This document shows, in pieces, positions 1 through 64,000 of a stretch of 64,000 nt of DNA. The notes beneath the pieces are model-generated. The model had not been told where the DNA came from, did not search any database, and saw nothing but the letters and a program-made list of their open reading frames with translations. Origin of the DNA: an uncultured Gammaproteobacteria bacterium (GTDB lineage Bacteria; Patescibacteriota; Patescibacteriia; Magasanikbacterales; JBBTXJ01). The translations under genes were made by a program, and so were the position numbers. The stretch covers positions 235-64,234 of the forward strand of contig CAZWRL010000001.1 in the NCBI GenBank assembly GCA_964636345.1, given 5' to 3'. The stretch's first letter is position 1, and every line of letters starts with the position of its first letter.

Positions 1-25
1 GTAAAAAGTAATAAAAATAAAAAAT

Positions 26-48
26 GCGGCCTTCTCTCCGAAGGCCGC
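26..48. terminator. GC-rich hairpin (gcggcctt...aaggccgc) downstream of the minus-strand lipoprotein gene 72..728
   Basis: Inverted repeat gcggccttctctccgaaggccgc seen directly, flanked by A/T runs. Confidence 0.35.
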
Positions 49-71
49 TTAGAATTCACATTTTCTGCGTT

Positions 72-728
72 CTATTGTTGTGTGAGAACGAAGTCACATT
101 GAACCCGGAAAAAGACGATGGGATCAACGGTGCCATCACCAAATTCGCCTTCGCAGGTGCCGGAGATTGTCTGGTGATCAAGAGACAAAATGCCGGTGAA
201 GGTGATCCAGTGTTTGCTTTCACCATAAGGAACATCACTGACATAACGGAAGCCAAGTGGCGGTGGATCTATGCGCCCATCGCGCCTCAGATCACCCCAG
301 AGCGGTCCGTCGCCACCTACATTTCCCCAGAGATTGCACCCGTCCTGGTTAAGTGCGGTTTCTGGTGTCAGCCAAAAATTTCGAGCAGCCATCGTGTTGT
401 TCGCAGGATCGAATTGGTAACCAAAGGTTTGCAGATTGCTGATTTCAATCGACCATATCCCCTGAAACCATTGTGGACAGGTGCAGATGCCAGGTTCCTT
501 CGCCCCGCACTCCAGCCCATCCAGACAGGTGTTGCTGGACGATCCGCCGCACGGCTCACCATCGGCGCCAGGCGGACGCACACCCTCTCCCTCGTTCGGA
601 GATCCTTCTCCCTCGTTGCCCTCGTTGCCGCCGTTGTCACTCCCGCCACTCGGCGTCTTGCTCTCCTCGCCACAGGCGGGGAGGAGAAGGCCCAACAGGG
701 CCATGCTCATCAGGTACTTTGACACCAT
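72..728 (-). CDS. Secreted lipoprotein, paralog 1 of 3; Asp-rich Ca-binding (thrombospondin-type-3-like DxDxDG) repeats and a Cys-rich C-terminal domain
   Basis: N-terminus MSMALLGLLLPACGEE is a signal peptide plus lipobox Cys. The N-terminal half is paralogous to ORFs 1557..2315 and 3590..4348, and the C-terminal half diverges. Confidence 0.6.
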   Translation of the reverse strand: MVSKYLMSMALLGLLLPACGEESKTPSGGSDNGGNEGNEGEGSPNEGEGVRPPGADGEPCGGSSSNTCLDGLECGAKEPGICTCPQWFQGIWSIEISNLQTFGYQFDPANNTMAARNFWLTPETALNQDGCNLWGNVGGDGPLWGDLRRDGRIDPPPLGFRYVSDVPYGESKHWITFTGILSLDHQTISGTCEGEFGDGTVDPIVFFRVQCDFVLTQQ

Positions 729-930
729 CTCTCTCCTCCTCGGTTTGTTGTTTCAATTAAACCACCTTTCGCGGGATTTGTCAATAGTATGTCATTGCGA
801 GGAGTCCCGATCACAATCGGGACGACGAAGCAATCTCATTAGATTGCTTCCCCCGGATCAGGTCCGGGGTCGCAATGACACTTTCGTAGAGGTCCATTGG
901 GTTTATGTTGCCTTCGCCGACCATGACCGC

Positions 931-1512
931 ATGCCAATAACCAACATCACCGTTGACTGGGATTTTGACAACCGCATCACCGGCGGTAACCCGGGTAAGT
1001 TCAAGAACAAAAAGACCCGGTGTTCCGCCAACAAAGCGGCAGCTTCTTGCGCGAATAATGTGAATGTCACCTGCTCAAAAGATACGGAATGTTCTGACAA
1101 TGGTCTTGGAGCATGTTCTGGCACTGCGGCTTCCTTTGGCAACTCGTCCGATGCCTGTGAAAAGGGATTCCATGAGTTCTTCGGTTCCTACAACTTCCAA
1201 CCCGATGATACCACCCACTGTAACTACAAGGTTGGAACAAACAACCCTGCCAATGTCACCACAGCCCAGCTCACCAGTTACGGCCTCTCCTTTGGAGACC
1301 GCTACTGCGCCTTTAAACCGAGAGTCATCATCATAGATAACTGGGGGTGGTGTAATGGGACGTGTGATGTGAATGGAGGGTGTTGGGAGAGTGACCGTGA
1401 TAGTGATTTAGCAAATTCTGGTCATTGTACCAATCCCAATCACGATGATTATAAGGCAGGAAAAGTTGGCACGCCATTTGATGGCTGGATAATTGTTGCG
1501 GAGCAGAAATAA
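931..1512 (+). CDS. Cys-rich hypothetical protein with a C-terminal DNWGWCNGT...GWIIVAEQK module; no recognisable signal peptide, so it may be 5'-truncated
   Basis: The 481..1512 ORF is antisense to the 72..728 gene before position 728, and the first ATG after that is at 931. The C-terminal ~90 aa are paralogous to the fragment 3169..3435. Confidence 0.4.
   Translation: MPITNITVDWDFDNRITGGNPGKFKNKKTRCSANKAAASCANNVNVTCSKDTECSDNGLGACSGTAASFGNSSDACEKGFHEFFGSYNFQPDDTTHCNYKVGTNNPANVTTAQLTSYGLSFGDRYCAFKPRVIIIDNWGWCNGTCDVNGGCWESDRDSDLANSGHCTNPNHDDYKAGKVGTPFDGWIIVAEQK
1247..1320. repeat. 74-bp direct repeat, copy 1, inside gene 931..1512; copy 2 is at 3169..3243
   Basis: Near-identical string ccaatgtcaccacagcccagctcaccagttacggcctctcctttggagaccgctactgcgcctt read at both sites. 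Confidence 0.85.
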
Positions 1513-1546
1513 AAAAAGCGGCTTCCCCCCAAAAGCCGCTTACGAA
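1513..1546. terminator. Bidirectional intrinsic terminator hairpin between convergent genes (aaaaaagcggcttcccccc aaaagccgctt)
   Basis: Stem gcggctt/aagccgc with an A-run upstream and T-rich sequence on the other strand. A homologous hairpin lies at 3556..3589. Confidence 0.5.
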
Positions 1547-1556
1547 CATGTACTAC

Positions 1557-2315
1557 CTACTCGCGCCGCGTGAGCACGAACGTACAGGTGATGGGAAAGA
1601 GATTCCGGCCGGTATGCCAGCCAGGATATTCCCCGGTGCAAGTTCCCTGGACGGATTTTCCATCCGCCGATACCTGTCCAGTTGACTGGAGTGAATGCTC
1701 CTGATTGTCGCCAGCATCCCAAGTCCGTTTGTAGGAAAAACTCAGGGAGGGTAGTTTGAGCTCCCCACTTCCGTCATCCCTTGCCCACAGAAACTGCAGA
1801 TCCGGACCTCGGATCACGCACCCATCCTGTTCAAAAGTAACCTCCTGCTCGCTCCAAAACTGCCGATCCAGCCCGGGAGCCATGAAATCGTACTCCTCCC
1901 CGTCGGTGCGCCGCACCTCCGTGAACTCCGCCCACCACGTCCCCTCCATCCACTGGGGACAGGTGCAGATGTCGGGTTTCTCTGCCTCGGCTCCGCACTG
2001 GAAACCATCCTGGCAGGTTCCGCCATCTCCGCAAAGCTCCGAGTCCGCTCCGGGAGGAATCCCATCCACCTTTCCGTCGCAGTCATTGTCCTTGCCGTCG
2101 GCAACCTCCTTGGCGCCCGGATTGATGCGCGGGTCGCTGTCGTCGCAGTCGTTCTGTACTTCTCCGCAGTAAGGCCAGAAATCTCCATCCTTGTCGTTGA
2201 TGTCGGCGTCGACGGAGGTGCACGCGCCTTCTTCTCCACCACCCGACGTCTTGCTCTCCTCGCCACAGGCGGGGAGCCCCAGGCCCACCAGGGCCATGAA
2301 AAGAACGTGCCGCAT
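1557..2315 (-). CDS. Secreted lipoprotein, paralog 2 of 3 (Ca-binding DxDxDG repeats, variable C-terminal domain)
   Basis: MALVGLGLPACGEE signal plus lipobox. About 125 N-terminal aa are almost identical to ORF 3590..4348; DNDCDGKVDG-type repeats. Confidence 0.65.
   Translation of the reverse strand: MRHVLFMALVGLGLPACGEESKTSGGGEEGACTSVDADINDKDGDFWPYCGEVQNDCDDSDPRINPGAKEVADGKDNDCDGKVDGIPPGADSELCGDGGTCQDGFQCGAEAEKPDICTCPQWMEGTWWAEFTEVRRTDGEEYDFMAPGLDRQFWSEQEVTFEQDGCVIRGPDLQFLWARDDGSGELKLPSLSFSYKRTWDAGDNQEHSLQSTGQVSADGKSVQGTCTGEYPGWHTGRNLFPITCTFVLTRRE
1930..2296. repeat. ~367-bp near-identical direct repeat (copy 1) covering the 5' coding half of lipoprotein paralog 2
   Basis: Copies 1930..2296 and 3961..4327 compared by eye; only a few mismatches. 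Confidence 0.8.
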
Positions 2316-2422
2316 CTTCTCTCCCTCCTCGGTTTTTTTGCCCCCCTTCTAGGGGGTGTTGTTTTTATTTCTCTACCTATTGTACTACAGGTAGCCATCC
2401 ATTAAACCATATACAGAGAGAT

Positions 2423-2451
2423 TTGTCAAGTGGTATTGATTGTGCTATCTT
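2423..2451 (+). promoter_or_regulatory. Candidate sigma70 promoter (TTGTCA, 17 bp, TATCTT) placing a transcription start ~2 nt before ATG 2460, i.e. a leaderless HEPN transcript
   Basis: Hexamers read directly; no SD before ATG 2460. Confidence 0.3.
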
Positions 2452-2459
2452 TACTGTGT

Positions 2460-2870
2460 ATGAAGGAAATAACGAGAAAGTGGGTTCTTTTTGCCCGGGC
2501 AGATCTTGATGCGGCAGAGCTCCAGTTTCGTTATGGCGGCAAACGCGGCAGTGCCTATCAGATTGCAGTGTTCCACTGTCATCAGGCAATCGAGAAGCTC
2601 TTGAAAGCACACTTCATTGAACAGGATAAAGAAGTGAGAAAGAATCATGATTTGATTCAGCTTCGGACAGAAATCAATTTAGAGTTTCCCAAAGAGCTTT
2701 CAGTAATAATTGAAAATCTGCATCCCCACTATCTGCTCCCTCGTTATCCGGATTTAGCATTTAGACCCGCATTTTCATTCTCGTACACCCGTTCAAACAC
2801 CCGAAAAATTTTATCTGACACCAGTAAATTATTCCTATGGCTCGAACGACTTTTAAAGAAAAAAAAATAA
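2460..2870 (+). CDS. HEPN-domain protein (toxin partner of a HEPN/MNT module); alternative GTG start at 2430
   Basis: HEPN-like features (CHQAIEKLLKA helix, LLPRYPD motif). Overlaps the downstream nucleotidyltransferase gene by 34 nt. Confidence 0.55.
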   Translation: MKEITRKWVLFARADLDAAELQFRYGGKRGSAYQIAVFHCHQAIEKLLKAHFIEQDKEVRKNHDLIQLRTEINLEFPKELSVIIENLHPHYLLPRYPDLAFRPAFSFSYTRSNTRKILSDTSKLFLWLERLLKKKK

Positions 2871-3169
2871 TCAGTGCCTATCAGAAAAGTTTAGAACCGT
2901 ATTTGCGGTTAGACGGCGTTTTCGTGTTTGGTAGTACCGCGCGTGGGGAACGGACGTCATCAAGCGATCTTGATGTTATTGTATTATCACGGGATTTTAA
3001 AAAAATGTCTTTCATGCGCCGCCTTCGATTATTGAACCGTCTTCGTTCGGGCCCAGCGCTTCATGTTCCTATGGATATTATCGGGTTTACGCCGGATGAG
3101 TTTAAATCATTGAAAACAAGCGAATCTCCAAATCTGCGACGGGTGTACCATGAGGCAAAAAAAATGTAG
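2837..3169 (+). CDS. Minimal nucleotidyltransferase (MNT, pol-beta superfamily); partner of the HEPN protein
   Basis: GS...DLDV motif: FGSTARGERTSSSDLDVIV. Confidence 0.7.
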   Translation: MARTTFKEKKIISAYQKSLEPYLRLDGVFVFGSTARGERTSSSDLDVIVLSRDFKKMSFMRRLRLLNRLRSGPALHVPMDIIGFTPDEFKSLKTSESPNLRRVYHEAKKM

Positions 3170-3435
3170 CCAATGTCACCACAGCCCAGCTCACCAGTTA
3201 CGGCCTCTCCTTTGGAGACCGCTACTGCGCCTTCAAACCGCGCGTGATTGTGGTGGATAACTGGGGATGGTGTAATGGGACGGATGCACAGGGTGCGATA
3301 AAAGGATATTGGGGCAATCCGGATGCGCAACAGGCGGAACATAATATTTGTACAAATAAAGATGCCGATGATTATATGGATGGTTTGATTGGAACTAAAT
3401 TTAGTGGATGGATTGTAGTGGCAGAGCAGAAATAG
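3169..3435 (+). pseudogene. Promoterless, start-less duplicate of the 3' module of gene 931..1512, with a divergent middle segment and conserved GWIVVAEQK end
   Basis: Homology begins at the last base of the MNT stop codon. The reading frame is open from 3154 but has no ATG; the only possible initiator is GTG 3244. A repeat shared with 1247..1320 precedes a variable block. Confidence 0.5.
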
Positions 3436-3555
3436 TTCTCATCCCGGACTCGCCGCGAGATCCGGGATCCAGTCAATTGATGGGTTCCGGGGGGGGGCCT
3501 GACGGGCCGAGCGAGCGCAGGCCCAGGAGTCCGGAATGACACATGCTGAAAAATA

Positions 3556-3589
3556 AAAAAGAGCGGCTCCCCCCAAAGCCGCTCGCGCA
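3556..3589. terminator. Bidirectional terminator hairpin (aaaaaagagcggctcccccc aaagccgctc), homologous to 1513..1546
   Basis: Inverted repeat and A/T runs seen directly. Confidence 0.45.
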
Positions 3590-4348
3590 CTAGTCACGCC
3601 GTGTGAGCGTGAAACTACACTCCACATTGAAGAAGGTATCTGGTCGCGTGGACACGTCCGGATACGTTCCGGAACAGGTGCCAGCAACAACCTGATTATC
3701 AGGAGCCATGTTACCCGTGAACGTAATCCACGCTTCGCCTTCAAGGCTACCCACTTCTCTCTTCCAGAGAAATCCGTTTGGTGGCGGATCCATCTTTCCT
3801 TCGCCAGCGTTTCCTGTTGAGAACGGCCAGTTTTCCGCTGGCCTGATCAAGGTACACCCATCCTGTTGGATGTCAACCTCTCGGTTCTCCCAGAACTGGC
3901 GAGAAATGTCGTGGGCGTTGAAGTCATACTCGTAGTCCACAGCATGGGCTGTAAACTCCACCCACCACGTCCCCTCCATCCACTGGGGACAGGTGCAGAT
4001 GTCGGGATTTTCCGTCTCCGCTCCGCACTGGAAACCATCCTGGCAGGTTCTGCCATCTCCGCAAAGCTCCGAGTCCGCTCCGGGAGGAATCCCATCCACC
4101 TTTCCGTCGCAGTCATTGTCCTTGCCGTCGGCAACCTCCTTGGCGCCCGGATTGATGCGCGGGTCGCTGTCGTCGCAGTCGTTCTGTACTTCTCCGCAGT
4201 AAGGCCAGAAATCTCCATCCTTGTCGTTGATGTCGGCGTCGACGGAGGTGCACGCGCCTTCTTCTCCACCACCCGACGTCTTGCTCTCCTCGCCACAGGC
4301 GGGGAGCCCCAGGCCCACCAGGGCCATGCTCATCAGGTACTTTGACAC
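3590..4348 (-). CDS. Secreted lipoprotein, paralog 3 of 3 (Ca-binding repeats, variable C-terminal domain)
   Basis: MSMALVGLGLPACGEE. N-terminal half ~identical to paralog 2; C-terminal half distinct. Confidence 0.65.
   Translation of the reverse strand: MSKYLMSMALVGLGLPACGEESKTSGGGEEGACTSVDADINDKDGDFWPYCGEVQNDCDDSDPRINPGAKEVADGKDNDCDGKVDGIPPGADSELCGDGRTCQDGFQCGAETENPDICTCPQWMEGTWWVEFTAHAVDYEYDFNAHDISRQFWENREVDIQQDGCTLIRPAENWPFSTGNAGEGKMDPPPNGFLWKREVGSLEGEAWITFTGNMAPDNQVVAGTCSGTYPDVSTRPDTFFNVECSFTLTRRD
3961..4327. repeat. ~367-bp near-identical direct repeat (copy 2) covering the 5' coding half of lipoprotein paralog 3
   Basis: Matches 1930..2296. Confidence 0.8.
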
Positions 4349-4528
4349 CGTCTCTCTCCTCCCCGGTTTTGTTGGATTCTATCGCCCTGCTTCGCTAAAG
4401 CTACGCAGGACCCCAGAATGACGTTGTTTTTTGTTACCACCGTAGCCCCAGTAAATCACAGACGGGGGAGTTAGTCAAGAGCCAATAAGTCGACGGTGAT
4501 TTACTTTTAAGAATTTGTGGATAATTTA

Positions 4529-4882
4529 TTAGGTAAAGAAGCGATCATTATAATATCTTTTTTGCGGTGAGAAGGTGCGGTGATAAAACTTTCCGAGCCG
4601 CTCAAGATCGTGTGGTTTTAGATTAAGTCCCACTTCCTCTTTTATCTCACGCAGCGCGGCTTGCAAATAGGTCTCTCCCTTGCGCACATGTCCGGCAACT
4701 AAATGGTCAAGATAACCCCCGTCACGCTTTTGCACTAAAATTTGTCTAGCCGCATTGATTAAGTACGCTGCGATCTCCCGATGTCGCAGTTGTTTGCCAT
4801 GTATGATCTGGGAAGGAAGATGCTGAATTACGCGATCATTTTTGTCCACCACCGGGATGAGTTCGAGCATAGGAGATGCCAC
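4529..4882 (-). CDS. Nudix hydrolase
   Basis: Nudix box GHVRKGETYLQAALREIKEEVGL (GX5EX7REUXEEXGU). Confidence 0.75.
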   Translation of the reverse strand: MASPMLELIPVVDKNDRVIQHLPSQIIHGKQLRHREIAAYLINAARQILVQKRDGGYLDHLVAGHVRKGETYLQAALREIKEEVGLNLKPHDLERLGKFYHRTFSPQKRYYNDRFFT

Positions 4883-5021
4883 TAATTAAGATCACAGTGT
4901 AATCATGATATCCGGAAGGCGACCGACTGTCAATTTAACGATATCCGCTGTTCAACCCCCGAACATAATTGACAGTACTTAACATAAGGTGTAGGATTAT
5001 TACACGTTACATGGAGGAACC

Positions 5022-5906
5022 ATGAGAGAAAAACTCGATGATCTTTTACATGCGCTTCAGGCGGCGCAAACGGCGGTAATACCTTATCTTGGAAATGGCT
5101 CGGTATTTGATATCGACGCAGCTGCAACAAACGCGTTGCGAGCCACGCTTCAATCTTGCACATGGGGCATGCGTGTAGCAATTGGCGAGGGGCGCAACGA
5201 CGATATGCCGGGACTTTTTCGTGATGAGTTCCTTGGCAACGGTCCGTTCTTGCACGAGATTGCGGTTGACCCGATTGATGGCACAACTCCTGCTGCTAAT
5301 CTGGGCATGCAACAACAATGGAAACAAGGGCAAGTCGTGAGTGCGCTTGCGCTTGCGCCCATAGGTACGATTTATTATCCTTCGGGATCTGAACGGCGCA
5401 TGGAACGTATCGCCGCGCCAGGCAAGGGGTATGAGCTATCGCTGGATGCGTCTCCAGCCGAGAATGTGGAGCGTATCGCGGCAGCGCTTCGCTGTGCGCG
5501 TCAAGAACTCACCGCAATTGTAGTGTCACCGCATCGCAACGGTGCGTTGATTGAGGAGTTGAAGAAAATCGGCTTGCCGATTCTGACGCCGAAGTGCGGG
5601 CTTGGTCTTGAGCTTGCGGCGTTCATTCCACGTCTTCTAGATAGGCATCACATTGTCTATGGCATTGGCGGCGAGCCAGAAACAGTGGTGTTGGCCGCGG
5701 CGGTGCGTGCGAGCGGTGGAACCCTTCTCGCGCGATTGTGGTGTCTGGACGAGGAAGAACGCCAAGCATTTGTCACAGTCGGTACGGATGTCACCCGCGT
5801 GTATCAAGAGAATGAACTAGTGCGAGGATCTTGCGGTGTTGTAGCGGTAGGAATTACGGATGGACCAATTCCTACCGAAGGCGTGGTTCTTAGCGAGGAA
5901 AAGTGA
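5022..5906 (+). CDS. glpX: Fructose-1,6-bisphosphatase class II (GlpX-like)
   Basis: GlpX-family motifs AIGEGR and HEIAVDPIDGTT (compare VDIAVDPIEGT); ~290 aa. Confidence 0.7.
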   Translation: MREKLDDLLHALQAAQTAVIPYLGNGSVFDIDAAATNALRATLQSCTWGMRVAIGEGRNDDMPGLFRDEFLGNGPFLHEIAVDPIDGTTPAANLGMQQQWKQGQVVSALALAPIGTIYYPSGSERRMERIAAPGKGYELSLDASPAENVERIAAALRCARQELTAIVVSPHRNGALIEELKKIGLPILTPKCGLGLELAAFIPRLLDRHHIVYGIGGEPETVVLAAAVRASGGTLLARLWCLDEEERQAFVTVGTDVTRVYQENELVRGSCGVVAVGITDGPIPTEGVVLSEEK

Positions 5907-5928
5907 AGGTGGTTAGTGATACCGCCTT

Positions 5929-6561
5929 TTATTTTTTGAAAAGTTTAATTTTCCGGAAGATATGGGTAACTGGGGGCGTGAAGTGAAGACGCGCCATTTG
6001 AGATTTTGTATACCACCGCAGGTGTATAGATTCATGCGGGTTTTTCTTGATCTTTCCTTTCGCATGGATAAGGTAGAGGCGCCAGAAATGCTTATTCACA
6101 CCCCGGGTGCATGGATCTGGATCAATCAGGCCTTGAAAAATGAGTTGTTTATCTTTAATAGTAAGTCCGGTCTCCTCTTTTACTTCGCGCGCGAGCGCCT
6201 TAATCATTGTTTCATGTTTATCAACGTGGCCGCCGATAGTGGCATAGAGGAATGGCCAGTGGGTACGCTTGGAGATAAGATATTTTCCATTTTGTTCAAT
6301 GAGCGCGCCCGCAGAAAAATGAATTGGACCTTGCGCGGTATGGCGCACCTTAGTCGGCCCCGTCAGCTCTATAAAACGTGGATTGGTCTTACCGCACGCA
6401 CGACAGTGAAACAGTAAATACTTACCTTTGTGAAGCACTTTTAGCTTAGGTGATTTACAGATAAAACATCCGCGAATTTCTTTAGTCATACAAATAGATT
6501 GTGCCTTGTACATCCAAAAAAAGAAAGGGCTGAGTAGGCCCTTGGAGAAGAACGTATGCAC
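5929..6561 (-). CDS. Nudix hydrolase with an N-terminal CxxC...CxxC zinc ribbon
   Basis: CFICKSP...CRACGK zinc ribbon, then Nudix box GGHVDKHETMIKALAREVKEETGL. Confidence 0.7.
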   Translation of the reverse strand: MHTFFSKGLLSPFFFWMYKAQSICMTKEIRGCFICKSPKLKVLHKGKYLLFHCRACGKTNPRFIELTGPTKVRHTAQGPIHFSAGALIEQNGKYLISKRTHWPFLYATIGGHVDKHETMIKALAREVKEETGLTIKDKQLIFQGLIDPDPCTRGVNKHFWRLYLIHAKGKIKKNPHESIHLRWYTKSQMARLHFTPPVTHIFRKIKLFKK

Positions 6562-6562
6562 T

Positions 6563-7156
6563 CTAGGCGACTGAACGCCACCATTCTAGAATTTTGGCCG
6601 TCTGTTCATCCAGGGTGGAGCCACCGTTGTTATTGTGCAGAAGCAGTCGTCTCGTCATGCCGGATTGCGCAAATGCCTGACGGAAAAGGTCGCGTTTCTC
6701 AATGAGCGTTGGAAGGGAACGATCAGCGTGGCCAGAGGTGCCCCGAGGATTTGCCGCGTGACGCGCCTCCAGCGTGGCATCGTCAACATCAAGTAGCACA
6801 AGACCCACTTTCAACCGGTTCAATTCGTCATCCAGCACGCGGTAGTCCTGCACAATCCCAAGGTAGAGCTGGCAGTAGACAATGTCGGTAAGGTGCAGTC
6901 GAACAATGAGGAGCTCATCGTGTTTCACCGCCGCGATCAAGGGAAGGTGCGCTTCGCTTCTTTCTCTGAAATATTGCGAAAGCGCTTCTGTTCCATGCGC
7001 TTGCAGCGCTTTGCGGTAATATCCACTTGTTCTGATCACCACTGCATTTTTACAGGTTTGCAGGAGCGTTGCAAGCATAGCATCTTTTCCGCAATAGTTT
7101 GATCCCTCAATGATGATGCGTGGAGGGATGAGTTGCATGTTGCTCTCTCCTTTCAC
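6563..7156 (-). CDS. Hypothetical protein; possible degenerate P-loop nucleoside/nucleotide-kinase fold
   Basis: Weak Walker-A-like IEGSNYCGKD near the N-terminus; no confident family assignment. Confidence 0.3.
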   Translation of the reverse strand: MKGESNMQLIPPRIIIEGSNYCGKDAMLATLLQTCKNAVVIRTSGYYRKALQAHGTEALSQYFRERSEAHLPLIAAVKHDELLIVRLHLTDIVYCQLYLGIVQDYRVLDDELNRLKVGLVLLDVDDATLEARHAANPRGTSGHADRSLPTLIEKRDLFRQAFAQSGMTRRLLLHNNNGGSTLDEQTAKILEWWRSVA

Positions 7157-7220
7157 TACTTTAAGCGTATCATTTCTATTCTAACGTGTCAATTCCTTAT
7201 TTGCGTAAGCGATATTAATA

Positions 7221-8015
7221 ATGTATTATGCAAATTCACTTATGCTTCGTCTCATGCTCTACAACATTTATAAGGGCAGTGGCAAGCGCGTACCGTTCAT
7301 TGCAAAAATAGTAAAAGATGCAAAACCTGACATGTTAGGTTTACTTGAAACAGTGGCATGGGGAGAAAATGAACTCCAGAGATTTGCGCGTGTATCGGGA
7401 CTGCCACACACATTTTTAGGGAAAGCCAACACAAAGTATGATATGGCGCTTTTAGGCGTGCATACTCCGCAAGAGGTCGTCAATATACAAGAAGGATTCT
7501 GGCATACGGTTATCCGTGCGGTCTACCAAATTACTTCGATTGAAGATCTCGCGATCTTTCTCGTCCATCTCAATCCCAAGGATACAGATGCCCGACTCAA
7601 GGAGGTACGGCGATTGGTTGAACTGACTCGCTCGTATCGCCACACGGTGATTATGGGGGATTTCAATTCACTTTCACCACATGATCCTTACGACCATAAA
7701 GCGCTTCTTAAACTTCTACGCAAACAGAATATTGAGAAATTTGGTGTAGGGCAGCTTCGATTTGATTGTATAAAATTTGTTGAAGCCCAAGGGTTTATAG
7801 ATGTAATGTCTACGCTGAACAAACCATTTACTTCCACGGTTCCAACTCCAATGAATGTAGACAAAATGCATGCCGCCCCACTTCGGCTTGATTATGTATT
7901 TATCTCCGAAGGGCTCAGACCGTTCCTGCGTGATGCGACAACGCTCACGACTCCACTGGCGGACAGCGCTTCAGATCACTATCCTCTCTTGGTTGATTTC
8001 GATTTAGTGCAATAA
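7221..8015 (+). CDS. Endonuclease/exonuclease/phosphatase (EEP) family protein
   Basis: C-terminal SDHYPL motif characteristic of EEP enzymes; size ~260 aa. Confidence 0.6.
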   Translation: MYYANSLMLRLMLYNIYKGSGKRVPFIAKIVKDAKPDMLGLLETVAWGENELQRFARVSGLPHTFLGKANTKYDMALLGVHTPQEVVNIQEGFWHTVIRAVYQITSIEDLAIFLVHLNPKDTDARLKEVRRLVELTRSYRHTVIMGDFNSLSPHDPYDHKALLKLLRKQNIEKFGVGQLRFDCIKFVEAQGFIDVMSTLNKPFTSTVPTPMNVDKMHAAPLRLDYVFISEGLRPFLRDATTLTTPLADSASDHYPLLVDFDLVQ

Positions 8016-8084
8016 GTTCTGGTTTGTGCTTGACATTCTCCGCGCTTTGGCGTTTACTAGAAGAGGGCAAGCCAAGGAGGATGT

Positions 8085-9110
8085 ATGAAACGGGTGGTAA
8101 CGATCGGAGGAGGGAGCGGGCAGTATGTGCTTCTCTCTGGGTTGCGTGATGTGCCGTTCCTTGAAATCACGGCTATCGTGAGTACCGCGGATTCAGGCGG
8201 ATCATCGGAGATATTGCGCAGGGAGCGAGATATACTGCCGGTTGGCGACTTTCGTCGTTGTCTGGCCGCGCTTGCGACCACCGATGACGCGGATCTTCGT
8301 TTTTTCTTTATTGATGAGGGGCGATTTGGCGGCGATGGGGCGCTCGCGCAACATCCGCTCATGAACCTTGCGCTTGCGTACGGGGCGGAGAATGATGTTG
8401 GGAAATTCCTTGGCGCGCTTCAGCGCATGGAGCGGTTGCTCAAGGTTCGTGGCCATGTGTTTCCCGTTACCCTTGCCAAAGTTGACTTGTGCGCTGAATT
8501 TGAGAATCACGAGATTGTGCGCGGCGAGCATTTGATTGATAAGGGTGAGCATGCGGGAACCGGACGCATTACGCGGCTCTGGCTTGAGCGTCGTCCTGAC
8601 GGCAAGAAGGATAGGAAGCAGATCCAACCGTTTAAGACCGCGCTTCAGGCGATCAAGCAGGCGGATGTGGTGATTGTTGGACCCGGCGATCTTTTCACGA
8701 GCATTCTTCCCAACGTCGTGGTGCCTCGCGTTGCGGAGGCATTGCGCGTAGCAAAGGGAAAATTGGTGTTTGTAACGAGCATCATGACGAAGCGCGGCGA
8801 GACAAGCGGTTTTGACGCGGTGGATTTCTTCACGGTCTTTGAGCAATACATCGGCCGTGAAGTTGATTATGTGGTATGCAACACCACGATGCCTTCAGAG
8901 AAGGCCATTACGCGTTACGCCAAGCAGGAAGCCGAGCCGGTGAGTACGCTCCGCCTCCTTGAACCAGCCATTGGCCGGGATGAGGGTTGGTATCTTGGTC
9001 GTCATCTGGTGCCAACCGATCTACTCTTTGAGGAGCCGAGCGGCTTTACGCGGCATCATTCGGAGAAGCTAGCCCATGCGGTGTATCGGATTATTCATGG
9101 GTTGCTTTAG
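8085..9110 (+). CDS. YvcK/CofD-like protein (UPF0052 gluconeogenesis factor / 2-phospho-L-lactate transferase family)
   Basis: VTIGGGSG...ITAIVSTADSGGSSEILR N-terminal signature; strong SD aaggagg before the ATG. Confidence 0.7.
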   Translation: MKRVVTIGGGSGQYVLLSGLRDVPFLEITAIVSTADSGGSSEILRRERDILPVGDFRRCLAALATTDDADLRFFFIDEGRFGGDGALAQHPLMNLALAYGAENDVGKFLGALQRMERLLKVRGHVFPVTLAKVDLCAEFENHEIVRGEHLIDKGEHAGTGRITRLWLERRPDGKKDRKQIQPFKTALQAIKQADVVIVGPGDLFTSILPNVVVPRVAEALRVAKGKLVFVTSIMTKRGETSGFDAVDFFTVFEQYIGREVDYVVCNTTMPSEKAITRYAKQEAEPVSTLRLLEPAIGRDEGWYLGRHLVPTDLLFEEPSGFTRHHSEKLAHAVYRIIHGLL

Positions 9111-9120
9111 ACAGGTTGTT

Positions 9121-9150
9121 TTAGGCCTATTGTTAGGCCTTATTTTTTTT
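9121..9150 (+). terminator. Intrinsic terminator (AGGCCT stem, T8 run) after the yvcK-like gene
   Basis: aggcctattgttaggcct followed by tatttttttt. Confidence 0.5.
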
Positions 9151-9202
9151 GCTTAGTAGAGATAATTTGTTTAATTTTAGCCAAAATATTGCCGTCAGGG
9201 CT

Positions 9203-9236
9203 TGACAAAATCCTCTGGATATGGTATACTACTCTG
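9203..9236 (+). promoter_or_regulatory. Near-consensus sigma70 promoter with extended -10 (TTGACA, 17 bp, TGgTATACT)
   Basis: ttgacaaaatcctctggatatggtatact read directly. SD gagga lies ~7 nt before ATG 9291. Confidence 0.55.
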
Positions 9237-9290
9237 TTCTTTGAGAGTGGAAATAAACAACGTTGGGGCAATGCCCCGAGGAGAATGCAG

Positions 9291-9752
9291 ATGACCAGGC
9301 GTAATTGGGAGTTCGTGGCGGTGCTCGTGGTGATGACGATCGTGGTGATGCAGACGGCCGGGTGCGGGACCCAGTGGTCGGGCAGGGTCCACATCCCGGT
9401 CGGCGACGGCGGGGAGATCGGGATCGGGAGCGGTAGCGGCGTCGGCGTGGACGAGGTCTCCGAGACCATGCCCACGCCCGAGGTTCGCGGTCGCACGACC
9501 GCGCTCTACAACCCCACCTCCAACTGGAAGCGCGTGCTCATCGAGGACTCGATCGTGTCCCTCGAGCCGCACCAGAACCTGTACGTGGTTCGGAGCACCC
9601 CCTACGGGTACCAGCTCCGGATGTGCACGTACGACGGCCAGGGCGTCTACTTCCTCGGCGAGGGTTCGCTCAACGTGAGCGAGCCGCAGGGCGTGATGCA
9701 GAATCACACCTTGTCCAACACGGGCCGACCCGCCGCGGAGTGCTCCTTCTAG
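9291..9752 (+). CDS. Small GC-rich secreted lipoprotein (hypothetical)
   Basis: MQMTRRNWEFVAVLVVMTIVVMQTAGCG is a signal peptide plus lipobox. Codon usage is visibly GC-rich relative to neighbours. The 9189 start in the ORF track would sit inside the promoter. Confidence 0.5.
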   Translation: MTRRNWEFVAVLVVMTIVVMQTAGCGTQWSGRVHIPVGDGGEIGIGSGSGVGVDEVSETMPTPEVRGRTTALYNPTSNWKRVLIEDSIVSLEPHQNLYVVRSTPYGYQLRMCTYDGQGVYFLGEGSLNVSEPQGVMQNHTLSNTGRPAAECSF

Positions 9753-9771
9753 GAGCGACACGTCACGCGGC

Positions 9772-9822
9772 GCGAGGGGCCATCGGATTCTACATCCGGT
9801 GGCCCCTCTTCTTTTTTATCCC
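9772..9822 (+). terminator. Hairpin plus T-run after the lipoprotein gene
   Basis: ggggccatcgga...tccggtggcccctc followed by ttcttttttta. Confidence 0.4.
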
Positions 9823-9886
9823 CCAATATTTTAGCGACGGGGGATTTTTTGTGCTATAATTTTTGTATGTTACTTAACGTGCGTCA

Positions 9887-12670
9887 ATGACCGCACAGTT
9901 TCGTTATACAAAAGGGTTGCTTTTGGTTTTACTGCTATTTTTTAGTTTTTCAATAGTTGCTCCTGTTTACGCGGAAGCGCCGGCGGCAGGCGCTCCGGCA
10001 GCGAGTTCCAAAGATGAAGATGATGGTATCATTGCAGGCGCAGTGAAAGGTATTTTTGATTCTTTACTTGGGTTCATTGCCACCCTTTTCCTCATGGTTG
10101 CCAGTTTGCTCGCGGGTATTCTTGGCATGTTTATCTCCCTCCTTTTGAGCGTTGCCTCGTATAATAATTTTATTAACGCGGGCGGGGTTATTATCGGCTG
10201 GACGTTGACGCGCGACATTGTGAACATGTTTTTTGTCGCGGTATTTTTGGTTATCGCGCTGGGAACGATTATCGGCAAAAAGGAGTATCACATCAAAAAC
10301 GCGCTCCCCAAATTCGCGCTTGCCGCTATTCTGGTCAATTTTAGCCGGCTCATTCTTGGACTTATTATTGACGCGTCGCATGTCATCATGATGACGTTTG
10401 TCAATGCCATTCAACAGGTGGGGGGCGGTAATTTTTTGGCAGCGTTTAATATCCAAGCAAATTTTGAGCTGGCCAAAGACGCAGGGCTTTCCGGGTTTGA
10501 TCAACTACTCACGGCCATTATGAGTGTGCTTTTGGTTTTTATTGCCACGGTTATTGTGGGAATGTTCGCGCTCATGCTCGTTATGCGAATGGTTGGACTC
10601 TGGATATTAATTGCCGTGTCGCCCCTTGCGTTTTTTTTGCGGAGCTTGGATTCAAAAAGTTTTCAAAAATACTACGGTGATTGGGAGGGAAAGTTTAAGG
10701 TAAATGTTTTGATGGGACCGGTGATTGCATTTTTTTTGTGGCTTGCGCTTGCCATGTCGCAAGGCGGTAAATTATATTCCAGCGAGGTAAAGGGTGCATC
10801 GGACGCGGAAGCGCAAAAGAATTTGGAAGGAAAACCCGGACTGGTTGGTTCTACCATTTCTACCATTGAGGGTTTGAGTTCGTTTATTATTTCAGCGGCG
10901 TTGTTTTTGTTTGCGTATCAACAAGCGCAACAATTTGCCAAAGAGAGCGGTATACCGGGAATGGATAAGCTGGTGGGTAAGGCGGGTGATTTTATGAAGA
11001 AGGGCGCCAAGTATGTGAGCGGATATAAGGCGGCGCGCGCGGTTGGGTCATACACGGTAGGCGCCGGAGCGCGCTGGGCGTTGCGTGCGGGAGCCGGATT
11101 GGCGCGCGGTGCAGTGGGGCTTGGTAAAGTGGTTGCTGGCGGATATGCTGCTGGTGGTATGCGTGGCGCGGCGGGTGCACTTGGCGGTGCGGCGGCTGGC
11201 GCAGCACGCGCACTGCCTGGCGCAGCCATGGGAGCGGTTCGTGCGGCGGCCGTAGTTGGCGGATTGAAGGGCGCGGGTATCGCGCTTGCCGCTGGTGCCG
11301 CTGGTCTTGGCGCGACTGCAGCTGCGGGAATCAAGGGTAAACTTGGTGAAGTTGCCTCAAAGGATATAGAGAAGTTTGGCAAGGTTGACTCCAATTTGTC
11401 TAATGATCAGTTGTCTGATGTGATGCGAAGAGGCGGCGCGCGCGGTCAGGCGGCAGGATTGTCACTTGCAAAGCGCGGGTATCAATTTACAGAGACAGAG
11501 GCCAAGACAATGCAGGCATTGCTTGCCGGCAATGGGCCATCTGAAAAACAATTTAAGGATAGCTTAAAGAAAAGTGCGCCGCATCTTGCGTATGATCTTT
11601 CCGATCCGAAAAAACGCAAAGAAATGTTGCGTGATCCGGAAGTGCAAACGAATAATCTGCCACGCGAAGCGTTTGAAGGGCCACATGGCGAAGCGCTCAT
11701 GAGTGATATGCTTGAAGATTTGGGTTCAAAGGGTCTTGGTAAACAAATTAATAGTTTGCGTAACCCTGACGCGCGCAAGGCGGCGCTCAATGTGATGCGT
11801 ACCTCCACCATCCCCACCGCCTTTCGTGAGCGTGGTACGCATGTGGCGCGGCTTGGCGCAACAACCGACACTACCGCAGGGACTGTTCACGGTGAACTCC
11901 ACATGAAACGCGCCGCGCTTGCGGCGCTTCCCGCGGGTAATACGATGACGAATCGGCAGAAAAAGATTGATCTTGAGCGTGATATACGCAAGCTTGAGGG
12001 TGAAAAAAGCGCGCTTGAAACACGGGTGAGTGCCGGTGTTGATCTTGCCAAGTTGCACGCTCAAGAGACAGGTCGGCCAGATCAGACGGTTGCTTCTTTG
12101 TCATCTGCCGAGCAAGCATCGCTTCTACCCGATCTTGTTCAAGAAGTAGGAGTTGGGGGCTTGAAACCTGAAGCGCTCCAGAATCCTGAAGTGTTGGCGG
12201 CAATTGAGAAAACTGCTGGTGATCGGTTTGGCGATGCCATGAAAAAGTTGGATCCGGAAAAGATGCGGGTGGTTGTAACGGCGGTTGCCAATATTAATAG
12301 CGTCTCTGCCCCACCAGAGCAGGTGCGTGTTAAGGTGCGGGTATCCGGTGATTTTACCGGCGTTGAGGCAAATCCAGAGCGCGCTGTCATTATACAACAA
12401 GCAGTTTCAGTTATGAATTCTCGCGAATTGGCGCAGGTTAAATTAGATACACTGGGCGGCACGAGAGATGATTTTTATAGTGCGTTGACGCAGAATCCTG
12501 GGGCGGTTAGGGGATTGAATCGGGCGGAGGGGATGAGTCAAGCAAAACTTGATGAAATTGAAGCCGAGGTCAAAAAACGTGCCGTCACCGATCCCGCAAA
12601 ATTTGGTGCGCTTGCGAAGGAAATAGGCAGTTGGAATAAAGGAAAGGGTGGCGGAGGGCGAGGACCCTAA
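9887..12670 (+). CDS. VirB6/TrbL-like polytopic membrane protein with a long Gly/Ala-rich and coiled-coil C-terminal extension (T4SS-like channel component)
   Basis: Signal peptide, at least 6 TM helices in the first ~330 aa, a low-complexity GA-rich region, and a C-terminal charged/coiled-coil segment. Position ahead of VirB3/VirB4-like genes. Confidence 0.5.
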   Translation: MTAQFRYTKGLLLVLLLFFSFSIVAPVYAEAPAAGAPAASSKDEDDGIIAGAVKGIFDSLLGFIATLFLMVASLLAGILGMFISLLLSVASYNNFINAGGVIIGWTLTRDIVNMFFVAVFLVIALGTIIGKKEYHIKNALPKFALAAILVNFSRLILGLIIDASHVIMMTFVNAIQQVGGGNFLAAFNIQANFELAKDAGLSGFDQLLTAIMSVLLVFIATVIVGMFALMLVMRMVGLWILIAVSPLAFFLRSLDSKSFQKYYGDWEGKFKVNVLMGPVIAFFLWLALAMSQGGKLYSSEVKGASDAEAQKNLEGKPGLVGSTISTIEGLSSFIISAALFLFAYQQAQQFAKESGIPGMDKLVGKAGDFMKKGAKYVSGYKAARAVGSYTVGAGARWALRAGAGLARGAVGLGKVVAGGYAAGGMRGAAGALGGAAAGAARALPGAAMGAVRAAAVVGGLKGAGIALAAGAAGLGATAAAGIKGKLGEVASKDIEKFGKVDSNLSNDQLSDVMRRGGARGQAAGLSLAKRGYQFTETEAKTMQALLAGNGPSEKQFKDSLKKSAPHLAYDLSDPKKRKEMLRDPEVQTNNLPREAFEGPHGEALMSDMLEDLGSKGLGKQINSLRNPDARKAALNVMRTSTIPTAFRERGTHVARLGATTDTTAGTVHGELHMKRAALAALPAGNTMTNRQKKIDLERDIRKLEGEKSALETRVSAGVDLAKLHAQETGRPDQTVASLSSAEQASLLPDLVQEVGVGGLKPEALQNPEVLAAIEKTAGDRFGDAMKKLDPEKMRVVVTAVANINSVSAPPEQVRVKVRVSGDFTGVEANPERAVIIQQAVSVMNSRELAQVKLDTLGGTRDDFYSALTQNPGAVRGLNRAEGMSQAKLDEIEAEVKKRAVTDPAKFGALAKEIGSWNKGKGGGGRGP

Positions 12671-12679
12671 ATTTACGGT

Positions 12680-13984
12680 ATGATTCATTTTACTCCACAA
12701 AAGGTTGAAGAGCTTACCGCAAAAGCGTTGCCAAAGGCGCGTGAGCAGGCGGCTGTTTTGGTTCCCGTTGTTACGGCAACGGTTGGTGGTTTGATTGATA
12801 ATTCCACGCGGGCAAAGACACTCGGGAAGATGTTTGGGTGGGCTGCGCTTGGGGGCGCGAATTATCTGCGTGACATGCCGCAAGAAATTATTGAAACATT
12901 CGGCACGGCGGAAGATGTGGCGTATACCTTGTGTGACCGCGTGCTTGAGGCGCATGGTGATTTATTTAAACCGTTTGTTGAACATATTGATGCCATTCGC
13001 CGGCCATGGCAGGCGAAAGTGAAACAGGATGTGATGAAGGAGCGTGCTGCGGATGGGCCGGGAGCAGTGATTGCGCCGACGGTGGTATTGCCAGTGATTG
13101 CGCCGCTTGAAGAGGCGCCGGTGAATGGCGGTTTGAAACATCAAGATATTGCTGATCGGGTGAATGCGCGTTTGGCAATGGTGGAACAGTTGGCTGGCGT
13201 GACATTTACTAATCCCGACATGGCGGAACGCTTTCGCCATGCGTTGCGCTGCGCGCTTGGTGGCGTGAAAAAGTTGGATGAGGTGGCGCGACAACTTGCG
13301 CTGGTGCCGGATCGCGGCGGACTCGGCATGGGACAGGAGGAAGTGCAGGAGATTGTTGGTTTGCTTGAACGGCTTCATGCCAAAGAAGCGGAACAAGCAG
13401 AGCGGGCGCAGATGAAAAAACCAGAAACGCCGAAGAGTATGTTGCCGATGGTGGTTGGCGAGATTGCTTCATCATCTTTACCCTTCGACTCCGCTTCGCT
13501 TCGCTCAGGGACAAATATTACTCGCAATGACACGTCTCAAAAACTTGATGAATTGATTCAACAAAGCGCGGCGAATGATTCAGTTGATCTTTCGGCACTT
13601 GCTACCGGCGGCGCGGATCTTGCGGCGTCGCGCAAAATGCATGATGTGATTGCCCGGCCGCTTACCATGGGGCCGCTTGAAGAATTGCGCACGCTTGATG
13701 TGACGGATTTCAGACGTTTGGCAACCAAAGCCGGCGCGGCAGTGGATAAAATTAAACAAAAATTGGAATTATTGCGTGACGATGGCGTTGACCGGTACGC
13801 GGCGGGCATTAAGGCGTGGCGCGGAAGCCCGCTCTACTTTCTGTATGTGGATATGGTGCAGGAAGGATTGGTGGAAGGGCGCGCGCTGGAAGATATCGCC
13901 GCGTCAGATACCAATGATCCGGAGCGTTTAAGTGGCGAAGAACTGAAAAGTATAGTAGAATTAAATAAGTCATTACGATTTTAA
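12680..13984 (+). CDS. Hypothetical soluble protein (434 aa) inside the T4SS-like cluster
   Basis: ORF packed tightly between the VirB6-like and PrgI-like genes; no recognisable motifs. Confidence 0.45.
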   Translation: MIHFTPQKVEELTAKALPKAREQAAVLVPVVTATVGGLIDNSTRAKTLGKMFGWAALGGANYLRDMPQEIIETFGTAEDVAYTLCDRVLEAHGDLFKPFVEHIDAIRRPWQAKVKQDVMKERAADGPGAVIAPTVVLPVIAPLEEAPVNGGLKHQDIADRVNARLAMVEQLAGVTFTNPDMAERFRHALRCALGGVKKLDEVARQLALVPDRGGLGMGQEEVQEIVGLLERLHAKEAEQAERAQMKKPETPKSMLPMVVGEIASSSLPFDSASLRSGTNITRNDTSQKLDELIQQSAANDSVDLSALATGGADLAASRKMHDVIARPLTMGPLEELRTLDVTDFRRLATKAGAAVDKIKQKLELLRDDGVDRYAAGIKAWRGSPLYFLYVDMVQEGLVEGRALEDIAASDTNDPERLSGEELKSIVELNKSLRF

Positions 13985-13986
13985 GT

Positions 13987-14427
13987 GTGCCACAACAGTT
14001 CGCGGTGCCACAATTTATTGACGCGGAAGATAAAATTATGGGGCCGGTAACGGTGCGCCAGTTTTTAATTCTGATTGTAGCCGCGCTCGGGGCGTTTATC
14101 ATCTGGAAGCTCGCGACGTTTTGGCTCGCGATTGTGCTGGCGGTGTTATGGTTTATTCTCGCGGTTGTGGTCGCATTTGTAAAAATTAACGGGCAGAATT
14201 TTCATGTTTTTTTGTTAAGTTTTGTGCGTACGCTGGTGAAGCCGAATCTCCGCGTGTGGAAGAAAGATTACACAAAAGAGGAATTAACCGCTTTGATGCA
14301 GATGGCGCCCAAGGTAGTGGTTAAAGAAGCGGCGGTTCAGAAAGAACGGGTGGCGCGCGGACGTTTGAGTGAATTATCGCTCACGGTTAATTCCGGCGGC
14401 GCGTTTGATCCAAAGGATTACGAATAG
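13987..14427 (+). CDS. PrgI/VirB3-like small two-TM membrane protein
   Basis: 146 aa with two adjacent TM helices, immediately upstream of VirB4 (conserved VirB3-VirB4 synteny); GTG start. Confidence 0.45.
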   Translation: MPQQFAVPQFIDAEDKIMGPVTVRQFLILIVAALGAFIIWKLATFWLAIVLAVLWFILAVVVAFVKINGQNFHVFLLSFVRTLVKPNLRVWKKDYTKEELTALMQMAPKVVVKEAAVQKERVARGRLSELSLTVNSGGAFDPKDYE

Positions 14428-14428
14428 T

Positions 14429-15118
14429 ATGGCAAAACCCCCCAAAACTTCCATTCCTTCTACCCAGCGATACCTGGACATTGCGGCGATTCGCGATGGG
14501 GTGATTGTTATGCGTGATGGGACGCTTCGCGCGGTGTTGATGGTTTCAAGTATCAACTTTGCGTTGAAATCCGAGCAAGAACAGGAGGCGCTGGTGGGAA
14601 GTTATGTGAGTTTTTTGAATACGCTGGAATATCCGATTCAAATTGTGGTGCAATCGCGCAAGATGAATATTGACGCGTATCTACAGTTGCTCAAGGAGCA
14701 AGAGCAAAAGCAAACCAATGAATTATTGCGCGCGCAAATTCAGGATTATCGCGCGTTTGTGGTTGATTTGGTGGAACTGGGGGAAATTATGCAGAAACGA
14801 TTTTTTGTGGTGCTTGCGTATGATCCGGCGGCGAACATTAAAAAGGGGTTCCTGACGCGGCTGAAAGATGCGATGGCGCCCGCGAAAGTTATTAAAATGA
14901 AGGAAAAACAATTTAATGAACGGCGGCAGGATTTGCAGATGCGGGTTGACGGGGTGAGCAGCAGTTTGCAGGGGATGAGTTTAAAAGTGGTGCAATTGGA
15001 TACGCAAGGGCTCATTGAATTATTTTATAACATTTATAATCCGGTCACCGCGCCACAAGAAGAGCTCACTGATATCGGCAAGTTGCAGGTTGAGGAAGAA
15101 CCGGCGTTTGCTCCGTAA
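14429..15118 (+). CDS. VirB4/TrbE/CagE-family ATPase, N-terminal fragment, ended by an in-frame TAA
   Basis: N-terminal VirB4 signature (IRDGVIVMRDGTLRAVLMVSSINFALKSEQEQEALVGSYVSFLNTLEYPIQIVVQ). Same frame as 15122..17197, separated only by TAA plus one codon. Confidence 0.6.
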   Translation: MAKPPKTSIPSTQRYLDIAAIRDGVIVMRDGTLRAVLMVSSINFALKSEQEQEALVGSYVSFLNTLEYPIQIVVQSRKMNIDAYLQLLKEQEQKQTNELLRAQIQDYRAFVVDLVELGEIMQKRFFVVLAYDPAANIKKGFLTRLKDAMAPAKVIKMKEKQFNERRQDLQMRVDGVSSSLQGMSLKVVQLDTQGLIELFYNIYNPVTAPQEELTDIGKLQVEEEPAFAP

Positions 15119-15121
15119 TCT

Positions 15122-17197
15122 ATGGCATTTAAACCCGTACAATCTGGCGCGCTTGGAGCTACCGAACAGGTAAAGAATGTTGGGGCGGCATTAAAGACCA
15201 AAGCGGAGCATGAGGAGGCGACGCAGCAGGCGGCTGTTGACAAATCGCTTTCCGTGTTGCAGGAAGAGCGTGTGTACCGTGAGGGCGCGGTTTCGGTGCG
15301 CGATATTATCGCGCCGGCGGCGTTTAAGGTTGATCCCGGCATGGTGCATCTTGGGGATACGGTGCTCCGCACGATGTATGTGGTGACCTATCCGCGCTTC
15401 ATTAGTATTGGCTGGTTCACGCCGATTATCAACATGAATGTCACGGTTGACATTTCCATGTATTTTTATCCGATGAAATCCGAGATTGTGCTGAAGCAAC
15501 TGAAGAAAAAGGTGGGAACGCTAGAGGCAGAAATAAGTGCGGCGCGTGAGAAGGGGATGCCGCGTGATCCCGCGGCCGAGACCGCCATTGGTGACGTTGA
15601 ACGTTTGCGTGATTCATTAACGCAGGGCACCGAACATTTTTTCCAATTTGCGTTGTATGTCACCGTGTACGGCAAGGATCTGGAAACGTTAAATAAGGTC
15701 TCTGAACAGGTTGAATCCGTGTTTGCGAGTTCTTTGATTTACACGCGTCGTGTATTATATCAGGCGGAGCAAGGATTTAATTCAACCCTGCCGCTTGCCA
15801 ATGATGAATTGCAGGTCGCGTTTAACATGAATTCATCGCCGATTGCGTCGTCGTTTCCGTTCATGTCAAGCGATCTGACGTCTGACAGCGGCATTTTGTA
15901 TGGGATCAATCGGCACAATAACAGTTTGATTATTTTTGACCGTTTCAGTTTGCCGAACGCGAACGGGATTGTGTTTGCCACGTCCGGCGCGGGTAAAAGT
16001 TACGCGGTGAAATTGGAAATTTTGCGGACACTCATGATGGGCGTTGACGTTATTGTGATTGACCCTGAAATGGAGTACAAAAATTTGTCTGACGCGGTGG
16101 GCGGTTCGTATGTTAATTTGTCGCTTGCGTCAGAGAGCAAACTTAATCCGTTTGATTTGCCGCGTCCCACCACCGGCGATGCTACCACTGAAGATATTAT
16201 TCGGAGCGCGGTGATTACCACCAAAGGAATCTTGCGCGTGATGCTGGGGCAATTTTCCGTTCAGGAGGATTCATTGCTTGACCGCGCGCTATTGGAAACC
16301 TACGCCAAAAAAGATATTACGGCTGATTCTGATTTAACTAAATTGGGCCCCACCGACATGCCCATTTTGACTGACTTGCAGGATATTTTGGAGGGCATGA
16401 CCGATTCAAAAGATCTGGTTGAAAAATTGAAGAAGTATACGGAAGGCACGTTTTCCGGTTTGTTAAATTCCTACACTAATATCACGATGAATAATTTACT
16501 CGTGGTATTCAGTGTGCGTGATTTGGAAGATGAATTGCGGCCGGTGGGGATTTTCACGATTGTAAATTATATTTGGAATGTGGTGCGCTCCGAGCGAAAG
16601 AAGCGCGTGCTGGTGGTTGATGAGGCGTGGTGGCTCATGCAACATGAGGATTCCGCGCGGTTTATTTTCACGCTCGCGAAACGTTGTCGTAAATATTTTT
16701 TGGGCATTACCACCATCACGCAGGATGTGGCCGACTTTTTGGGGTCGCAGTACGGACGCGCGATTGTGACGAACTCGCAGATGCAATTGTTGTTGAAGCA
16801 ATCAACGGCCTCCGTAGATAAATTGGTTGAGGTTTTTATGTTAACGCAGGGCGAGAAGTTTTTACTGTTGGAGTCAGGAGTGGGCGAGGGTATTTTCTTT
16901 GCCGGACCGCGTCACGCCGCGATTAAAATTATTGCTTCCTATAATGAGGATAAATTGGTAACGACGAATCCGGAGCAGTTGCTCGCGATTGATAAATCCA
17001 AAAAAGCGTTTAAGGAGATGATACAAACAAAAGAGACGACGCCAGCGGCGAGTGCTCCCGCACCAGAACCGGCGCCTAAGGAAGAGCCGAAAGAAGAGCC
17101 GAAAGAAATGGCAGTGGAAACACCGGCTGAAGTAGTGGCCGTGGCACCGGAAGCCGTGGTTGCGCCTGCACCGGCGCCGGAAGCGCCTAAAACATAA
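15122..17197 (+). CDS. VirB4/TrbE/CagE-family ATPase, main body with Walker A and B
   Basis: Walker A FATSGAGKSY, Walker B RVLVVDEAWWLM, and a Pro/Glu-rich C-terminal tail. Confidence 0.75.
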   Translation: MAFKPVQSGALGATEQVKNVGAALKTKAEHEEATQQAAVDKSLSVLQEERVYREGAVSVRDIIAPAAFKVDPGMVHLGDTVLRTMYVVTYPRFISIGWFTPIINMNVTVDISMYFYPMKSEIVLKQLKKKVGTLEAEISAAREKGMPRDPAAETAIGDVERLRDSLTQGTEHFFQFALYVTVYGKDLETLNKVSEQVESVFASSLIYTRRVLYQAEQGFNSTLPLANDELQVAFNMNSSPIASSFPFMSSDLTSDSGILYGINRHNNSLIIFDRFSLPNANGIVFATSGAGKSYAVKLEILRTLMMGVDVIVIDPEMEYKNLSDAVGGSYVNLSLASESKLNPFDLPRPTTGDATTEDIIRSAVITTKGILRVMLGQFSVQEDSLLDRALLETYAKKDITADSDLTKLGPTDMPILTDLQDILEGMTDSKDLVEKLKKYTEGTFSGLLNSYTNITMNNLLVVFSVRDLEDELRPVGIFTIVNYIWNVVRSERKKRVLVVDEAWWLMQHEDSARFIFTLAKRCRKYFLGITTITQDVADFLGSQYGRAIVTNSQMQLLLKQSTASVDKLVEVFMLTQGEKFLLLESGVGEGIFFAGPRHAAIKIIASYNEDKLVTTNPEQLLAIDKSKKAFKEMIQTKETTPAASAPAPEPAPKEEPKEEPKEMAVETPAEVVAVAPEAVVAPAPAPEAPKT

Positions 17198-17202
17198 CGC
17201 CT

Positions 17203-17769
17203 ATGCTTTTTACTGAACGACGCCCACTCATGATTGGACTTATCGTGTTATCCGCGGTTGTGGTTGTGGTGGTTGTGATTTTTATTGTTCGTTTTGCGCG
17301 GAGTGGCGACTCGGGCGGAGAAGCAGTCAAGCCGACACCTGCTAAAATAGCTGGTACATCATCGGATGGCGCGGTGGTGCCACCAAAAGATTTTGATAAA
17401 CAAACGGTTGAAAGTTTGGCTCGTCTTTTTGTTGAACGGATTGGCAGTTATTCAAATCAGAGTAATTTTCAAAATTTGAATGATGTGGCAAGTTTGCTGA
17501 CGCCACGAGCGCGTACGTGGGCCGATGGTTTGAAGAAAACGCAAGATACCAGCGCGGGGTATCGCGGGATAACGACAAAAGCGTTGACCGCGGAGACCAC
17601 TGACTGGAAACCACGTGAGAGCGCGCGCGTGCGTATTGCAACGCAACGACAGGAGGAGCGTGATGGTGCCTTGCCACAGTTGCAGTATCAGGATGCTGAA
17701 GTGCGCTTGGTTTTTCAGGGTGACTCGTGGCTGGTTGATGAAATGGTATGGAAGGATGTTCAGCCATGA
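17203..17769 (+). CDS. Bitopic membrane protein (one N-terminal TM plus a ~150-aa extracytoplasmic domain); possible VirB8-like T4SS component
   Basis: Single TM (IGLIVLSAVVVVVVVIFIV). The VirB8 call rests on position only. Confidence 0.35.
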   Translation: MLFTERRPLMIGLIVLSAVVVVVVVIFIVRFARSGDSGGEAVKPTPAKIAGTSSDGAVVPPKDFDKQTVESLARLFVERIGSYSNQSNFQNLNDVASLLTPRARTWADGLKKTQDTSAGYRGITTKALTAETTDWKPRESARVRIATQRQEERDGALPQLQYQDAEVRLVFQGDSWLVDEMVWKDVQP

Positions 17770-18415
17770 GTGCGTGACACAATGGTTTTTTGATCGCTTG
17801 TTTCCGCTTTCTTGTTTTGGTTGTGAAAAGGAAGGGTGCTGGGTGTGTGGCGCGTGCGAAGACGCGCTTGTGTTTTTACCGCCGGTATGGCAGGGAGCTC
17901 CTATGCCACTCCGCGGAAGCACCGCTGTTTTTACCTATGACCAGCCGGTGGTGCGTTCCATGGTGATGGCGCTCAAATATCAGTATGCGGAATTGGTAGT
18001 TCCGGTGATGGGCGGTTTGATTGCTCGGTGGCTCTCGGACGGCGGCAGAGAAATGTTTCCCGCGAATGGCGTTATTGTTCCGGTGCCGCTCCACCCGCGA
18101 CGGTATGCCTTACGCGGATTTAATCAGGCGGAATTGATTGCCCAGGAGCTTGGCCGCCTTCTTGGTCAACCGGTCGTTTGTCTCCTGAAGCGCACACGCG
18201 CTACGCGCCATCAAACACTGCAAACGCGTCTTTTGAGATGGCAAAATGTTGATGGCGCTTTTGCGGTGGCTGATGATGCGGTGATTGATGGAAGGCCGGT
18301 TATTATTGTTGATGATGTGACCACAACCGGCGCAACGCTTGCCGCATGCGCACGGCCGCTTATGGCGGCAGGCGTTCAGAAAATATACAGCTTTGCCTTT
18401 GCGCGTGAGTTATGA
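17738..18415 (+). CDS. comFC: ComF/ComFC-family phosphoribosyltransferase-domain protein (DNA-uptake associated)
   Basis: N-terminal Cys4 zinc finger (CFGCEKEGCWVCGAC) and PRTase motif IIVDDVTTTGATL. Start chosen at the first ATG after the upstream gene. Confidence 0.7.
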   Translation: MKWYGRMFSHECVTQWFFDRLFPLSCFGCEKEGCWVCGACEDALVFLPPVWQGAPMPLRGSTAVFTYDQPVVRSMVMALKYQYAELVVPVMGGLIARWLSDGGREMFPANGVIVPVPLHPRRYALRGFNQAELIAQELGRLLGQPVVCLLKRTRATRHQTLQTRLLRWQNVDGAFAVADDAVIDGRPVIIVDDVTTTGATLAACARPLMAAGVQKIYSFAFAREL

Positions 18416-19159
18416 TTGTTTGGCCGAGAAGGCAATAATCGCGCGCATTTGCGCGAGGAGGATCGTGATCCGTTTTTTTAAGGGAAATGCATCGGGCATT
18501 TCCGTACAGATTGAAAATTGCGCGCCGGATTTGTGCGCATATTCCTCACCCGAGCCATCGGAGCGGGGATTCAGCACCAGGCCATCATTTCCGCGATGCC
18601 TGTAGATACGTTTTTTGGTAACCACCGTGCCGTATTTTTTTGCGATTTTGATGAGGTTGCGATAGATGACGGGTTCGTGCGGTTCACGGGTGTAGGCAAA
18701 AAGATAGGAGCCGCGTTGTTCTTCGTCCTCATGGAGGGCGGCGAAGAAAAAGAGTGATTCCGCGGCGAGCGCTTTTTTTAGAAGTATATTTTCCGGCGCC
18801 GGTTGGTGATCAAGAAAATGGCGATTGAGATTTCGATTATCCTCATTACGATACTGATGTCGGTCAAAACCGTATGGGTTAACGAGCGGGAAGATGATAA
18901 TCTTGATGTGCGCGGGGAGACGCGGTATTCGTTTGAGGAATGCAACGATTGCCCACGGACCTGACTCTTCGTCGCCATGAATGCCGGCAGAGAAACAGAT
19001 AACGCGCTTGGCGCGCGCGGGGTTACCGAGCGTCACTTGATAGAGCGGATATTCGTGGTTTTTTCCTACCATGCCAAGCGTGGTGAGTGGGATTTTTTTC
19101 CGTTCGCACACGCGTTGCAACTCCCGGATATAGGGAGTGTAGTTTCCGGTTTTTTGCAT
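18410..19159 (-). CDS. Zinc carboxypeptidase-like protein (M14 / succinylglutamate desuccinylase-aspartoacylase superfamily)
   Basis: GIHGDEESG zinc-binding motif. Confidence 0.45.
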   Translation of the reverse strand: MQKTGNYTPYIRELQRVCERKKIPLTTLGMVGKNHEYPLYQVTLGNPARAKRVICFSAGIHGDEESGPWAIVAFLKRIPRLPAHIKIIIFPLVNPYGFDRHQYRNEDNRNLNRHFLDHQPAPENILLKKALAAESLFFFAALHEDEEQRGSYLFAYTREPHEPVIYRNLIKIAKKYGTVVTKKRIYRHRGNDGLVLNPRSDGSGEEYAHKSGAQFSICTEMPDAFPLKKRITILLAQMRAIIAFSAKQS

Positions 19160-19164
19160 AGCGC

Positions 19165-20454
19165 TTACATTTCGCGTAGATACCCCCAGGTGTGGAGGCG
19201 GTCACTATCCTCAAACCAACGATCGCCAATATCCGTGCGATAATACATGTGAGGAATAATAATGTTTTGAATGCGACGATAGACCTGATCTTGTGTTTGT
19301 TTTACCGTATTGCCCGAGCCGCAGACGACGAGCACCACGCCGGAGGTGCCGGTAACGAGCCATTCGTCGTTCACTAATTTGACGTCTTCAATGTGCACGC
19401 CTTCGGGCGGTTTCTTGAAATAGATGATGGAGTCCTTGGATTTTATCTCAAACGTTTTTTTGTCAGTGAAAGGGAAGGGCGGCACCACCAGACGCACGCC
19501 AATTTGGAAACCGCTTTTCACTTTTAATTTTGGATCATGCCCGGCGGCAAGTTCATAGAGGAATTCGCCCATGGGCGTCACCATACCTTCATGTTGAATG
19601 AAAATAGTTGGGTAGCCAAAACGCGAGGTGAACTCCAATGGATAAATGCCGTGGCCATTCACGATGCAGTTAATATCCATGTATCCCACATACCCCTCTT
19701 CCGCGAATTTTGATTCCAGTTTTTTGAGCGTTTGGTTAAAGAGGCGGTTGGGCCCGCTCCAAAACATGAGTGTTCCCATCTCGCCGGTTGAAGGCCCCAA
19801 ATTGCCTGGGAATAATTTTTTGTGTTCAAAATTAACATTGATGGGATAGACAAATTCTTTGCCGTTAAAGAACGCGCCCACAGCAACTTCAACGCCAGTC
19901 ACGCGTTTTTGCAGTTGGAAATCCGGCATTTTTTTGGTCCATCCTTTTTTGTAATCGCCAAGTACCTGAACCACATCGCGGCCGTCTTCTTCCTCGCCCA
20001 CAAAGAGGAGTCCTTTGATGACTGATGATTCACCGTTTGGTTTAATGACGTAGCGGCCGGGGTTCGCGCGGACAAATTCAATAGCCAGATCAAACGAGGT
20101 AAAATTTTGATAGGGAATGATATTGACGCCCACTTTTTTTAGTTCTTCTTGGCCAAACGGACGGTCATCCTCAAGCATATCCGTGTACGGCGTGCCGCCT
20201 ACCACCAGCTTGCCACGCTCCCGCACTTTTTTTGCTTTGAGTCCCTGGCCGAGCACGTCATCAAAAATAACAATATCCGCCCAATCAAGTTCTGCCTCCC
20301 AGTTGTCCACTTTTGGCACAAAGCCATCCGCCACTTCCCGTTCTTCCGGTTCTTCAGTGTAATATTTTACCTCGTGTCCTTCTTTGATAATCTGCCAGGC
20401 GATGTCTCCAATCAAACCATCTATGGAGACAAACAGAAATTTTTTTGATTCCAT
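19165..20454 (-). CDS. PurD-like ATP-grasp enzyme (divergent phosphoribosylamine--glycine ligase family)
   Basis: Collinear similarity to PurD (GPSTGEMG vs GPNTGGMG; LEFTSRFG vs IEFNCRFG; C-terminal TDIGDRW). Key residues substituted. Confidence 0.5.
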   Translation of the reverse strand: MESKKFLFVSIDGLIGDIAWQIIKEGHEVKYYTEEPEEREVADGFVPKVDNWEAELDWADIVIFDDVLGQGLKAKKVRERGKLVVGGTPYTDMLEDDRPFGQEELKKVGVNIIPYQNFTSFDLAIEFVRANPGRYVIKPNGESSVIKGLLFVGEEEDGRDVVQVLGDYKKGWTKKMPDFQLQKRVTGVEVAVGAFFNGKEFVYPINVNFEHKKLFPGNLGPSTGEMGTLMFWSGPNRLFNQTLKKLESKFAEEGYVGYMDINCIVNGHGIYPLEFTSRFGYPTIFIQHEGMVTPMGEFLYELAAGHDPKLKVKSGFQIGVRLVVPPFPFTDKKTFEIKSKDSIIYFKKPPEGVHIEDVKLVNDEWLVTGTSGVVLVVCGSGNTVKQTQDQVYRRIQNIIIPHMYYRTDIGDRWFEDSDRLHTWGYLREM

Positions 20455-20517
20455 CGGTTTTCATTAGAAATAAATGACATGATGATTGTAGCAAAGTGGC
20501 GATTATTTTTCAAACAA

Positions 20518-20546
20518 AAACCCCGACGCGTCGGGGTTTTTGGTAC
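20518..20546 (-). terminator. Intrinsic terminator aaaaaccccgacgcgtcggggttttt
   Basis: Perfect palindrome flanked by A and T runs, directly downstream of the 20557..20877 gene. Confidence 0.55.
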
Positions 20547-20556
20547 GATGCTCTTT

Positions 20557-20877
20557 TTACGGTGCCGGTTGCGCCGGTGTGCCCGTTGCGGTGACGGCCG
20601 TGGTGGTTGCCGTTTCAGAGGGTGAAACAGGCGCGGCGTTACGGTTTTTATAGGCGGTGTAGCCGCCCCACGCAATGAGCGCAAGGACAATGAGCCAAAT
20701 AAGGCCGCGTACAAAGCCACCGCCTTCTTTGTGAGAGTCCCTATCGCGCTGATTCCGCGTGGGCTCTGAAGCATCAGGTGCGCGCGCCTCGTCTTCCTTT
20801 TCGATGTCGTCTTCCACCTCCAACTTCTCTTGATCTCTGGGTTCGTCCATAGAAATGGGGATAATAAATAAAGCCAT
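20557..20877 (-). CDS. Small membrane protein with acidic N-terminus and Pro/Thr/Ala-rich C-terminus
   Basis: One TM (GLIWLIVLALIAWGGYTAY); ORF only. Confidence 0.35.
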   Translation of the reverse strand: MALFIIPISMDEPRDQEKLEVEDDIEKEDEARAPDASEPTRNQRDRDSHKEGGGFVRGLIWLIVLALIAWGGYTAYKNRNAAPVSPSETATTTAVTATGTPAQPAP

Positions 20878-21035
20878 GAAAACTGCCTTCAGCTTAGCAA
20901 AGGGGGTAAAAACGTGTAAATAGGGGGCTGTGTACAGTTTATTTGTATCTGTTTTTACCGAGGCCGGAGCTCTTTACATGCGTGAATAGTTGTGGTATTA
21001 TTGATTGTCTCTCTGGGAGACACTGTTTTGTCATT

Positions 21036-22820
21036 ATGAATGCTATTAGAAACGTTGCTATCATCGCTCACGTTGACCATGGGAAGACTACGTTGGTTGA
21101 CGCGCTTTTACATCGTTCAAAAACGCAGCTCTCCAAAAAAAATGCGGATGCTATCTGCATCATGGATTCAAATGAGCTTGAGCGCGAGCGCGGTATTACC
21201 ATTTTTGCCAAAAATGCCGCGGTTTTTTGGGGCGACACAAAAATTAATATCATTGACACGCCGGGCCACGCGGATTTTGGCGGCGAGGTGGAGCGCGTGC
21301 TCAACATGGCTGATGGGTGTCTTCTTTTGGTTGATGCCAAAGAAGGGCCCATGCCGCAGACGCGTTTTGTGATGCGGAAGGCCTTGGCGCTTGGATTAAA
21401 AATTATTGTGGTGGTGAATAAAATAGATAAGCCGGACGCGCGGCCGGATTTTGTGCTGAACAAAGTGTTTGAATTATTTGTGGAATTGGGCGCCGAGGCC
21501 CAGGCGCTTGACTTTCCGGTTTTGTACGCGTCCGCAAAAAAAGAAAAGGCGGGTTTGGGACGGGATTTGAAGGACATGACGGATGTTGATCCTATTTTTG
21601 ACGCAATTATTAAATATATTTCCGCGCCAGCCGGTGATGCGGCGCTTCCGCTTCAAATGCGCGTGGTTACGTTAACTAAAGACGATTTCAAAGGCCGCAT
21701 CGGCACGGGCAGAATTTATAATGGTGTCATTCGCGCGGGGCAAGAGGTGGCGCATATTAATCGCGCGGGAGTGACGCGGAAATATCGTTTGGTGTCACTC
21801 ATGACGCTTTTGGGACTTGAGCGTATAGAAATTAAAGAAGCATCGGCCGGGGATATTGTTGCAATCGCGGGCGTTCCCGATGTGGTGAGCGGGGAAACGA
21901 TTGCGGATCCAGCAAATCCCGTAGCGTTGCCGCTACTTGCTATTGAAGAGCCCACCGTGAAAATGACATTCGCGGTCAACGATTCTCCGTTTGCCGGTAA
22001 GGAGGGGGAGTACACCACGTCGCGTCAAATTCGTGAGCGTCTGTACACGGAGCTTGAAACGGATATGGCGCTTCGTGTTATTGATGGTACGCAGGGTGAT
22101 TGGATTGTGTCCGGGCGCGGCGAATTACATTTGGCAATTTTGATTGAACGCATGCGGCGTGAGGGGTTTGAATTTCAGGTTTCCTCGCCTGAAGTTATTT
22201 ATAAAGAAGTTGGTGGTAAAAAATTGGCGCCGTATGAGCGTGTGTATATTGAGGTGCCGGAAGCGTATCAGGGAATTGTGATACAGAAATTAGGCAGTCG
22301 TCGCGGTAAACTGCAGGAAATGCGGGTGGAAAATGGCGTAGTATTTTTGGAATTCACGATTCCAACGCGAGGACTTTTTGGTTATCGCAGTGAATTTTTG
22401 ACGGATACGCGGGGTTTGGGGATTATCAATACGCTTTTTGAGGAGTATCAACCGGTGGATTCCAGCGAGTGGCAGACACGCGAAAAAGGTTCACTGGTTG
22501 CGCATGAGACGGGTACCACACAATTGTACGGACTGCTTGCTGTACAAGATAGAGGAGTGTTATTTTTTGGGTCGGCAGTTCCTGTCTACGAGGGGCAGGT
22601 GGTGGGGCAGAACACGCGCGCGGGCGATATGCGCGTGAATGTATGCAAAGAAAAACGGTTATCTAACATGCGCTCAAAAGGCGATGGTTCAAGTGAGCAT
22701 TTCAACGAACCGCGGATTATGGGTCTTGAAGATGCGTTGGAGTACATCGCGCCTGATGAACTGGTGGAAGTGACGCCAAAAAATGTTCGTATCCGCAAAA
22801 GAGATTTGTTGAAACGGTAA
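21036..22820 (+). CDS. typA: Translational GTPase TypA/BipA
   Basis: G1 AHVDHGKTT, G3 DTPGHADF, G4 NKID; ~595 aa. Start at the internal ATG of ORF 20943. Confidence 0.85.
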   Translation: MNAIRNVAIIAHVDHGKTTLVDALLHRSKTQLSKKNADAICIMDSNELERERGITIFAKNAAVFWGDTKINIIDTPGHADFGGEVERVLNMADGCLLLVDAKEGPMPQTRFVMRKALALGLKIIVVVNKIDKPDARPDFVLNKVFELFVELGAEAQALDFPVLYASAKKEKAGLGRDLKDMTDVDPIFDAIIKYISAPAGDAALPLQMRVVTLTKDDFKGRIGTGRIYNGVIRAGQEVAHINRAGVTRKYRLVSLMTLLGLERIEIKEASAGDIVAIAGVPDVVSGETIADPANPVALPLLAIEEPTVKMTFAVNDSPFAGKEGEYTTSRQIRERLYTELETDMALRVIDGTQGDWIVSGRGELHLAILIERMRREGFEFQVSSPEVIYKEVGGKKLAPYERVYIEVPEAYQGIVIQKLGSRRGKLQEMRVENGVVFLEFTIPTRGLFGYRSEFLTDTRGLGIINTLFEEYQPVDSSEWQTREKGSLVAHETGTTQLYGLLAVQDRGVLFFGSAVPVYEGQVVGQNTRAGDMRVNVCKEKRLSNMRSKGDGSSEHFNEPRIMGLEDALEYIAPDELVEVTPKNVRIRKRDLLKR

Positions 22821-22857
22821 GCGCCGAGGCAACCCTTTCAAATCGCGAAGTTTCTAT

Positions 22858-22947
22858 TGGCGGAGGAGGTGAGATTCGAACTCACGAGGGCTGTTAGACC
22901 CTACCTCGTTAGCAGTGAGGCGCACTAGACCACTATGCGACTCCTCC
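22858..22947 (-). tRNA. tRNA-Ser (anticodon GCU), long variable arm, encoded CCA
   Basis: Reverse complement folds as acceptor GGAGGAG/CTCCTCC, anticodon loop CUGCUAA, long extra arm and T-loop GTTCGAATC. Confidence 0.8.
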
Positions 22948-23015
22948 TGGTGAGAGAATCGTATCATATTTTTTCGCTTGCGTCAACGTCGCGCGCACGC
23001 TATACTCTGCTCACT

Positions 23016-23531
23016 ATGTTTTCCGATAATGTCATCTTCTTCGACGGCGAATTCACCACCCTTGATCCAACCACCGGACGGTTGTTGTCGCTCGCGCTCG
23101 TGAAACCGAGTGGCGAGTATTTATATCTTGAACTGGAGACCGGCGATGCGCCGGTGCATCCGTGGACCGCAGAGCATGTTGTGCCGTTGCTCACCACATC
23201 AAAAATATCCGATGACGAAGCGCGCCAGAAGATTCGTGAATTCGTCGGTGATGGAAGGCCATTTTTGGTTGCGAAAACAAATCAGTTTGATTGGGTTTTT
23301 CTCGCCAAACTTATTGGTATCCAGAAGAAAGACGAGGGCGGGGACATTTTTAACTGGCGTCCCATTGATTTTACCTCAATCCTGTTTTGCCGCGGCATTG
23401 ATCCGAGCCAGCCAAGCACGGTGCTTGCCAAAGATATGGGCGTTGACATTCCAGAAAATTTTCGCGAACACCACGCGCTCTCTGATGCGCAAATGCTCCG
23501 CGCGCTCTACTTGAAATTTGCGGCCGCGTAA
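23016..23531 (+). CDS. DEDDh 3'-5' exonuclease (DnaQ/oligoribonuclease-like)
   Basis: Exo I FFDGEFT and Exo III H-x4-D (HHALSDAQ) motifs. Confidence 0.6.
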   Translation: MFSDNVIFFDGEFTTLDPTTGRLLSLALVKPSGEYLYLELETGDAPVHPWTAEHVVPLLTTSKISDDEARQKIREFVGDGRPFLVAKTNQFDWVFLAKLIGIQKKDEGGDIFNWRPIDFTSILFCRGIDPSQPSTVLAKDMGVDIPENFREHHALSDAQMLRALYLKFAAA

Positions 23532-23600
23532 CGTTATCCACAAGGAGACCCGTTTCGTGCTATACTGAATGGGGTCAATCACTTCTTAATTTTTGTTTCT

Positions 23601-24179
23601 ATGGCAGCGCAAAAGTCCACGATTAAGTGGGTTATCATTGGAGCCGTTGTGCTCATTTTGGTTGGGGGTATTTGGGGTACCTATAATAAACTGGTCACCT
23701 CAAATGAGTCCATTGATGGACAATGGGCACAGGTGCAAGCGACGTATCAACGACGTGTTGATTTGATTCCTGGTCTTGTCAACTCGACACGCGGGTTCTT
23801 TAAGCAAGAACAGGCGCTTTACGAGAAAATTACGCAAGCACGCGCGGCATATTCTGGCGCAAAGACGACCGCGGAACAGGTTTCTGCGGCTAACGTGCTT
23901 GAATCAAGCTTGAGCCGCTTGTTAGTGATTGTTGAGTCAAACCCGGAGATTAAGTCAAACCAGGTGGTCACTAATTTGATGGCGGAGTTGGCTGGCACGG
24001 AAAACCGTATTTCAGTAGAACGTATGCGGTTTAATGATGCCGTGCGAAAATATAATGTGGTGGTGAAGCGATTCCCCTCAAATATTATCGCCGGTGTTTT
24101 CAGCTTTGACGCGCGTGAATTCTTCCAGGCGCAAGAAGGCGCTGATAAGGCAGTACCGGTGAATTTGGATGTGAATTAA
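23601..24179 (+). CDS. lemA: LemA family protein
   Basis: N-terminal TM plus LemA-like core (YNxLV...FP); typical partner of the downstream TPM-domain protein. Confidence 0.75.
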   Translation: MAAQKSTIKWVIIGAVVLILVGGIWGTYNKLVTSNESIDGQWAQVQATYQRRVDLIPGLVNSTRGFFKQEQALYEKITQARAAYSGAKTTAEQVSAANVLESSLSRLLVIVESNPEIKSNQVVTNLMAELAGTENRISVERMRFNDAVRKYNVVVKRFPSNIIAGVFSFDAREFFQAQEGADKAVPVNLDVN

Positions 24180-24199
24180 GGCGTGATGATGGTATTCGC

Positions 24200-25123
24200 A
24201 TGGTTGTATACCTGAAACGCATTGTTATAGGAGCATTACTTGGACTCGCGCTCGTGAGTCCAAGTTTTGCGTTGGCGCAAAGTGAATTAGTGTTTCCACA
24301 GCCGATCGGTTTTGTGAATGATTTCGCAAATTTTTTGCGGTCAGAAACCGAGGGGGCGCTTGAGGCAAAGTTGGAGGCATTCCAGATGGAAACCGGGCAC
24401 GAAATTACGGTGGTGACGACGGACAGTTTGCAAGGTACTACTATTGAAGATTTGGCGGTGCGTTGGTTTGAACGATGGGGGATCGGAAAAGAACAGGCAG
24501 ATAACGGTATTTTGATGCTCATTGTTCCCTCGGAGCGTGTCATGCGCATTGAGGTTGGTTATGGCTTGGAGGGTGCGGTGCCAGACAGCGTTGCACAGCA
24601 GGTTGGCGATAACATCGTGACACCAAAATTTCGTGCCGATGATCCGGATGCCGGGGTGACGGCAGGCGTGGACGCGCTGATGAAATTGACGCAAGGCGAA
24701 GACGTGAGTGCGCTCTTAAATCCCAACGCCAACAGTGAATCACAAATGGGTTTAGTGTTTTTTGTGATTATGATTTTTATCTTCGCGTGGATAGTGTATG
24801 ACCGGATTGCCATGGCACAAAAAATTCAGCCGTTTATGCGAAACCAAGGAACGCGCGGTGTTTTTGTTAGTGCGTTAAGCGTTGCGGGCGGTTTTATTGC
24901 CGGCCTTGCTGGATTTTTACACCCCTTGGCGTGGGCAGGAATTTTTGCGGCAACCGTTGGCGCTTTGATTTTTTATCTTACGAAAGACGCGGGGAAACAC
25001 CGTGGCGGCGGTTCGGGTGGCGGATGGTATGCTTCAGGAGGTGGATTTGGTGGCGGAGGCGGGAGTTTTGGCGGATTTGGTGGCGGTTCTTCCGGCGGTG
25101 GCGGTTCTAGCAGTAGGTGGTAA
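24200..25123 (+). CDS. TPM-domain (YgcG/TLP18.3-like) protein with C-terminal TM segments and a Gly-rich tail
   Basis: FVNDFANFL...ITVVTTDSLQGTTIEDLAVRWFERWGIG...GILMLIV TPM signature, then TMs and a GGSGGGW tail. Confidence 0.7.
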   Translation: MVVYLKRIVIGALLGLALVSPSFALAQSELVFPQPIGFVNDFANFLRSETEGALEAKLEAFQMETGHEITVVTTDSLQGTTIEDLAVRWFERWGIGKEQADNGILMLIVPSERVMRIEVGYGLEGAVPDSVAQQVGDNIVTPKFRADDPDAGVTAGVDALMKLTQGEDVSALLNPNANSESQMGLVFFVIMIFIFAWIVYDRIAMAQKIQPFMRNQGTRGVFVSALSVAGGFIAGLAGFLHPLAWAGIFAATVGALIFYLTKDAGKHRGGGSGGGWYASGGGFGGGGGSFGGFGGGSSGGGGSSSRW

Positions 25124-25159
25124 TACAAAAAACTCCCCGATCTGTCGGGGAGTTTTTTG

Positions 25160-25612
25160 TCAGACCAGCACGCGGACATGTGCCGCGAGGATTCCGGCAG
25201 CAACACTGACGTTCAGCGATTCTTTTTTTCCGTGCATGGGGATTTCAATCACGTGATCAGCCCGTTTTAAGAGCGCTGGCGAGATACCGCCCACCTCGTT
25301 ACCCACTATGAGCGCGAGCGGCAACGCCGGTTTCCATGCGCGATAGTCAGTTGCGTTTTTTGTTTGTTCCGCCGCAATGATGAGTACGCCCGCATGTTTT
25401 AATTGTTCAATGATGCGCCATGCGTGCGCGTGATGTTCCCACGGCACGTTGTGTTCAGCGCCAAGCGAAACTTTATGAATTTTAGGATTTTTATCCGGTG
25501 TTGGTGTGTAGCCGCACAAAAAAATTTTATCTACGCCAAACGCATCGGCTGTGCGAAAAATTGAGCCGACATTATAACAACTCCTGATATCCGGCAGAAC
25601 GAGGTAGAACAT
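25160..25612 (-). CDS. SpoU/TrmH-family RNA 2'-O-methyltransferase (SPOUT)
   Basis: SPOUT motifs (LIVGNEVGGIS, IEIPMHGKKESLNVSVAAGI). The ORF-track extension to 25753 would overrun the tRNA, so the internal Met was chosen. Confidence 0.6.
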   Translation of the reverse strand: MFYLVLPDIRSCYNVGSIFRTADAFGVDKIFLCGYTPTPDKNPKIHKVSLGAEHNVPWEHHAHAWRIIEQLKHAGVLIIAAEQTKNATDYRAWKPALPLALIVGNEVGGISPALLKRADHVIEIPMHGKKESLNVSVAAGILAAHVRVLV

Positions 25613-25620
25613 TTTTGACT

Positions 25621-25711
25621 TGGCGGTGGGGGTGAGATTCGAACTCACGGTACCCTTTGGGGGTACGACAGTTTTCAAGACTGTTGCCATCAACCACTCG
25701 GCCACCCCACC
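25621..25711 (-). tRNA. tRNA-Ser (anticodon UGA), long variable arm, encoded CCA
   Basis: Reverse complement GGTGGGGTGGCCGAGTGG...anticodon loop CUUGAAA...GTTCGAATC...CCCCACC-G-CCA. Confidence 0.8.
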
Positions 25712-25824
25712 ATCATGCGAAGGTAGTATGGCACACCAGAGCCAAAAAATCAAGGCGCGAGGTAGTGTTGACAGAGCGCGCCTCGTGTGATAATCTCACT
25801 CTATCTTTGACAACTAAGGAGTCA

Positions 25825-27906
25825 ATGATGGATACGATACGTCGTCCACCGCCTATCGTGCGGAACACGTGGACGTGGGGCGACGTGGACGCGCCCCGAG
25901 ACGTCTCGTGCGAGAACATCCGCATGATGCTGCTCATCGCGCGGCTCGTGTGGGGTATCGACGGTGGTTCCGTGATCGCGGAACTTCCCGCTCCCTTCGA
26001 TCGGCACGCGCTTCTTGTGGACGCGCGGAATTTCGTGCCGCTCTGGGTGTACGTGCACGTGGCGCACGGGATTCACGACCTGGTAGGTCGCGTTGAGGGG
26101 ACGCAGTATCCTTTTGCGCCGGAGCGGTTTGCCGCGTTTGGCGTGGAAGGAATCCGGTTCCAGACATGGGGCGATCGGCGCAAGGCGCTTTCACAGCTCT
26201 TTGCTTCGTTCGCGAATCCTTTGCTCGGGTACCGTCGGGTGCCGGTTGAGAACTTGGATTTCAACTGGACAAAATCCTATCGCGTGGTGAGCGAGGGTTC
26301 CACATGGTGGATGCCGATGTTCTTCGCGCGAGAAGACATCCCGCTGGTGGATGACCTGCCATCGGATTGGTGGATTGTTGAGGGGCTCTGGCCGGGCATC
26401 GCCACCATCTTCGGTCTGCCGCCGGCGCGTGTAGTTCGACGCACACGGAGCTACGATCCGGTCCAGTTTTTCACGCAGGGTCGCAAGGTGCGTGACCTGC
26501 AGTGGCGGGTTACGGAAAAGGAAGACCGGGCAACCTTCATCATTAATGGTGAACGAGTTGGCGAGCGGGTGCATCTCCTGCCACGTGCGATTCGTGACGG
26601 CACATGGTGGTTCACGGGTGACGTGCTTTCGTCTGGCGAAGCGCCGGCATCGGTGGATATGCCAATGTTTTTGGCGTCGAAGCGGTGCATGATCGGCGAT
26701 TACCCTGTCTGTGAATCTCGTGACATGCTGTATGCACCCGAGTTGAGCCGTCGGGTACTGCAGGCAGAAATTCACGCGCGTCGGCCCATCGGGTACCGCA
26801 TGCGCGGCGACGCGGTTCAGGTGGCGGTTGAGTCCGGTCAGTGGGAAAAGATCGGTACCATAAACCTGCGGAATGTTTCCGTAGCGAGCCTCCCTACAGC
26901 CATCCGTTTCACGACAGACATACAGCTGCCTCATGGCGTACCGATTGTCACGAAGGGTGAGGTGTGGGGTCAGGATCTTGGGTTCAGCGCCCGGGTCGTG
27001 TGGGACAAACCACCGCCGTTTTGGCGGCGTGACCTCCGCACCGTGTGGCAGCGGCTGTTCCCCAATCAGCGTGTATTCGAGCGTCTGGCAGATCGGGCGC
27101 GTATCGCAGGGTTGCAACGGCAGCTCTCTACCACAGAATCCGAGCGGCGGCGTGTGGAGGATGCATTCCAGTACAAGCTGGCCGAGCTGGATACGCGCGA
27201 CCATGACCTCGCCGAGGCAACCGTTCGTTCGTTCCGGCGTTTTGCTTCGCGATTTCCTTCCGCGGAAATTGCACAGCAGGTGCTTGACGGGACGTATGTT
27301 AGTGAACGAGTGGAGGACGCGGTATTCCTGGTGATTGATGCGGCAGGTTCCACAAACGCCGTGCAGGATCGTATCGCACGCGCAGGGGTGGAGCATGATC
27401 TTGCAGAACAGGCAAAGATTTTTGCCGCCGCCTACAACGGCTTCATGACGTGGGCCAAAGAGGTAGTGCAACGGCACGGTGGTTGGGTGTTTGCATTTGA
27501 AGGCGATGCGATCAAGGCGGTTTTTGGACTGAACCAAAAATCTCCGCGCGCGCTCGCGGCGAATGATGCATTCAAGACCGCGCTTGATCTATTGGCGGGT
27601 ATTGGAAAGTGGCCGTCCGGCGAAGGGTTGGCGTTTGGTGCGCGCATCGGCATTGCGATGGGTACCACCCATTTGAGCTTGGTTGGTACGGGTGAAGATG
27701 CCTTTATGACACCCAATTCACGCGCGCTTAATGCCGCGGCGCATCTTGAGAAATCAAAATGTCGTCAACGGGGTGGCGAGATTGCCATTGATGGTAAAAC
27801 CGCCGCGTTCCTTGCGGAGCAGTTGAACGAATCACGACTTTTGGTTTGGCGCGCCGTTGAAGAGCTAGATGGTGCGCAGATGGAAATTGTGCGTGTTTCG
27901 GAGTAG
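25825..27906 (+). CDS. Class III nucleotidyl (adenylyl/guanylyl-type) cyclase with a ~500-aa uncharacterised N-terminal domain
   Basis: C-terminal cyclase-homology domain (FLVIDAAGST, FEGDAIKAVFG, RIGIAMGTTHLSLVG). SD aaggag before the ATG; GC-rich gene. Confidence 0.6.
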   Translation: MMDTIRRPPPIVRNTWTWGDVDAPRDVSCENIRMMLLIARLVWGIDGGSVIAELPAPFDRHALLVDARNFVPLWVYVHVAHGIHDLVGRVEGTQYPFAPERFAAFGVEGIRFQTWGDRRKALSQLFASFANPLLGYRRVPVENLDFNWTKSYRVVSEGSTWWMPMFFAREDIPLVDDLPSDWWIVEGLWPGIATIFGLPPARVVRRTRSYDPVQFFTQGRKVRDLQWRVTEKEDRATFIINGERVGERVHLLPRAIRDGTWWFTGDVLSSGEAPASVDMPMFLASKRCMIGDYPVCESRDMLYAPELSRRVLQAEIHARRPIGYRMRGDAVQVAVESGQWEKIGTINLRNVSVASLPTAIRFTTDIQLPHGVPIVTKGEVWGQDLGFSARVVWDKPPPFWRRDLRTVWQRLFPNQRVFERLADRARIAGLQRQLSTTESERRRVEDAFQYKLAELDTRDHDLAEATVRSFRRFASRFPSAEIAQQVLDGTYVSERVEDAVFLVIDAAGSTNAVQDRIARAGVEHDLAEQAKIFAAAYNGFMTWAKEVVQRHGGWVFAFEGDAIKAVFGLNQKSPRALAANDAFKTALDLLAGIGKWPSGEGLAFGARIGIAMGTTHLSLVGTGEDAFMTPNSRALNAAAHLEKSKCRQRGGEIAIDGKTAAFLAEQLNESRLLVWRAVEELDGAQMEIVRVSE

Positions 27907-27924
27907 CACACACCTCACGTATAG

Positions 27925-28860
27925 TCACGTGAGGTTTTTATTTAGTCCAACACCCGCCATACCGGCAAGCGCGCCGGTTACAAGAAAAATCAATGTGTCT
28001 GTACTGGTGAAGATAAGCGGGGTTTCAAAAATAAATGGTTGTGGTAAGAGGACGTGAAGCGCTACAAAGATGACGCCAGCAAGTAGGCCAAGGATGAGCT
28101 GATATTTGCGTTCACCCCACCATTCAATAAGGAGCGCCGAGGCGCCAATGGCAAAGACGTACGGGAAGAGTGGCGCGACGGGATGCGGCGGGACGATGAT
28201 AAAGTCCGCGACGCGTTCAGTCCAGGTAATGGCGTAGAGGGCGAGGAAAATTGCCGCAACAGTTGCGGCGCCACCCGGTGTGATGCGACGCGCGGCGGCA
28301 AGACATGCAATAAACGGCAGGATAAATAACACCTCGGCCCACGGAGAAAAGAAGGTTGCGTACAGGCCAATGGGATCAACGGGATGCACAATAAACCAAA
28401 GCAGACCAAGTACCACCGAAAGTTGTGTAAGCGTCAAGAGTGGGAATTTGCCGGTATCGTGGTTTTTGATTAAACGAAAGAAACCCCACGCGCTGATGGC
28501 GCCGCCAATCAGTGCGATGAGGTGTGGCGGACTCCATACCGCAAACGGCGTACTTAAATTTTCAATGCCAAACGTGCGATGCCACCACTCATCAAAGGGC
28601 GCCGAGAGAAACGTGAGCACAAGACCACCGAGCGCAATGTTGAGGAGCGGGCGCAGAGCAGAATGTTTTTTCCACAACCAAAGTTGCAACACGGCAGCAA
28701 CAAGGAGCGCGGTGTAGAGAATGTTGTGTGGAGGAATAAAAAAACTGTCACGTCCCATGAATACGTGCCACCAATCGTCCCAGAATAAACCAATCAACAT
28801 GAAAAGGTAGACGATAACGATGCCGATGAGCGTTTTTTGATTGATGGTTTTTGTGGGCAT
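27925..28860 (-). CDS. Polytopic integral membrane protein (hypothetical)
   Basis: At least 8 hydrophobic helices across 311 aa with Trp-rich loops (DDWWH, DEWWH). Confidence 0.45.
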   Translation of the reverse strand: MPTKTINQKTLIGIVIVYLFMLIGLFWDDWWHVFMGRDSFFIPPHNILYTALLVAAVLQLWLWKKHSALRPLLNIALGGLVLTFLSAPFDEWWHRTFGIENLSTPFAVWSPPHLIALIGGAISAWGFFRLIKNHDTGKFPLLTLTQLSVVLGLLWFIVHPVDPIGLYATFFSPWAEVLFILPFIACLAAARRITPGGAATVAAIFLALYAITWTERVADFIIVPPHPVAPLFPYVFAIGASALLIEWWGERKYQLILGLLAGVIFVALHVLLPQPFIFETPLIFTSTDTLIFLVTGALAGMAGVGLNKNLT

Positions 28861-28943
28861 AGTGATCTTTAGTATACACGATATGTATTTGACAGGCGAA
28901 TGATGGTATGGTTAGCTTGAGATACACATTGGAGGAGGGAGCG

Positions 28944-29447
28944 GTGTCACAACCAAAGAATGAAGGTCGGGTAGACCTGATTCAGGGATTGACCGAGGGG
29001 CAGACGGATCGTTTGTTGCGCGGCTTGGTTCCGCGCATGGTTGCCGATGGTATGGTGTTCATCACGGAAGGTGATTTTACTGACAGCATGTTTCTCTTGC
29101 TTGATGGGCAGGTGCGTGTAGTTTCGCACGCTGGCACTCCCGCAGAAGTGCTGGTGGCACGACGTTCTGTCGGCTCGATGCTTGGAGAGGTGAATTTTGT
29201 GGCAGGTGGATCGCGCTCGGCATCAGTCATTGCTGAGGGTACAGTGCTCGTGCTTGAGTTCACGAAGGCCCATGTAGAGGCAGTCACGGGCGTGGATATG
29301 GGTCTTGCGAAGCAATTGGCGTGGAATCTTGCGCGCATCATGGCTGAACGGTTGCGCAATACCACCACACAACTCTGGGATGCGCAGTCAACGCATGATT
29401 TGACTATTCACGCGTTTCGGCGTTTGCAGGCGGCCACGAGGCGCTAG
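28944..29447 (+). CDS. Standalone cyclic-nucleotide-binding domain protein (CAP effector-domain family)
   Basis: cNMP-binding signature GEVNFVAGGSRSASVIAEG. GTG start preceded by ggaggagg; ORF track gives 28908. Confidence 0.6.
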   Translation: MSQPKNEGRVDLIQGLTEGQTDRLLRGLVPRMVADGMVFITEGDFTDSMFLLLDGQVRVVSHAGTPAEVLVARRSVGSMLGEVNFVAGGSRSASVIAEGTVLVLEFTKAHVEAVTGVDMGLAKQLAWNLARIMAERLRNTTTQLWDAQSTHDLTIHAFRRLQAATRR

Positions 29448-29534
29448 AAGTACACCCCGACTTCCATCGGGGTTTTTTATTTCTCGCGCGTATGGTATAC
29501 TACATGTAGTTTGTTAATTTAACAATTATCGCCT

Positions 29535-29963
29535 ATGCGTATACGATCATCGGCAACCGTTGGTTTCGCAACGGTGGGTATGCTCCTTCTCTTAGGAGCA
29601 GGATGTTCAGCGTCAGTGGGCACTGGTAGCGCGGCTCCGGAAGTTGGAGCGCGCGTTTTGGCTCCTGATAATGGGAGCGTCTGGTGGGAGGGTACCATCG
29701 ATCAGGTTGATGGTACGATTTATACGGTGAAATTTAACGCGGATGATAAAATTGTTGCGCGGCCGCTCACGAATATCGCACCGTATCCGGCTGGCGCGCT
29801 TGCGGTTGAGGTTGGCGATGCGGTTGTTGGGGAATGGACAAGCGGAACGTTCTATGCGGGAACGGTGGCGGCTATTTCGGGTAATCTCGCAACGGTCGCG
29901 TGGGATGATGGCAGTGCACCATCCGAAGTAGCGACCAATCGGCTCACCAAGACCTTCAAATAA
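29535..29963 (+). CDS. Lipoprotein with two tandem ~35-aa repeats (W..G......Y.V.F..D..........I.P), possibly SH3/Tudor-like; fold assignment by eye only
   Basis: Signal peptide plus LLGAGC lipobox. Two repeats (VWWEGTIDQVDGTIYTVKFNADDKIVARPLTNIAPY and VGEWTSGTFYAGTVAAISGNLATVAWDDGS). Confidence 0.45.
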   Translation: MRIRSSATVGFATVGMLLLLGAGCSASVGTGSAAPEVGARVLAPDNGSVWWEGTIDQVDGTIYTVKFNADDKIVARPLTNIAPYPAGALAVEVGDAVVGEWTSGTFYAGTVAAISGNLATVAWDDGSAPSEVATNRLTKTFK

Positions 29964-29974
29964 TAGTGACGTAA

Positions 29975-30000
29975 GAAGACCCGCTCGCGGGTCTTCTTCT
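29975..30000 (+). terminator. Hairpin aagacccgctcgcgggtctt after the lipoprotein gene
   Basis: Inverted repeat read directly; the T-run is weak. Confidence 0.35.
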
Positions 30001-30029
30001 TGCCACATGATTTTGTTATACTTGGTGGT

Positions 30030-30491
30030 ATGAGTACGCAAAATCGTCGCAAAGAAAAAGATGTCGTTGATTTTTTATTAGAGCAGGCGGGCGAGAGCGC
30101 GCGTGTCTACACCACGCCGGGTGACGAAGAGGCGGAGGAGACGGAGGCGCATGAGCCGGAGGGTCAACTGGCCGTTGATATTATTGATACCGACGACAGT
30201 TTGGTGGTGGTGGCAACGGTTGCTGGCGCGAGCCCGGAAGAGATCAGCGTGTATGTGCACAATGATTTGTTGACCATTCGTGGCCGGCGCGCGTTACCCG
30301 TTTCCGTGTCAGAGAACGCGTTTATTCATCGCGAATGTTTTTGGGGGCGTTTTTCACGCACCATCATTTTACCGCTTGATGTCCGCGCTGATGGAGTGCG
30401 AGCGGTGTACAAAAGCGGCGTACTGGTGGTATCGTTGCCGAAAGAAAAACGCGAATCGCGCGTTCCCATTACGGTAGTGGATGAAGGATGA
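30030..30491 (+). CDS. Small heat-shock protein (Hsp20/alpha-crystallin family)
   Basis: Alpha-crystallin domain (LAVDIIDTDDSLVVVATVAG...DLLTIRG...VYKSGVLVVSLPK). Alternative start at 30000. Confidence 0.75.
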   Translation: MSTQNRRKEKDVVDFLLEQAGESARVYTTPGDEEAEETEAHEPEGQLAVDIIDTDDSLVVVATVAGASPEEISVYVHNDLLTIRGRRALPVSVSENAFIHRECFWGRFSRTIILPLDVRADGVRAVYKSGVLVVSLPKEKRESRVPITVVDEG

Positions 30492-32475
30492 TATGAGTGA
30501 GGAGCAAACACATCACCGAAAACGGTTGATTACTATACTCGTCGTCGTGGGAGTGTTGTGGTTGCTCGCGATGAGCCGCGCGGTGTACGCATTCCAAGAT
30601 AAAAAGGTGATCTATGATGGCGTGAAAATTGGCGCGCAGGATTTTTCCGGTTTAACGTCCGCGCAGGCAAAAGAAAAAATACTCGCGTTTGAATCACGCA
30701 TGTCGGTGCAGGGATTATCTTTTTCTTATCGCACTGCGCGGGACGAGGAACGGCAAGCGGTGATTTATCCAGTGGTGTTTCGGAGTGATGGCACGGATTC
30801 ACGGGATATTATTGATATTGATGTAGAGGCAACGGTTGATGCGCTTTGGGCGGTGGGACGCACGGGAACGATGGTGCGCAAGGTGGGCGAGCGTATCGCC
30901 AGCCAGTGGTATGGGCGCACGGTACCGGCGGCGGTGCAGGTTGATCGCGTGCTGTTTCGTGATGTGGTGCGACTTAATCTTGCTTCCGATGAACAAGCGG
31001 CACGCGATGCGAGGGTAGCGTATGAGCAGGGTGTTTTTAGAATAGAACCTGACGCGACGGGTGTGGCATATACCGTTGATCGGGGGCTTGACGATGCGGT
31101 GGATCTTATTCGTCGTCTTGAGTTGCGACCCATTGCTGTTGATCGAACCATTGATAAGCCAACAATTACCGCCGCGGCGCTTGAGCCATTGGTTTCATTT
31201 CTCGCGCCGGTGACCGCGGACGATATTACGGTGACGTACGAAGATCCTCACAAAAAAGAGAAATTATCGTGGACGCTTGAGCATGAGAAAGTTGCGGCGT
31301 TTCTTAACGTCACACGGCATGAACAGACAGGGCTCACCCTTGGTTTGTCTGAAGAGCCGCTGCGTGCGTGGATTAAAGAAACCATTGGTCCGCGGGTTGA
31401 AGTGGAAGCACGCGATGCCAAATTTAAAATTGAGGGTGAACGCGTGATTGAGTTTCAATCAAGTCGCACCGGCGTCCGCATTGATACTCCCGCGCTTGAA
31501 GGCGCGCTTTCGCAGGTGGTAGCGGCGCGTTTTGATCGGCTCGCGCGTGGCGAGAGCGGACCCTTTTCACCGGAGCAACGTGTGGTATCACTCACGGTAG
31601 AGACGGCGGAGCCAAAGATTAAAACCGGAGATATCAACAATTTGGGGATTCAGGAAATTTTGGGTATTGGCACGTCCAGTTGGCGCGGGAGCTCAGCCAA
31701 TCGCATTAAAAATATTCGGAACGGCATGAATAAATTAAATGGTTTGCTCATTAAGCCGGGTGAGGAGTTTTCATTACTCGCCGCGCTTCGACCATTTACC
31801 TCCGAGGGTGGGTATTTGCCGGAACTCGTGATCAAGGGGGATAAAATTGAACCGGAAATCGGCGGCGGATTATGCCAAATTGGCACCACGTCATTTCGTA
31901 TGGCCATGAATAGCGGAATGCCCATTACGAGACGAATCAATCACGGTTTGGTGGTTACCTATTATAATGATCCGACGAACGGCAATCCAGGAACGGACGC
32001 AACCATTTATGATCCTGCGCCGGATTTTCGTTTTTTGAATGATACAGGACACTATCTTTTGTGGACGACACACATGGATTCTGGGGCCGGGAAATTGGAG
32101 TTCACCTTGTGGGGAACGTCTGATGGGCGTAAGGGCTCATACAGCGCGCCCGTGGTGCATAATTGGATTGCGACCGGCCCCATGAAGGAAATTGAAACAA
32201 CTGATTTGAAACCAGGTGTACGCAAGTGTCAAAGTAGACATCCGGGCGCGGTGGCCTCATTTACCTACACGGTTGATTTACCAAACGGTGAAAAGAAGGA
32301 AACGCTGTATAAAAGTTATTATCGGCCATTACCGGAAATTTGCAGCATTGGTGTTGAAAAGAAGACAGAGGGTGAACCGATACTGTCTGCCGATGGCGTG
32401 CCAACGGAAGGCGCACCTGCTGATGCTCAGGTTGCTGATACGCCGCCCATTTCAGTTGACGATCTTGCCGGATGA
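30481..32475 (+). CDS. VanW-family protein with an N-terminal TM
   Basis: VanW core GGGLCQIGTTSFRMAMNSGMPI and a downstream Cys/Gly-rich region. Confidence 0.65.
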   Translation: MKDDMSEEQTHHRKRLITILVVVGVLWLLAMSRAVYAFQDKKVIYDGVKIGAQDFSGLTSAQAKEKILAFESRMSVQGLSFSYRTARDEERQAVIYPVVFRSDGTDSRDIIDIDVEATVDALWAVGRTGTMVRKVGERIASQWYGRTVPAAVQVDRVLFRDVVRLNLASDEQAARDARVAYEQGVFRIEPDATGVAYTVDRGLDDAVDLIRRLELRPIAVDRTIDKPTITAAALEPLVSFLAPVTADDITVTYEDPHKKEKLSWTLEHEKVAAFLNVTRHEQTGLTLGLSEEPLRAWIKETIGPRVEVEARDAKFKIEGERVIEFQSSRTGVRIDTPALEGALSQVVAARFDRLARGESGPFSPEQRVVSLTVETAEPKIKTGDINNLGIQEILGIGTSSWRGSSANRIKNIRNGMNKLNGLLIKPGEEFSLLAALRPFTSEGGYLPELVIKGDKIEPEIGGGLCQIGTTSFRMAMNSGMPITRRINHGLVVTYYNDPTNGNPGTDATIYDPAPDFRFLNDTGHYLLWTTHMDSGAGKLEFTLWGTSDGRKGSYSAPVVHNWIATGPMKEIETTDLKPGVRKCQSRHPGAVASFTYTVDLPNGEKKETLYKSYYRPLPEICSIGVEKKTEGEPILSADGVPTEGAPADAQVADTPPISVDDLAG

Positions 32476-32492
32476 TTTTATTTAATTTCAGC

Positions 32493-32528
32493 CAAAAAAT
32501 ACCCTCTTGACAAGAGGTATTTTATTGT
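32493..32528 (+). terminator. Intrinsic terminator of the VanW gene (ataccctctt-gaca-aagaggtat plus T-run); its loop carries the -35 of the next promoter
   Basis: Hairpin and tttatt read directly. Confidence 0.5.
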
Positions 32529-32536
32529 GGTATGGT
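32507..32536 (+). promoter_or_regulatory. Candidate sigma70 promoter (TTGACA, 18 bp, TGgTATGGT) driving the structured RNA and GT-C gene
   Basis: Same architecture as the promoter at 9203. Confidence 0.4.
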
Positions 32537-32543
32537 GTAGTTT

Positions 32544-32729
32544 CGCTCGTGCGAAGAAGTGGCCATTCATCCGTAGTCACGACAAGCATGGAGACACCTT
32601 GTGGGGTATTGCTGGCCTCCGGGCTCGCACGCTACTTCAAGGTGTCTTCTTGACTACGGGTTCTGTGGTTATTTCTGCAACACAGGAAACACATCACCAC
32701 CCCGGCTCTGCCGGGGTGGTTTGTTTTTC
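32544..32729 (+). ncRNA. Candidate ~185-nt structured RNA or cis-regulatory leader: nested long helices ending in a perfect 10-bp terminator
   Basis: Inverted repeats read directly: ccgtagtca/tgactacgg, gacaccttg/caaggtgtc, ctgtg/cacag, and terminator ACCACCCCGG-ctctg-CCGGGGTGGT plus TTGTTTTT. Embedded ORFs are short and lack SD. Confidence 0.4.
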
Positions 32730-32771
32730 AGAGTTGCGGGAAACGAAGGGAGTGTATATAGTGGTATCGCT

Positions 32772-34469
32772 ATGAAGAAGATAATAGTTATTCTTTTTTT
32801 GTTTCTCCTCTTTCTTCCGTATTTTGGGCGCCCCTTCGCGCTAAATTTGAATCCGGATATGGGACTACAGCTCATGGATGTGTTCCGTATGGTGGATGCG
32901 CGATGGAGTTTTGCGCTTGACCCAAGCGCCGCGTACGCCAATCCACTGGTGCAGATGCTCGTGGATTTTCACGGCGTCTTTCGTCAGCTCATTTACTTTC
33001 CCATTTTTTATATTTTGGATTTGTTTGGCATGGGGATCCGCGAGGCCACCGTGTATGGAACACTCCTTATCGTAGGCGTCGCCCTCACATACCTTAATTA
33101 TATTTTTGCGCGCGTGATAGCAGGGGAGAAAAAAGCGTTTTGGTTTACCGCGCTCCTTTCGGTTATTCCTTTTTATGTGTTGCAAGTGAAAGGCGGGTGG
33201 TGGCATGTGTTTGTGTATCCGTTGCTTTTGGCAGGGCTCGCGGCGGAACACAAATTTTTAACGACCAGAGCCCGGCGATGGTACGCCTGGTTTTGCATCG
33301 CCGCTTCCGCGTATCTGTTAGCCGATACCGGTTTTGTCTTTGGCGGCTTATTGTTTGTGGTATACGCAGTGATATTTTTTTGGCAGGGGAGTAATCTGCG
33401 TGCGGTGCCCGCACATTTGTGGCGGGCCGTACGGAGTCCGTGGACGTTTCTTCCGCTTTTCGTGCTCGCTGGCTCGTTTGTTGTAACGTACATCGGAAAA
33501 ACGCGTTTCGGCGCTGAATTTGGCATCATGGCGCGTTTCTTGGAAAAAGGCGGGCATGTCGGATTTTCTGGGTTCGGTGTTCTCCCGCATTTTATCAGTC
33601 AAGGAATGGGGCTTACGGGTTTTATTCTTTTCCCCGTAATTCTTGCGACCGCTTGTTGGTTTTTGATGCGCGTTTGGCGACAAGAGCGCGATTCGTTACT
33701 TTTAACCTGTATCACTTATTTTTTTGTTACGTTTGTTCTGTTGCTTTTTGCCGGCGGATCAGGCGCGGCGGTGTATGAGTTGTATATTCCTGGTTTGCTA
33801 TTGCTGGTATACGCTTTTTCTCGGCTCAAAAAAGCATGGATACAAAATGTGTTCATGACAGGCATTGCGGCAGTGACGATGATGCAAACGGTGGCATATA
33901 ATTTTGAAATACATCCTCCGCAGTTTCTTGCTCGTTCGTATTCATTCATTCGCCCAAACGATGCCTGTACGGCACTTTGGTGTCCGTGGCATTTTGCAGA
34001 GCCCAAAAATTTAGGCATTACCACGGCCGCATTTGTGTTACGAGATTATCTCGGCATCACGCCGGTTCTCTTTACCTCCATGCAGGAGAATTTTTACGAA
34101 AAACCAAAAGAGATATTTTTTTATAGCAACTACGGGCAAGGGCCGTCCATGAGCATCGGCCGGCGGATTAGTTATGAGGTGAAGGATGTTGCGTCGGCAC
34201 GGATAATACTCGTGTTTGCGCCAGAAGTTTCCGCGCATGCGCCGGGAGCTGTAGAGAAAGAGAAAAATCAGGCAGTGTTGGATTTTCTCGCGGCTCATCC
34301 GGAATATAGAGAAGTGGCAATCGTAACACAGGACGGCGTGGAAATGATAAAAATTTTTGAGCGCGATTCAGCGCGCGCACCACGCGTGTTCTCGGTAGAG
34401 GAATACGATGCCAAGTTCAACGCGCGCTACGGGCATTTGCGGGATATTGGGTTTATTGATTTGGGGTAA
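32772..34469 (+). CDS. GT-C membrane glycosyltransferase (ArnT/PMT-like, GT39/GT83 family)
   Basis: Signal/TM N-terminus, ~11 TM helices then a soluble C-terminal domain. SD gggag before the ATG. Confidence 0.5.
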   Translation: MKKIIVILFLFLLFLPYFGRPFALNLNPDMGLQLMDVFRMVDARWSFALDPSAAYANPLVQMLVDFHGVFRQLIYFPIFYILDLFGMGIREATVYGTLLIVGVALTYLNYIFARVIAGEKKAFWFTALLSVIPFYVLQVKGGWWHVFVYPLLLAGLAAEHKFLTTRARRWYAWFCIAASAYLLADTGFVFGGLLFVVYAVIFFWQGSNLRAVPAHLWRAVRSPWTFLPLFVLAGSFVVTYIGKTRFGAEFGIMARFLEKGGHVGFSGFGVLPHFISQGMGLTGFILFPVILATACWFLMRVWRQERDSLLLTCITYFFVTFVLLLFAGGSGAAVYELYIPGLLLLVYAFSRLKKAWIQNVFMTGIAAVTMMQTVAYNFEIHPPQFLARSYSFIRPNDACTALWCPWHFAEPKNLGITTAAFVLRDYLGITPVLFTSMQENFYEKPKEIFFYSNYGQGPSMSIGRRISYEVKDVASARIILVFAPEVSAHAPGAVEKEKNQAVLDFLAAHPEYREVAIVTQDGVEMIKIFERDSARAPRVFSVEEYDAKFNARYGHLRDIGFIDLG

Positions 34470-34513
34470 TAACGCCATAGGTTGCCCTCTATACCATAGG
34501 ATGATAATATGCT

Positions 34514-35257
34514 ATGTATATGCCAGCTAAATTTATTTTTTCCGAGGATTGGAGCACCGCGAACCGTGCACAGTCCTGGTTAAAGGAGGTTGAACAATAT
34601 GGTAAGAATTCCTATGTTTTGGGTATACTGAATTTAATAGAGGGGTGCAAACCTCGCAGGGTTTTTGATGTTGGGTGTGGCAATGGATTTCCCTTTGCGA
34701 GTAGTTTACTAGAAAAAAACATTGAGGTACATGGTTGCGATCCCTCTCTCTCTCTCTTAAAAGAAGCAACACGGCAGTATCCAGCGCTTCGGTGGTATCA
34801 CACGGGTTACGAGCACATGGTAGAAAAAATTAATGGCGCACGTTACGATGTGGTGTATTGTTTGCGTAGTACGTGGTTATTCCCCAATATTATTTCCGCG
34901 CTTGGGAATATGCTTGAAATTACAAAACCCGGTGGTATAATAATTTTTGATATTATGAATAGTGATTCTCCAGAGATTAGTAAGTTTATAAAAACAATGA
35001 GAAAGAAAAAATATCGTACGTTTTTTAAAAATATTGTTAAACTTGTCCTCAATACAGTAGTGCGTACCAGCTATTCCTATGCTAGTGGCATAGATAAAAA
35101 TTATCCCGTTTCACCAAATCAGGTAGATACCTTTTTGATAAGAAAAAAATTCTTATTTAAGAAGTTTACTTTTAGTCAGATGTCGGGAGAAAATACCAGT
35201 TATGATCCGCTGGCATTTAGGATTTTATATTGCGTACAAGTTCCCGAGAATATTTAA
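34514..35257 (+). CDS. Class I SAM-dependent methyltransferase
   Basis: Motif I VFDVGCGNG; AT-rich gene relative to its surroundings. Confidence 0.55.
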   Translation: MYMPAKFIFSEDWSTANRAQSWLKEVEQYGKNSYVLGILNLIEGCKPRRVFDVGCGNGFPFASSLLEKNIEVHGCDPSLSLLKEATRQYPALRWYHTGYEHMVEKINGARYDVVYCLRSTWLFPNIISALGNMLEITKPGGIIIFDIMNSDSPEISKFIKTMRKKKYRTFFKNIVKLVLNTVVRTSYSYASGIDKNYPVSPNQVDTFLIRKKFLFKKFTFSQMSGENTSYDPLAFRILYCVQVPENI

Positions 35258-36108
35258 CCCCGCACAATCTTTTCCGCCTCTTCCGGTTTTATTTCGTAGA
35301 AGTGTTCGGGTTTGGGGAAGGCGCCCGTGCGCACGTCTTCAACATACGCGCGGAGCGCGAGTGAAATGAGTTGTCCGGCTTCGCAATAACGCTTGACGAA
35401 TTTTGGTTTGAATTGTTCAAACAAGCCAATCATGTCATGGATGATGACGAGTTGACCATCTACGTGGTCACCAGCGCCAATGCCGTAGACGGGTATTCTT
35501 AATTTTCCAGCAATCATGCCTCCGGATTCCGCCGGCATCGCTTCCAACAGCAAGAAATGTGCGCCTGCTTCTTCCAAGGCAAGTGCATCTTCCAAAAGCG
35601 CATCATAACTTTCTTTGGTTTTTCCTTGTACGCGGTAGCCGCCAAATTGCGCCATGTTTTGCGGGGTCAAACCGAGATGTCCCATCACCACAAAACCAGC
35701 ATCAACCATGGCGCGCACGCGGGACGCAACGCGTCGGCCGCCTTCACATTTCACCGCGTCACAGCCCGCTTCTTGAATAAACCGTCCGGCGTTCCGAATG
35801 GCGGTTTCCTCAGACGGTTGATAGCTCATAAAAGGCATGTCGCCCACAATAAACGCGCCTTTGCCTGCGGCGCGCACCACGGCTTTTGAGTGGCTGATCA
35901 TTTCATCCATCGTGACCGGGATGGTGGTTTCATAGCCGAGTGTTGTCATACCGAGTGAATCGCCAACCAAAATCATGTCCACACCCGCGCGGTTCGCCAA
36001 AAGCGCGAGCGGATAATCATACGCGGTGATGTACACCACTTTTTCGCCCTTTTTCTTTTTATCCAGGAGGGTGAGAAGGTTTATTTTTTTGCGTTCTTCA
36101 GTAGACAT
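35254..36108 (-). CDS. panB: 3-methyl-2-oxobutanoate hydroxymethyltransferase (ketopantoate hydroxymethyltransferase)
   Basis: PanB signature YDYPLALLANRAGVDMILVGDSLGMTTLGYETTIPVTMDEMISHSKAV...GDMPFMSY. Confidence 0.75.
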   Translation of the reverse strand: MSTEERKKINLLTLLDKKKKGEKVVYITAYDYPLALLANRAGVDMILVGDSLGMTTLGYETTIPVTMDEMISHSKAVVRAAGKGAFIVGDMPFMSYQPSEETAIRNAGRFIQEAGCDAVKCEGGRRVASRVRAMVDAGFVVMGHLGLTPQNMAQFGGYRVQGKTKESYDALLEDALALEEAGAHFLLLEAMPAESGGMIAGKLRIPVYGIGAGDHVDGQLVIIHDMIGLFEQFKPKFVKRYCEAGQLISLALRAYVEDVRTGAFPKPEHFYEIKPEEAEKIVRG

Positions 36109-36112
36109 ATAG

Positions 36113-37972
36113 TTAGTTTATTTCAGACGACTTTTTCTCGCCGCGACCTTCCAGCGGTTCAATCAGCATGTTGGTATAAAACTCTTCGCGTGGCAAGAAC
36201 GGCGCCATGTCTTCCAAAGGTTTTGAAATATAGCGCCCGTCCGGCAGACGATCGGCAACGAGTTTTGGCACGAGTTTTTGACCGGAATCTAAAATGACAT
36301 CGCAGAGCACTGGGCCGTTCATGTGGAGTACGTTTTGGATGCCGGCGCGCATTTCATCGTGATTGGCGATGGTGATGCCCGGAATACCATACGCCGCGGC
36401 AACACGAATAAAGTCAGGCGTGCTATATCCGCGCCCCGTTGCCTCGTAACGCGAATCAAAATAAATTTCTTGGAATTGTTTGATAATGCCGTAGCCGTGA
36501 TTATTCAAAATAAACATTTTGATTGGCAGATCATGGAAGCGAACCGTTTGCAACTCTTGGATATTGAGTTGAAAACCACCATCGCCATCAATACAGATAA
36601 TGCGTTTCTTTTTGTCCGTGCCAAATGCCGCTCCTATCGCCGCCGGCAGTGCATAGCCCATGGGTGAATTGCCAAAGGTGGAAAAAAGTTGCTGGCCTTC
36701 TTTGACGTGAAATGCCTGCATGGTCCACGTCAGATTGCCGCCCTGGTCAGGAATAATAATGTCATCCGCGCCTAATTCTTGCGACAACGTTTCAATGAAC
36801 GCGTAGGAGTTTACGGTGCCTTGTTGCGCGTAATATTCAGGGAGGACGGTGGGGTAGCGCTGTTTTTGTGTGGCGCAATAGGTTTTCCATTCCGTAAGAT
36901 CCGGCACGCGGATTGCCGGAAGCGCGGCGTAGAGCGCCTGTATAAAATCTTTGGCATCCAGAAGAATGGGCACATCCGCTTTGACACGATGAGACAATAT
37001 GTCACCTTTGAACAATTCTTTTTCGTCGATATCAACAACGATTTTTTTTGCGCCGCGCGCAAACGTTTGTCCTTGCGCGCTCGTTTGGCGCGTATCTAAC
37101 CGCGAACCAATCGCCATCACCAGATCAGCGTTTTGCACGGCAAAATTCGCGGCGCGGTTTCCGTATACGCCGTACTGTTCAACGTAGAGCGGATGGTTGT
37201 GGGGGAGAATATCAATGCCGCTCCAGCTTGCAATCACCGGGATGCCGAGTGCGTCTATCAGCGCGCGAAATTCTTTGGTGGCGCGCGCGAGTTTAATGCC
37301 GCCGCCCGCGATGATGACCGGACGACGCGATTGATTGATCAGCGTCACCACTTCTTGTATTTTTTTTTCAAGCGCATCCGGCGGCGTCAGCACGAGCGGT
37401 TCCGGCGTGTAACCAACCAGGGTGTCGGGATCAATGTCCGCGTGTTGAATGTTGAGTGAAATATCCAAAAGAACCGGTCCGGGACGGCCGCTTTGCGCAA
37501 TAGAGAACGCCTGTTCCAGCACGGCGCGGATTTTTTCCGGCTCCGTAATTTGGTATGCCCATTTGGTGATGGGTTTTGCGATATCCACAATTTCCGTTTC
37601 CTGAAAGCCAAGTTGCCGAACGCCGCTCGTCCCTTTGGTTTCGTGCATATTCACTTGTCCGCACAAGAAAATGCAGGGGATGGAATCAAACCACGCGCAG
37701 CAGATGCCGGTGATGAGATTGGTGGCTCCCGGGCCGCTGGTCACCACGGCCGCGCCCGGTACGCCGGTTACGCGCGCGTACGCCTCGGCCGCCATGGCGC
37801 CGGCCTGTTCGTGATTGACGCAGACGTAATCAATGTCGCGCGTCTTGCGTACCGTGCCGATGGAATCAACAATATGGGCGCATGCGCCGCCCGTGATGAG
37901 GAAGATTTTTTTTATGCCGCGATCGGCCAAAAAGTGAATGAGATAATCGGACAATTTCATACCTTCACACAC
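36113..37972 (-). CDS. Thiamine-diphosphate-dependent enzyme of the acetolactate-synthase large-subunit family; possible YerE-like sugar-branching enzyme
   Basis: TPP motif IDGDGGFQLNIQELQTV...NNHGYG; N-terminal Pyr domain; ~620 aa. Overlaps the adjacent sugar 3-dehydratase gene by 16 nt. Confidence 0.7.
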   Translation of the reverse strand: MCEGMKLSDYLIHFLADRGIKKIFLITGGACAHIVDSIGTVRKTRDIDYVCVNHEQAGAMAAEAYARVTGVPGAAVVTSGPGATNLITGICCAWFDSIPCIFLCGQVNMHETKGTSGVRQLGFQETEIVDIAKPITKWAYQITEPEKIRAVLEQAFSIAQSGRPGPVLLDISLNIQHADIDPDTLVGYTPEPLVLTPPDALEKKIQEVVTLINQSRRPVIIAGGGIKLARATKEFRALIDALGIPVIASWSGIDILPHNHPLYVEQYGVYGNRAANFAVQNADLVMAIGSRLDTRQTSAQGQTFARGAKKIVVDIDEKELFKGDILSHRVKADVPILLDAKDFIQALYAALPAIRVPDLTEWKTYCATQKQRYPTVLPEYYAQQGTVNSYAFIETLSQELGADDIIIPDQGGNLTWTMQAFHVKEGQQLFSTFGNSPMGYALPAAIGAAFGTDKKKRIICIDGDGGFQLNIQELQTVRFHDLPIKMFILNNHGYGIIKQFQEIYFDSRYEATGRGYSTPDFIRVAAAYGIPGITIANHDEMRAGIQNVLHMNGPVLCDVILDSGQKLVPKLVADRLPDGRYISKPLEDMAPFLPREEFYTNMLIEPLEGRGEKKSSEIN

Positions 37973-39180
37973 TGTTCAAGATATTGTTTGATGACGTTTA
38001 ATTCGTAGTCAACCATTTCCTCGGTCAGGCCGTGATTGCATCCGATAATGAAGGTGCGGCGCATAATGGTGTTCGCCCCCGTTAATTCTCCGTGTACGCG
38101 GCAGGCGAGATTTTTATAGGGTTCATGATAAAGAATATTGCCGGTAAAGAGCAGGCGCGTCTGGATGCGATTTTTTTCAAGATACGTTAAGAGATGCCGG
38201 CGCCCAATGGGTGAACTTTCACGAATGGTCACGGGGAAAGCAAGCCAGTACACCGTGGCCTTGGGATGCGACGTTGGCATGATAAAGTGTTCCGGATATT
38301 GCGAGAGGAAGTGGAATATCTTATTGAAATTCCGCATGCGAATGGTGTTGAAATAGGAAAGTTTTTTCAACTGCACCAGTCCAAACGCCGCCTGCATTTC
38401 AACTGGCTTGAAGTTATAGCCGATTTTGACGTGATAGAACTTACCGTCGTAGTCCGTGTCGTCTAATTTGAAATTGAAACGCTGTTCAATGTCTTCATCG
38501 TAGTTTTCTGGCAGGGCGCGTCCCCAGTCGCGGTAGACTTTTGCCGTGCGAATGAGATCAGGATTATTCACCATCACCATGCCGCCACCGCCACCGGCCG
38601 TCATGTTGTGCGAGGCATAGAAACTGGTGGTGGTAATATCTGACCACAGCCCCGGCGGTTTACCGTCATATAAACTGCCGTGCGTGTCGCATGAGTCCTC
38701 AATAAAGAGGAGGCCATATTTGTCACAGAGCGCGCGAATGCGTTCCATGTCATTCATGTTGCCGAGCGCGTGCGAGATAAAAATGGCTTTGGTTTTTGGC
38801 GAGATTGCGGCCTCCAGTTGATCAACGTCAATGTTGTAATTGCCTGGTTTTGAGTCAACAAAAACCGGCGTGTGTCCCTTTACGATAATCGGATTTAATG
38901 TGGCGGGGAAGGTGCAGGCCTGGGTGATAACCTCACAATCGCGCGGGAGGTTCGCAATTTCCATGGCAATTTGATTGGCCGAGGATCCGGAATTAACAAA
39001 AAGGCCGTATTGCTTGCCGAAGAGCGCGGCGATTTTATTTTCAAATTCTTCAGTGAGGCGGCCGGGACCCAGCCAGCCATCTTTCAAGCAGGCCACAACG
39101 GCGTCAATTTCTTCTTGATCAAAGACCGCTTTGGCGTAGAGGACGCGATCGCGACCCGGGACAAACTCCGTAGGGTTCAT
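37957..39180 (-). CDS. DegT/DnrJ/EryC1-family sugar 3-dehydratase (ColD/E1-like; His in place of the PLP lysine)
   Basis: Aminotransferase fold class (FVNSGSSANQIAME) with SFYASHNMTAGGGG, where His occupies the Schiff-base Lys position, the hallmark of 3-dehydratases. Confidence 0.6.
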   Translation of the reverse strand: MNPTEFVPGRDRVLYAKAVFDQEEIDAVVACLKDGWLGPGRLTEEFENKIAALFGKQYGLFVNSGSSANQIAMEIANLPRDCEVITQACTFPATLNPIIVKGHTPVFVDSKPGNYNIDVDQLEAAISPKTKAIFISHALGNMNDMERIRALCDKYGLLFIEDSCDTHGSLYDGKPPGLWSDITTTSFYASHNMTAGGGGGMVMVNNPDLIRTAKVYRDWGRALPENYDEDIEQRFNFKLDDTDYDGKFYHVKIGYNFKPVEMQAAFGLVQLKKLSYFNTIRMRNFNKIFHFLSQYPEHFIMPTSHPKATVYWLAFPVTIRESSPIGRRHLLTYLEKNRIQTRLLFTGNILYHEPYKNLACRVHGELTGANTIMRRTFIIGCNHGLTEEMVDYELNVIKQYLEQCVKV

Positions 39181-39186
39181 AGGAAT

Positions 39187-40134
39187 TTATAATTTGTTTT
39201 TATGATCGTTAATAATATCACGAACGACAAAGTGGGGGCGCTGTTTGACCTCTTGATAAATCCGGCCAATGTATTCGCCAATGATGGAAAGACACAAGAG
39301 TTGAATGGCGCCCAAAAAGAGCACCGAGACGAGCAGGGTCAAAAATCCTGGGGGCGCCTGCCGGTAGGTATACGCAAGCGCGATATAAAAAATAATGCCG
39401 ATTGCGGAGAGGAGGGTGACCGCGGCGGCAAGATAGCTAATCCATTCAAGCGGTTGTGACGAAAACGCAAAGATCATTTTTTTGGCCCATCGCACGTTGT
39501 CCATGAAGGTCAGATTGGTTTGTCCGGAAAATCGTTCGGCGCGGGTGTAAGGGATGCCGGTGCTCTTTAATCCTGTCCAAGCGCGGAGACCCCGGATAAA
39601 TCGGTTTGCTTCCGGTAACGTACTAATAAGATCAATCGCGCGACGATCCATGAGTCCAAATTCACTGGCGTCAAGCGGCATAGGCACATCAGCCACTTTT
39701 TTGAAAAGACGATAGAATGTTTTATAACCGATGCGGCGAATGACGCTGCCGCGGCGTCGCGCGCGGATGCCATACACGATGTGGTATCCTTCCAGCCATT
39801 TTTTTACGAATTCCGGAAAGAGTTCGGGCGGGTCTTGGATGTCGCCATCTAAGAGAATAGCCGCGTCTCCGGTGCAATAGGTGAGGCCGCTCGTGTAGGC
39901 ACTCTGAACACCAAAATTGCGCGTGTGGTTGATAACCGTGAGGCGGTTATCTTGGGCGGCAATTTCACGCAGGATTTCTTCAGCGCCGTCAGGACTGTTC
40001 TCATTCACGTACACTATTTCGTAGTTGGGCGTGATATTCGTCATCACGTCGGTCACGCGCCGGTGCATTTCTCGCACGCTGCCGCCGTCGTTATAGCAAA
40101 TGACGATAACAGAGAGTTTTTTGTCTGTCAGCAT
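39187..40134 (-). CDS. GT2 polyprenol-phosphate glycosyltransferase (DPM1/GtrB/ArnC-like) with C-terminal TM helices
   Basis: LSVIVICYND..., DGDIQDPPE (DxD), two C-terminal TMs. Confidence 0.7.
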   Translation of the reverse strand: MLTDKKLSVIVICYNDGGSVREMHRRVTDVMTNITPNYEIVYVNENSPDGAEEILREIAAQDNRLTVINHTRNFGVQSAYTSGLTYCTGDAAILLDGDIQDPPELFPEFVKKWLEGYHIVYGIRARRRGSVIRRIGYKTFYRLFKKVADVPMPLDASEFGLMDRRAIDLISTLPEANRFIRGLRAWTGLKSTGIPYTRAERFSGQTNLTFMDNVRWAKKMIFAFSSQPLEWISYLAAAVTLLSAIGIIFYIALAYTYRQAPPGFLTLLVSVLFLGAIQLLCLSIIGEYIGRIYQEVKQRPHFVVRDIINDHKNKL

Positions 40135-40232
40135 AGGGTTTTGACTGGATAATCACTCTAGCATAAGGGTTCCCCGGACACAAGAGCGGCTTGGTGGTTG
40201 ATTTTTTACAGATACCTGGGTATGCTCCTCAT

Positions 40233-40964
40233 ATGAAGGTTTTAATTACGGGCGTCTCATCGGGGATAGGACGAGCGCTTACGATACAATTGATTGAGCA
40301 AGGGCACGAGGTATGGGGTGTGGCGCGCCGGGCTGATATGTTGGCTGAATTAACGAGCACGGTAGTGAGCCCACGCTTGCATGTTGCTCCGTGCGATGTG
40401 AAGGATGCCGCGCACGTCACTGCCGTGGCGGCTGAAATGCGCACGGCTGGCTTTATACCGGATGTGGTTGTGCTGAATGCCGGTGTTTTTATCTCGGATA
40501 TTCACGGTGGGTTTCATTTTGATGCCCATCAAGAGTCATTTGATATTAATTTGAACGGCGCCCTCAGGTGGGTGGCTGAATTCTTGCCGGATTTTTTGGC
40601 GCGCGGTGCTGGTACGTTTATTGCTGTTTCTTCAACCGCTGCTTTTCGTCCAAGTGGCAGCGCTTCCTATTCGGGAAGTAAGGCCGCGCTTTCTATGGCG
40701 TTCCGTCAGTTTGCCATGAGTTTTGCTGATACGGGAATCACGTTTTCAACGGTTCATTTTGGACCCATTGATACGCGGCTCTGGCCGGGCAGGCGATTTT
40801 TTTTGGTGCCATCGTCCGGGCGCGCTGCCGCGTATGTGGCGCGGATGTTTGACCGGCCGAGCGGCTCGTACTTTTTTCCGTCCATTACGACGACGCTTTT
40901 GCGATTGTCGTTTTTTGTGCCGGATCGCGTCTTCAGATTTTTCGCGCGTTATTTGCGTCCATGA
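40233..40964 (+). CDS. Short-chain dehydrogenase/reductase (SDR)
   Basis: TGVSSGIGRAL Rossmann motif and YSGSKAAL catalytic Y-x3-K. Alternative start 40191. Confidence 0.6.
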   Translation: MKVLITGVSSGIGRALTIQLIEQGHEVWGVARRADMLAELTSTVVSPRLHVAPCDVKDAAHVTAVAAEMRTAGFIPDVVVLNAGVFISDIHGGFHFDAHQESFDINLNGALRWVAEFLPDFLARGAGTFIAVSSTAAFRPSGSASYSGSKAALSMAFRQFAMSFADTGITFSTVHFGPIDTRLWPGRRFFLVPSSGRAAAYVARMFDRPSGSYFFPSITTTLLRLSFFVPDRVFRFFARYLRP

Positions 40965-41683
40965 GTACATTGAATACATTTAGTGTTCACCTATCCGTGG
41001 TCATTCCGGCACATAACGAGGCGGAGAATTTGCGCGTGTTACTTCCGGAGTTGGACAATGCGCTCCAGCATATCTCCGCGGAAATGGTGGTGGTGAATAA
41101 CGCCTCAACCGACGCGACCGCGCGGATGCTCGCGGGGTTGCAGCGCGAGCTGCCGCGTCTTATGGTTGTTGAAGAACCAACACGTGGGTACGGCCGGGCG
41201 GTGCTGGCGGGGTTACGCCAGGTGCGCGGGGAAACCATTGCCATCATTCGGGGTGACGGCCAAGAGAAACCAATAGATGTTGCGCGGATGTATGCCTTTC
41301 ATCGCGCAGAAGGGCACGATGTTTCAAAGGGCGTGCGGAGCACACGCGCGCATGACGGCCTGCGCCGCATTGCGGTCAGTTGGTTTTTTAACACGCTGTT
41401 TCGGCAGGTATTTGAGGTTCCGTTTCGCGATATCAACGCTGCGCCCAAGTTTTTTTCGCGTCGTTTTTATGAGCAGGCGCGACTTGAATCATTGGATTGG
41501 TTTTTAGACGCCGAGATTATGTTGAAGGCCGCGGCGCTTCATTGCAAAATAGGGGAAATGGGAATAGAATACCTCCCGCGTCGTTCGGGGAAATCAACGG
41601 TGCGCTTTCGGCATATCGTGGAGTTTGTGAGAAATATCGCGCAGTGGCGGGCGCGCAAAACACATGACGGATACTTTTTATAA
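40961..41683 (+). CDS. GT2 glycosyltransferase
   Basis: LSVVIPAHNEAENL...; GT-A fold features. Confidence 0.6.
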   Translation: MSTLNTFSVHLSVVIPAHNEAENLRVLLPELDNALQHISAEMVVVNNASTDATARMLAGLQRELPRLMVVEEPTRGYGRAVLAGLRQVRGETIAIIRGDGQEKPIDVARMYAFHRAEGHDVSKGVRSTRAHDGLRRIAVSWFFNTLFRQVFEVPFRDINAAPKFFSRRFYEQARLESLDWFLDAEIMLKAAALHCKIGEMGIEYLPRRSGKSTVRFRHIVEFVRNIAQWRARKTHDGYFL

Positions 41684-42635
41684 CAATAAACGCGTTCTGG
41701 TGACGGGTGGGGCTGGATTTATCGGGTCATTTTTGGTGTTGGGGCTTGTGCGCGCGGGCGCGCGCGTTACGGTGCTCACGCGTCCTGGCGGAAACACGTG
41801 GCGACTGGCGGATATGCGCAAGAGTATTGAGATTGTCCCCGTTGATTTATTGAACAAGTCAGAGACGCTTGCGCTCCTCACGTCAGTTAAACCAGAATTG
41901 ATCTTTAATGTGGCCTCGCTCGTGAATACCACACAAACCGTTGAAGTGTTGGAAGAGTTGCTCCTGCAAAATTTTAGCATCGCCAAAAATCTTTTTCGGG
42001 CGGCGGCGCAGGCGGGTATTCCCAAGGTGGTGCAGGTGGGCAGTATTGAAGAATATGGGCACGGCGAGGTGCCGTTTCTTGAAACCGCGCGCGAGGCGCC
42101 CATTTCACCGTATTCACTTGCCAAGGTGATGACCACGCATTGCGCGCTTTGGTTTCATCGCACAGGCGCACTCCGCGTTTCGGTGGTGCGACCCGCCGCC
42201 ACGTTTGGCCCCGCGCAGGGCTTTGGCATGTTAACGCCCAATCTTATCCGCGCGTGTCTTGAAAAGAAGGATTTTTTGATGAACCCGGGCGATCAAATTC
42301 GCGATCTTATTTTTGTTGAAGATGTGGCGCGCGGCATCATGGCCGCGGGAGAGCGCGCGGAAGCGGACGGAGAAATTCTTAATTTGGGCAGCGGACGATT
42401 GTATCGCGTGAAAGAAGTGGCGCTTTTGATCAATGAATTACTCGGGAACCCCATTACCATTCAGTTTGGCGCGTATCCCTATCGTCCGCTTGATACGATG
42501 CGTTTTTTTATGGATTCACATAAGTCCCATCAGCTTTTGGGCTGGCACGCGCGCACGGATTTGACGCTCGGTATGCAACACACGGTTGCGTGGTATCGTG
42601 CCCATTATCAGGAGATGCCTTATGGCCAAACGTAG
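41664..42635 (+). CDS. NAD-dependent epimerase/dehydratase (extended SDR)
   Basis: VLVTGGAGFIGSFLV; YSLAK catalytic motif. Confidence 0.7.
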   Translation: MTDTFYNNKRVLVTGGAGFIGSFLVLGLVRAGARVTVLTRPGGNTWRLADMRKSIEIVPVDLLNKSETLALLTSVKPELIFNVASLVNTTQTVEVLEELLLQNFSIAKNLFRAAAQAGIPKVVQVGSIEEYGHGEVPFLETAREAPISPYSLAKVMTTHCALWFHRTGALRVSVVRPAATFGPAQGFGMLTPNLIRACLEKKDFLMNPGDQIRDLIFVEDVARGIMAAGERAEADGEILNLGSGRLYRVKEVALLINELLGNPITIQFGAYPYRPLDTMRFFMDSHKSHQLLGWHARTDLTLGMQHTVAWYRAHYQEMPYGQT

Positions 42636-44529
42636 TATCTTTTTTCTTTTTTCTTTGTTTTTGGCATTTGAATATATTATTTTGGGTCCATTTTCGTATG
42701 TGCGGATTGGCGATAACATGGATATTTTTATTCCGCGCTTGGTATCACTGTGGCAGGGATTTTTTGTAGACGGATTTTCTTTTTGGGATGGGCGTTTTGC
42801 CGGCGGGATTGATCGTCTCGCGAATGACATGGTGTATCCCAACGTGGGCGGTCTCTTGTTTGGGATCCTGCCCGCATGGGTAGCGTATGGGTTGGTTATT
42901 ATTGGCGCGACATGGCTTGGCGGATGGTATACCTATCGGCTCTGCCGCGAACACCTTGGTTTAGGCGAGCGCGCGAGCACGGTTGCGGGGGTGCTGTGGT
43001 CTTATGCGCTTATCACCGCGGATGTTATTCCGTATTTGCTTGGATTCGGCGCGTTGCCGGTTGCGCTGTATTATCTGGAAGCGCTTGCGCGCGCAGGAAA
43101 ACCGTGGTGCGGCAGGGCGTTTCTTTTGGGCATTGCGTTTGCGTTTTTTTCATCCGTGCCTTTTACGTTGCCGTTTACCCTGGCAGCAAGCGCGCTCTGG
43201 TTTGTGGCGGTGCGGAAACACACCACACGTTCCGCTATTGCTCTTTTTTCTCTCTTTGCGCTTGGCGCAATTCTGCCGCACATTCCCGAGGTGGGGGCGC
43301 TTGCGGTGAATGCGCCGCTTTCCAATCGCGGCGGCGATTTTTATAACGCGCCGTGGTCATACGGACTTTCCACTATTATCTATCTTTCGCGTTCCTATTG
43401 GTTTGTGATCGCGCTTGCCGCGGCTGGTTTTCTGGTGCGCAGTAAAGAACGCGCGTTTCGCGGCGCGTTTTTGCTTGGCGCGCTTTTTCTTGTAGTGGCG
43501 CCGTGGTATCAGCCGTTTGCCACGCGGTTCGGTCAGTATTTTCTGCTCGTCAAAGATTTTGGTTTTGACCGTTTTTACTTTCTCGCGCCGTTCTTTTTTG
43601 CCATTGCCGGCGGTTTCACGTTGCATCATCTCACGGGCACGGTGCGCGTGCGACAGCGGGAATATGAAAAGAGCGTGATCGCGATTGCCGCGCTTGCCGT
43701 GGCGCTGGTAGGGGCGCTGGGAATGCAAAAAGTCGCGCATGCGCGGGTGTGGCTGCGCGAGGGAAGTTTTTACGCGGCAACCCACAGTCCGGCCATTGAA
43801 AAAATTCGTGAACTCAACATGCAAGAACCGTTTCGCGTGGCTACTATTGCGGATGAACGCACTGGGCTCCGTCCCACACTCGCCAACATGAATGGTTGGG
43901 AAACCATTGATGGGGATATTAACATCGCGTCGCGGCGGTATGTGGAGTTTTTTAAAGCCTTGACGCAGAATCCGGCGGTTGAACCAAAACATAGTTTTTA
44001 TCTGTTGTGGCAGGCGGGCGATGAGGAGCGTGCGCAGGCGGCGAGTGACGCGAGCGCGCTTTTGGATCCCGCGTTGCTTTCACTGGCGAATGTGCGTTTT
44101 CTTTTGTCGCCGTTTCCGGTCTTTCTCACTGGTTTTCAGTTACTTCACGCGCCGGCTGTGGCGGCGGACGCGCCATCGTTTAAGGAGGCATGGAAGATAA
44201 ATACGCGCGGCAGGGATCTCTATCTGTATGAAAATAGTGCTGTGTTTTCGCGCGCGTTTTTGGTTGATGACGCAGAAAAAATTCCTGATGTAAAAAAAGT
44301 GCATCGCGCTGAAATTATTTTTTACACTCATGATAAAATTGAAATGACCACCGCGAGCAGTACGCCAGGAGTTTTGGTGTTAACCAATAACTATAATCCG
44401 GGATGGCACGTGCTGGTGGATGGCGAGGAGAAAAAAATAATGCCGGTATATACGACATTTATGGGAATATCGCTTGAAGGCGGAAATCATACCGTAGTGT
44501 GGAAATATACTCCGGAATCAAGCAAATAA
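42622..44529 (+). CDS. Large polytopic membrane protein, possible YfhO/GT-C-like glycosyltransferase
   Basis: At least 12 TM helices then a ~200-aa soluble C-terminal domain. SD aggag before the ATG; start overlaps the upstream gene. Confidence 0.4.
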   Translation: MAKRSIFFLFSLFLAFEYIILGPFSYVRIGDNMDIFIPRLVSLWQGFFVDGFSFWDGRFAGGIDRLANDMVYPNVGGLLFGILPAWVAYGLVIIGATWLGGWYTYRLCREHLGLGERASTVAGVLWSYALITADVIPYLLGFGALPVALYYLEALARAGKPWCGRAFLLGIAFAFFSSVPFTLPFTLAASALWFVAVRKHTTRSAIALFSLFALGAILPHIPEVGALAVNAPLSNRGGDFYNAPWSYGLSTIIYLSRSYWFVIALAAAGFLVRSKERAFRGAFLLGALFLVVAPWYQPFATRFGQYFLLVKDFGFDRFYFLAPFFFAIAGGFTLHHLTGTVRVRQREYEKSVIAIAALAVALVGALGMQKVAHARVWLREGSFYAATHSPAIEKIRELNMQEPFRVATIADERTGLRPTLANMNGWETIDGDINIASRRYVEFFKALTQNPAVEPKHSFYLLWQAGDEERAQAASDASALLDPALLSLANVRFLLSPFPVFLTGFQLLHAPAVAADAPSFKEAWKINTRGRDLYLYENSAVFSRAFLVDDAEKIPDVKKVHRAEIIFYTHDKIEMTTASSTPGVLVLTNNYNPGWHVLVDGEEKKIMPVYTTFMGISLEGGNHTVVWKYTPESSK

Positions 44530-44532
44530 AAC

Positions 44533-45276
44533 ATGGAAAAAAAATTTATAAACAATATCTTGCGCCGGTTTGGATATGAAATTCAAAAATCAGGCGGCAA
44601 GGGTTCGCTTGCGGCCGTACTTTTGCGTGCGAAACAAAATGGTCTTGCGCCTGCAACGGTCATTGATGTTGGCGCGGCGTGGGGGAATTGGAGTCGCGAG
44701 AGCGCGCGAGTATTTCCCGATGCGCGGTATGTGCTTGTTGAGCCGCTGGTGGAATATCGCGCATCGCTTGAGCAGGTGGCCAAAGAATTACCGGGCGCGG
44801 TTTTGGTGCCATTGGTTGCGGCCTCGGCGCCGGGAACCATGACGTTTCACGTGCATCCTGATCTTGAAGGATCGTCGGTGTATCGCGAAGGCGATGATCC
44901 GCAGATCAATGGCGTGCCGCGCGAGCTTCCAGCCACTACGCTTGATGCCATCGCCTATGAGCATCACGTTGAAGGGCCGTGTCTTTTGAAACTTGATGTG
45001 CAAGGCGCGGAACTTGAGGTGCTTCGTGGTGCGGAAGAGACGTTAAAAAATACCGAGTACGCGATACTTGAAACCTCGCTCTTTGCATCCTATGACAATG
45101 TGCCGCTTTTGCACGAGGTGATTGCGTTTATGGCCGGGCGCGGTTTTGTTCCGTACGATATTTTAGGATTGCTCTACCGTCCGCTTGATGGCGCGCTGTG
45201 CCAGACAGATGTATGTTTTGTGAAGGAAAATGGCATGTTCCGCCGCGAGCGGGCATACCGACACCACGGGGATTGA
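44533..45276 (+). CDS. FkbM-family methyltransferase
   Basis: VIDVGAAWGNW...LKLDVQGAELEVL FkbM signature. Confidence 0.6.
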   Translation: MEKKFINNILRRFGYEIQKSGGKGSLAAVLLRAKQNGLAPATVIDVGAAWGNWSRESARVFPDARYVLVEPLVEYRASLEQVAKELPGAVLVPLVAASAPGTMTFHVHPDLEGSSVYREGDDPQINGVPRELPATTLDAIAYEHHVEGPCLLKLDVQGAELEVLRGAEETLKNTEYAILETSLFASYDNVPLLHEVIAFMAGRGFVPYDILGLLYRPLDGALCQTDVCFVKENGMFRRERAYRHHGD

Positions 45277-45348
45277 TTTTTTTTGGCTTTGTTGCTACCA
45301 TATAACCCATACGGTCTATTTTTATTTTTCCTCTCAATCTTGCGAAAT

Positions 45349-46074
45349 ATGGACTTAGAAAATCATGGTTATGAGGTCAGCACTCGTTTAGTGGAAGAGT
45401 TAGCCATTCGTCAGCTTGCGCAGGTGTATCGGAAGGCAGACCCCTTTCCGCACACGGTTATAGATGGCTTTTTGTCAGAGGATTTTTTAGATGAAGTCGT
45501 TCACGATTTTGATGCCATACCAGATTCCCACTGGCAGGTATTTGAAAAAGAGGGATATGCGTATAAATTGGAGTGTCGGGAGATGGAACATTTAGGGTCA
45601 AGGGGTCGCCAAATTTTTTACGAATTGAATTCACCCCCTTTTCTGCGTTATCTTGAAAAATTAACGGGCATTACAGGATTAGTGCCCGATCCGTATCTCA
45701 TGGGTGCTGGTTTCCATAAAATTCCCCGCGGTGGCAAGCTGGCGGTGCACGCTGATTTTAATTGGTATGAACATTTTAAACTGTACCGCCGCGTCAATCT
45801 TCTGTGTTATTTAAACAAAGAATGGCAGGATGATTATAACGGGCATCTTGAGCTGTGGGATAAAACACTTGAACATTGTGTGAAACGTGTGGCACCCGTG
45901 TTTAACCGTGCCGTTATATTTAATACGACTGATTCGAGTTTTCACGGGTACCCGGGTGAAATACAATGTCCTGAAGGCATGCATCGTAAGGCAGTAACGC
46001 TATATTATTATACGAATGGCCGACCGGAAGAGGAAGCGGCTGCGCCACATAAAACCATTTGGAAAGAAACATAG
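45349..46074 (+). CDS. 2-oxoglutarate/Fe(II)-dependent oxygenase superfamily protein
   Basis: HxD...H arrangement (AVHADF ... SFHGYP) and PFPHTVIDGFLS N-terminus. Alternative start 45283. Confidence 0.45.
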   Translation: MDLENHGYEVSTRLVEELAIRQLAQVYRKADPFPHTVIDGFLSEDFLDEVVHDFDAIPDSHWQVFEKEGYAYKLECREMEHLGSRGRQIFYELNSPPFLRYLEKLTGITGLVPDPYLMGAGFHKIPRGGKLAVHADFNWYEHFKLYRRVNLLCYLNKEWQDDYNGHLELWDKTLEHCVKRVAPVFNRAVIFNTTDSSFHGYPGEIQCPEGMHRKAVTLYYYTNGRPEEEAAAPHKTIWKET

Positions 46075-46075
46075 T

Positions 46076-48232
46076 ATGCGTATTTCAGTCATTGGACTCG
46101 GGAAATTGGGAGCGAGCATGGCGGCCGCGTATGCAGACCGGGGATTTTCAGTTGTTGGTGTTGATGTGAATGAATATAACGTCTCGTGTATCAATAATAA
46201 AATTTCGCCGGTGCCGGAACCGCATGTTGATGAACTTTTGAAAAAAAATGCAGAGCGCGTACGGGCAACGATGAGTATGGAAGAGGCGGTTCTTGGAAGT
46301 GACGTTTCTTTTGTCATGGTACCAACCCCTACTGATGAAACCGGCCGTTTTACGTCGCGCTACGTGATTGCGGCGTGTGAAAAGATTGGTGAAGCTTTGC
46401 GCAAAAAAGAAGAGTATCACCTGGTGGTGGTCACGAGCACGGTGATGCCGGGGGATACCCATACGCGTATCGTTCCTATTTTGGAACAGTTTTCTGGCAA
46501 AAAATGCGGTGTTGATTTTGGTTACTGCTACAATCCTGAATTTATCGCGATCGGCTCTGTGGTGCGGGATTTACTCAATCCGGATTTTTTGCTTGTCGGC
46601 GAATATGATACGCGTTCAGGCGATGTGCTCGCGGAGTTTTATACCCAGGCCGTAGAAAATCAGGCACCGCTCAAACGCATGAGCATTGTTAGTGCGGAAA
46701 TTGCAAAATTGTCCCTCAATGTGTTTGTGACGATGAAAATTTCTTTTGCCAACACGCTTGCAGAATTGTGTGAGCAATTTCCGGGAGCAGATGTTGATAG
46801 TATCACCGACGCCATTGGCACCGATAGTAGGATTGGTAAAAAATATTTAAAAGCAGGCGTGGGATATGGGGGTCCATGTTTTCCGCGTGATAATCGTGCG
46901 TTTGAAAAAATAGTGCCCGCCGCGCCAGATATTATTTTTCACTCATCCGTTACCGACCGCATTAATGAGCGTAGTAAAAAACGTCTTCTTGATCTGGTGC
47001 TTCGCCATGCCGACGCAGGTAAACGGGTGACTATCATTGGACTATCCTATAAATCAGGTACGCCGGTTGTTGAAGAATCACATGGCATCGCGCTTGCGCT
47101 TGCATGTCTTAAAGCAGATAAAACCGTTTGTGTGTATGACGCAAGTGGTTATCAGCATGCGCGCGCTATACTTGCGGAGCGGGTAACGTATGCGGCGTCA
47201 TTGAAAGAATCGGTTGAAAAAGGGGACGTTTTGGTAGTCATGAATATGGATCCGGCATATAACGAGATGATACCGTATCTCACCCACCAGCACACGGTTA
47301 TTGATCCGTGGCGTGTATTTCGTGACCGGTTGCCCGCGTCAGTGTTGTATGTTCCTATGGGGCTTGGTTGCACGCCGACACGAGAAATAGCACAAGACGC
47401 AGCATTTGATGTAACGCCAGTTGAACGAGTGGCGGCATACTGGGATGCACGGCCATGTAATATACGGCATTCGCTTGCGCCGGTTGGAACACAACAGTAT
47501 TTTGATGAGGTGGAAGCCCGTAAGTATTTAGTTGAGCCCCATATCCCGGGTTTTGCCGAGTTTGAAAAATGGCGTGGCAAGCGTGTACTTGAAGTTGGTT
47601 GTGGCATTGGCACGGATACTATTAATTTTGCTCGCGCGGGTGCGCGTGTCACCGCCGTTGAGTTGTCAGAAAAATCACTCGCGCTTGCGCGTGAACGCGC
47701 TCGTATATTTGGACTGGAGGATGTTATTACCTTTTATGTTGCCAATGCAGAAGAATTATCTCGCGTTGTTCCGGTAGAACCCTATGATCTTGTGTACTCA
47801 TTTGGCGTCATACATCACACGCCGCATCCGGAGCGTGCCATTGTTGAAATTCAAAAATATCTCCATCGGGAGAGTGTGCTAAAAATCATGGTGTATCATC
47901 GTCACTCGTGGAAGGTGTGGTGGATTATGCTTCGTTACGGAAAAGGAAAATTTTGGGATGGTGATCGTTTAGTGGCGAACTATTCGGAGGCACAAACCGG
48001 ATGTCCGGTAACCTATATTTATTCTAAACGGCAGGCCAAAAAATTATTGCAGGGTTTTGATATTCTTGCTGAGCAGCCCGAACATATTTTTCCCTACGTT
48101 ATTTCCGAATATGTACAGCATCGGTATAAGAAAGTATGGTATTTTCGCTATCTGCCGACGTTTATTTTTCATTGGCTTGAGCGTAGCGCAGGGTGGCATT
48201 TATGTATTTCTGCGCGGCCACGTACCACATAA
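46076..48232 (+). CDS. Fusion protein: UDP-glucose/GDP-mannose dehydrogenase-family enzyme (N-terminal ~430 aa) plus class I SAM methyltransferase (C-terminal ~250 aa)
   Basis: MRISVIGLGKLG Rossmann motif and GGPCFPRD catalytic Cys. C-terminal motif I VLEVGCGIGTD. One uninterrupted ORF. Confidence 0.6.
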   Translation: MRISVIGLGKLGASMAAAYADRGFSVVGVDVNEYNVSCINNKISPVPEPHVDELLKKNAERVRATMSMEEAVLGSDVSFVMVPTPTDETGRFTSRYVIAACEKIGEALRKKEEYHLVVVTSTVMPGDTHTRIVPILEQFSGKKCGVDFGYCYNPEFIAIGSVVRDLLNPDFLLVGEYDTRSGDVLAEFYTQAVENQAPLKRMSIVSAEIAKLSLNVFVTMKISFANTLAELCEQFPGADVDSITDAIGTDSRIGKKYLKAGVGYGGPCFPRDNRAFEKIVPAAPDIIFHSSVTDRINERSKKRLLDLVLRHADAGKRVTIIGLSYKSGTPVVEESHGIALALACLKADKTVCVYDASGYQHARAILAERVTYAASLKESVEKGDVLVVMNMDPAYNEMIPYLTHQHTVIDPWRVFRDRLPASVLYVPMGLGCTPTREIAQDAAFDVTPVERVAAYWDARPCNIRHSLAPVGTQQYFDEVEARKYLVEPHIPGFAEFEKWRGKRVLEVGCGIGTDTINFARAGARVTAVELSEKSLALARERARIFGLEDVITFYVANAEELSRVVPVEPYDLVYSFGVIHHTPHPERAIVEIQKYLHRESVLKIMVYHRHSWKVWWIMLRYGKGKFWDGDRLVANYSEAQTGCPVTYIYSKRQAKKLLQGFDILAEQPEHIFPYVISEYVQHRYKKVWYFRYLPTFIFHWLERSAGWHLCISARPRTT

Positions 48233-48237
48233 CCTCT

Positions 48238-49134
48238 ATGCATTACCCCGCCATTGCTTTGGTAACGGGCTGTTACAATGATGAGAAATATATCGGCGAG
48301 ACCATTGAGTCCGTGCTTTCGCAGAATTATCCCAATCTTCAGTACGTTGTTATTAATGATGGTTCTACCGATGGAAGTTTGCGTGTTATCCAGAAGTACG
48401 AAAAATTTTTGCACTATTTTGAAAATTGGGAGGGTTATCGAAAGAGCATTGCCGCGGCGCTTAATCGTGGATTTTCTCATACCGACGCGTCGCTCATGGG
48501 CTGGATTAATAGCGATGATGTTCTGCTTCCTAAAAGTTTGCTTACCGTTGCTGATATTTTTGAAGAAATGCCAGGGGTTGATTGGTTTACCGGACTGGCG
48601 ACCACGCTTAATGACCGTTCACAGATTGTTGAGGTGCGTCCTTTCCGTAAAAATTTATACGATTATTTAGCAGGGGATTGGCAGACCATTCAGCAGGAAT
48701 CTACCTTTTGGCGTCGTTCTCTTTGGGATCAGGCAGGAGGACATCTTGAGGAAAGCTTTGAACACGCTTTTGATGTTGAACTATGGACTCGTTTTTTTAG
48801 ATTTGCAGAACATTATCATGTAACCACGGTACTTGGCGGGTACCGGCGTATTAGCGAGAGTGGCAGTATTAGACATAAAGACGAGTTTTACGCGTTTGTT
48901 AAACAGGCGCTTGACGAACTTCGTCGGCAGATTCCTGCTACGGACATGAAGCGTACACGGCACTATTCAGCACTCAAACGTTATGCCAGGCGGTTTCTTC
49001 GTTTTATCCCGCATGCATGGTATGAAAAAAGTAAACGTTTAGCACCACTGGGATATAAAATAATCTCCCGAGATTATGCAAATAATCGCTATGCGCTCCG
49101 TACCCAAAACCCATTTAGGTCATTGTTTGAATAA
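48238..49134 (+). CDS. GT2 glycosyltransferase
   Basis: ALVTGCYNDEKYIGETIESVLSQNYPNLQYVVINDGSTDGS. Start at the first ATG after the upstream stop. Confidence 0.6.
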   Translation: MHYPAIALVTGCYNDEKYIGETIESVLSQNYPNLQYVVINDGSTDGSLRVIQKYEKFLHYFENWEGYRKSIAAALNRGFSHTDASLMGWINSDDVLLPKSLLTVADIFEEMPGVDWFTGLATTLNDRSQIVEVRPFRKNLYDYLAGDWQTIQQESTFWRRSLWDQAGGHLEESFEHAFDVELWTRFFRFAEHYHVTTVLGGYRRISESGSIRHKDEFYAFVKQALDELRRQIPATDMKRTRHYSALKRYARRFLRFIPHAWYEKSKRLAPLGYKIISRDYANNRYALRTQNPFRSLFE

Positions 49135-49137
49135 GCT

Positions 49138-50073
49138 ATGGCAAAAATTCTTGTTACGGGAGGAGCGGGGTTTGTTGGTTCGGTCTTGGTCGAGTTTTTA
49201 CTTTCGGCAGGACATACCGTGACCGTTTTTGACAACCTCATGTATCGGCAGCACACGTTTTTGCCGCATTTTATTAATCCGCATTTTGAATTTATACAGG
49301 GTGATATACGTGATGCGGCTGCGGTTTTTGCTGCGCTGCGCGGCGCAGATGTGGTAGTTCACCTTGCTGCGCTTGTGGGAGCGCCTCTGTGTGAACAACG
49401 CAAGCACATGGCAGAGGAAGTTAATGTTGGCGGCACTCGTACGGTGTTGGATGCCTGTTCGCCAGAACAATTCGTTTTGTTTGCGTCCACGGGTTCAAAT
49501 TATGGGAAGGTAGACACCTTGTGCACGGAAAACAGCCCGCTCAATCCGCTGTCGGTCTACAGTATCACCAAAACCCGCGCGGAAGAACTGGTGATGGCGC
49601 GCGGCAACGCCATTTCGTATCGCTTTGCCACCGGTTTTGGGCTCTCACCGCGGCTTCGGCTTGATTTGTTGCCCAATGACTATGTGCATCAGGCGATTAA
49701 AAACGGGACGCTTATTGTGTACGAACGCGGCGCGCTTCGCACGTTCATCCATGTGCGCGATATGGCGCGCGCGTTTCTTCACGCGATTGATAATTACGAG
49801 CGCATGAAAAACAACGTGTATAATGTAGGTTCAAACGACATGAATTTTTCCAAAGAAGACCTTGCACGGCTCGTGCAAAAACACGTTGATTTTTATCTTC
49901 ATTTTGCGGAGTTCGGCGCTGACCCGGACAAACGGGATTACGAGGTGAGTTACGATAAACTCGCAGCCACAGGATTTCGTACGAGCATTACCATGGAGCA
50001 CGGTATTACGGAATTGGTGAAGGGCATGCGCACGGTTCCCGGATTTAATCCCTACATTAATGTCATTCACTAA
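49138..50073 (+). CDS. NAD-dependent epimerase/dehydratase (extended SDR)
   Basis: ILVTGGAGFVGSVLV; YSITK motif. Confidence 0.7.
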   Translation: MAKILVTGGAGFVGSVLVEFLLSAGHTVTVFDNLMYRQHTFLPHFINPHFEFIQGDIRDAAAVFAALRGADVVVHLAALVGAPLCEQRKHMAEEVNVGGTRTVLDACSPEQFVLFASTGSNYGKVDTLCTENSPLNPLSVYSITKTRAEELVMARGNAISYRFATGFGLSPRLRLDLLPNDYVHQAIKNGTLIVYERGALRTFIHVRDMARAFLHAIDNYERMKNNVYNVGSNDMNFSKEDLARLVQKHVDFYLHFAEFGADPDKRDYEVSYDKLAATGFRTSITMEHGITELVKGMRTVPGFNPYINVIH

Positions 50074-50075
50074 CC

Positions 50076-51734
50076 ATGAAGATCGCGCTTGCGCAACACA
50101 ATTATACGGTGGGGGATATTGTCGGCAACACGGCATTGCTTTTGGCATCAGTGGCTCGCGCGGCGCAGGAGGGCGCGGACGCCGTGGTTTTTTCTGAAAT
50201 GGCGGTCACAGGCTATCCGCCCATGGATCTTTTGGATCAAAAAGATTTCGTTGCCGATGCCTTGCATGCCATAACCGCGGTGCGAGAAAAGAGCAGGGCA
50301 TATACGCAGTTGACGATTGTGGTGGGTGGCATTGATCGCACGGAGTTGGATGGCGTGGTGTCGCTCTACAACAGCGCGTATGTGCTCCGGGGCGGCGAGA
50401 TGGTGGCGGTGTATCATAAATCACTGTTGCCAACCTATGATGTGTTTGACGAACGGCGATATTTTGCATCAGGCACCGCGCCGTGCGTCGTAGAAATTGC
50501 TGGAGAGAAATGTGGCATTACGATTTGTGAGGACATTTGGAACGACCGTTTTTATTGGCCCGAGCGGCGGTACGGGTATGATCCGGTAGAGGATTGCGTA
50601 GCACGCGGCGCACGAATGATTATCAATATTTCCGCATCGCCCTATCATGTTGGTAAAGAGCGCGAACGCGAAGCGATGGTCGCGGCACTCGCAAAACGCC
50701 ACGGGGTCACGGTGGTGTATGTGAACCAAGTTGGCGGTAATGACGAGCTTATTTTTGACGGGCATTCGTTGGTGATGACATCGGATGGCGCGGTGTGCCG
50801 CGCGCCGGGGTTTGAGGAGGCGGTTAATATGGCAGCCATTCTTGATTCTATCGCACCGACTTCGTCGGTGCTTCAGAATGACAGTGTTGAGGAATCCATC
50901 GTATGCGCCCTCACGCTTGGTATTCGTGATTACACGCGCAAATGCGGTTTCAAAAATGTGGTGCTCGGACTTTCCGGTGGCATTGATTCTGCAGTCACCG
51001 CGGCGCTTGCCGTTCGGGCGCTTGGGGCCGAGCATGTGCGCGGCATCGGGATGCCATCAAAATTTTCATCAGAAGGTTCAGTGAATGACGCACAGCAACT
51101 CGCGAACAATTTATGTATTCAGTTTGACCTGTTGCCCATTGAACCAATTGTGCAGGCGTATGCCGCTGTGCTTGCGCCGGTTTTCGCCGGCACTGTGCCT
51201 GGCGTTGCCGAGGAAAACATTCAGGCGCGCATTCGCGGTGCGCTCCTCATGGCAATTTCCAATAAATCGGACGCGCTCCTTTTGACCACCGGCAACAAAA
51301 GCGAACTCGCGGTTGGTTATTGCACGTTATATGGCGATATGTCGGGTGGTCTTGCCGTCATCGCGGATCTTTCAAAGGGCACGGTGTATCGCGTGGCGCG
51401 GTTTATTAATGAAGAGGCAGGGCGCGACATCATACCCGCATCAACACTCACCAAAGCTCCGTCGGCGGAATTGCGACCCAATCAGACGGATCAAGATACC
51501 CTGCCACCGTATGATATATTGGATGAAATTATTCATCGGTATGTTGAGGAAGGGCAGGGGGCAGAGGAAATTATCGGTACCGGTTTTGATCCGGCAGTAG
51601 TTAGCGCGACCATGCGTATGATTAATCAAAATGAGTATAAACGACGGCAGGCCGCGCCCGGACTGCGTGTGACGAGCAAAGCGTTTGGCGTGGGGCGCCG
51701 AATGCCGATCGCCACAAAACGGACGCGTCTTTAA
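50076..51734 (+). CDS. nadE: Glutamine-dependent NAD+ synthetase (CN-hydrolase domain plus NadE domain)
   Basis: N-terminal nitrilase-like domain. PP-loop GLSGGIDSAV; ~550 aa. Confidence 0.8.
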   Translation: MKIALAQHNYTVGDIVGNTALLLASVARAAQEGADAVVFSEMAVTGYPPMDLLDQKDFVADALHAITAVREKSRAYTQLTIVVGGIDRTELDGVVSLYNSAYVLRGGEMVAVYHKSLLPTYDVFDERRYFASGTAPCVVEIAGEKCGITICEDIWNDRFYWPERRYGYDPVEDCVARGARMIINISASPYHVGKEREREAMVAALAKRHGVTVVYVNQVGGNDELIFDGHSLVMTSDGAVCRAPGFEEAVNMAAILDSIAPTSSVLQNDSVEESIVCALTLGIRDYTRKCGFKNVVLGLSGGIDSAVTAALAVRALGAEHVRGIGMPSKFSSEGSVNDAQQLANNLCIQFDLLPIEPIVQAYAAVLAPVFAGTVPGVAEENIQARIRGALLMAISNKSDALLLTTGNKSELAVGYCTLYGDMSGGLAVIADLSKGTVYRVARFINEEAGRDIIPASTLTKAPSAELRPNQTDQDTLPPYDILDEIIHRYVEEGQGAEEIIGTGFDPAVVSATMRMINQNEYKRRQAAPGLRVTSKAFGVGRRMPIATKRTRL

Positions 51735-51735
51735 T

Positions 51736-53274
51736 ATGGGACATGTCAAAACAATCGGCATGGGCACGATTACGGGCGCTATCTCTAATGTTGTCGCACT
51801 CGCGGCCGGTATTATCACCGTGCCTCTCTTAATCAAGAATCTTGGCACGGATGCGTACGGTCTTTTGGGCGTGGTATCCGCACTGGTTGGTTTTGTTGGT
51901 GTCGTTGATCTCGGACTCACCTCAACCATCACGAACGCGATTGCGTACGGCAACGCGCGCGCTGATCATTCGCGCATCAACCGGCTTTTTTCCGGCGGTA
52001 TCTTGCTCTACACGCCGCTCGTGTTCGCGATTGTTGGGCTGGTGACATTGCTCGTATACGCGCCCTGGTTTCCACTCGCGTCGCTGTTGAATATCACCCC
52101 TGATGTTGCGCGTCTTGCCCGTTTGGTGATTGTTATCATGCTCTCCTATACGATGGCCGGCGCGTTTTGGGGCGGCGTGTTGAAATCGCTCTATCACGGC
52201 GTGAATGATGTGGCAATCTACAATGGCACCCAGACCATCTATAATAGTTTCTTTGCTCTTGCGTTCATTTTGTATCTGTTGTTTGGGCAGGTAACGCTCC
52301 TTGGGGTGGTGCTGGTACAAGCGGTTGGCGCGCTCGTGCGTTTACTCTTGTTTGTTGGTGTTGCCACACGGCGGTATACGTGGTTTTCTTTCATATGGTC
52401 ACGGGAGAGTGTGCGGGTTGTCGCGCCGCTCCTCAACTATTCCGTGATATTGTTTTTGTCCATGGTCTGTATTGTTATTCTTGAACGCAGCGACAATATT
52501 GTGTTGGCGCATTATCTTGGCCTTGCGGCCGTTGCCTCATACTCTATTGTGTATAAACTTTTTTATTTGCCGGCAGCAATGCTCCCCATTGCAACCGCAA
52601 GCGCGCCCACGGTTGCCGCCTTGTATGAACAAAAGGACTGGGCGGCGCTTGCCACGCTCTATCGCCGTATTTTGCGCGTGAATATTATTCTCAAGTTCAT
52701 CGTATTTGCATTTCTTTTGGTGTTTGCGCGCGAGATTGTGGTGCTCTGGGTTGGTGTTGATTTATTTACCGGTTACGGCACCGTCGCGGCGATCGCCGCC
52801 ACATATATGGTTTTTGCCTGGAACGGCACCCATAGTTTATTTTTCGGCGCCATGCAGAATTTCAAGCCGGAATTGCGCGCGAACGCGATTTCTATTGTTT
52901 TGAATCTTGCTTTTTCCATTTATTTGGTGCAAAAGATCGGTATGGCGGGTGTGCCGCTCGGCACGCTCCTGTCATTTTTGTTGGTCAACGCGTGGTATTT
53001 GCCGCGCACGCTCGTTCGGCTTCTGGATATTCATCCGTGGCGCGAAGCTGTGCGATTACTGTCTCGGATTGTGCCGTTACTCTTGGCGCTGGTGGCCGTG
53101 CATTATTTTTTGATTACGCTCGTGACCGATAATCTCCCACGGTATATCCTGGCAGCCGTGATAGGCGTGTTATTCATGTTCGCAGTATTTTTGGTGGCAT
53201 TTGGGCCGGGCGAGAAACAGTTTATAGTAGCCGGTGTGCGGAATAAATTACAGGGTTTATTGCGACGCGTATGA
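51736..53274 (+). CDS. Polysaccharide flippase (Wzx-like, MOP superfamily)
   Basis: At least 12 TM helices across ~510 aa with the typical Wzx N-terminus. Confidence 0.55.
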   Translation: MGHVKTIGMGTITGAISNVVALAAGIITVPLLIKNLGTDAYGLLGVVSALVGFVGVVDLGLTSTITNAIAYGNARADHSRINRLFSGGILLYTPLVFAIVGLVTLLVYAPWFPLASLLNITPDVARLARLVIVIMLSYTMAGAFWGGVLKSLYHGVNDVAIYNGTQTIYNSFFALAFILYLLFGQVTLLGVVLVQAVGALVRLLLFVGVATRRYTWFSFIWSRESVRVVAPLLNYSVILFLSMVCIVILERSDNIVLAHYLGLAAVASYSIVYKLFYLPAAMLPIATASAPTVAALYEQKDWAALATLYRRILRVNIILKFIVFAFLLVFAREIVVLWVGVDLFTGYGTVAAIAATYMVFAWNGTHSLFFGAMQNFKPELRANAISIVLNLAFSIYLVQKIGMAGVPLGTLLSFLLVNAWYLPRTLVRLLDIHPWREAVRLLSRIVPLLLALVAVHYFLITLVTDNLPRYILAAVIGVLFMFAVFLVAFGPGEKQFIVAGVRNKLQGLLRRV

Positions 53275-54017
53275 GTAAACCACTCGTGTCTGTTATCATG
53301 CCTGCGTATAACAATGCTGCGACCATCGCGGTTGCGCTTGATGCTCTCCTCGCGCAGACGTATCAGCCGTTGGAAATTATCGTGGTTGATGATATGAGTG
53401 ATGATGGCACCGCCGAGATAGTGAAGCGTTATCGCGCGGCGCATCCGGAGGTGATTCGGTACCTGCGCGTGCCATACGATGATCCGTATCGGTATAATGA
53501 TAAGGGTATTAATATCAATGCCGGATGGAGCGCACGGAATTTTGGCGTGGAACAGGCGCGTGGCGAATTAGTAACATTTCAAGATGCCGATGACGGCGCG
53601 CGCGCGAATAGGATTGAGGTGCAGTATGAACTCATGCAAAAATATAACTCGCATCATGTGGTGGTGGATTGGCAAAAATTTGATCCGACGTTGAATGGGA
53701 AGGTGTGGGAAGGCGAAATGAAAGGGTTTGTTTCAACAAAAGAAATTATGCGGTTGGTGCGAAAAACCAGGCCGCGTCGTTCTTTTACACGCTGGGACGC
53801 ATACCCATGCGCCGGCAGTAATCCGCTTGTGCGGCGCGAGGTGTTTGAAAAGGTGCGGTTCCGCCCGCTGTGGGAACGCACGCGGCCATCAAAAAAGGGG
53901 AGAGGCGCGGATCGTGATTTTAACTTCTGGGTGGCGGAAACATTTGGTGACAGCATCGCCGCAAAAATCCCACTCGTCTTGTGGCGCGTTGATAGCCAGA
54001 ATCCAGAATACCAATAA
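53271..54017 (+). CDS. GT2 glycosyltransferase
   Basis: VSVIMPAYNNAATI...VVDDMSDDGT...QDADD (DxD). Confidence 0.65.
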   Translation: MSKPLVSVIMPAYNNAATIAVALDALLAQTYQPLEIIVVDDMSDDGTAEIVKRYRAAHPEVIRYLRVPYDDPYRYNDKGININAGWSARNFGVEQARGELVTFQDADDGARANRIEVQYELMQKYNSHHVVVDWQKFDPTLNGKVWEGEMKGFVSTKEIMRLVRKTRPRRSFTRWDAYPCAGSNPLVRREVFEKVRFRPLWERTRPSKKGRGADRDFNFWVAETFGDSIAAKIPLVLWRVDSQNPEYQ

Positions 54018-54018
54018 T

Positions 54019-55809
54019 ATGTGTGGCATTTTAGGGTCGTTTGGGACGCGGCTCCCGGAACGCGAAACATTCCAAAAAGCGCTTGATACACTTGCCCGTC
54101 GCGGTCCGGATGGCGAGGGTATCTTTGCAACGCCAACCTGTTTACTGGGTCATCGGCGGCTTGCCATTATTGATCTGGCAACCGGCGCGCAACCGATGAC
54201 TTCTTTTGATGGGCGGTTCATCATCACCTTTAACGGCGAGATTTATAATTATCGCGAGCTGAAAAAAGAGCTGGAAGGGGTGTATCCTTTTTCAACCAAT
54301 TCCGATACGGAAGTCATTTTGGCAGGTTACCGCGCGTGGGGCAGGGGGATACTGGATCGTTTGGAGGGCATGTTTGCGTTTGCTATTTTGGACACCGAAA
54401 AACAAGAATTATTTTGCGCGCGCGATCCGTTTGGCATCAAGCCGTTTGTGTACGGAACCGCGGGAAATACTTTTTTCTTTGCGTCAGAAATTAAGGCGCT
54501 CCGCGCGCTCGGCATTTTTGAGGGCGGCATTGATGAGGCGCGCATTCCGGAATTTTTTGCGTTGAAACACATACCCGCGCCACATACCATCTATCGCGAT
54601 ATTAAGAAATTACCGGCTGGACACTTTTTGTGTTCACGACTGGACGGGAATGTGTTGACGGTAGATGAGCCAGTGTCATTCTGGAGTCCCGATAGTGAGC
54701 TCTGCGAGCGTATCGGGACGATAGAATCTCGTCTGGATGCTATCGCTCGGCCTCTGGCCTCGCTCCAGCATGACATACGTACGTGGCTCCTCGATTCCGT
54801 AAAAGCGCATCTCGTTTCAGACGTGCCGATTGGCGCATTTTTGAGTGGCGGACTTGATTCCTCTTCCATCGTGTGGGCCATGAGCCAGTTCACGCGCCCA
54901 AAAACGTTCACCGTTGGATTCAAGGAGATGCCCGATGATCCGGATTTGTTTCACGCGCGCTTGGTTGCCAAGCATTTCAACACCGAACATACAGAAATTT
55001 TGCTAGACCTTGATCTCCGTGACACCTTTTCCAAAGTGATGCGCTATTTTGATGAACCGTTTGCCGACCCGGCAACGGTGATGAACTGGTATGTGGCGCA
55101 GGCAACCAGCGGACAGGTGAAAGTGGCGCTCTCCGGTGATGGCGGAGACGAGCTCTTTTTTGGCTATGACACCTACGCGGCGATTGGCGCTGCGGCCACG
55201 ATGCGGCGTCTTTTGCCGTGGTTTGATTCGCGTTCATTTATTTTACAACGCTATTTTGGCTATAATCCGCGCATGCAAAAGCGGGTACTGCGCGGGGCAC
55301 AGCAGATAAGGGAACCGTTTATAGATTGGGAAGTTGATGGGCGCGATCTCAAAGAGGCCGTCCGCCAGATGGATATTGCGTACACCTTGCCCGAATATTA
55401 TTTGCGTAAAGTTGATGGCGTCAGCATGATGAATTCTCTTGAGGTGCGGGTGCCGTTTGTCAGCCGCGCGTTTGCCGCTCATATTCTTCCCCTGCCGGTG
55501 GCGGCGCATTATGATGAGCGTGCCGGAAAAGCGCTTCTCCGGCAGGCGATGGCCGGCGTCTTGCCAGAGCCGGTGTTGACGCGAAAAAAACAAGGCTTCA
55601 CGCGCCCATGGAGGACGCTGTTTGCGGGATCAATGCGTGATATGGTGCGCGAACGTTTGTTGTCACAGAATATGGCGCGATCCGGATGGTTTAATATGAA
55701 TTACCTTGGCATGATGCTCCTCGATCAGGAAGAGGGGCGGCGCGATTACGCGAACATGCTCTTTCGCCTTTTGGTTTTTTCCGAATGGTTGGAAGCGCAA
55801 ACCGTATGA
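54019..55809 (+). CDS. asnB: Asparagine synthetase B-type glutamine amidotransferase (likely glycan amidation, WbpS-like)
   Basis: N-terminal MCGI; PP-loop SGGLDSSSIV; ~595 aa. Confidence 0.75.
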   Translation: MCGILGSFGTRLPERETFQKALDTLARRGPDGEGIFATPTCLLGHRRLAIIDLATGAQPMTSFDGRFIITFNGEIYNYRELKKELEGVYPFSTNSDTEVILAGYRAWGRGILDRLEGMFAFAILDTEKQELFCARDPFGIKPFVYGTAGNTFFFASEIKALRALGIFEGGIDEARIPEFFALKHIPAPHTIYRDIKKLPAGHFLCSRLDGNVLTVDEPVSFWSPDSELCERIGTIESRLDAIARPLASLQHDIRTWLLDSVKAHLVSDVPIGAFLSGGLDSSSIVWAMSQFTRPKTFTVGFKEMPDDPDLFHARLVAKHFNTEHTEILLDLDLRDTFSKVMRYFDEPFADPATVMNWYVAQATSGQVKVALSGDGGDELFFGYDTYAAIGAAATMRRLLPWFDSRSFILQRYFGYNPRMQKRVLRGAQQIREPFIDWEVDGRDLKEAVRQMDIAYTLPEYYLRKVDGVSMMNSLEVRVPFVSRAFAAHILPLPVAAHYDERAGKALLRQAMAGVLPEPVLTRKKQGFTRPWRTLFAGSMRDMVRERLLSQNMARSGWFNMNYLGMMLLDQEEGRRDYANMLFRLLVFSEWLEAQTV

Positions 55810-56897
55810 AGAAATCACGCTTACTTTTTGTTTTTCGTTTCAATTATTTACAGGCGGTGTTGCCGCACTATAAAACACCCGGCCGCGCGCCGCTTGATTT
55901 TTTGTATGGCATGCAGGCGATTGATGAGAGCCGGTTTGATGTGGCGTACGTGAACGCGCCGCAGGGGCCGCGTACGGAATTTATGTCACGTCTCTTTTTC
56001 CAGATTGAAAAATTTTTTTCAAAACTCACTAAACTCGGTTGGCCGCTTGAGATTTTCTTTTTGTTCCGTCGTGAATTACGGTCAGCGCCGCATATTTTTT
56101 GCGTCAATGACCCTATCGGTTTTGCCGTTCTTTTCTGGAAACGCCTCGGCATGATTCCCGGCAACGTGTATATTATTGCGCAAAGCGCTCATGAGCGCTG
56201 TCGCGAGCATTTTAGAATCGCGTGGTTCACCCGTCGTTTGGTGGGATGGCTGCTCCGCGCGGCACGGGGCGTGTTTGTGCTTGCGCCATCGGCACGGCAA
56301 TCAATGACGGATTATTTTCAGGTACCGTCTTCGCGCGTACACGAGTTTGTCTTTGGCGGCGATGCTGATTTTTGGACACCCAGCGACGCGGCACGTGAAC
56401 CGTTTGTGCTTTCAATCGGCAATGATTTTAATCGCGATTATCAGACACTCGTCCGCGCCGTGCCGGATGATGAATCACTCACCATTATTACCACAAAACC
56501 GGTAGAAAAAAATGGCAAAGATATTACCCTGGTGCAAGGGTTGTCCAACGAAACCGTGCGTGATTATTATCGCCGTGCCGCGGTAGTGGTCATTCCGAGC
56601 GTGCCGCTCGTGTATGAATCATCAGGGTTATCATCTGCGTTGCAAGCGGTGTTATGCGGCGCGCCGCTCATTATGTCTGATGCGCCGACTATGCGAGATG
56701 TGTTTACGGAAAAGGAACATTGTCTTTTTTACGAAGCCGGCAATCCGGACGCGCTGCGCAAGGTACTCGCGTATGCCAAAAAGCATCCGGAAGATATGCG
56801 CGTTATGGCCGACCGCGCGCGCGCTCATGTGCTTGCGTGCCGCACGCCGCGCCATGCCGCAGAAAGTTTAGAACGGGTCATATATGCAAACACCTAA
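55806..56897 (+). CDS. GT4 (GT-B fold) glycosyltransferase
   Basis: C-terminal GT-B donor-binding region; ATGA start/stop overlap with asnB. Confidence 0.55.
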   Translation: MKKSRLLFVFRFNYLQAVLPHYKTPGRAPLDFLYGMQAIDESRFDVAYVNAPQGPRTEFMSRLFFQIEKFFSKLTKLGWPLEIFFLFRRELRSAPHIFCVNDPIGFAVLFWKRLGMIPGNVYIIAQSAHERCREHFRIAWFTRRLVGWLLRAARGVFVLAPSARQSMTDYFQVPSSRVHEFVFGGDADFWTPSDAAREPFVLSIGNDFNRDYQTLVRAVPDDESLTIITTKPVEKNGKDITLVQGLSNETVRDYYRRAAVVVIPSVPLVYESSGLSSALQAVLCGAPLIMSDAPTMRDVFTEKEHCLFYEAGNPDALRKVLAYAKKHPEDMRVMADRARAHVLACRTPRHAAESLERVIYANT

Positions 56898-58452
56898 TCG
56901 TGTTCAACTGAAAAAATGGGGAGGCGCGTTGCTTTTTTGGGGCATCGTTGCCTTGTTGCTGTGTGTCGGCGTACGCGAGCGATCATTTTGGACGGACGAA
57001 TGGTACGCGTTTAAATATTTTGATCGTTCATTCTTTGAATTTCTGAAAGCATACTGGCAGAACCCGGATAATCATCCGCCCGGGTATTATCTGATACTCC
57101 TCGCGTTCATAAAATTATTGGGACGCCATGATTTTGTGGTGCGGTTGCCGTCGCTTCTTGCCGGCTTTGGCGCGCTTATTATGACGTGGCGTATTGCGCG
57201 GTTGATTGCCGGCAGGGATGAGCGTTGGCCGTATTTCGCCGTGCTTCTCGCCGCCACATCGCCGTATCTTATTATTTTGTCACAAACGGCGCGATACTTT
57301 TCACTCGCCGCTTTTTTTGCGCTTTTTGCGATATACACGGTGTTGAAAATTATAACAGGCGGAGAACGGACGTGGTTTTTTGGGTACGCAATCGCGCTTG
57401 TTTTGATTGGCTACGTTGATTACACAACTTTTTTGTATGTGAGTGCGGGGAGTACGCTGGTGATTCTGTTTACGGCATGGCGCGCCAAGAGCAAGCAACT
57501 ACTCATGTACTGGTTGCTTGCGGTGGCCTCTGCGGCGCTGCTCCTTGTGCCGCTTCTTGGAATTGCGCTTGCCAAGGCACAAGCGGAAGCGGCGTATGGC
57601 GGTGATGTATTAACAAGTGGCCCACTTGCGTGGCTCCTTCGTATTGGTATCTACGGATACGCCGCGCTGTATGGTTTTGTGGCATTTCCGTGGGATCTTG
57701 AAGTAACCATTCCGCTTGCGCTTGCGTTTCTGCTTTTGATTATTGTTTGTTTTAGAGATCGCGCAGCGCGCGGGCATTTCTGGCGGAGACCCGAAATAGT
57801 GGTCATCACGGTGATGGGCGTGCTTGCCCTTGTTTTCAATACCGCACTTTTTTCATTTTTGCCGCGTTACACGCCGCTTGCGTATCCGCGGTATGTGAGT
57901 TTTGCGCTGTATCTTTTCTTTCTTCTTTTGGCGGCGCTGGTGTGGTGGATCACGGACAAACGGCGCGGTATTCGTTTGGTGATTATCGTGTTGTTGCTCG
58001 CTACCCCCGCGTGGTCGCTCTTTGATACATTCGGCGTGACTTCTGCGGATCCAACGCTGTTTTCGATGGATAGAAATTTGTATCGCGCCGTGGAGCAGGG
58101 TGATTACATAATGATTAATGATGATTTTCCGCGTGTGATATTTGATTGGTATCGTGAAAAATATTTTGCCAACGTGACACCGCTTGAAACGCCGCCGAAT
58201 CAATCATTTTTTGAGAGCGGGAAGCGGCTCTGGGTGATTGGCTATGGATATGATGATCGCGATGGGTTCCGCGCGCCACGACAAAAAGCGGAGGATATTA
58301 CCGAGCCGCTTGGGGACGCGGTACGGGTTATTGAAAAGGGTTACGGGCCATCCATTGATTCAGAGCTTCGCGCGTTCAAAAAACGGCTCACCGGTCATGA
58401 TACCTACGAACACAAAATTGGGTTATTTTTAATCACGGCGGCGGACAAGTAA
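56884..58452 (+). CDS. GT-C membrane glycosyltransferase (ArnT/PMT_2-like)
   Basis: ~12 TM helices; PMT_2-like N-terminus (TDEWYAF...HPPGYYLILLAF). Confidence 0.5.
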   Translation: MQTPNRVQLKKWGGALLFWGIVALLLCVGVRERSFWTDEWYAFKYFDRSFFEFLKAYWQNPDNHPPGYYLILLAFIKLLGRHDFVVRLPSLLAGFGALIMTWRIARLIAGRDERWPYFAVLLAATSPYLIILSQTARYFSLAAFFALFAIYTVLKIITGGERTWFFGYAIALVLIGYVDYTTFLYVSAGSTLVILFTAWRAKSKQLLMYWLLAVASAALLLVPLLGIALAKAQAEAAYGGDVLTSGPLAWLLRIGIYGYAALYGFVAFPWDLEVTIPLALAFLLLIIVCFRDRAARGHFWRRPEIVVITVMGVLALVFNTALFSFLPRYTPLAYPRYVSFALYLFFLLLAALVWWITDKRRGIRLVIIVLLLATPAWSLFDTFGVTSADPTLFSMDRNLYRAVEQGDYIMINDDFPRVIFDWYREKYFANVTPLETPPNQSFFESGKRLWVIGYGYDDRDGFRAPRQKAEDITEPLGDAVRVIEKGYGPSIDSELRAFKKRLTGHDTYEHKIGLFLITAADK

Positions 58453-59321
58453 TGTATCGTATGTTCACCTGCGTTGTATGTCATGGCACTGCCCATAGTG
58501 CGTATCACGCCAAGAAAAATTTTGATATTTTTGTGTGTGATGACTGCGACACGCTCCGCATACATCCCCTGCCCACCAAAGAGCAGTTAGACCGCGCGTA
58601 TGGCGCGGGATATTTTATGGGCGACGCCACCTGCGATGGGTACATGGATTATGAGTTTGAAAAGGAAGTGACACGGCGGACATTTGAGGAACATCTTGAT
58701 GATATTGAGGCATATCAAGCGCCCGGTGAGTTATTTGAGGTGGGCGCGGCGACCGGTTATTTTTTGTCACTCGCGCGCGAGCGCGGATGGCGTGTTGCTG
58801 GCGTTGATTATTCATCCTACGCGGCGGCGCGGGCGCAAGAAAAGGGCATTCCGGTTGCGGCGGGCGGAGTGCAAGCGCTTGCAGAGAGCGAGAACCGGTA
58901 TGATGTGATCGCGCTTTTTGACGTGATTGAACACCTTTTGTACCCAGAAGAAGAACTGGCGCAGATGGTGCGCGCGCTCAAACCCGGCGGGCTCTTGGTG
59001 TTTGCAACTCCGGATCGTTCAAGCGTATTTGCCCGCTTGACAGGCAGGTTTTGGCATGCCATTGTTCCTCCACAGCATGTGTTTTTATTTGGATCAAAAA
59101 CGATTGATCAATTGTTGCGGCGGCACGGCCTTACGGTACTTGAAAAATCGCGTCCGGGCAAATGGTTCACCGTGCAATATCTGTTTCGCGCGCTGTATAC
59201 GTGGCTTGGCTTTCGTTTTTTATACACGTTTGCTGAACGTGTCGCCCACACCCGTTTTGGCCGTTTCGCATTCCCGCTTAATGTGCGCGATACGATGTTC
59301 GTGATTGCGCGAAAAGTATGA
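58452..59321 (+). CDS. Class I SAM-dependent methyltransferase with an N-terminal Cys4 zinc ribbon
   Basis: CVVCHG...CDDCDT, then motif I LFEVGAATGYF. Confidence 0.6.
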   Translation: MYRMFTCVVCHGTAHSAYHAKKNFDIFVCDDCDTLRIHPLPTKEQLDRAYGAGYFMGDATCDGYMDYEFEKEVTRRTFEEHLDDIEAYQAPGELFEVGAATGYFLSLARERGWRVAGVDYSSYAAARAQEKGIPVAAGGVQALAESENRYDVIALFDVIEHLLYPEEELAQMVRALKPGGLLVFATPDRSSVFARLTGRFWHAIVPPQHVFLFGSKTIDQLLRRHGLTVLEKSRPGKWFTVQYLFRALYTWLGFRFLYTFAERVAHTRFGRFAFPLNVRDTMFVIARKV

Positions 59322-60427
59322 TTGTCCTCAACATCAACAAATTGTACGCGCCCGCCATTGGCGGTGTTGAAACCGTGGTGCAACAACTGGCGGAGGGTTT
59401 TATGTTGCAGGGTCATTCGCGGGTGCTGGTGGTGCGCGATGGTTTTGGTTTTGGCGCGACTGAACAAAAGAACGGCGTTATCGTGCGACGCGCGGGGAGT
59501 GTGGGGCGTGTGCGTTCTATGCCGGTTTCGTTTTCTTTCATCTATTGGCTTTGGAAAGAAAGTAAAACCGCGGACGTGTTGCATGTTCACTATCCCTTTC
59601 CGCTTGCCGCGTTTGCGTTGTGGCTTGCGCGACCCAAAAAGCCGCTCATCATTACGTGGCATAGTTCCGTGGTGCGCCAGCGGTTGTTGAATTTTTTTGT
59701 ACAGCCGTTTGTGCGTTGGACACTCGCGCGCGCGGAAAAAATTGTGGTGACGTTTCCAAACGCGGTATCGTATTTTAAGGAACTCGCGCCGTTCCGTGAA
59801 AAATGTGTCGTGGTGCCCCTCGGCATTGATCTGACAAAAGCGCAGTCGGAAACACCGAATGTTGTATTTCCGGATCGCGAGTGTCCAACATTCGTCTTTG
59901 TGGGGCGTTTTATTTATTACAAAGGATTGCCGGAACTGGTGACTGCGTTTGCCGCTGTGCCACGCGGCACCTTGTATTTAGTGGGCGATGGTCCCATGCG
60001 GCGTAAAATTGCACGTCTCATTGCATGCAAAGGTCTTTCCGCGCGCGTAAAAATTATTGCAACGCGTGATGACAAGACACTTCGTTTTTATCTTGGCGCG
60101 GCTGATGTGGTTGTTTTCCCGTCAACGCAACCATCGGAAGTGTTTGGGTTGGTTCAACTTGAGGCAATGGCGACCGGCAAACCCATTATCAATACCGCGC
60201 TTCCAACCGGCGTGCCGTGGGTTGCGCGCCATGAGCAGGAGGCGCTCACGGTGCCGCCGGGTGATGTGTCGGCGCTCGCACGTGCCGTGGAACTGCTTGG
60301 AAATGACGCGGCGCTGCGCGCTCGTTTAGGGCAGGCGGGCAGGGAACGGGTAGCGCAGGAATTCACGCTTGCCAACATGCGGGCCGCGTATTATGATCTC
60401 TACCACTATGTCAGCTCTCAAAGATAA
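59318..60427 (+). CDS. GT4 (GT-B fold) glycosyltransferase
   Basis: EVFGLVQLEAMATGKPII (E-x7-E motif). Confidence 0.7.
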   Translation: MIVLNINKLYAPAIGGVETVVQQLAEGFMLQGHSRVLVVRDGFGFGATEQKNGVIVRRAGSVGRVRSMPVSFSFIYWLWKESKTADVLHVHYPFPLAAFALWLARPKKPLIITWHSSVVRQRLLNFFVQPFVRWTLARAEKIVVTFPNAVSYFKELAPFREKCVVVPLGIDLTKAQSETPNVVFPDRECPTFVFVGRFIYYKGLPELVTAFAAVPRGTLYLVGDGPMRRKIARLIACKGLSARVKIIATRDDKTLRFYLGAADVVVFPSTQPSEVFGLVQLEAMATGKPIINTALPTGVPWVARHEQEALTVPPGDVSALARAVELLGNDAALRARLGQAGRERVAQEFTLANMRAAYYDLYHYVSSQR

Positions 60428-61217
60428 ACGCGTGGGTGTGATGGGCGCCGGCATGGTTGGCGGCGCGCTCATCAAGTATTTTGAAAAGAAAAAATGTAAT
60501 TTTGTCATCTACGATCCGCCAAAGGGTTTTGCGGATGCGGGCGCGTTGAATACCGCGGAGGTGGTTTTTGTGTGTGTTCCAACGCCGTTTGATGAGCGAT
60601 TAGGGTTTGATTTGAGTTACGTGCGGCAGGCGCTCTCCACGCTGACGGGTGAAAAAATTGTCGTGCTCAAATCAACGGTGGTTCCGGGCACCACCGCGCG
60701 ATTGCAAAAGGAATTTCCACAGCATCGCCTGTGTTACAATCCGGAATTTTTGACCGAAGTGACGGCTGATCAAGATTTCGCGTTTCCGGATAGGCAAATT
60801 TTAGGATACACGGAGCGGAGTTTTGGCATCGCGAAAGATATTATTTTGCTCATGCCGCAGGCGCCGTTTGAGCGCATCGTTCCGTCCACGGCGGCGGAAA
60901 TGATTAAGTATTTTGGCAATACGTGGTTTTCCACCAAAGTGGTGTTCGCAAACCAGATGTACGATTTGTGTCAAAAACTCGGTGTGGAGTATGACACGGT
61001 GAAAGACGCGGTGGCGGCGGATAAACGCATCGGGCCGACGCATTTGGAGATATTGCATGACGGCTATCGCGGGTACGGCGGCAAGTGTTTGCCAAAAGAT
61101 ACCCGCGCGCTCATTCAGTTGGGAGATACGCTGGGCGCGGAGTTGGAGCTTTTGAAAATGGTGGAGTATATTAATAATCAGTTGGTTAAGCAATCAGAAT
61201 TAGATCGTGATCGTTAA
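60408..61217 (+). CDS. Short UDP-glucose/GDP-mannose dehydrogenase-family protein (~270 aa; appears to lack the C-terminal UDP-binding domain)
   Basis: VGVMGAGMVGG Rossmann motif and GGKCLPKD catalytic Cys. Confidence 0.5.
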   Translation: MSALKDKRVGVMGAGMVGGALIKYFEKKKCNFVIYDPPKGFADAGALNTAEVVFVCVPTPFDERLGFDLSYVRQALSTLTGEKIVVLKSTVVPGTTARLQKEFPQHRLCYNPEFLTEVTADQDFAFPDRQILGYTERSFGIAKDIILLMPQAPFERIVPSTAAEMIKYFGNTWFSTKVVFANQMYDLCQKLGVEYDTVKDAVAADKRIGPTHLEILHDGYRGYGGKCLPKDTRALIQLGDTLGAELELLKMVEYINNQLVKQSELDRDR

Positions 61218-61219
61218 AT

Positions 61220-62128
61220 ATGCGCTATCTCGTCACCGGCGGGGCCGGATTTATTGGAACGAATATCGTGGAAGCGCTTTTGGCGCGCAATGATAGTGTT
61301 TGTATTCTTGATGATTTTTCAACCGGCAAACGCGAACGTGTGCCGGTTGTGGCGGAATTGATTGAAGGCACCATCACAAATCTTGAAACATGTCGGCGCG
61401 CCTGCGCGGGAGTTGATGGCGTATTTCATACCGCCGCTCTCGCTCGCATGCCGCGCTCCATTGAAGACCCCATCGGCACCAATGACGCCAACGTGAACGG
61501 CACGCTCAATATGCTCGTTGCCGCGCGCGATGCCGGCGTGAAGCGGTTTGTGTTTAGCGGTTCGTCATCCGTGTACGGCGTGCAAGACACCCTGCCTCTG
61601 AAAGAAGACATGAAGCCGCGACCGGGCAATCCGTACGCGCTCCAGAAACTCGCGGGAGAAGAGTATTGCCGGCTCTTTTGGGAGTTGTTTCAATTTCCAA
61701 CCGTGACGTTGCGGTATTTCAATGTGTACGGCGGCAAGTATCAGACCACGGATGGCGCGTACGCGCTCGTGTTCGGGATTTTTATCAGGCAGAAACGCGC
61801 CGGTGAACCATTAACACTTTGTGGCGACGGTGAATATCGCCGAGATTTTACTCATGTTGACGATGTCGTCCGCGCGAATCTTTTGGCAATGGACGGCGCG
61901 ACGGTTGGCCACGGCGAGATTATCAATATCGGAGCGGGGGATAACCACACCGTTAAAGCGTTGGCCGCGCTGGTAGGCGGGGAGACAGTGTTTATTCCGC
62001 CGCGTCCGGGCGATGCGCGGGATTCATTGGCTGATCGCGCACGCGCCAAAGAGCTTTTGGGCTGGGAGCCGATGGTTCCCTTTGAAGACGGCGTGCGCGG
62101 GACGCTCACCTTCATGGGTCTTGCGTGA
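61220..62128 (+). CDS. NAD-dependent epimerase/dehydratase (extended SDR; UDP-sugar epimerase/decarboxylase-like)
   Basis: YLVTGGAGFIGTNIV; YALQK motif. Confidence 0.7.
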   Translation: MRYLVTGGAGFIGTNIVEALLARNDSVCILDDFSTGKRERVPVVAELIEGTITNLETCRRACAGVDGVFHTAALARMPRSIEDPIGTNDANVNGTLNMLVAARDAGVKRFVFSGSSSVYGVQDTLPLKEDMKPRPGNPYALQKLAGEEYCRLFWELFQFPTVTLRYFNVYGGKYQTTDGAYALVFGIFIRQKRAGEPLTLCGDGEYRRDFTHVDDVVRANLLAMDGATVGHGEIINIGAGDNHTVKALAALVGGETVFIPPRPGDARDSLADRARAKELLGWEPMVPFEDGVRGTLTFMGLA

Positions 62129-62150
62129 CGCAACGAAATATACCGTGTTT

Positions 62151-62846
62151 TTACCGTAACCGCCACCCAATGCGGAGGGCTTCCAGAATCATTTTTTTTG
62201 AGAATTTTGAGTAGCCGTTGTAGCGGTCGCGGAAGATGATCGGGATTTCAGCAAAACGGGCTCCGGCGCGATGAGCATGATGCTTCATTTCAATTTGAAA
62301 ACCATAGCCGTCGGATTGGATCGCGTGAAAGGGGATGTGTTCCAGCACGTGCCGGCGGTACCCCACAAAACCACCCGTGATGTCGAGGATTGGGAGACGG
62401 GTCAGCGTGCGGGCATAGGTATTGGCGGCGCGGGAGATCAGTTTTCGGTGCCAGGAAAAGTTAGAAATGTCACCACCCGGCACATAGCGGGAGCCGATGA
62501 CGACATCGTTATCCAAGAGCGCGCTCATGAGCGCGGGAAGATACTGCGGGTGGTGCGAAAGATCCGCATCCATTTCAAAGACGGCTTCAGTTGCCGGATC
62601 AGCAAGCGCTACTTTGAATCCCTCAATGTATGATTGCGCAAAACTGCGTGGATTGGTGCGGCGAATAACGGCTACGCGCGGATGAACACTAAAAGTGTTC
62701 ATGACGATATCCGCGGTGCCATCTGGCGACTGGTCATCAACAATGAGCAGGCGAACGTCTTCCGGCGCATGACGAAAAATTTCTTCAATGGTTCCGAGAA
62801 TTGATTCCGCTTCGTTGTAAGTTGGTATGACGATGGTTGTTTTCAT
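62151..62846 (-). CDS. GT2 polyprenol-phosphate glycosyltransferase (DPM1-like)
   Basis: TIVIPTYNEAESI...LLIVDDQSPDGT...EMDADLSH. Confidence 0.7.
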   Translation of the reverse strand: MKTTIVIPTYNEAESILGTIEEIFRHAPEDVRLLIVDDQSPDGTADIVMNTFSVHPRVAVIRRTNPRSFAQSYIEGFKVALADPATEAVFEMDADLSHHPQYLPALMSALLDNDVVIGSRYVPGGDISNFSWHRKLISRAANTYARTLTRLPILDITGGFVGYRRHVLEHIPFHAIQSDGYGFQIEMKHHAHRAGARFAEIPIIFRDRYNGYSKFSKKMILEALRIGWRLR

Positions 62847-64000
62847 CTTCCCATTGCTTTAACAATAATATGTAGGGTCTTGAGGACAATCACGAGGTCA
62901 AGCAGGAGCGAACGGTGTTTCATGTAAAAGAGATCATACTCAAGTTTTACCAAACTTTCGTCAAGCGTTGCGCCGTATCGGTAACTGATCTGTGCCCAGC
63001 CGGTGATGCCCGGCCGTAACAAGTGACGGATGCTGTAAAACGGCGCGCGTTCTTGTAGTTGCTCAACAAACTCCGGGCGTTCCGGCCGCGGACCAATAAG
63101 ATTCATGTCGCGGCGCAAGATATTCCACACCTGCGGCAATTCATCAATACGGAAACGGCGGAGCCATTTACCGATGCGCGTGACGCGTCGGTCATTCACC
63201 TGGGTAAATTGCGCGCCGCTGGTTTCTGCCAGGCCGCTCTTATTTTGTACGTACATGGTGCGGAGTTTCACAATGGGGAATATCTTATTATTGTATCCCA
63301 CGCGTGTTTGTTTGATGAAAACCGGCCGGCCGGATTCTATGATAATCGCGAGCGCCACAAAGGGGAAGAGCGCGAGAAAAACGATCCCCAAGAGCAGTGC
63401 GATGAGAATGTCAAAGATGGTGCGCGCGGCATCGTAATACTGTTTGCGACTTTCGCGGAGATTCTGTACAAACCACGCTTCGGTTAACATGTCGCGGTTC
63501 ACGCGGCCGGTGACCGCCTCATAAAATGACGCGAGATCCGCCATTTCCACGCGCCAAAACAGGAGTTCGTATAATTCTTTTTCCAGTTCCAGGGTGCGCA
63601 TGAGCGCGGGCGAGATCACCACCATGTGTATTTCTTTAATATCAACGACCGCGCGAATGCGCAGTGGGTCAGTGAAACATTCCACCATTGCTTGTATATT
63701 TTTTGGGATGTTGTCATGGTTCGGATCAACAATCGCGGCCGTGGTGAAGCCAATCTGCGGATCATTCGCGAAGATGGTGACCAATTCTTCTAAACGCGGA
63801 TGATAGCCAAGAAACAGAATACTGCGGCGCAAGAGCGCGGGTCCCAAGAGCCAGTTAAAGAGCGCGCGCCAGAGCGAGACCAAGACGGTGGCAAGGAGCA
63901 CCACCAGAATAAGATTGGTTTTAGGCGTGATGCGAAACGCGGGAATAAAATAAAAAAAGGCCAGTCCGAGGAAAAAATTGACCAGGAAACTCAACGAGAT
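62843..64000 (-). CDS. Initiating polyprenyl-phosphate sugar-phosphate transferase (WbaP/PglC 'bacterial sugar transferase' family); N-terminus lies beyond the window
   Basis: C-terminal catalytic domain (RPVFIKQTRVGYNNKIFPIVKLRTM...DELPQVWNILRRDMNLIGPRPERPEF); the ORF runs off the window end. Confidence 0.7.
   Translation of the reverse strand: MSLSFLVNFFLGLAFFYFIPAFRITPKTNLILVVLLATVLVSLWRALFNWLLGPALLRRSILFLGYHPRLEELVTIFANDPQIGFTTAAIVDPNHDNIPKNIQAMVECFTDPLRIRAVVDIKEIHMVVISPALMRTLELEKELYELLFWRVEMADLASFYEAVTGRVNRDMLTEAWFVQNLRESRKQYYDAARTIFDILIALLLGIVFLALFPFVALAIIIESGRPVFIKQTRVGYNNKIFPIVKLRTMYVQNKSGLAETSGAQFTQVNDRRVTRIGKWLRRFRIDELPQVWNILRRDMNLIGPRPERPEFVEQLQERAPFYSIRHLLRPGITGWAQISYRYGATLDESLVKLEYDLFYMKHRSLLLDLVIVLKTLHIIVKAMGR

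What the first reader, a model, noticed from the sequence alone, without database searches (positions are those of the whole stretch)
36113..39180. Sugar 3-dehydratase (His-for-Lys DegT enzyme) translationally coupled to a TPP-dependent ALS-family enzyme: candidate branched-chain 3,6-dideoxyhexose pathway
- The DegT-family protein has His at the PLP-lysine position (SFYASHNMTAGGGG), the signature of the ColD/E1 3-dehydratases in 3,6-dideoxyhexose synthesis.
- It overlaps by 16 nt a ~620-aa TPP enzyme of the acetolactate-synthase family.
- The only described precedent for this pairing is yersiniose biosynthesis, where the TPP enzyme YerE adds a two-carbon branch to the 3,6-dideoxy-4-keto sugar.
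- No 4,6-dehydratase or nucleotidyltransferase was seen in the window.
Basis: partly seen in the sequence, partly recalled or inferred. Interest (0 to 1): 0.55.

Follow-up and report, generated by a model that had tools for sequence, protein, structure and literature searches.

The report
Branched deoxysugar operon with recruited PanB
A tiny-genome (CPR/Patescibacteria) bacterium carries an operon that most likely builds an unusual carbon-branched deoxysugar for its cell surface, and a vitamin-B5 pathway enzyme (PanB) appears to have been recruited to make the branch.

Summary
The DegT-family protein (39180..37957, minus strand) has His191 at the Schiff-base lysine position. It is most similar to the E1/RfbH 3-dehydratase. 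The next gene encodes a three-domain ThDP enzyme. Its real start is probably the ATG at 37960, which gives 615 aa and a 4-nt ATGA overlap rather than 16 nt.

- The ThDP enzyme falls in a 100/100-bootstrap clade with the solved YerE-like enzymes JanthE and PpYerE.
- That clade excludes IlvB-type synthases, which carry IlvH/IlvC/IlvD neighbours that this enzyme lacks.

- The precedent is wider than yersiniose. A "2-oxo-acid maker + YerE-like enzyme + reductase" scheme is published for erwiniose, caryophyllose and gastriose.
- This whole E1-like clade (122/122 sequences) lacks the [2Fe-2S] cysteines. That implies ColD-like chemistry with no E3 reductase.
- A canonical PanB lies 4 nt downstream. 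The ThDP–PanB pair recurs in at least eight distinct loci from other sources, alongside all three kinds of His-type 3-dehydratase.

I infer that PanB supplies a 4-hydroxy-2-oxo acid donor. The flanking genes (PgfS/ArnC-like GT2, SDR, YfhO-like protein) suggest delivery on a polyprenyl-phosphate carrier.

The window holds no nucleotidyltransferase and no confident 4,6-dehydratase. I class this as a new variant of a known kind.

The parts
39187..40134 (-). First gene of the operon: GT2 glycosyltransferase of the polyprenyl-phosphate type (PgfS/ArnC/GtrB-like), with two C-terminal hydrophobic helices
   Evidence: Pfam Glycos_transf_2. The best NCBIfam models are PgfS (246 bits) and ArnC (148 bits), both below cut-off. 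Orthologues at 45-78% identity lie beside the ThDP/DegT genes in L001, L002, L004, L007 and L014, and PgfS-like GT2s do so in L092 and L094. The stop lies 6 nt before the DegT start.
37957..39180 (-). PMP-type sugar 3-dehydratase, E1/RfbH-like, with His191 in place of the PLP lysine and without the E1 [2Fe-2S] cysteine motif
   Evidence: NCBIfam RfbH scores 397.8 bits against a cut-off of 423. PDB matches: E1 3BCX 278 bits, ColD 142 bits. His191 aligns with E1 His220, and E1 D194 and Y217 are kept. Fe-S ligands C251/C253/C261 are absent in all 121 window-clade sequences, while C193 is kept.
36113..37960 (-). YerE-like ThDP (probably FAD-binding) carboligase, 615 aa from the ATG; the mechanical ORF runs on to a GTG at 37972
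   Evidence: Three ThDP-enzyme domains. Best solved relatives are JanthE 8RPH (2e-124) and PpYerE 5AHK (3e-112). It falls in a clade with them at 100/100 bootstrap. There are no IlvH/C/D neighbours. The ATGA overlap with the DegT stop is read directly. The 615-aa form is the publicly called gene.
35254..36108 (-). Canonical ketopantoate hydroxymethyltransferase (PanB), last gene of the operon, 4 nt after the ThDP gene stop
   Evidence: Pfam Pantoate_transf 350 bits. NCBIfam panB 323 bits against 207.55, and PRK00311 350 against 272, both above cut-off. Motifs VGDSLG, GDMPF, VKCEGG, GHLGLTPQ and LEAMP are aligned and conserved against M. tuberculosis PanB 1OY0. ThDP-PanB adjacency is conserved in L001, L089/90, L091, L092, L093, L094 and L097. 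The junction sequence is shown.
40191..40964 (+). Classical short-chain dehydrogenase, divergently transcribed; candidate reductase of the branch carbonyl (YerF analogue)
   Evidence: Pfam adh_short. Orthologues at 46-56% identity lie beside the DegT/ThDP genes in L001, L002, L004 and L089. The role is inferred from the published scheme. No solved relative was found at E <= 1e-20.
40961..41683 (+). Second, short GT2 glycosyltransferase (dolichyl/polyprenyl-phosphate hexose transferase-like)
   Evidence: Pfam Glycos_transf_2 with weak NCBIfam matches to PgfS, ArnC and AglJ. Found only in the window's own species (L086).
41664..42635 (+). Extended-SDR epimerase/dehydratase; the only plausible in-window candidate for a 4,6-dehydratase or 4-keto-forming enzyme, role unresolved
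   Evidence: The best NCBIfam models are the LegB 4,6-dehydratase (126 bits) and RmlB (122 bits), far below cut-offs. Aligned to RmlB 8SHH it reads S-I-E where RmlB has T-D-E, so the Glu is kept and the Asp is lost. Orthologues at 55-57% identity occur in L001 and L089 only.
42586..44529 (+). YfhO/DUF6044 polytopic membrane protein (GT-C-like); candidate extracytoplasmic transferase for the lipid-linked sugar
   Evidence: Pfam DUF6044 and YfhO C-terminal match. Weak match to PgfM2. Conserved in L001 and L089. YfhO or PMT_2 proteins also occur in L004 and L094.
44533..45276 (+). FkbM-family methyltransferase, conserved next to the YfhO gene
   Evidence: Pfam Methyltransf_21. The same arrangement is seen in L001 and L089.
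34514..35257 (+). SAM methyltransferase convergent with PanB (4-nt overlap of the 3' ends); possible sugar O-methylase
   Evidence: Pfam methyltransferase domains. Present in the same position in L086-L088. Its link to the pathway is not tested.

Best explanation
The window comes from a CPR/Patescibacteria genome close to Candidatus Uhrbacteria. On its minus strand lies a tightly packed four-gene operon: GT2, then an E1-like 3-dehydratase, then a YerE-like ThDP enzyme, then PanB. I propose that it makes a C-4 acyl-branched 3-deoxy sugar and loads it on a lipid carrier.

Proposed steps:
(1) An NDP-4-keto-6-deoxyhexose is made by genes outside the window. In related loci this precursor comes from CDP-glucose. 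Its C-3 hydroxyl is removed by the His191 PMP enzyme. This enzyme, like its whole clade, lacks the E1 [2Fe-2S] ligands, and no E3-type reductase is nearby. The enzyme therefore most likely works like ColD: the sugar-PMP ene intermediate is hydrolysed, and PMP is regenerated by transamination.
(2) PanB hydroxymethylates a 2-oxo acid with 5,10-methylene-tetrahydrofolate. This gives a 4-hydroxy-2-oxo acid, which is ketopantoate if the substrate is the canonical 2-oxoisovalerate.
(3) The YerE-like ThDP enzyme decarboxylates that 2-oxo acid and adds the acyl-anion equivalent to the C-4 ketone of the sugar. This creates a tertiary alcohol with an acyl branch.
(4) The conserved short-chain dehydrogenase reduces the branch carbonyl, as YerF does.
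(5) The PgfS/ArnC-like GT2 transfers the sugar to a polyprenyl phosphate. After flipping, the YfhO-like GT-C protein attaches it to a surface acceptor.

Shown by sequence and comparative evidence: the His substitution, the loss of the Fe-S motif, membership of the YerE-like clade, the canonical PanB, and the conserved gene linkages.

Inferred: every substrate, the order of steps, the PanB-to-ThDP hand-off and the lipid-carrier route.

My probabilities are about 0.75 for 'His-type 3-dehydratase plus YerE-like branching of an NDP-keto-sugar', about 0.45 for 'PanB makes the donor', and about 0.5 for the lipid-carrier/GT-C delivery.
For: 3-dehydratase:
- His sits at the lysine position and is invariant in 122/122 aligned sequences.
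- E1 is the top solved relative at 278 bits, and RfbH is the top NCBIfam model.
- The Fe-S cysteines are replaced in all 121 window-clade sequences.
- A review states that E1 and SpnQ carry a [2Fe-2S] cluster, ColD does not, and the catalytic His replaces Lys in all three.

ThDP enzyme:
- JanthE and PpYerE are the best solved relatives.
- It forms a 100/100 clade with them and apart from IlvB-likes.
- IlvB-like loci nearly always have IlvH/C/D next door, whereas this clade never does.
- Co-location with an RfbH-like DegT and a GT2 is seen only for relatives at 37% identity or more.

Published scheme: an aldolase-made functionalised 2-oxo acid, a YerE-like enzyme and a reductase together account for erwiniose, caryophyllose and gastriose. 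ErwE accepts 4-hydroxy-2-oxo acids and rejects pyruvate.

PanB:
- It scores above the NCBIfam cut-offs.
- The motifs I recall as catalytic are conserved.
- The gap after the ThDP gene is 4 nt.
- The ThDP-PanB pair is kept when the DegT gene moves away (L001, L089).
- The pair recurs in divergent loci. L092 has RfbF, a canonical Fe-S RfbH and an RfbG-like gene. L093 has RfbG and a canonical RfbH. L097, labelled Chloroflexi, has a ColD-type DegT. L094 is a further case.
- Five more contig-length coincidences between the ThDP and PanB hit lists point the same way.

Delivery: PgfS/ArnC-like GT2 and YfhO/PMT-type proteins are conserved around the core.
Against: - No nucleotidyltransferase and no confident 4,6-dehydratase lie in the 64 kb, so the acceptor sugar is unknown.
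- No enzyme of this clade has been assayed. Several predicted YerE-like enzymes (MygE, RhopE, SpirE) have not shown ketone acceptance in vitro.
- Ketopantoate has a quaternary C-3. No YerE-like enzyme has been reported to take such a hindered donor; those tested took linear, C-4-branched or 4-hydroxy donors.
- The window holds no source of 2-oxoisovalerate, having no IlvC, IlvD or IlvE.
- ThDP-linked PanBs are not a separate clade from other PanBs, and one close PanB (P0273) is not ThDP-linked. Linkage is therefore not universal.
- Many CPR loci have DegT, ThDP enzyme, GT2 and SDR without PanB, so PanB is an accessory and not part of the core.
Confidence: 0.7

Rival explanations
1. Same branched-sugar pathway, but the ThDP enzyme uses pyruvate or another simple 2-oxo acid, giving an acetyl or short acyl branch as in yersiniose. 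PanB would then not supply the donor. It might serve pantothenate/CoA metabolism or another step and merely ride in the operon.
For: YerE itself uses pyruvate. Most CPR loci with the DegT-ThDP pair have no PanB. PanB is a canonical, highly conserved enzyme with roughly 65-70% identity to PanBs from MAGs of other phyla (Gammaproteobacteria, Firmicutes, Omnitrophica), and it is not a distinct subfamily.
Against: The intergenic gap is 4 nt on the same strand. ThDP-PanB adjacency survives rearrangements and recurs in at least 8 distinct loci with three different dehydratase types. No panC, panD or panE and no ilvC or ilvD lie in the window. From general knowledge, CPR genomes usually lack cofactor biosynthesis. 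The published scheme expects a 2-oxo-acid-forming partner in exactly this position.
Confidence: 0.2
2. The acceptor is not a 6-deoxyhexose but a UDP-4-keto-pentose made Arn-style: UDP-glucose dehydrogenase, then an oxidative decarboxylase. The product would be a branched deoxypentose carried on the same lipid route.
For: The module layout (DegT + extended SDR + ArnC-like GT2 + GT-C) mirrors the Arn pathway. UDP-glucose dehydrogenase genes are in the window and in L089 and L092. The extended SDR at 41664-42635 has S-I-E at the catalytic triad position, lacking the RmlB Asp. No RfbF or RfbG is in the window.
Against: Relatives with the same ThDP-PanB pair carry glucose-1-phosphate cytidylyltransferase and CDP-glucose 4,6-dehydratase in the operon. 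The DegT protein's nearest characterised relative acts on CDP-4-keto-6-deoxyglucose. The extended SDR is not conserved across CPR loci.
Confidence: 0.1
3. The ThDP enzyme is a true acetolactate synthase and, with PanB, belongs to a valine/pantoate route. The DegT gene would be an unrelated neighbour.
For: The best NCBIfam model names are acetolactate synthase large subunits. PanB uses 2-oxoisovalerate, which lies downstream of acetolactate.
Against: All ALS models score below cut-off. Identity to E. coli IlvI is 31%, against 39-53% for real IlvB loci. No IlvH, IlvC or IlvD is present, whereas they accompany nearly all IlvB-like loci. A 100/100 clade places it with YerE-like enzymes. The Trp of the AHAS QWQE motif is Phe here, and the loop before FQE carries a 4-residue insertion typical of the YerE-like group. 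The gene is coupled by ATGA to the DegT gene.
Confidence: 0.03
4. The His-type DegT protein does not complete a deoxygenation. Without a reductase it acts as SpnQ can, giving a 4-amino sugar, or it has another PMP-dependent role. The ThDP enzyme would then act on a different ketone.
For: SpnQ shows aminotransferase activity without its reductase. No Fe-S cluster and no E3 reductase is encoded here.
Against: ColD deoxygenates without any Fe-S cluster or reductase. A ColD-type DegT accompanies the ThDP-PanB pair in L097, and canonical E1 does so in L092 and L093. This suggests that the three dehydratase types are interchangeable suppliers of the same kind of 3-deoxy-4-keto acceptor. E1 residues D194 and Y217 are retained; by my recollection of Smith et al. 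2008 they distinguish dehydratase from transaminase.
Confidence: 0.05

Closest known systems
Yersiniose A pathway of Yersinia pseudotuberculosis (E1/E3 then YerE then YerF)
   Same: A His-type PMP 3-dehydratase is followed by an ALS-family ThDP enzyme that adds an acyl branch at C-4 of the 3,6-dideoxy-4-keto sugar, and then by a reductase.
   Different: The 3-dehydratase here has no [2Fe-2S] motif and there is no E3. A PanB gene is coupled to the ThDP gene. No rfbF or rfbG lies in the locus. The context is a polyprenyl-phosphate GT2 plus a GT-C protein in a CPR bacterium, not an O-antigen cluster of a Gram-negative bacterium.
Erwiniose, caryophyllose and gastriose clusters (ErwE/ErwI/ErwJ/ErwF, MMAR_2331-2333, MygE/MygI/MygF): the 'unifying scheme' of Steitz et al. 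2022
   Same: The logic is the same: a dedicated enzyme makes a hydroxylated 2-oxo acid, a YerE-like enzyme couples it to the deoxy-keto sugar, and a reductase follows. 4-Hydroxy-2-oxo acids are proven donors for ErwE and MygE.
   Different: The 2-oxo-acid maker there is a pyruvate aldolase (BphI/HpaI or citrate-lyase type). Here it would be the folate-dependent hydroxymethyltransferase PanB. I found no report of that pairing in the searchable library.
JanthE (PDB 8RPH) and PpYerE (PDB 5AHK)
   Same: They are the closest solved structures, at 419 and 379 bits, and share a clade with the window enzyme. Shared with JanthE are the GVYG.RAANF segment (JanthE Y268), the PKL lysine (JanthE K567) and the C-terminal P(L/I)ED..P..PR tail.
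   Different: The window enzyme has the canonical GDG ThDP motif, whereas JanthE has CDG. It keeps GFQET like PpYerE, where JanthE has GVQGY. The physiological substrates of JanthE are unknown.
E1 (CDP-6-deoxy-L-threo-D-glycero-4-hexulose 3-dehydrase, RfbH/DdhC/AscC)
   Same: It is the best solved match (1e-81) and RfbH is the best family model. The catalytic His, D194 and Y217 are conserved.
   Different: The score is just below the RfbH cut-off, 397.8 against 423. Fe-S ligands C251, C253 and C261 are absent in this protein and in its 120 closest relatives.
ColD (GDP-4-keto-6-deoxymannose 3-dehydratase)
   Same: It is a His-type PMP enzyme with no Fe-S cluster and no partner reductase, which is the chemistry I infer here.
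   Different: It is a much more distant sequence, at 142 bits against 278 for E1. A true ColD-type motif (SFYFGHH..) is seen in L097 but not in the window protein.
Three-component polyprenyl-phosphate glycosylation systems (ArnC/ArnT, GtrB/GtrC, CsbB/YfhO, PgfS/PgfM)
   Same: A GT2 with C-terminal membrane helices scores best against PgfS and ArnC, and a YfhO/DUF6044 GT-C-like protein lies in the same cluster.
   Different: All scores are below family cut-offs. No GtrA-type flippase was seen in the window. The sugar would be far more elaborate than the Glc, GlcNAc or Ara4N carried by the known systems.

Membership tests
PMP-dependent NDP-sugar 3-dehydratases (E1 / ColD / SpnQ) | DegT/aspartate-aminotransferase fold with the catalytic lysine replaced by histidine | tested here: met
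   Pfam DegT_DnrJ_EryC1 at 289 bits. His191 aligns with E1 His220. His is invariant in 122/122 aligned sequences. The criterion is stated in the review read.
PMP-dependent NDP-sugar 3-dehydratases (E1 / ColD / SpnQ) | Removes the C-3 hydroxyl of an NDP-4-keto-6-deoxyhexose | not testable with these tools
   This needs an enzyme assay. Support is contextual only: relatives sit in CDP-glucose pathway operons.
E1-type (Fe-S dependent) 3-dehydratase, RfbH equivalog | [2Fe-2S] cluster bound by C193, C251, C253 and C261 (E1 numbering, as I recall from Agnihotri et al. 2004), working with an E3 reductase | tested here: not met
   Only the C193 equivalent is present. The other three positions are a gap, Leu and Ile, and they are non-Cys in all 121 window-clade sequences. 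Canonical RfbH proteins in L092 and L093 keep the CWC..C motif. No E3-like domain is in the window. The NCBIfam RfbH score is below cut-off.
YerE-like ThDP carboligases (decarboxylase superfamily) | Three-domain ALS-type ThDP enzyme that groups with characterised YerE-like enzymes and not with AHAS | tested here: met
   Domains are present. In the PDB ranking JanthE and PpYerE come ahead of AHAS. The NJ clade has 100/100 support.
YerE-like ThDP carboligases (decarboxylase superfamily) | Encoded with genes for a 3-deoxy-4-keto NDP-sugar (3-dehydratase) and a reductase | tested here: met
   The gene has an ATGA overlap with the 3-dehydratase gene. An SDR is conserved alongside. The same linkage appears in relatives from several phyla.
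YerE-like ThDP carboligases (decarboxylase superfamily) | Accepts a non-activated ketone (the sugar C-4 carbonyl) as acceptor | not testable with these tools
   This is a biochemical property. It has been shown only for YpYerE, ErwE, PpYerE and JanthE.
Acetohydroxyacid synthase large subunit (IlvB/IlvI/IlvG) | Reaches the curated family score, has a small regulatory subunit and sits in an ilv gene context | tested here: not met
   All ALS equivalogs are below cut-off. Identity to IlvI is 31%, and no IlvH, IlvM, IlvC or IlvD lies in the window, whereas nearly all IlvB-like loci have them. QFQE replaces the AHAS QWQE motif.
Ketopantoate hydroxymethyltransferase (PanB) | Reaches the curated equivalog score and keeps the Mg2+/catalytic motifs | tested here: met
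   TIGR00222 scores 323 bits against 207.55, and PRK00311 scores 350 against 272. VGDSLG, GDMPF, VKCEGG, GHLGLTPQ and LEAMP are conserved against 1OY0. Assigning these motifs to the Mg2+ ligands and catalytic Lys/Glu is from my own knowledge of the E. coli and M. tuberculosis structures.
Ketopantoate hydroxymethyltransferase (PanB) | Functions in pantothenate biosynthesis alongside panC, panD and panE | tested here: inconclusive
   No pan or ilv partner is in the 64-kb window or in any ThDP-linked locus. The rest of the genome could not be searched.
Polyprenyl-phosphate glycosyltransferases (GtrB/ArnC/PgfS type GT2) | GT2 catalytic domain plus C-terminal membrane helices, and similarity to characterised members | tested here: inconclusive
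   PgfS (246 bits against cut-off 500) and ArnC (148 against 529) are the best models but fall below cut-off. Two hydrophobic C-terminal stretches are read directly from the translation.
CDP-3,6-dideoxyhexose pathway (RfbF, RfbG, RfbH, RfbI) | Glucose-1-phosphate cytidylyltransferase and CDP-glucose 4,6-dehydratase encoded with the 3-dehydratase | tested here: not met
   tblastn finds no RfbF in the window and only weak RfbG similarity to the three extended SDRs. Both genes are present in the related loci L092 and L093. They may lie elsewhere in this genome.

The most novel reading that the evidence does not exclude
PanB, otherwise known only from vitamin B5 synthesis, has been recruited repeatedly into surface-glycan operons of CPR and other uncultured bacteria. 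Its product, ketopantoate or a related 4-hydroxy-2-oxo acid, would be the acyl donor of a YerE-like ThDP enzyme. The result would be a so-far undescribed branched 3,6-dideoxyhexose with a hydroxylated, possibly gem-dimethyl C4/C5 side chain. That sugar would be displayed through a polyprenyl-phosphate/GT-C route. The Fe-S-less E1-like dehydratase of this clade would run on transamination. Its amino donor could even be valine, which would make the PanB substrate in situ. That last point is pure speculation.
Probability: 0.4. Interest if true: 0.7.

Novelty: new variant of a known kind. Interest (0 to 1): 0.55.

Why it matters
**Glycobiology and biocatalysis.** The finding predicts a new natural branched sugar. 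It also predicts a new kind of donor-forming partner, a folate-dependent hydroxymethyltransferase, for the YerE-like enzymes. These enzymes are sought after as catalysts for chiral tertiary alcohols. The predicted ThDP enzyme might accept hindered or hydroxylated donors.

**Enzymology.** It defines a large clade of E1-like 3-dehydratases that have lost the iron-sulfur cluster. That clade is a natural test of how the E1 and ColD mechanisms interconvert.

**CPR biology.** These minimal, symbiotic cells usually lack cofactor and amino-acid biosynthesis. Here they keep a ThDP-, PMP- and folate-dependent pathway (probably FAD-binding as well) for a cell-surface decoration. The glycan genes diverge fast (69-74% nt identity against about 85% for neighbouring core genes), while PanB is held almost constant. 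This points to the surface glycan as an important and variable interface with hosts or phages.

**Annotation.** 'Acetolactate synthase' and 'PanB' calls in CPR genomes should not be read as evidence for branched-chain amino acid or pantothenate synthesis.

Tried and rejected
- **Genome scan.** Only about 9 of 80 loci were close relatives, and the rest were IlvB genes. I turned those into a negative control for neighbourhood. The scan gave no proper census of the clade.
- **First tree attempt.** It timed out. I redid it with a lighter distance method.
- **PanB subfamily.** I looked for a PanB subfamily specific to ThDP-linked genes. The linked PanBs are not monophyletic among the top 120 hits, so there is no sign of neofunctionalisation.
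- **Donor-pocket residues.** I looked for residues in the ThDP enzyme that track PanB linkage. Columns 48 (Val) and 54 (Gly), next to the catalytic Glu, correlate: 10/10 and 9/10 in linked sequences against 1/12 each in unlinked ones. The sample is small and not phylogenetically corrected. P0117, which has Gly54, is not PanB-linked. I treat this as suggestive only.
- **98% PanB identity with L001.** It looked like a transfer signal next to 69% for the ThDP enzyme. At nucleotide level it is 90%, against 85% for neighbouring core genes and 69-74% for the glycan genes. This is explained by strong purifying selection on PanB and fast-evolving glycan genes, not by an anomaly.
- **Extended SDR at 41664-42635.** I tried to assign it as the missing 4,6-dehydratase. 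Scores and the S-I-E motif are inconclusive.
- **Short-chain dehydrogenase.** It has no solved relative at E <= 1e-20.
- **Literature.** Krug et al. 2024, the in-silico survey of more than 200 YerE-like clusters, and Lanza et al. 2024, the JanthE paper, are not held in the library. I cannot exclude that PanB-type or CPR clusters are already listed there. Searches for YerE with hydroxymethyltransferase, for 'YerE-like', and for ketopantoate with nucleotide sugar found no such link. A search for Patescibacteria with YfhO found nothing.

Full report
**What is there**

Between about 32.6 kb and the end of the window lies one large cell-surface glycan region. It holds glycosyltransferases of families 1, 2 and 4 and a Bac_transf initiating transferase. 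It also holds a Wzx-like flippase, PMT_2 and YfhO membrane proteins, UDP-glucose dehydrogenases, methyltransferases and an AsnB-like amidotransferase.

Inside this region, on the minus strand, four genes are packed head to tail:
- a GT2 gene (40134..39187);
- 6 nt later, the DegT-family gene (39180..37957);
- the ThDP-enzyme gene (37972 or 37960..36113);
- 4 nt later, a PanB gene (36108..35254).

A short-chain dehydrogenase, a second GT2, an extended-SDR epimerase/dehydratase, a YfhO/DUF6044 membrane protein and an FkbM methyltransferase are transcribed divergently from 40191 onward.

**Organism**

The DegT protein is identical to one found on metagenome contigs of up to 80.7 kb. It is 85% identical to a protein of Candidatus Uhrbacteria RIFCSPLOWO2_02_FULL_51_9. 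The closest named ThDP-enzyme relatives are from Candidatus Magasanikbacteria, Yanofskybacteria, Doudnabacteria and Paceibacterota. The window is therefore from a CPR/Patescibacteria genome.

**Checking the observation**

The motif SFYASHNMTAGGGG is present. In the HMMER alignment to E1, the His of 'ASH' falls on E1 His220. The column is unambiguous because PDB holds both wild type (3BCX, 'ahh') and the H220K mutant (3BB8, 'akh'). All 122 aligned sequences (the window protein, E1 and the 120 closest database relatives) have His in that column.

E1 residues D194 and Y217 are also conserved, and F345 is Leu. From memory of Smith et al. 2008, these are the positions that together with H220 had to be changed to turn E1 into a transaminase.

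The second gene has all three ThDP-enzyme domains.

The 16-nt overlap is an artefact of taking the first GTG as the start:
- every homologue starts MKLSDY;
- public gene callers use the ATG at 37960, and that 615-aa protein is on record in four sources;
- the DNA reads GGT-ATG-A, so the start and stop codons share an ATGA.

This is the classic arrangement for translational coupling.

**Is the ThDP enzyme an acetolactate synthase?**

No, on five independent lines of evidence:
- All acetolactate-synthase NCBIfam equivalogs score far below their cut-offs.
- Among solved structures the best matches are JanthE (8RPH, 419 bits) and the Pseudomonas protegens YerE (5AHK, 379 bits), well above plant, yeast and E. 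coli AHAS at 300 bits or less. 8RPH is identified as JanthE, a YerE-like enzyme, in PMC12188165. Review PMC12247030 names PpYerE and JanthE as the two YerE-like enzymes with structures; equating 5AHK with PpYerE is from my own recollection.
- A genome scan returned 80 loci that split cleanly. Relatives at 37% identity or more to the window enzyme usually have an RfbH-like DegT gene, and often the same GT2, nearby. None of those at 36% or less does.
- Using E. coli IlvI, IlvH, IlvC and IlvD as probes, nearly all of the lower-identity loci carry IlvH, IlvC or IlvD next door, and their enzymes are 39-53% identical to IlvI. The window and all 23 loci of its group are 27-35% identical to IlvI and have none of these neighbours.
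- In a neighbour-joining tree the window enzyme, its CPR relatives, JanthE and PpYerE form a clade that excludes all IlvB-like sequences, in 100 of 100 bootstrap replicates.

The alignment shows group-specific features:
- a four-residue insertion before GFQET;
- GVYGNRAANF in place of GMHGT..AN;
- SRLDTR in place of RFDDR;
- QFQE in place of the AHAS QWQE;
- a C-terminal P(L/I)ED..P..PR tail in most YerE-like sequences, including JanthE, which the IlvB sequences lack.

The catalytic Glu (HEQ) and the GDG...NN ThDP motif are intact.

**What the literature adds**

Steitz et al. 2022 (PMC9306805) proposed and partly demonstrated a unifying scheme for acyl-branched sugars:
- a dedicated aldolase makes a functionalised 2-oxo acid;
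- a YerE-like enzyme decarboxylates it and adds it to CDP-4-keto-3,6-dideoxyglucose;
- a YerF-like reductase follows.

The scheme covers erwiniose (ErwE with the aldolase/dehydrogenase pair ErwI/ErwJ), caryophyllose (MMAR_2331/2332) and gastriose (MygE/MygI). ErwE rejects pyruvate and takes 4-hydroxy-2-oxo acids. A 2025 review (PMC12247030) adds JanthE, RhopE and SpirE. [quoted passage not shown]

So the DegT/ThDP pairing is a member of a known, if little studied, kind of pathway.

**Difference 1: the dehydratase has lost its iron-sulfur cluster**

E1 binds a [2Fe-2S] cluster and needs the reductase E3. ColD has neither, and regenerates PMP by transamination with glutamate (review PMC8987622).

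The window protein is clearly on the E1 side by sequence: 278 bits against 142 for ColD, and RfbH is the top family model at 397.8 bits, just under the 423 cut-off. Yet where E1 reads [21 protein letters not shown], the window protein reads RDWGRALPENYDEDIEQRF.

Of the four ligands, only the C193 equivalent remains. C251, C253 and C261 are absent in all 121 window-clade sequences. No ferredoxin-reductase-type gene is in the window. Canonical RfbH proteins in related loci (L092, L093) keep the CWC...C motif and score 636-727 bits.

I therefore infer ColD-type chemistry in an E1-type scaffold. This is a sequence-level inference and has not been assayed.

**Difference 2: PanB**

The gene 4 nt downstream of the ThDP gene is a textbook ketopantoate hydroxymethyltransferase:
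- It scores above both NCBIfam cut-offs.
- It keeps the motifs VGDSLG, GDMPF, VKCEGG, GHLGLTPQ and LEAMP when aligned to the M. tuberculosis structure.
- It is roughly 65-70% identical to PanBs from MAGs labelled as other phyla.

Nothing else of pantothenate or valine biosynthesis is in the window.

The linkage is conserved:
- In L001 (a Magasanikbacteria MAG) and L089/L090 (Uhrbacteria) the DegT gene has moved a few genes away, but GT2-ThDP-PanB stays together. L091 has the window's arrangement.
- The closest PanB homologues outside this lineage are again next to a YerE-clade ThDP gene.
  - L092 carries, in order: epimerase, glucose-1-phosphate cytidylyltransferase (above cut-off), canonical RfbH, CDP-glucose 4,6-dehydratase-like, ThDP enzyme, PanB, extended SDR, PgfS-like GT2.
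  - L093 has a bona fide CDP-glucose 4,6-dehydratase and RfbH.
  - L094 is a further case.
  - L097 is a MAG labelled Chloroflexi. Its partner DegT has the ColD-type motif SFYFGHH.
Three of them are the contigs of L092, L093 and L094.

One close PanB (P0273, a gammaproteobacterial MAG) is not linked. Many CPR loci have the DegT-ThDP-GT2-SDR core without PanB.

So PanB is an optional module. When present, it sits directly after the ThDP gene, and it is found with all three flavours of His-type 3-dehydratase. In the published scheme that position belongs to the enzyme that makes the 2-oxo acid donor.

PanB makes exactly the class of compound, a 4-hydroxy-2-oxo acid, that ErwE and MygE accept. 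My inference is that PanB supplies the donor. This would be ketopantoate if it acts on 2-oxoisovalerate, or a less substituted analogue if it acts on 2-oxobutyrate or pyruvate.

Weak points:
- Ketopantoate has steric bulk at its quaternary C-3.
- The source of 2-oxoisovalerate is unknown.
- The linked PanBs are not a distinct clade.

I found no paper connecting PanB or ketopantoate with YerE-like enzymes.

**Difference 3: the delivery route**

The first gene of the operon is a GT2 whose best models are PgfS and ArnC. Its C-terminus has two hydrophobic helices. This is the type of enzyme that loads a sugar on undecaprenyl phosphate.

Orthologues accompany the ThDP gene across CPR loci, and PgfS-like GT2s follow it in L092 and L094. 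YfhO/DUF6044 or PMT_2 membrane proteins are nearby in the window, L001, L004, L089 and L094.

This resembles the ArnC/ArnT, GtrB/GtrC, CsbB/YfhO and PgfS/PgfM systems; the comparison is from my own knowledge of those systems. It suggests that the sugar is added outside the membrane. All family scores are below cut-off, so this part is the least secure.

**What is missing**

There is no nucleotidyltransferase in the window (Pfam scans; tblastn with RfbF). There is no confident 4,6-dehydratase either.

The extended SDR at 41664-42635 is the best candidate. Its best models are 4,6-dehydratases, but at a third of the cut-off score. At the RmlB T-D-E position it reads S-I-E.

An Arn-like origin of the acceptor from UDP-glucuronate therefore cannot be excluded. 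The CDP-glucose genes in L092 and L093 argue for a 6-deoxyhexose.

**Verdict**

The pathway type is known. The variant is new to the best of my search: a Fe-S-less E1-like dehydratase, PanB as the presumptive donor-forming enzyme, and a polyprenyl-phosphate/GT-C context in CPR bacteria. All of it is testable with four recombinant proteins.

Noticed in passing
window 32601-34469 (+): A large polytopic membrane protein with no Pfam or NCBIfam hit lies convergent with or next to PanB in the window, L001, L089 and L091. Its likely start is near 32772 (MKKIIV...). It may be an unrecognised GT-C-type transferase belonging to the same system.
   Followed up: partly
window 35254-36108 versus L001 11923-12774: PanB is 98% identical in protein and 90% in DNA between the window and a Magasanikbacteria-labelled MAG. 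The adjacent glycan genes are only 69-74% identical in DNA, and neighbouring core genes about 85%. The glycan genes look fast-evolving, while PanB is under strong constraint.
   Followed up: yes
window 46016-48232 (+): A fusion protein of a complete UDP-glucose/GDP-mannose dehydrogenase (three domains) with a C-terminal SAM methyltransferase domain (738 aa).
   Followed up: no
window 60369-61217 (+): A short UDP-glucose dehydrogenase-like ORF has the N-terminal and central domains but no C-terminal UDP-binding domain. Its probable start is MSALKDKRVGV. It is only 33% identical to the fused copy at 46016, so it is either a truncated paralogue or a distinct short dehydrogenase.
   Followed up: partly
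window 50076-51734 and 53728-55809 (+): A glutamine-dependent NAD synthase (CN_hydrolase + NAD_synthase) and an AsnB-type amidotransferase are embedded in the glycan cluster. The AsnB-like enzyme may amidate a uronic acid.
   Followed up: no
window 1557-2315 and 3590-4348 (-): Two 252-aa paralogues carry a MopE-type metal-binding motif. They are 64% identical overall but share a 378-nt stretch at 98% DNA identity, which suggests recent partial gene conversion.
   Followed up: partly
window 9887-17197 (+): A run of large ORFs without family hits (927 and 434 aa) is followed by a PrgI-family protein and a TraG/VirB4-like P-loop ATPase. This looks like a type IV secretion or conjugation-like module.
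   Followed up: no
L099 18960-20603: In a related locus without PanB, a split transketolase-like pair (Transketolase_N / Transket_pyr) lies near the YerE-like gene. That gives a second ThDP system in the same glycan cluster.
   Followed up: no
L097 6020-7528: A B12-binding radical SAM enzyme and a NUDIX protein follow the ThDP-PanB-ColD-like-epimerase genes in the Chloroflexi-labelled locus. NUDIX genes also lie beside the core in L004 and L099. These could be further tailoring steps (C-methylation, 2,3-dehydration).
   Followed up: no
window ThDP enzyme residues 48 and 54 (615-aa numbering): Val48 and Gly54 flank the catalytic Glu51. They are found in 10/10 and 9/10 PanB-linked ThDP enzymes but in only 1/12 each of the unlinked ones. 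JanthE, which takes bulky donors, is the unlinked enzyme with Val48. These may be donor-pocket determinants, but the comparison is not phylogenetically corrected.
   Followed up: partly
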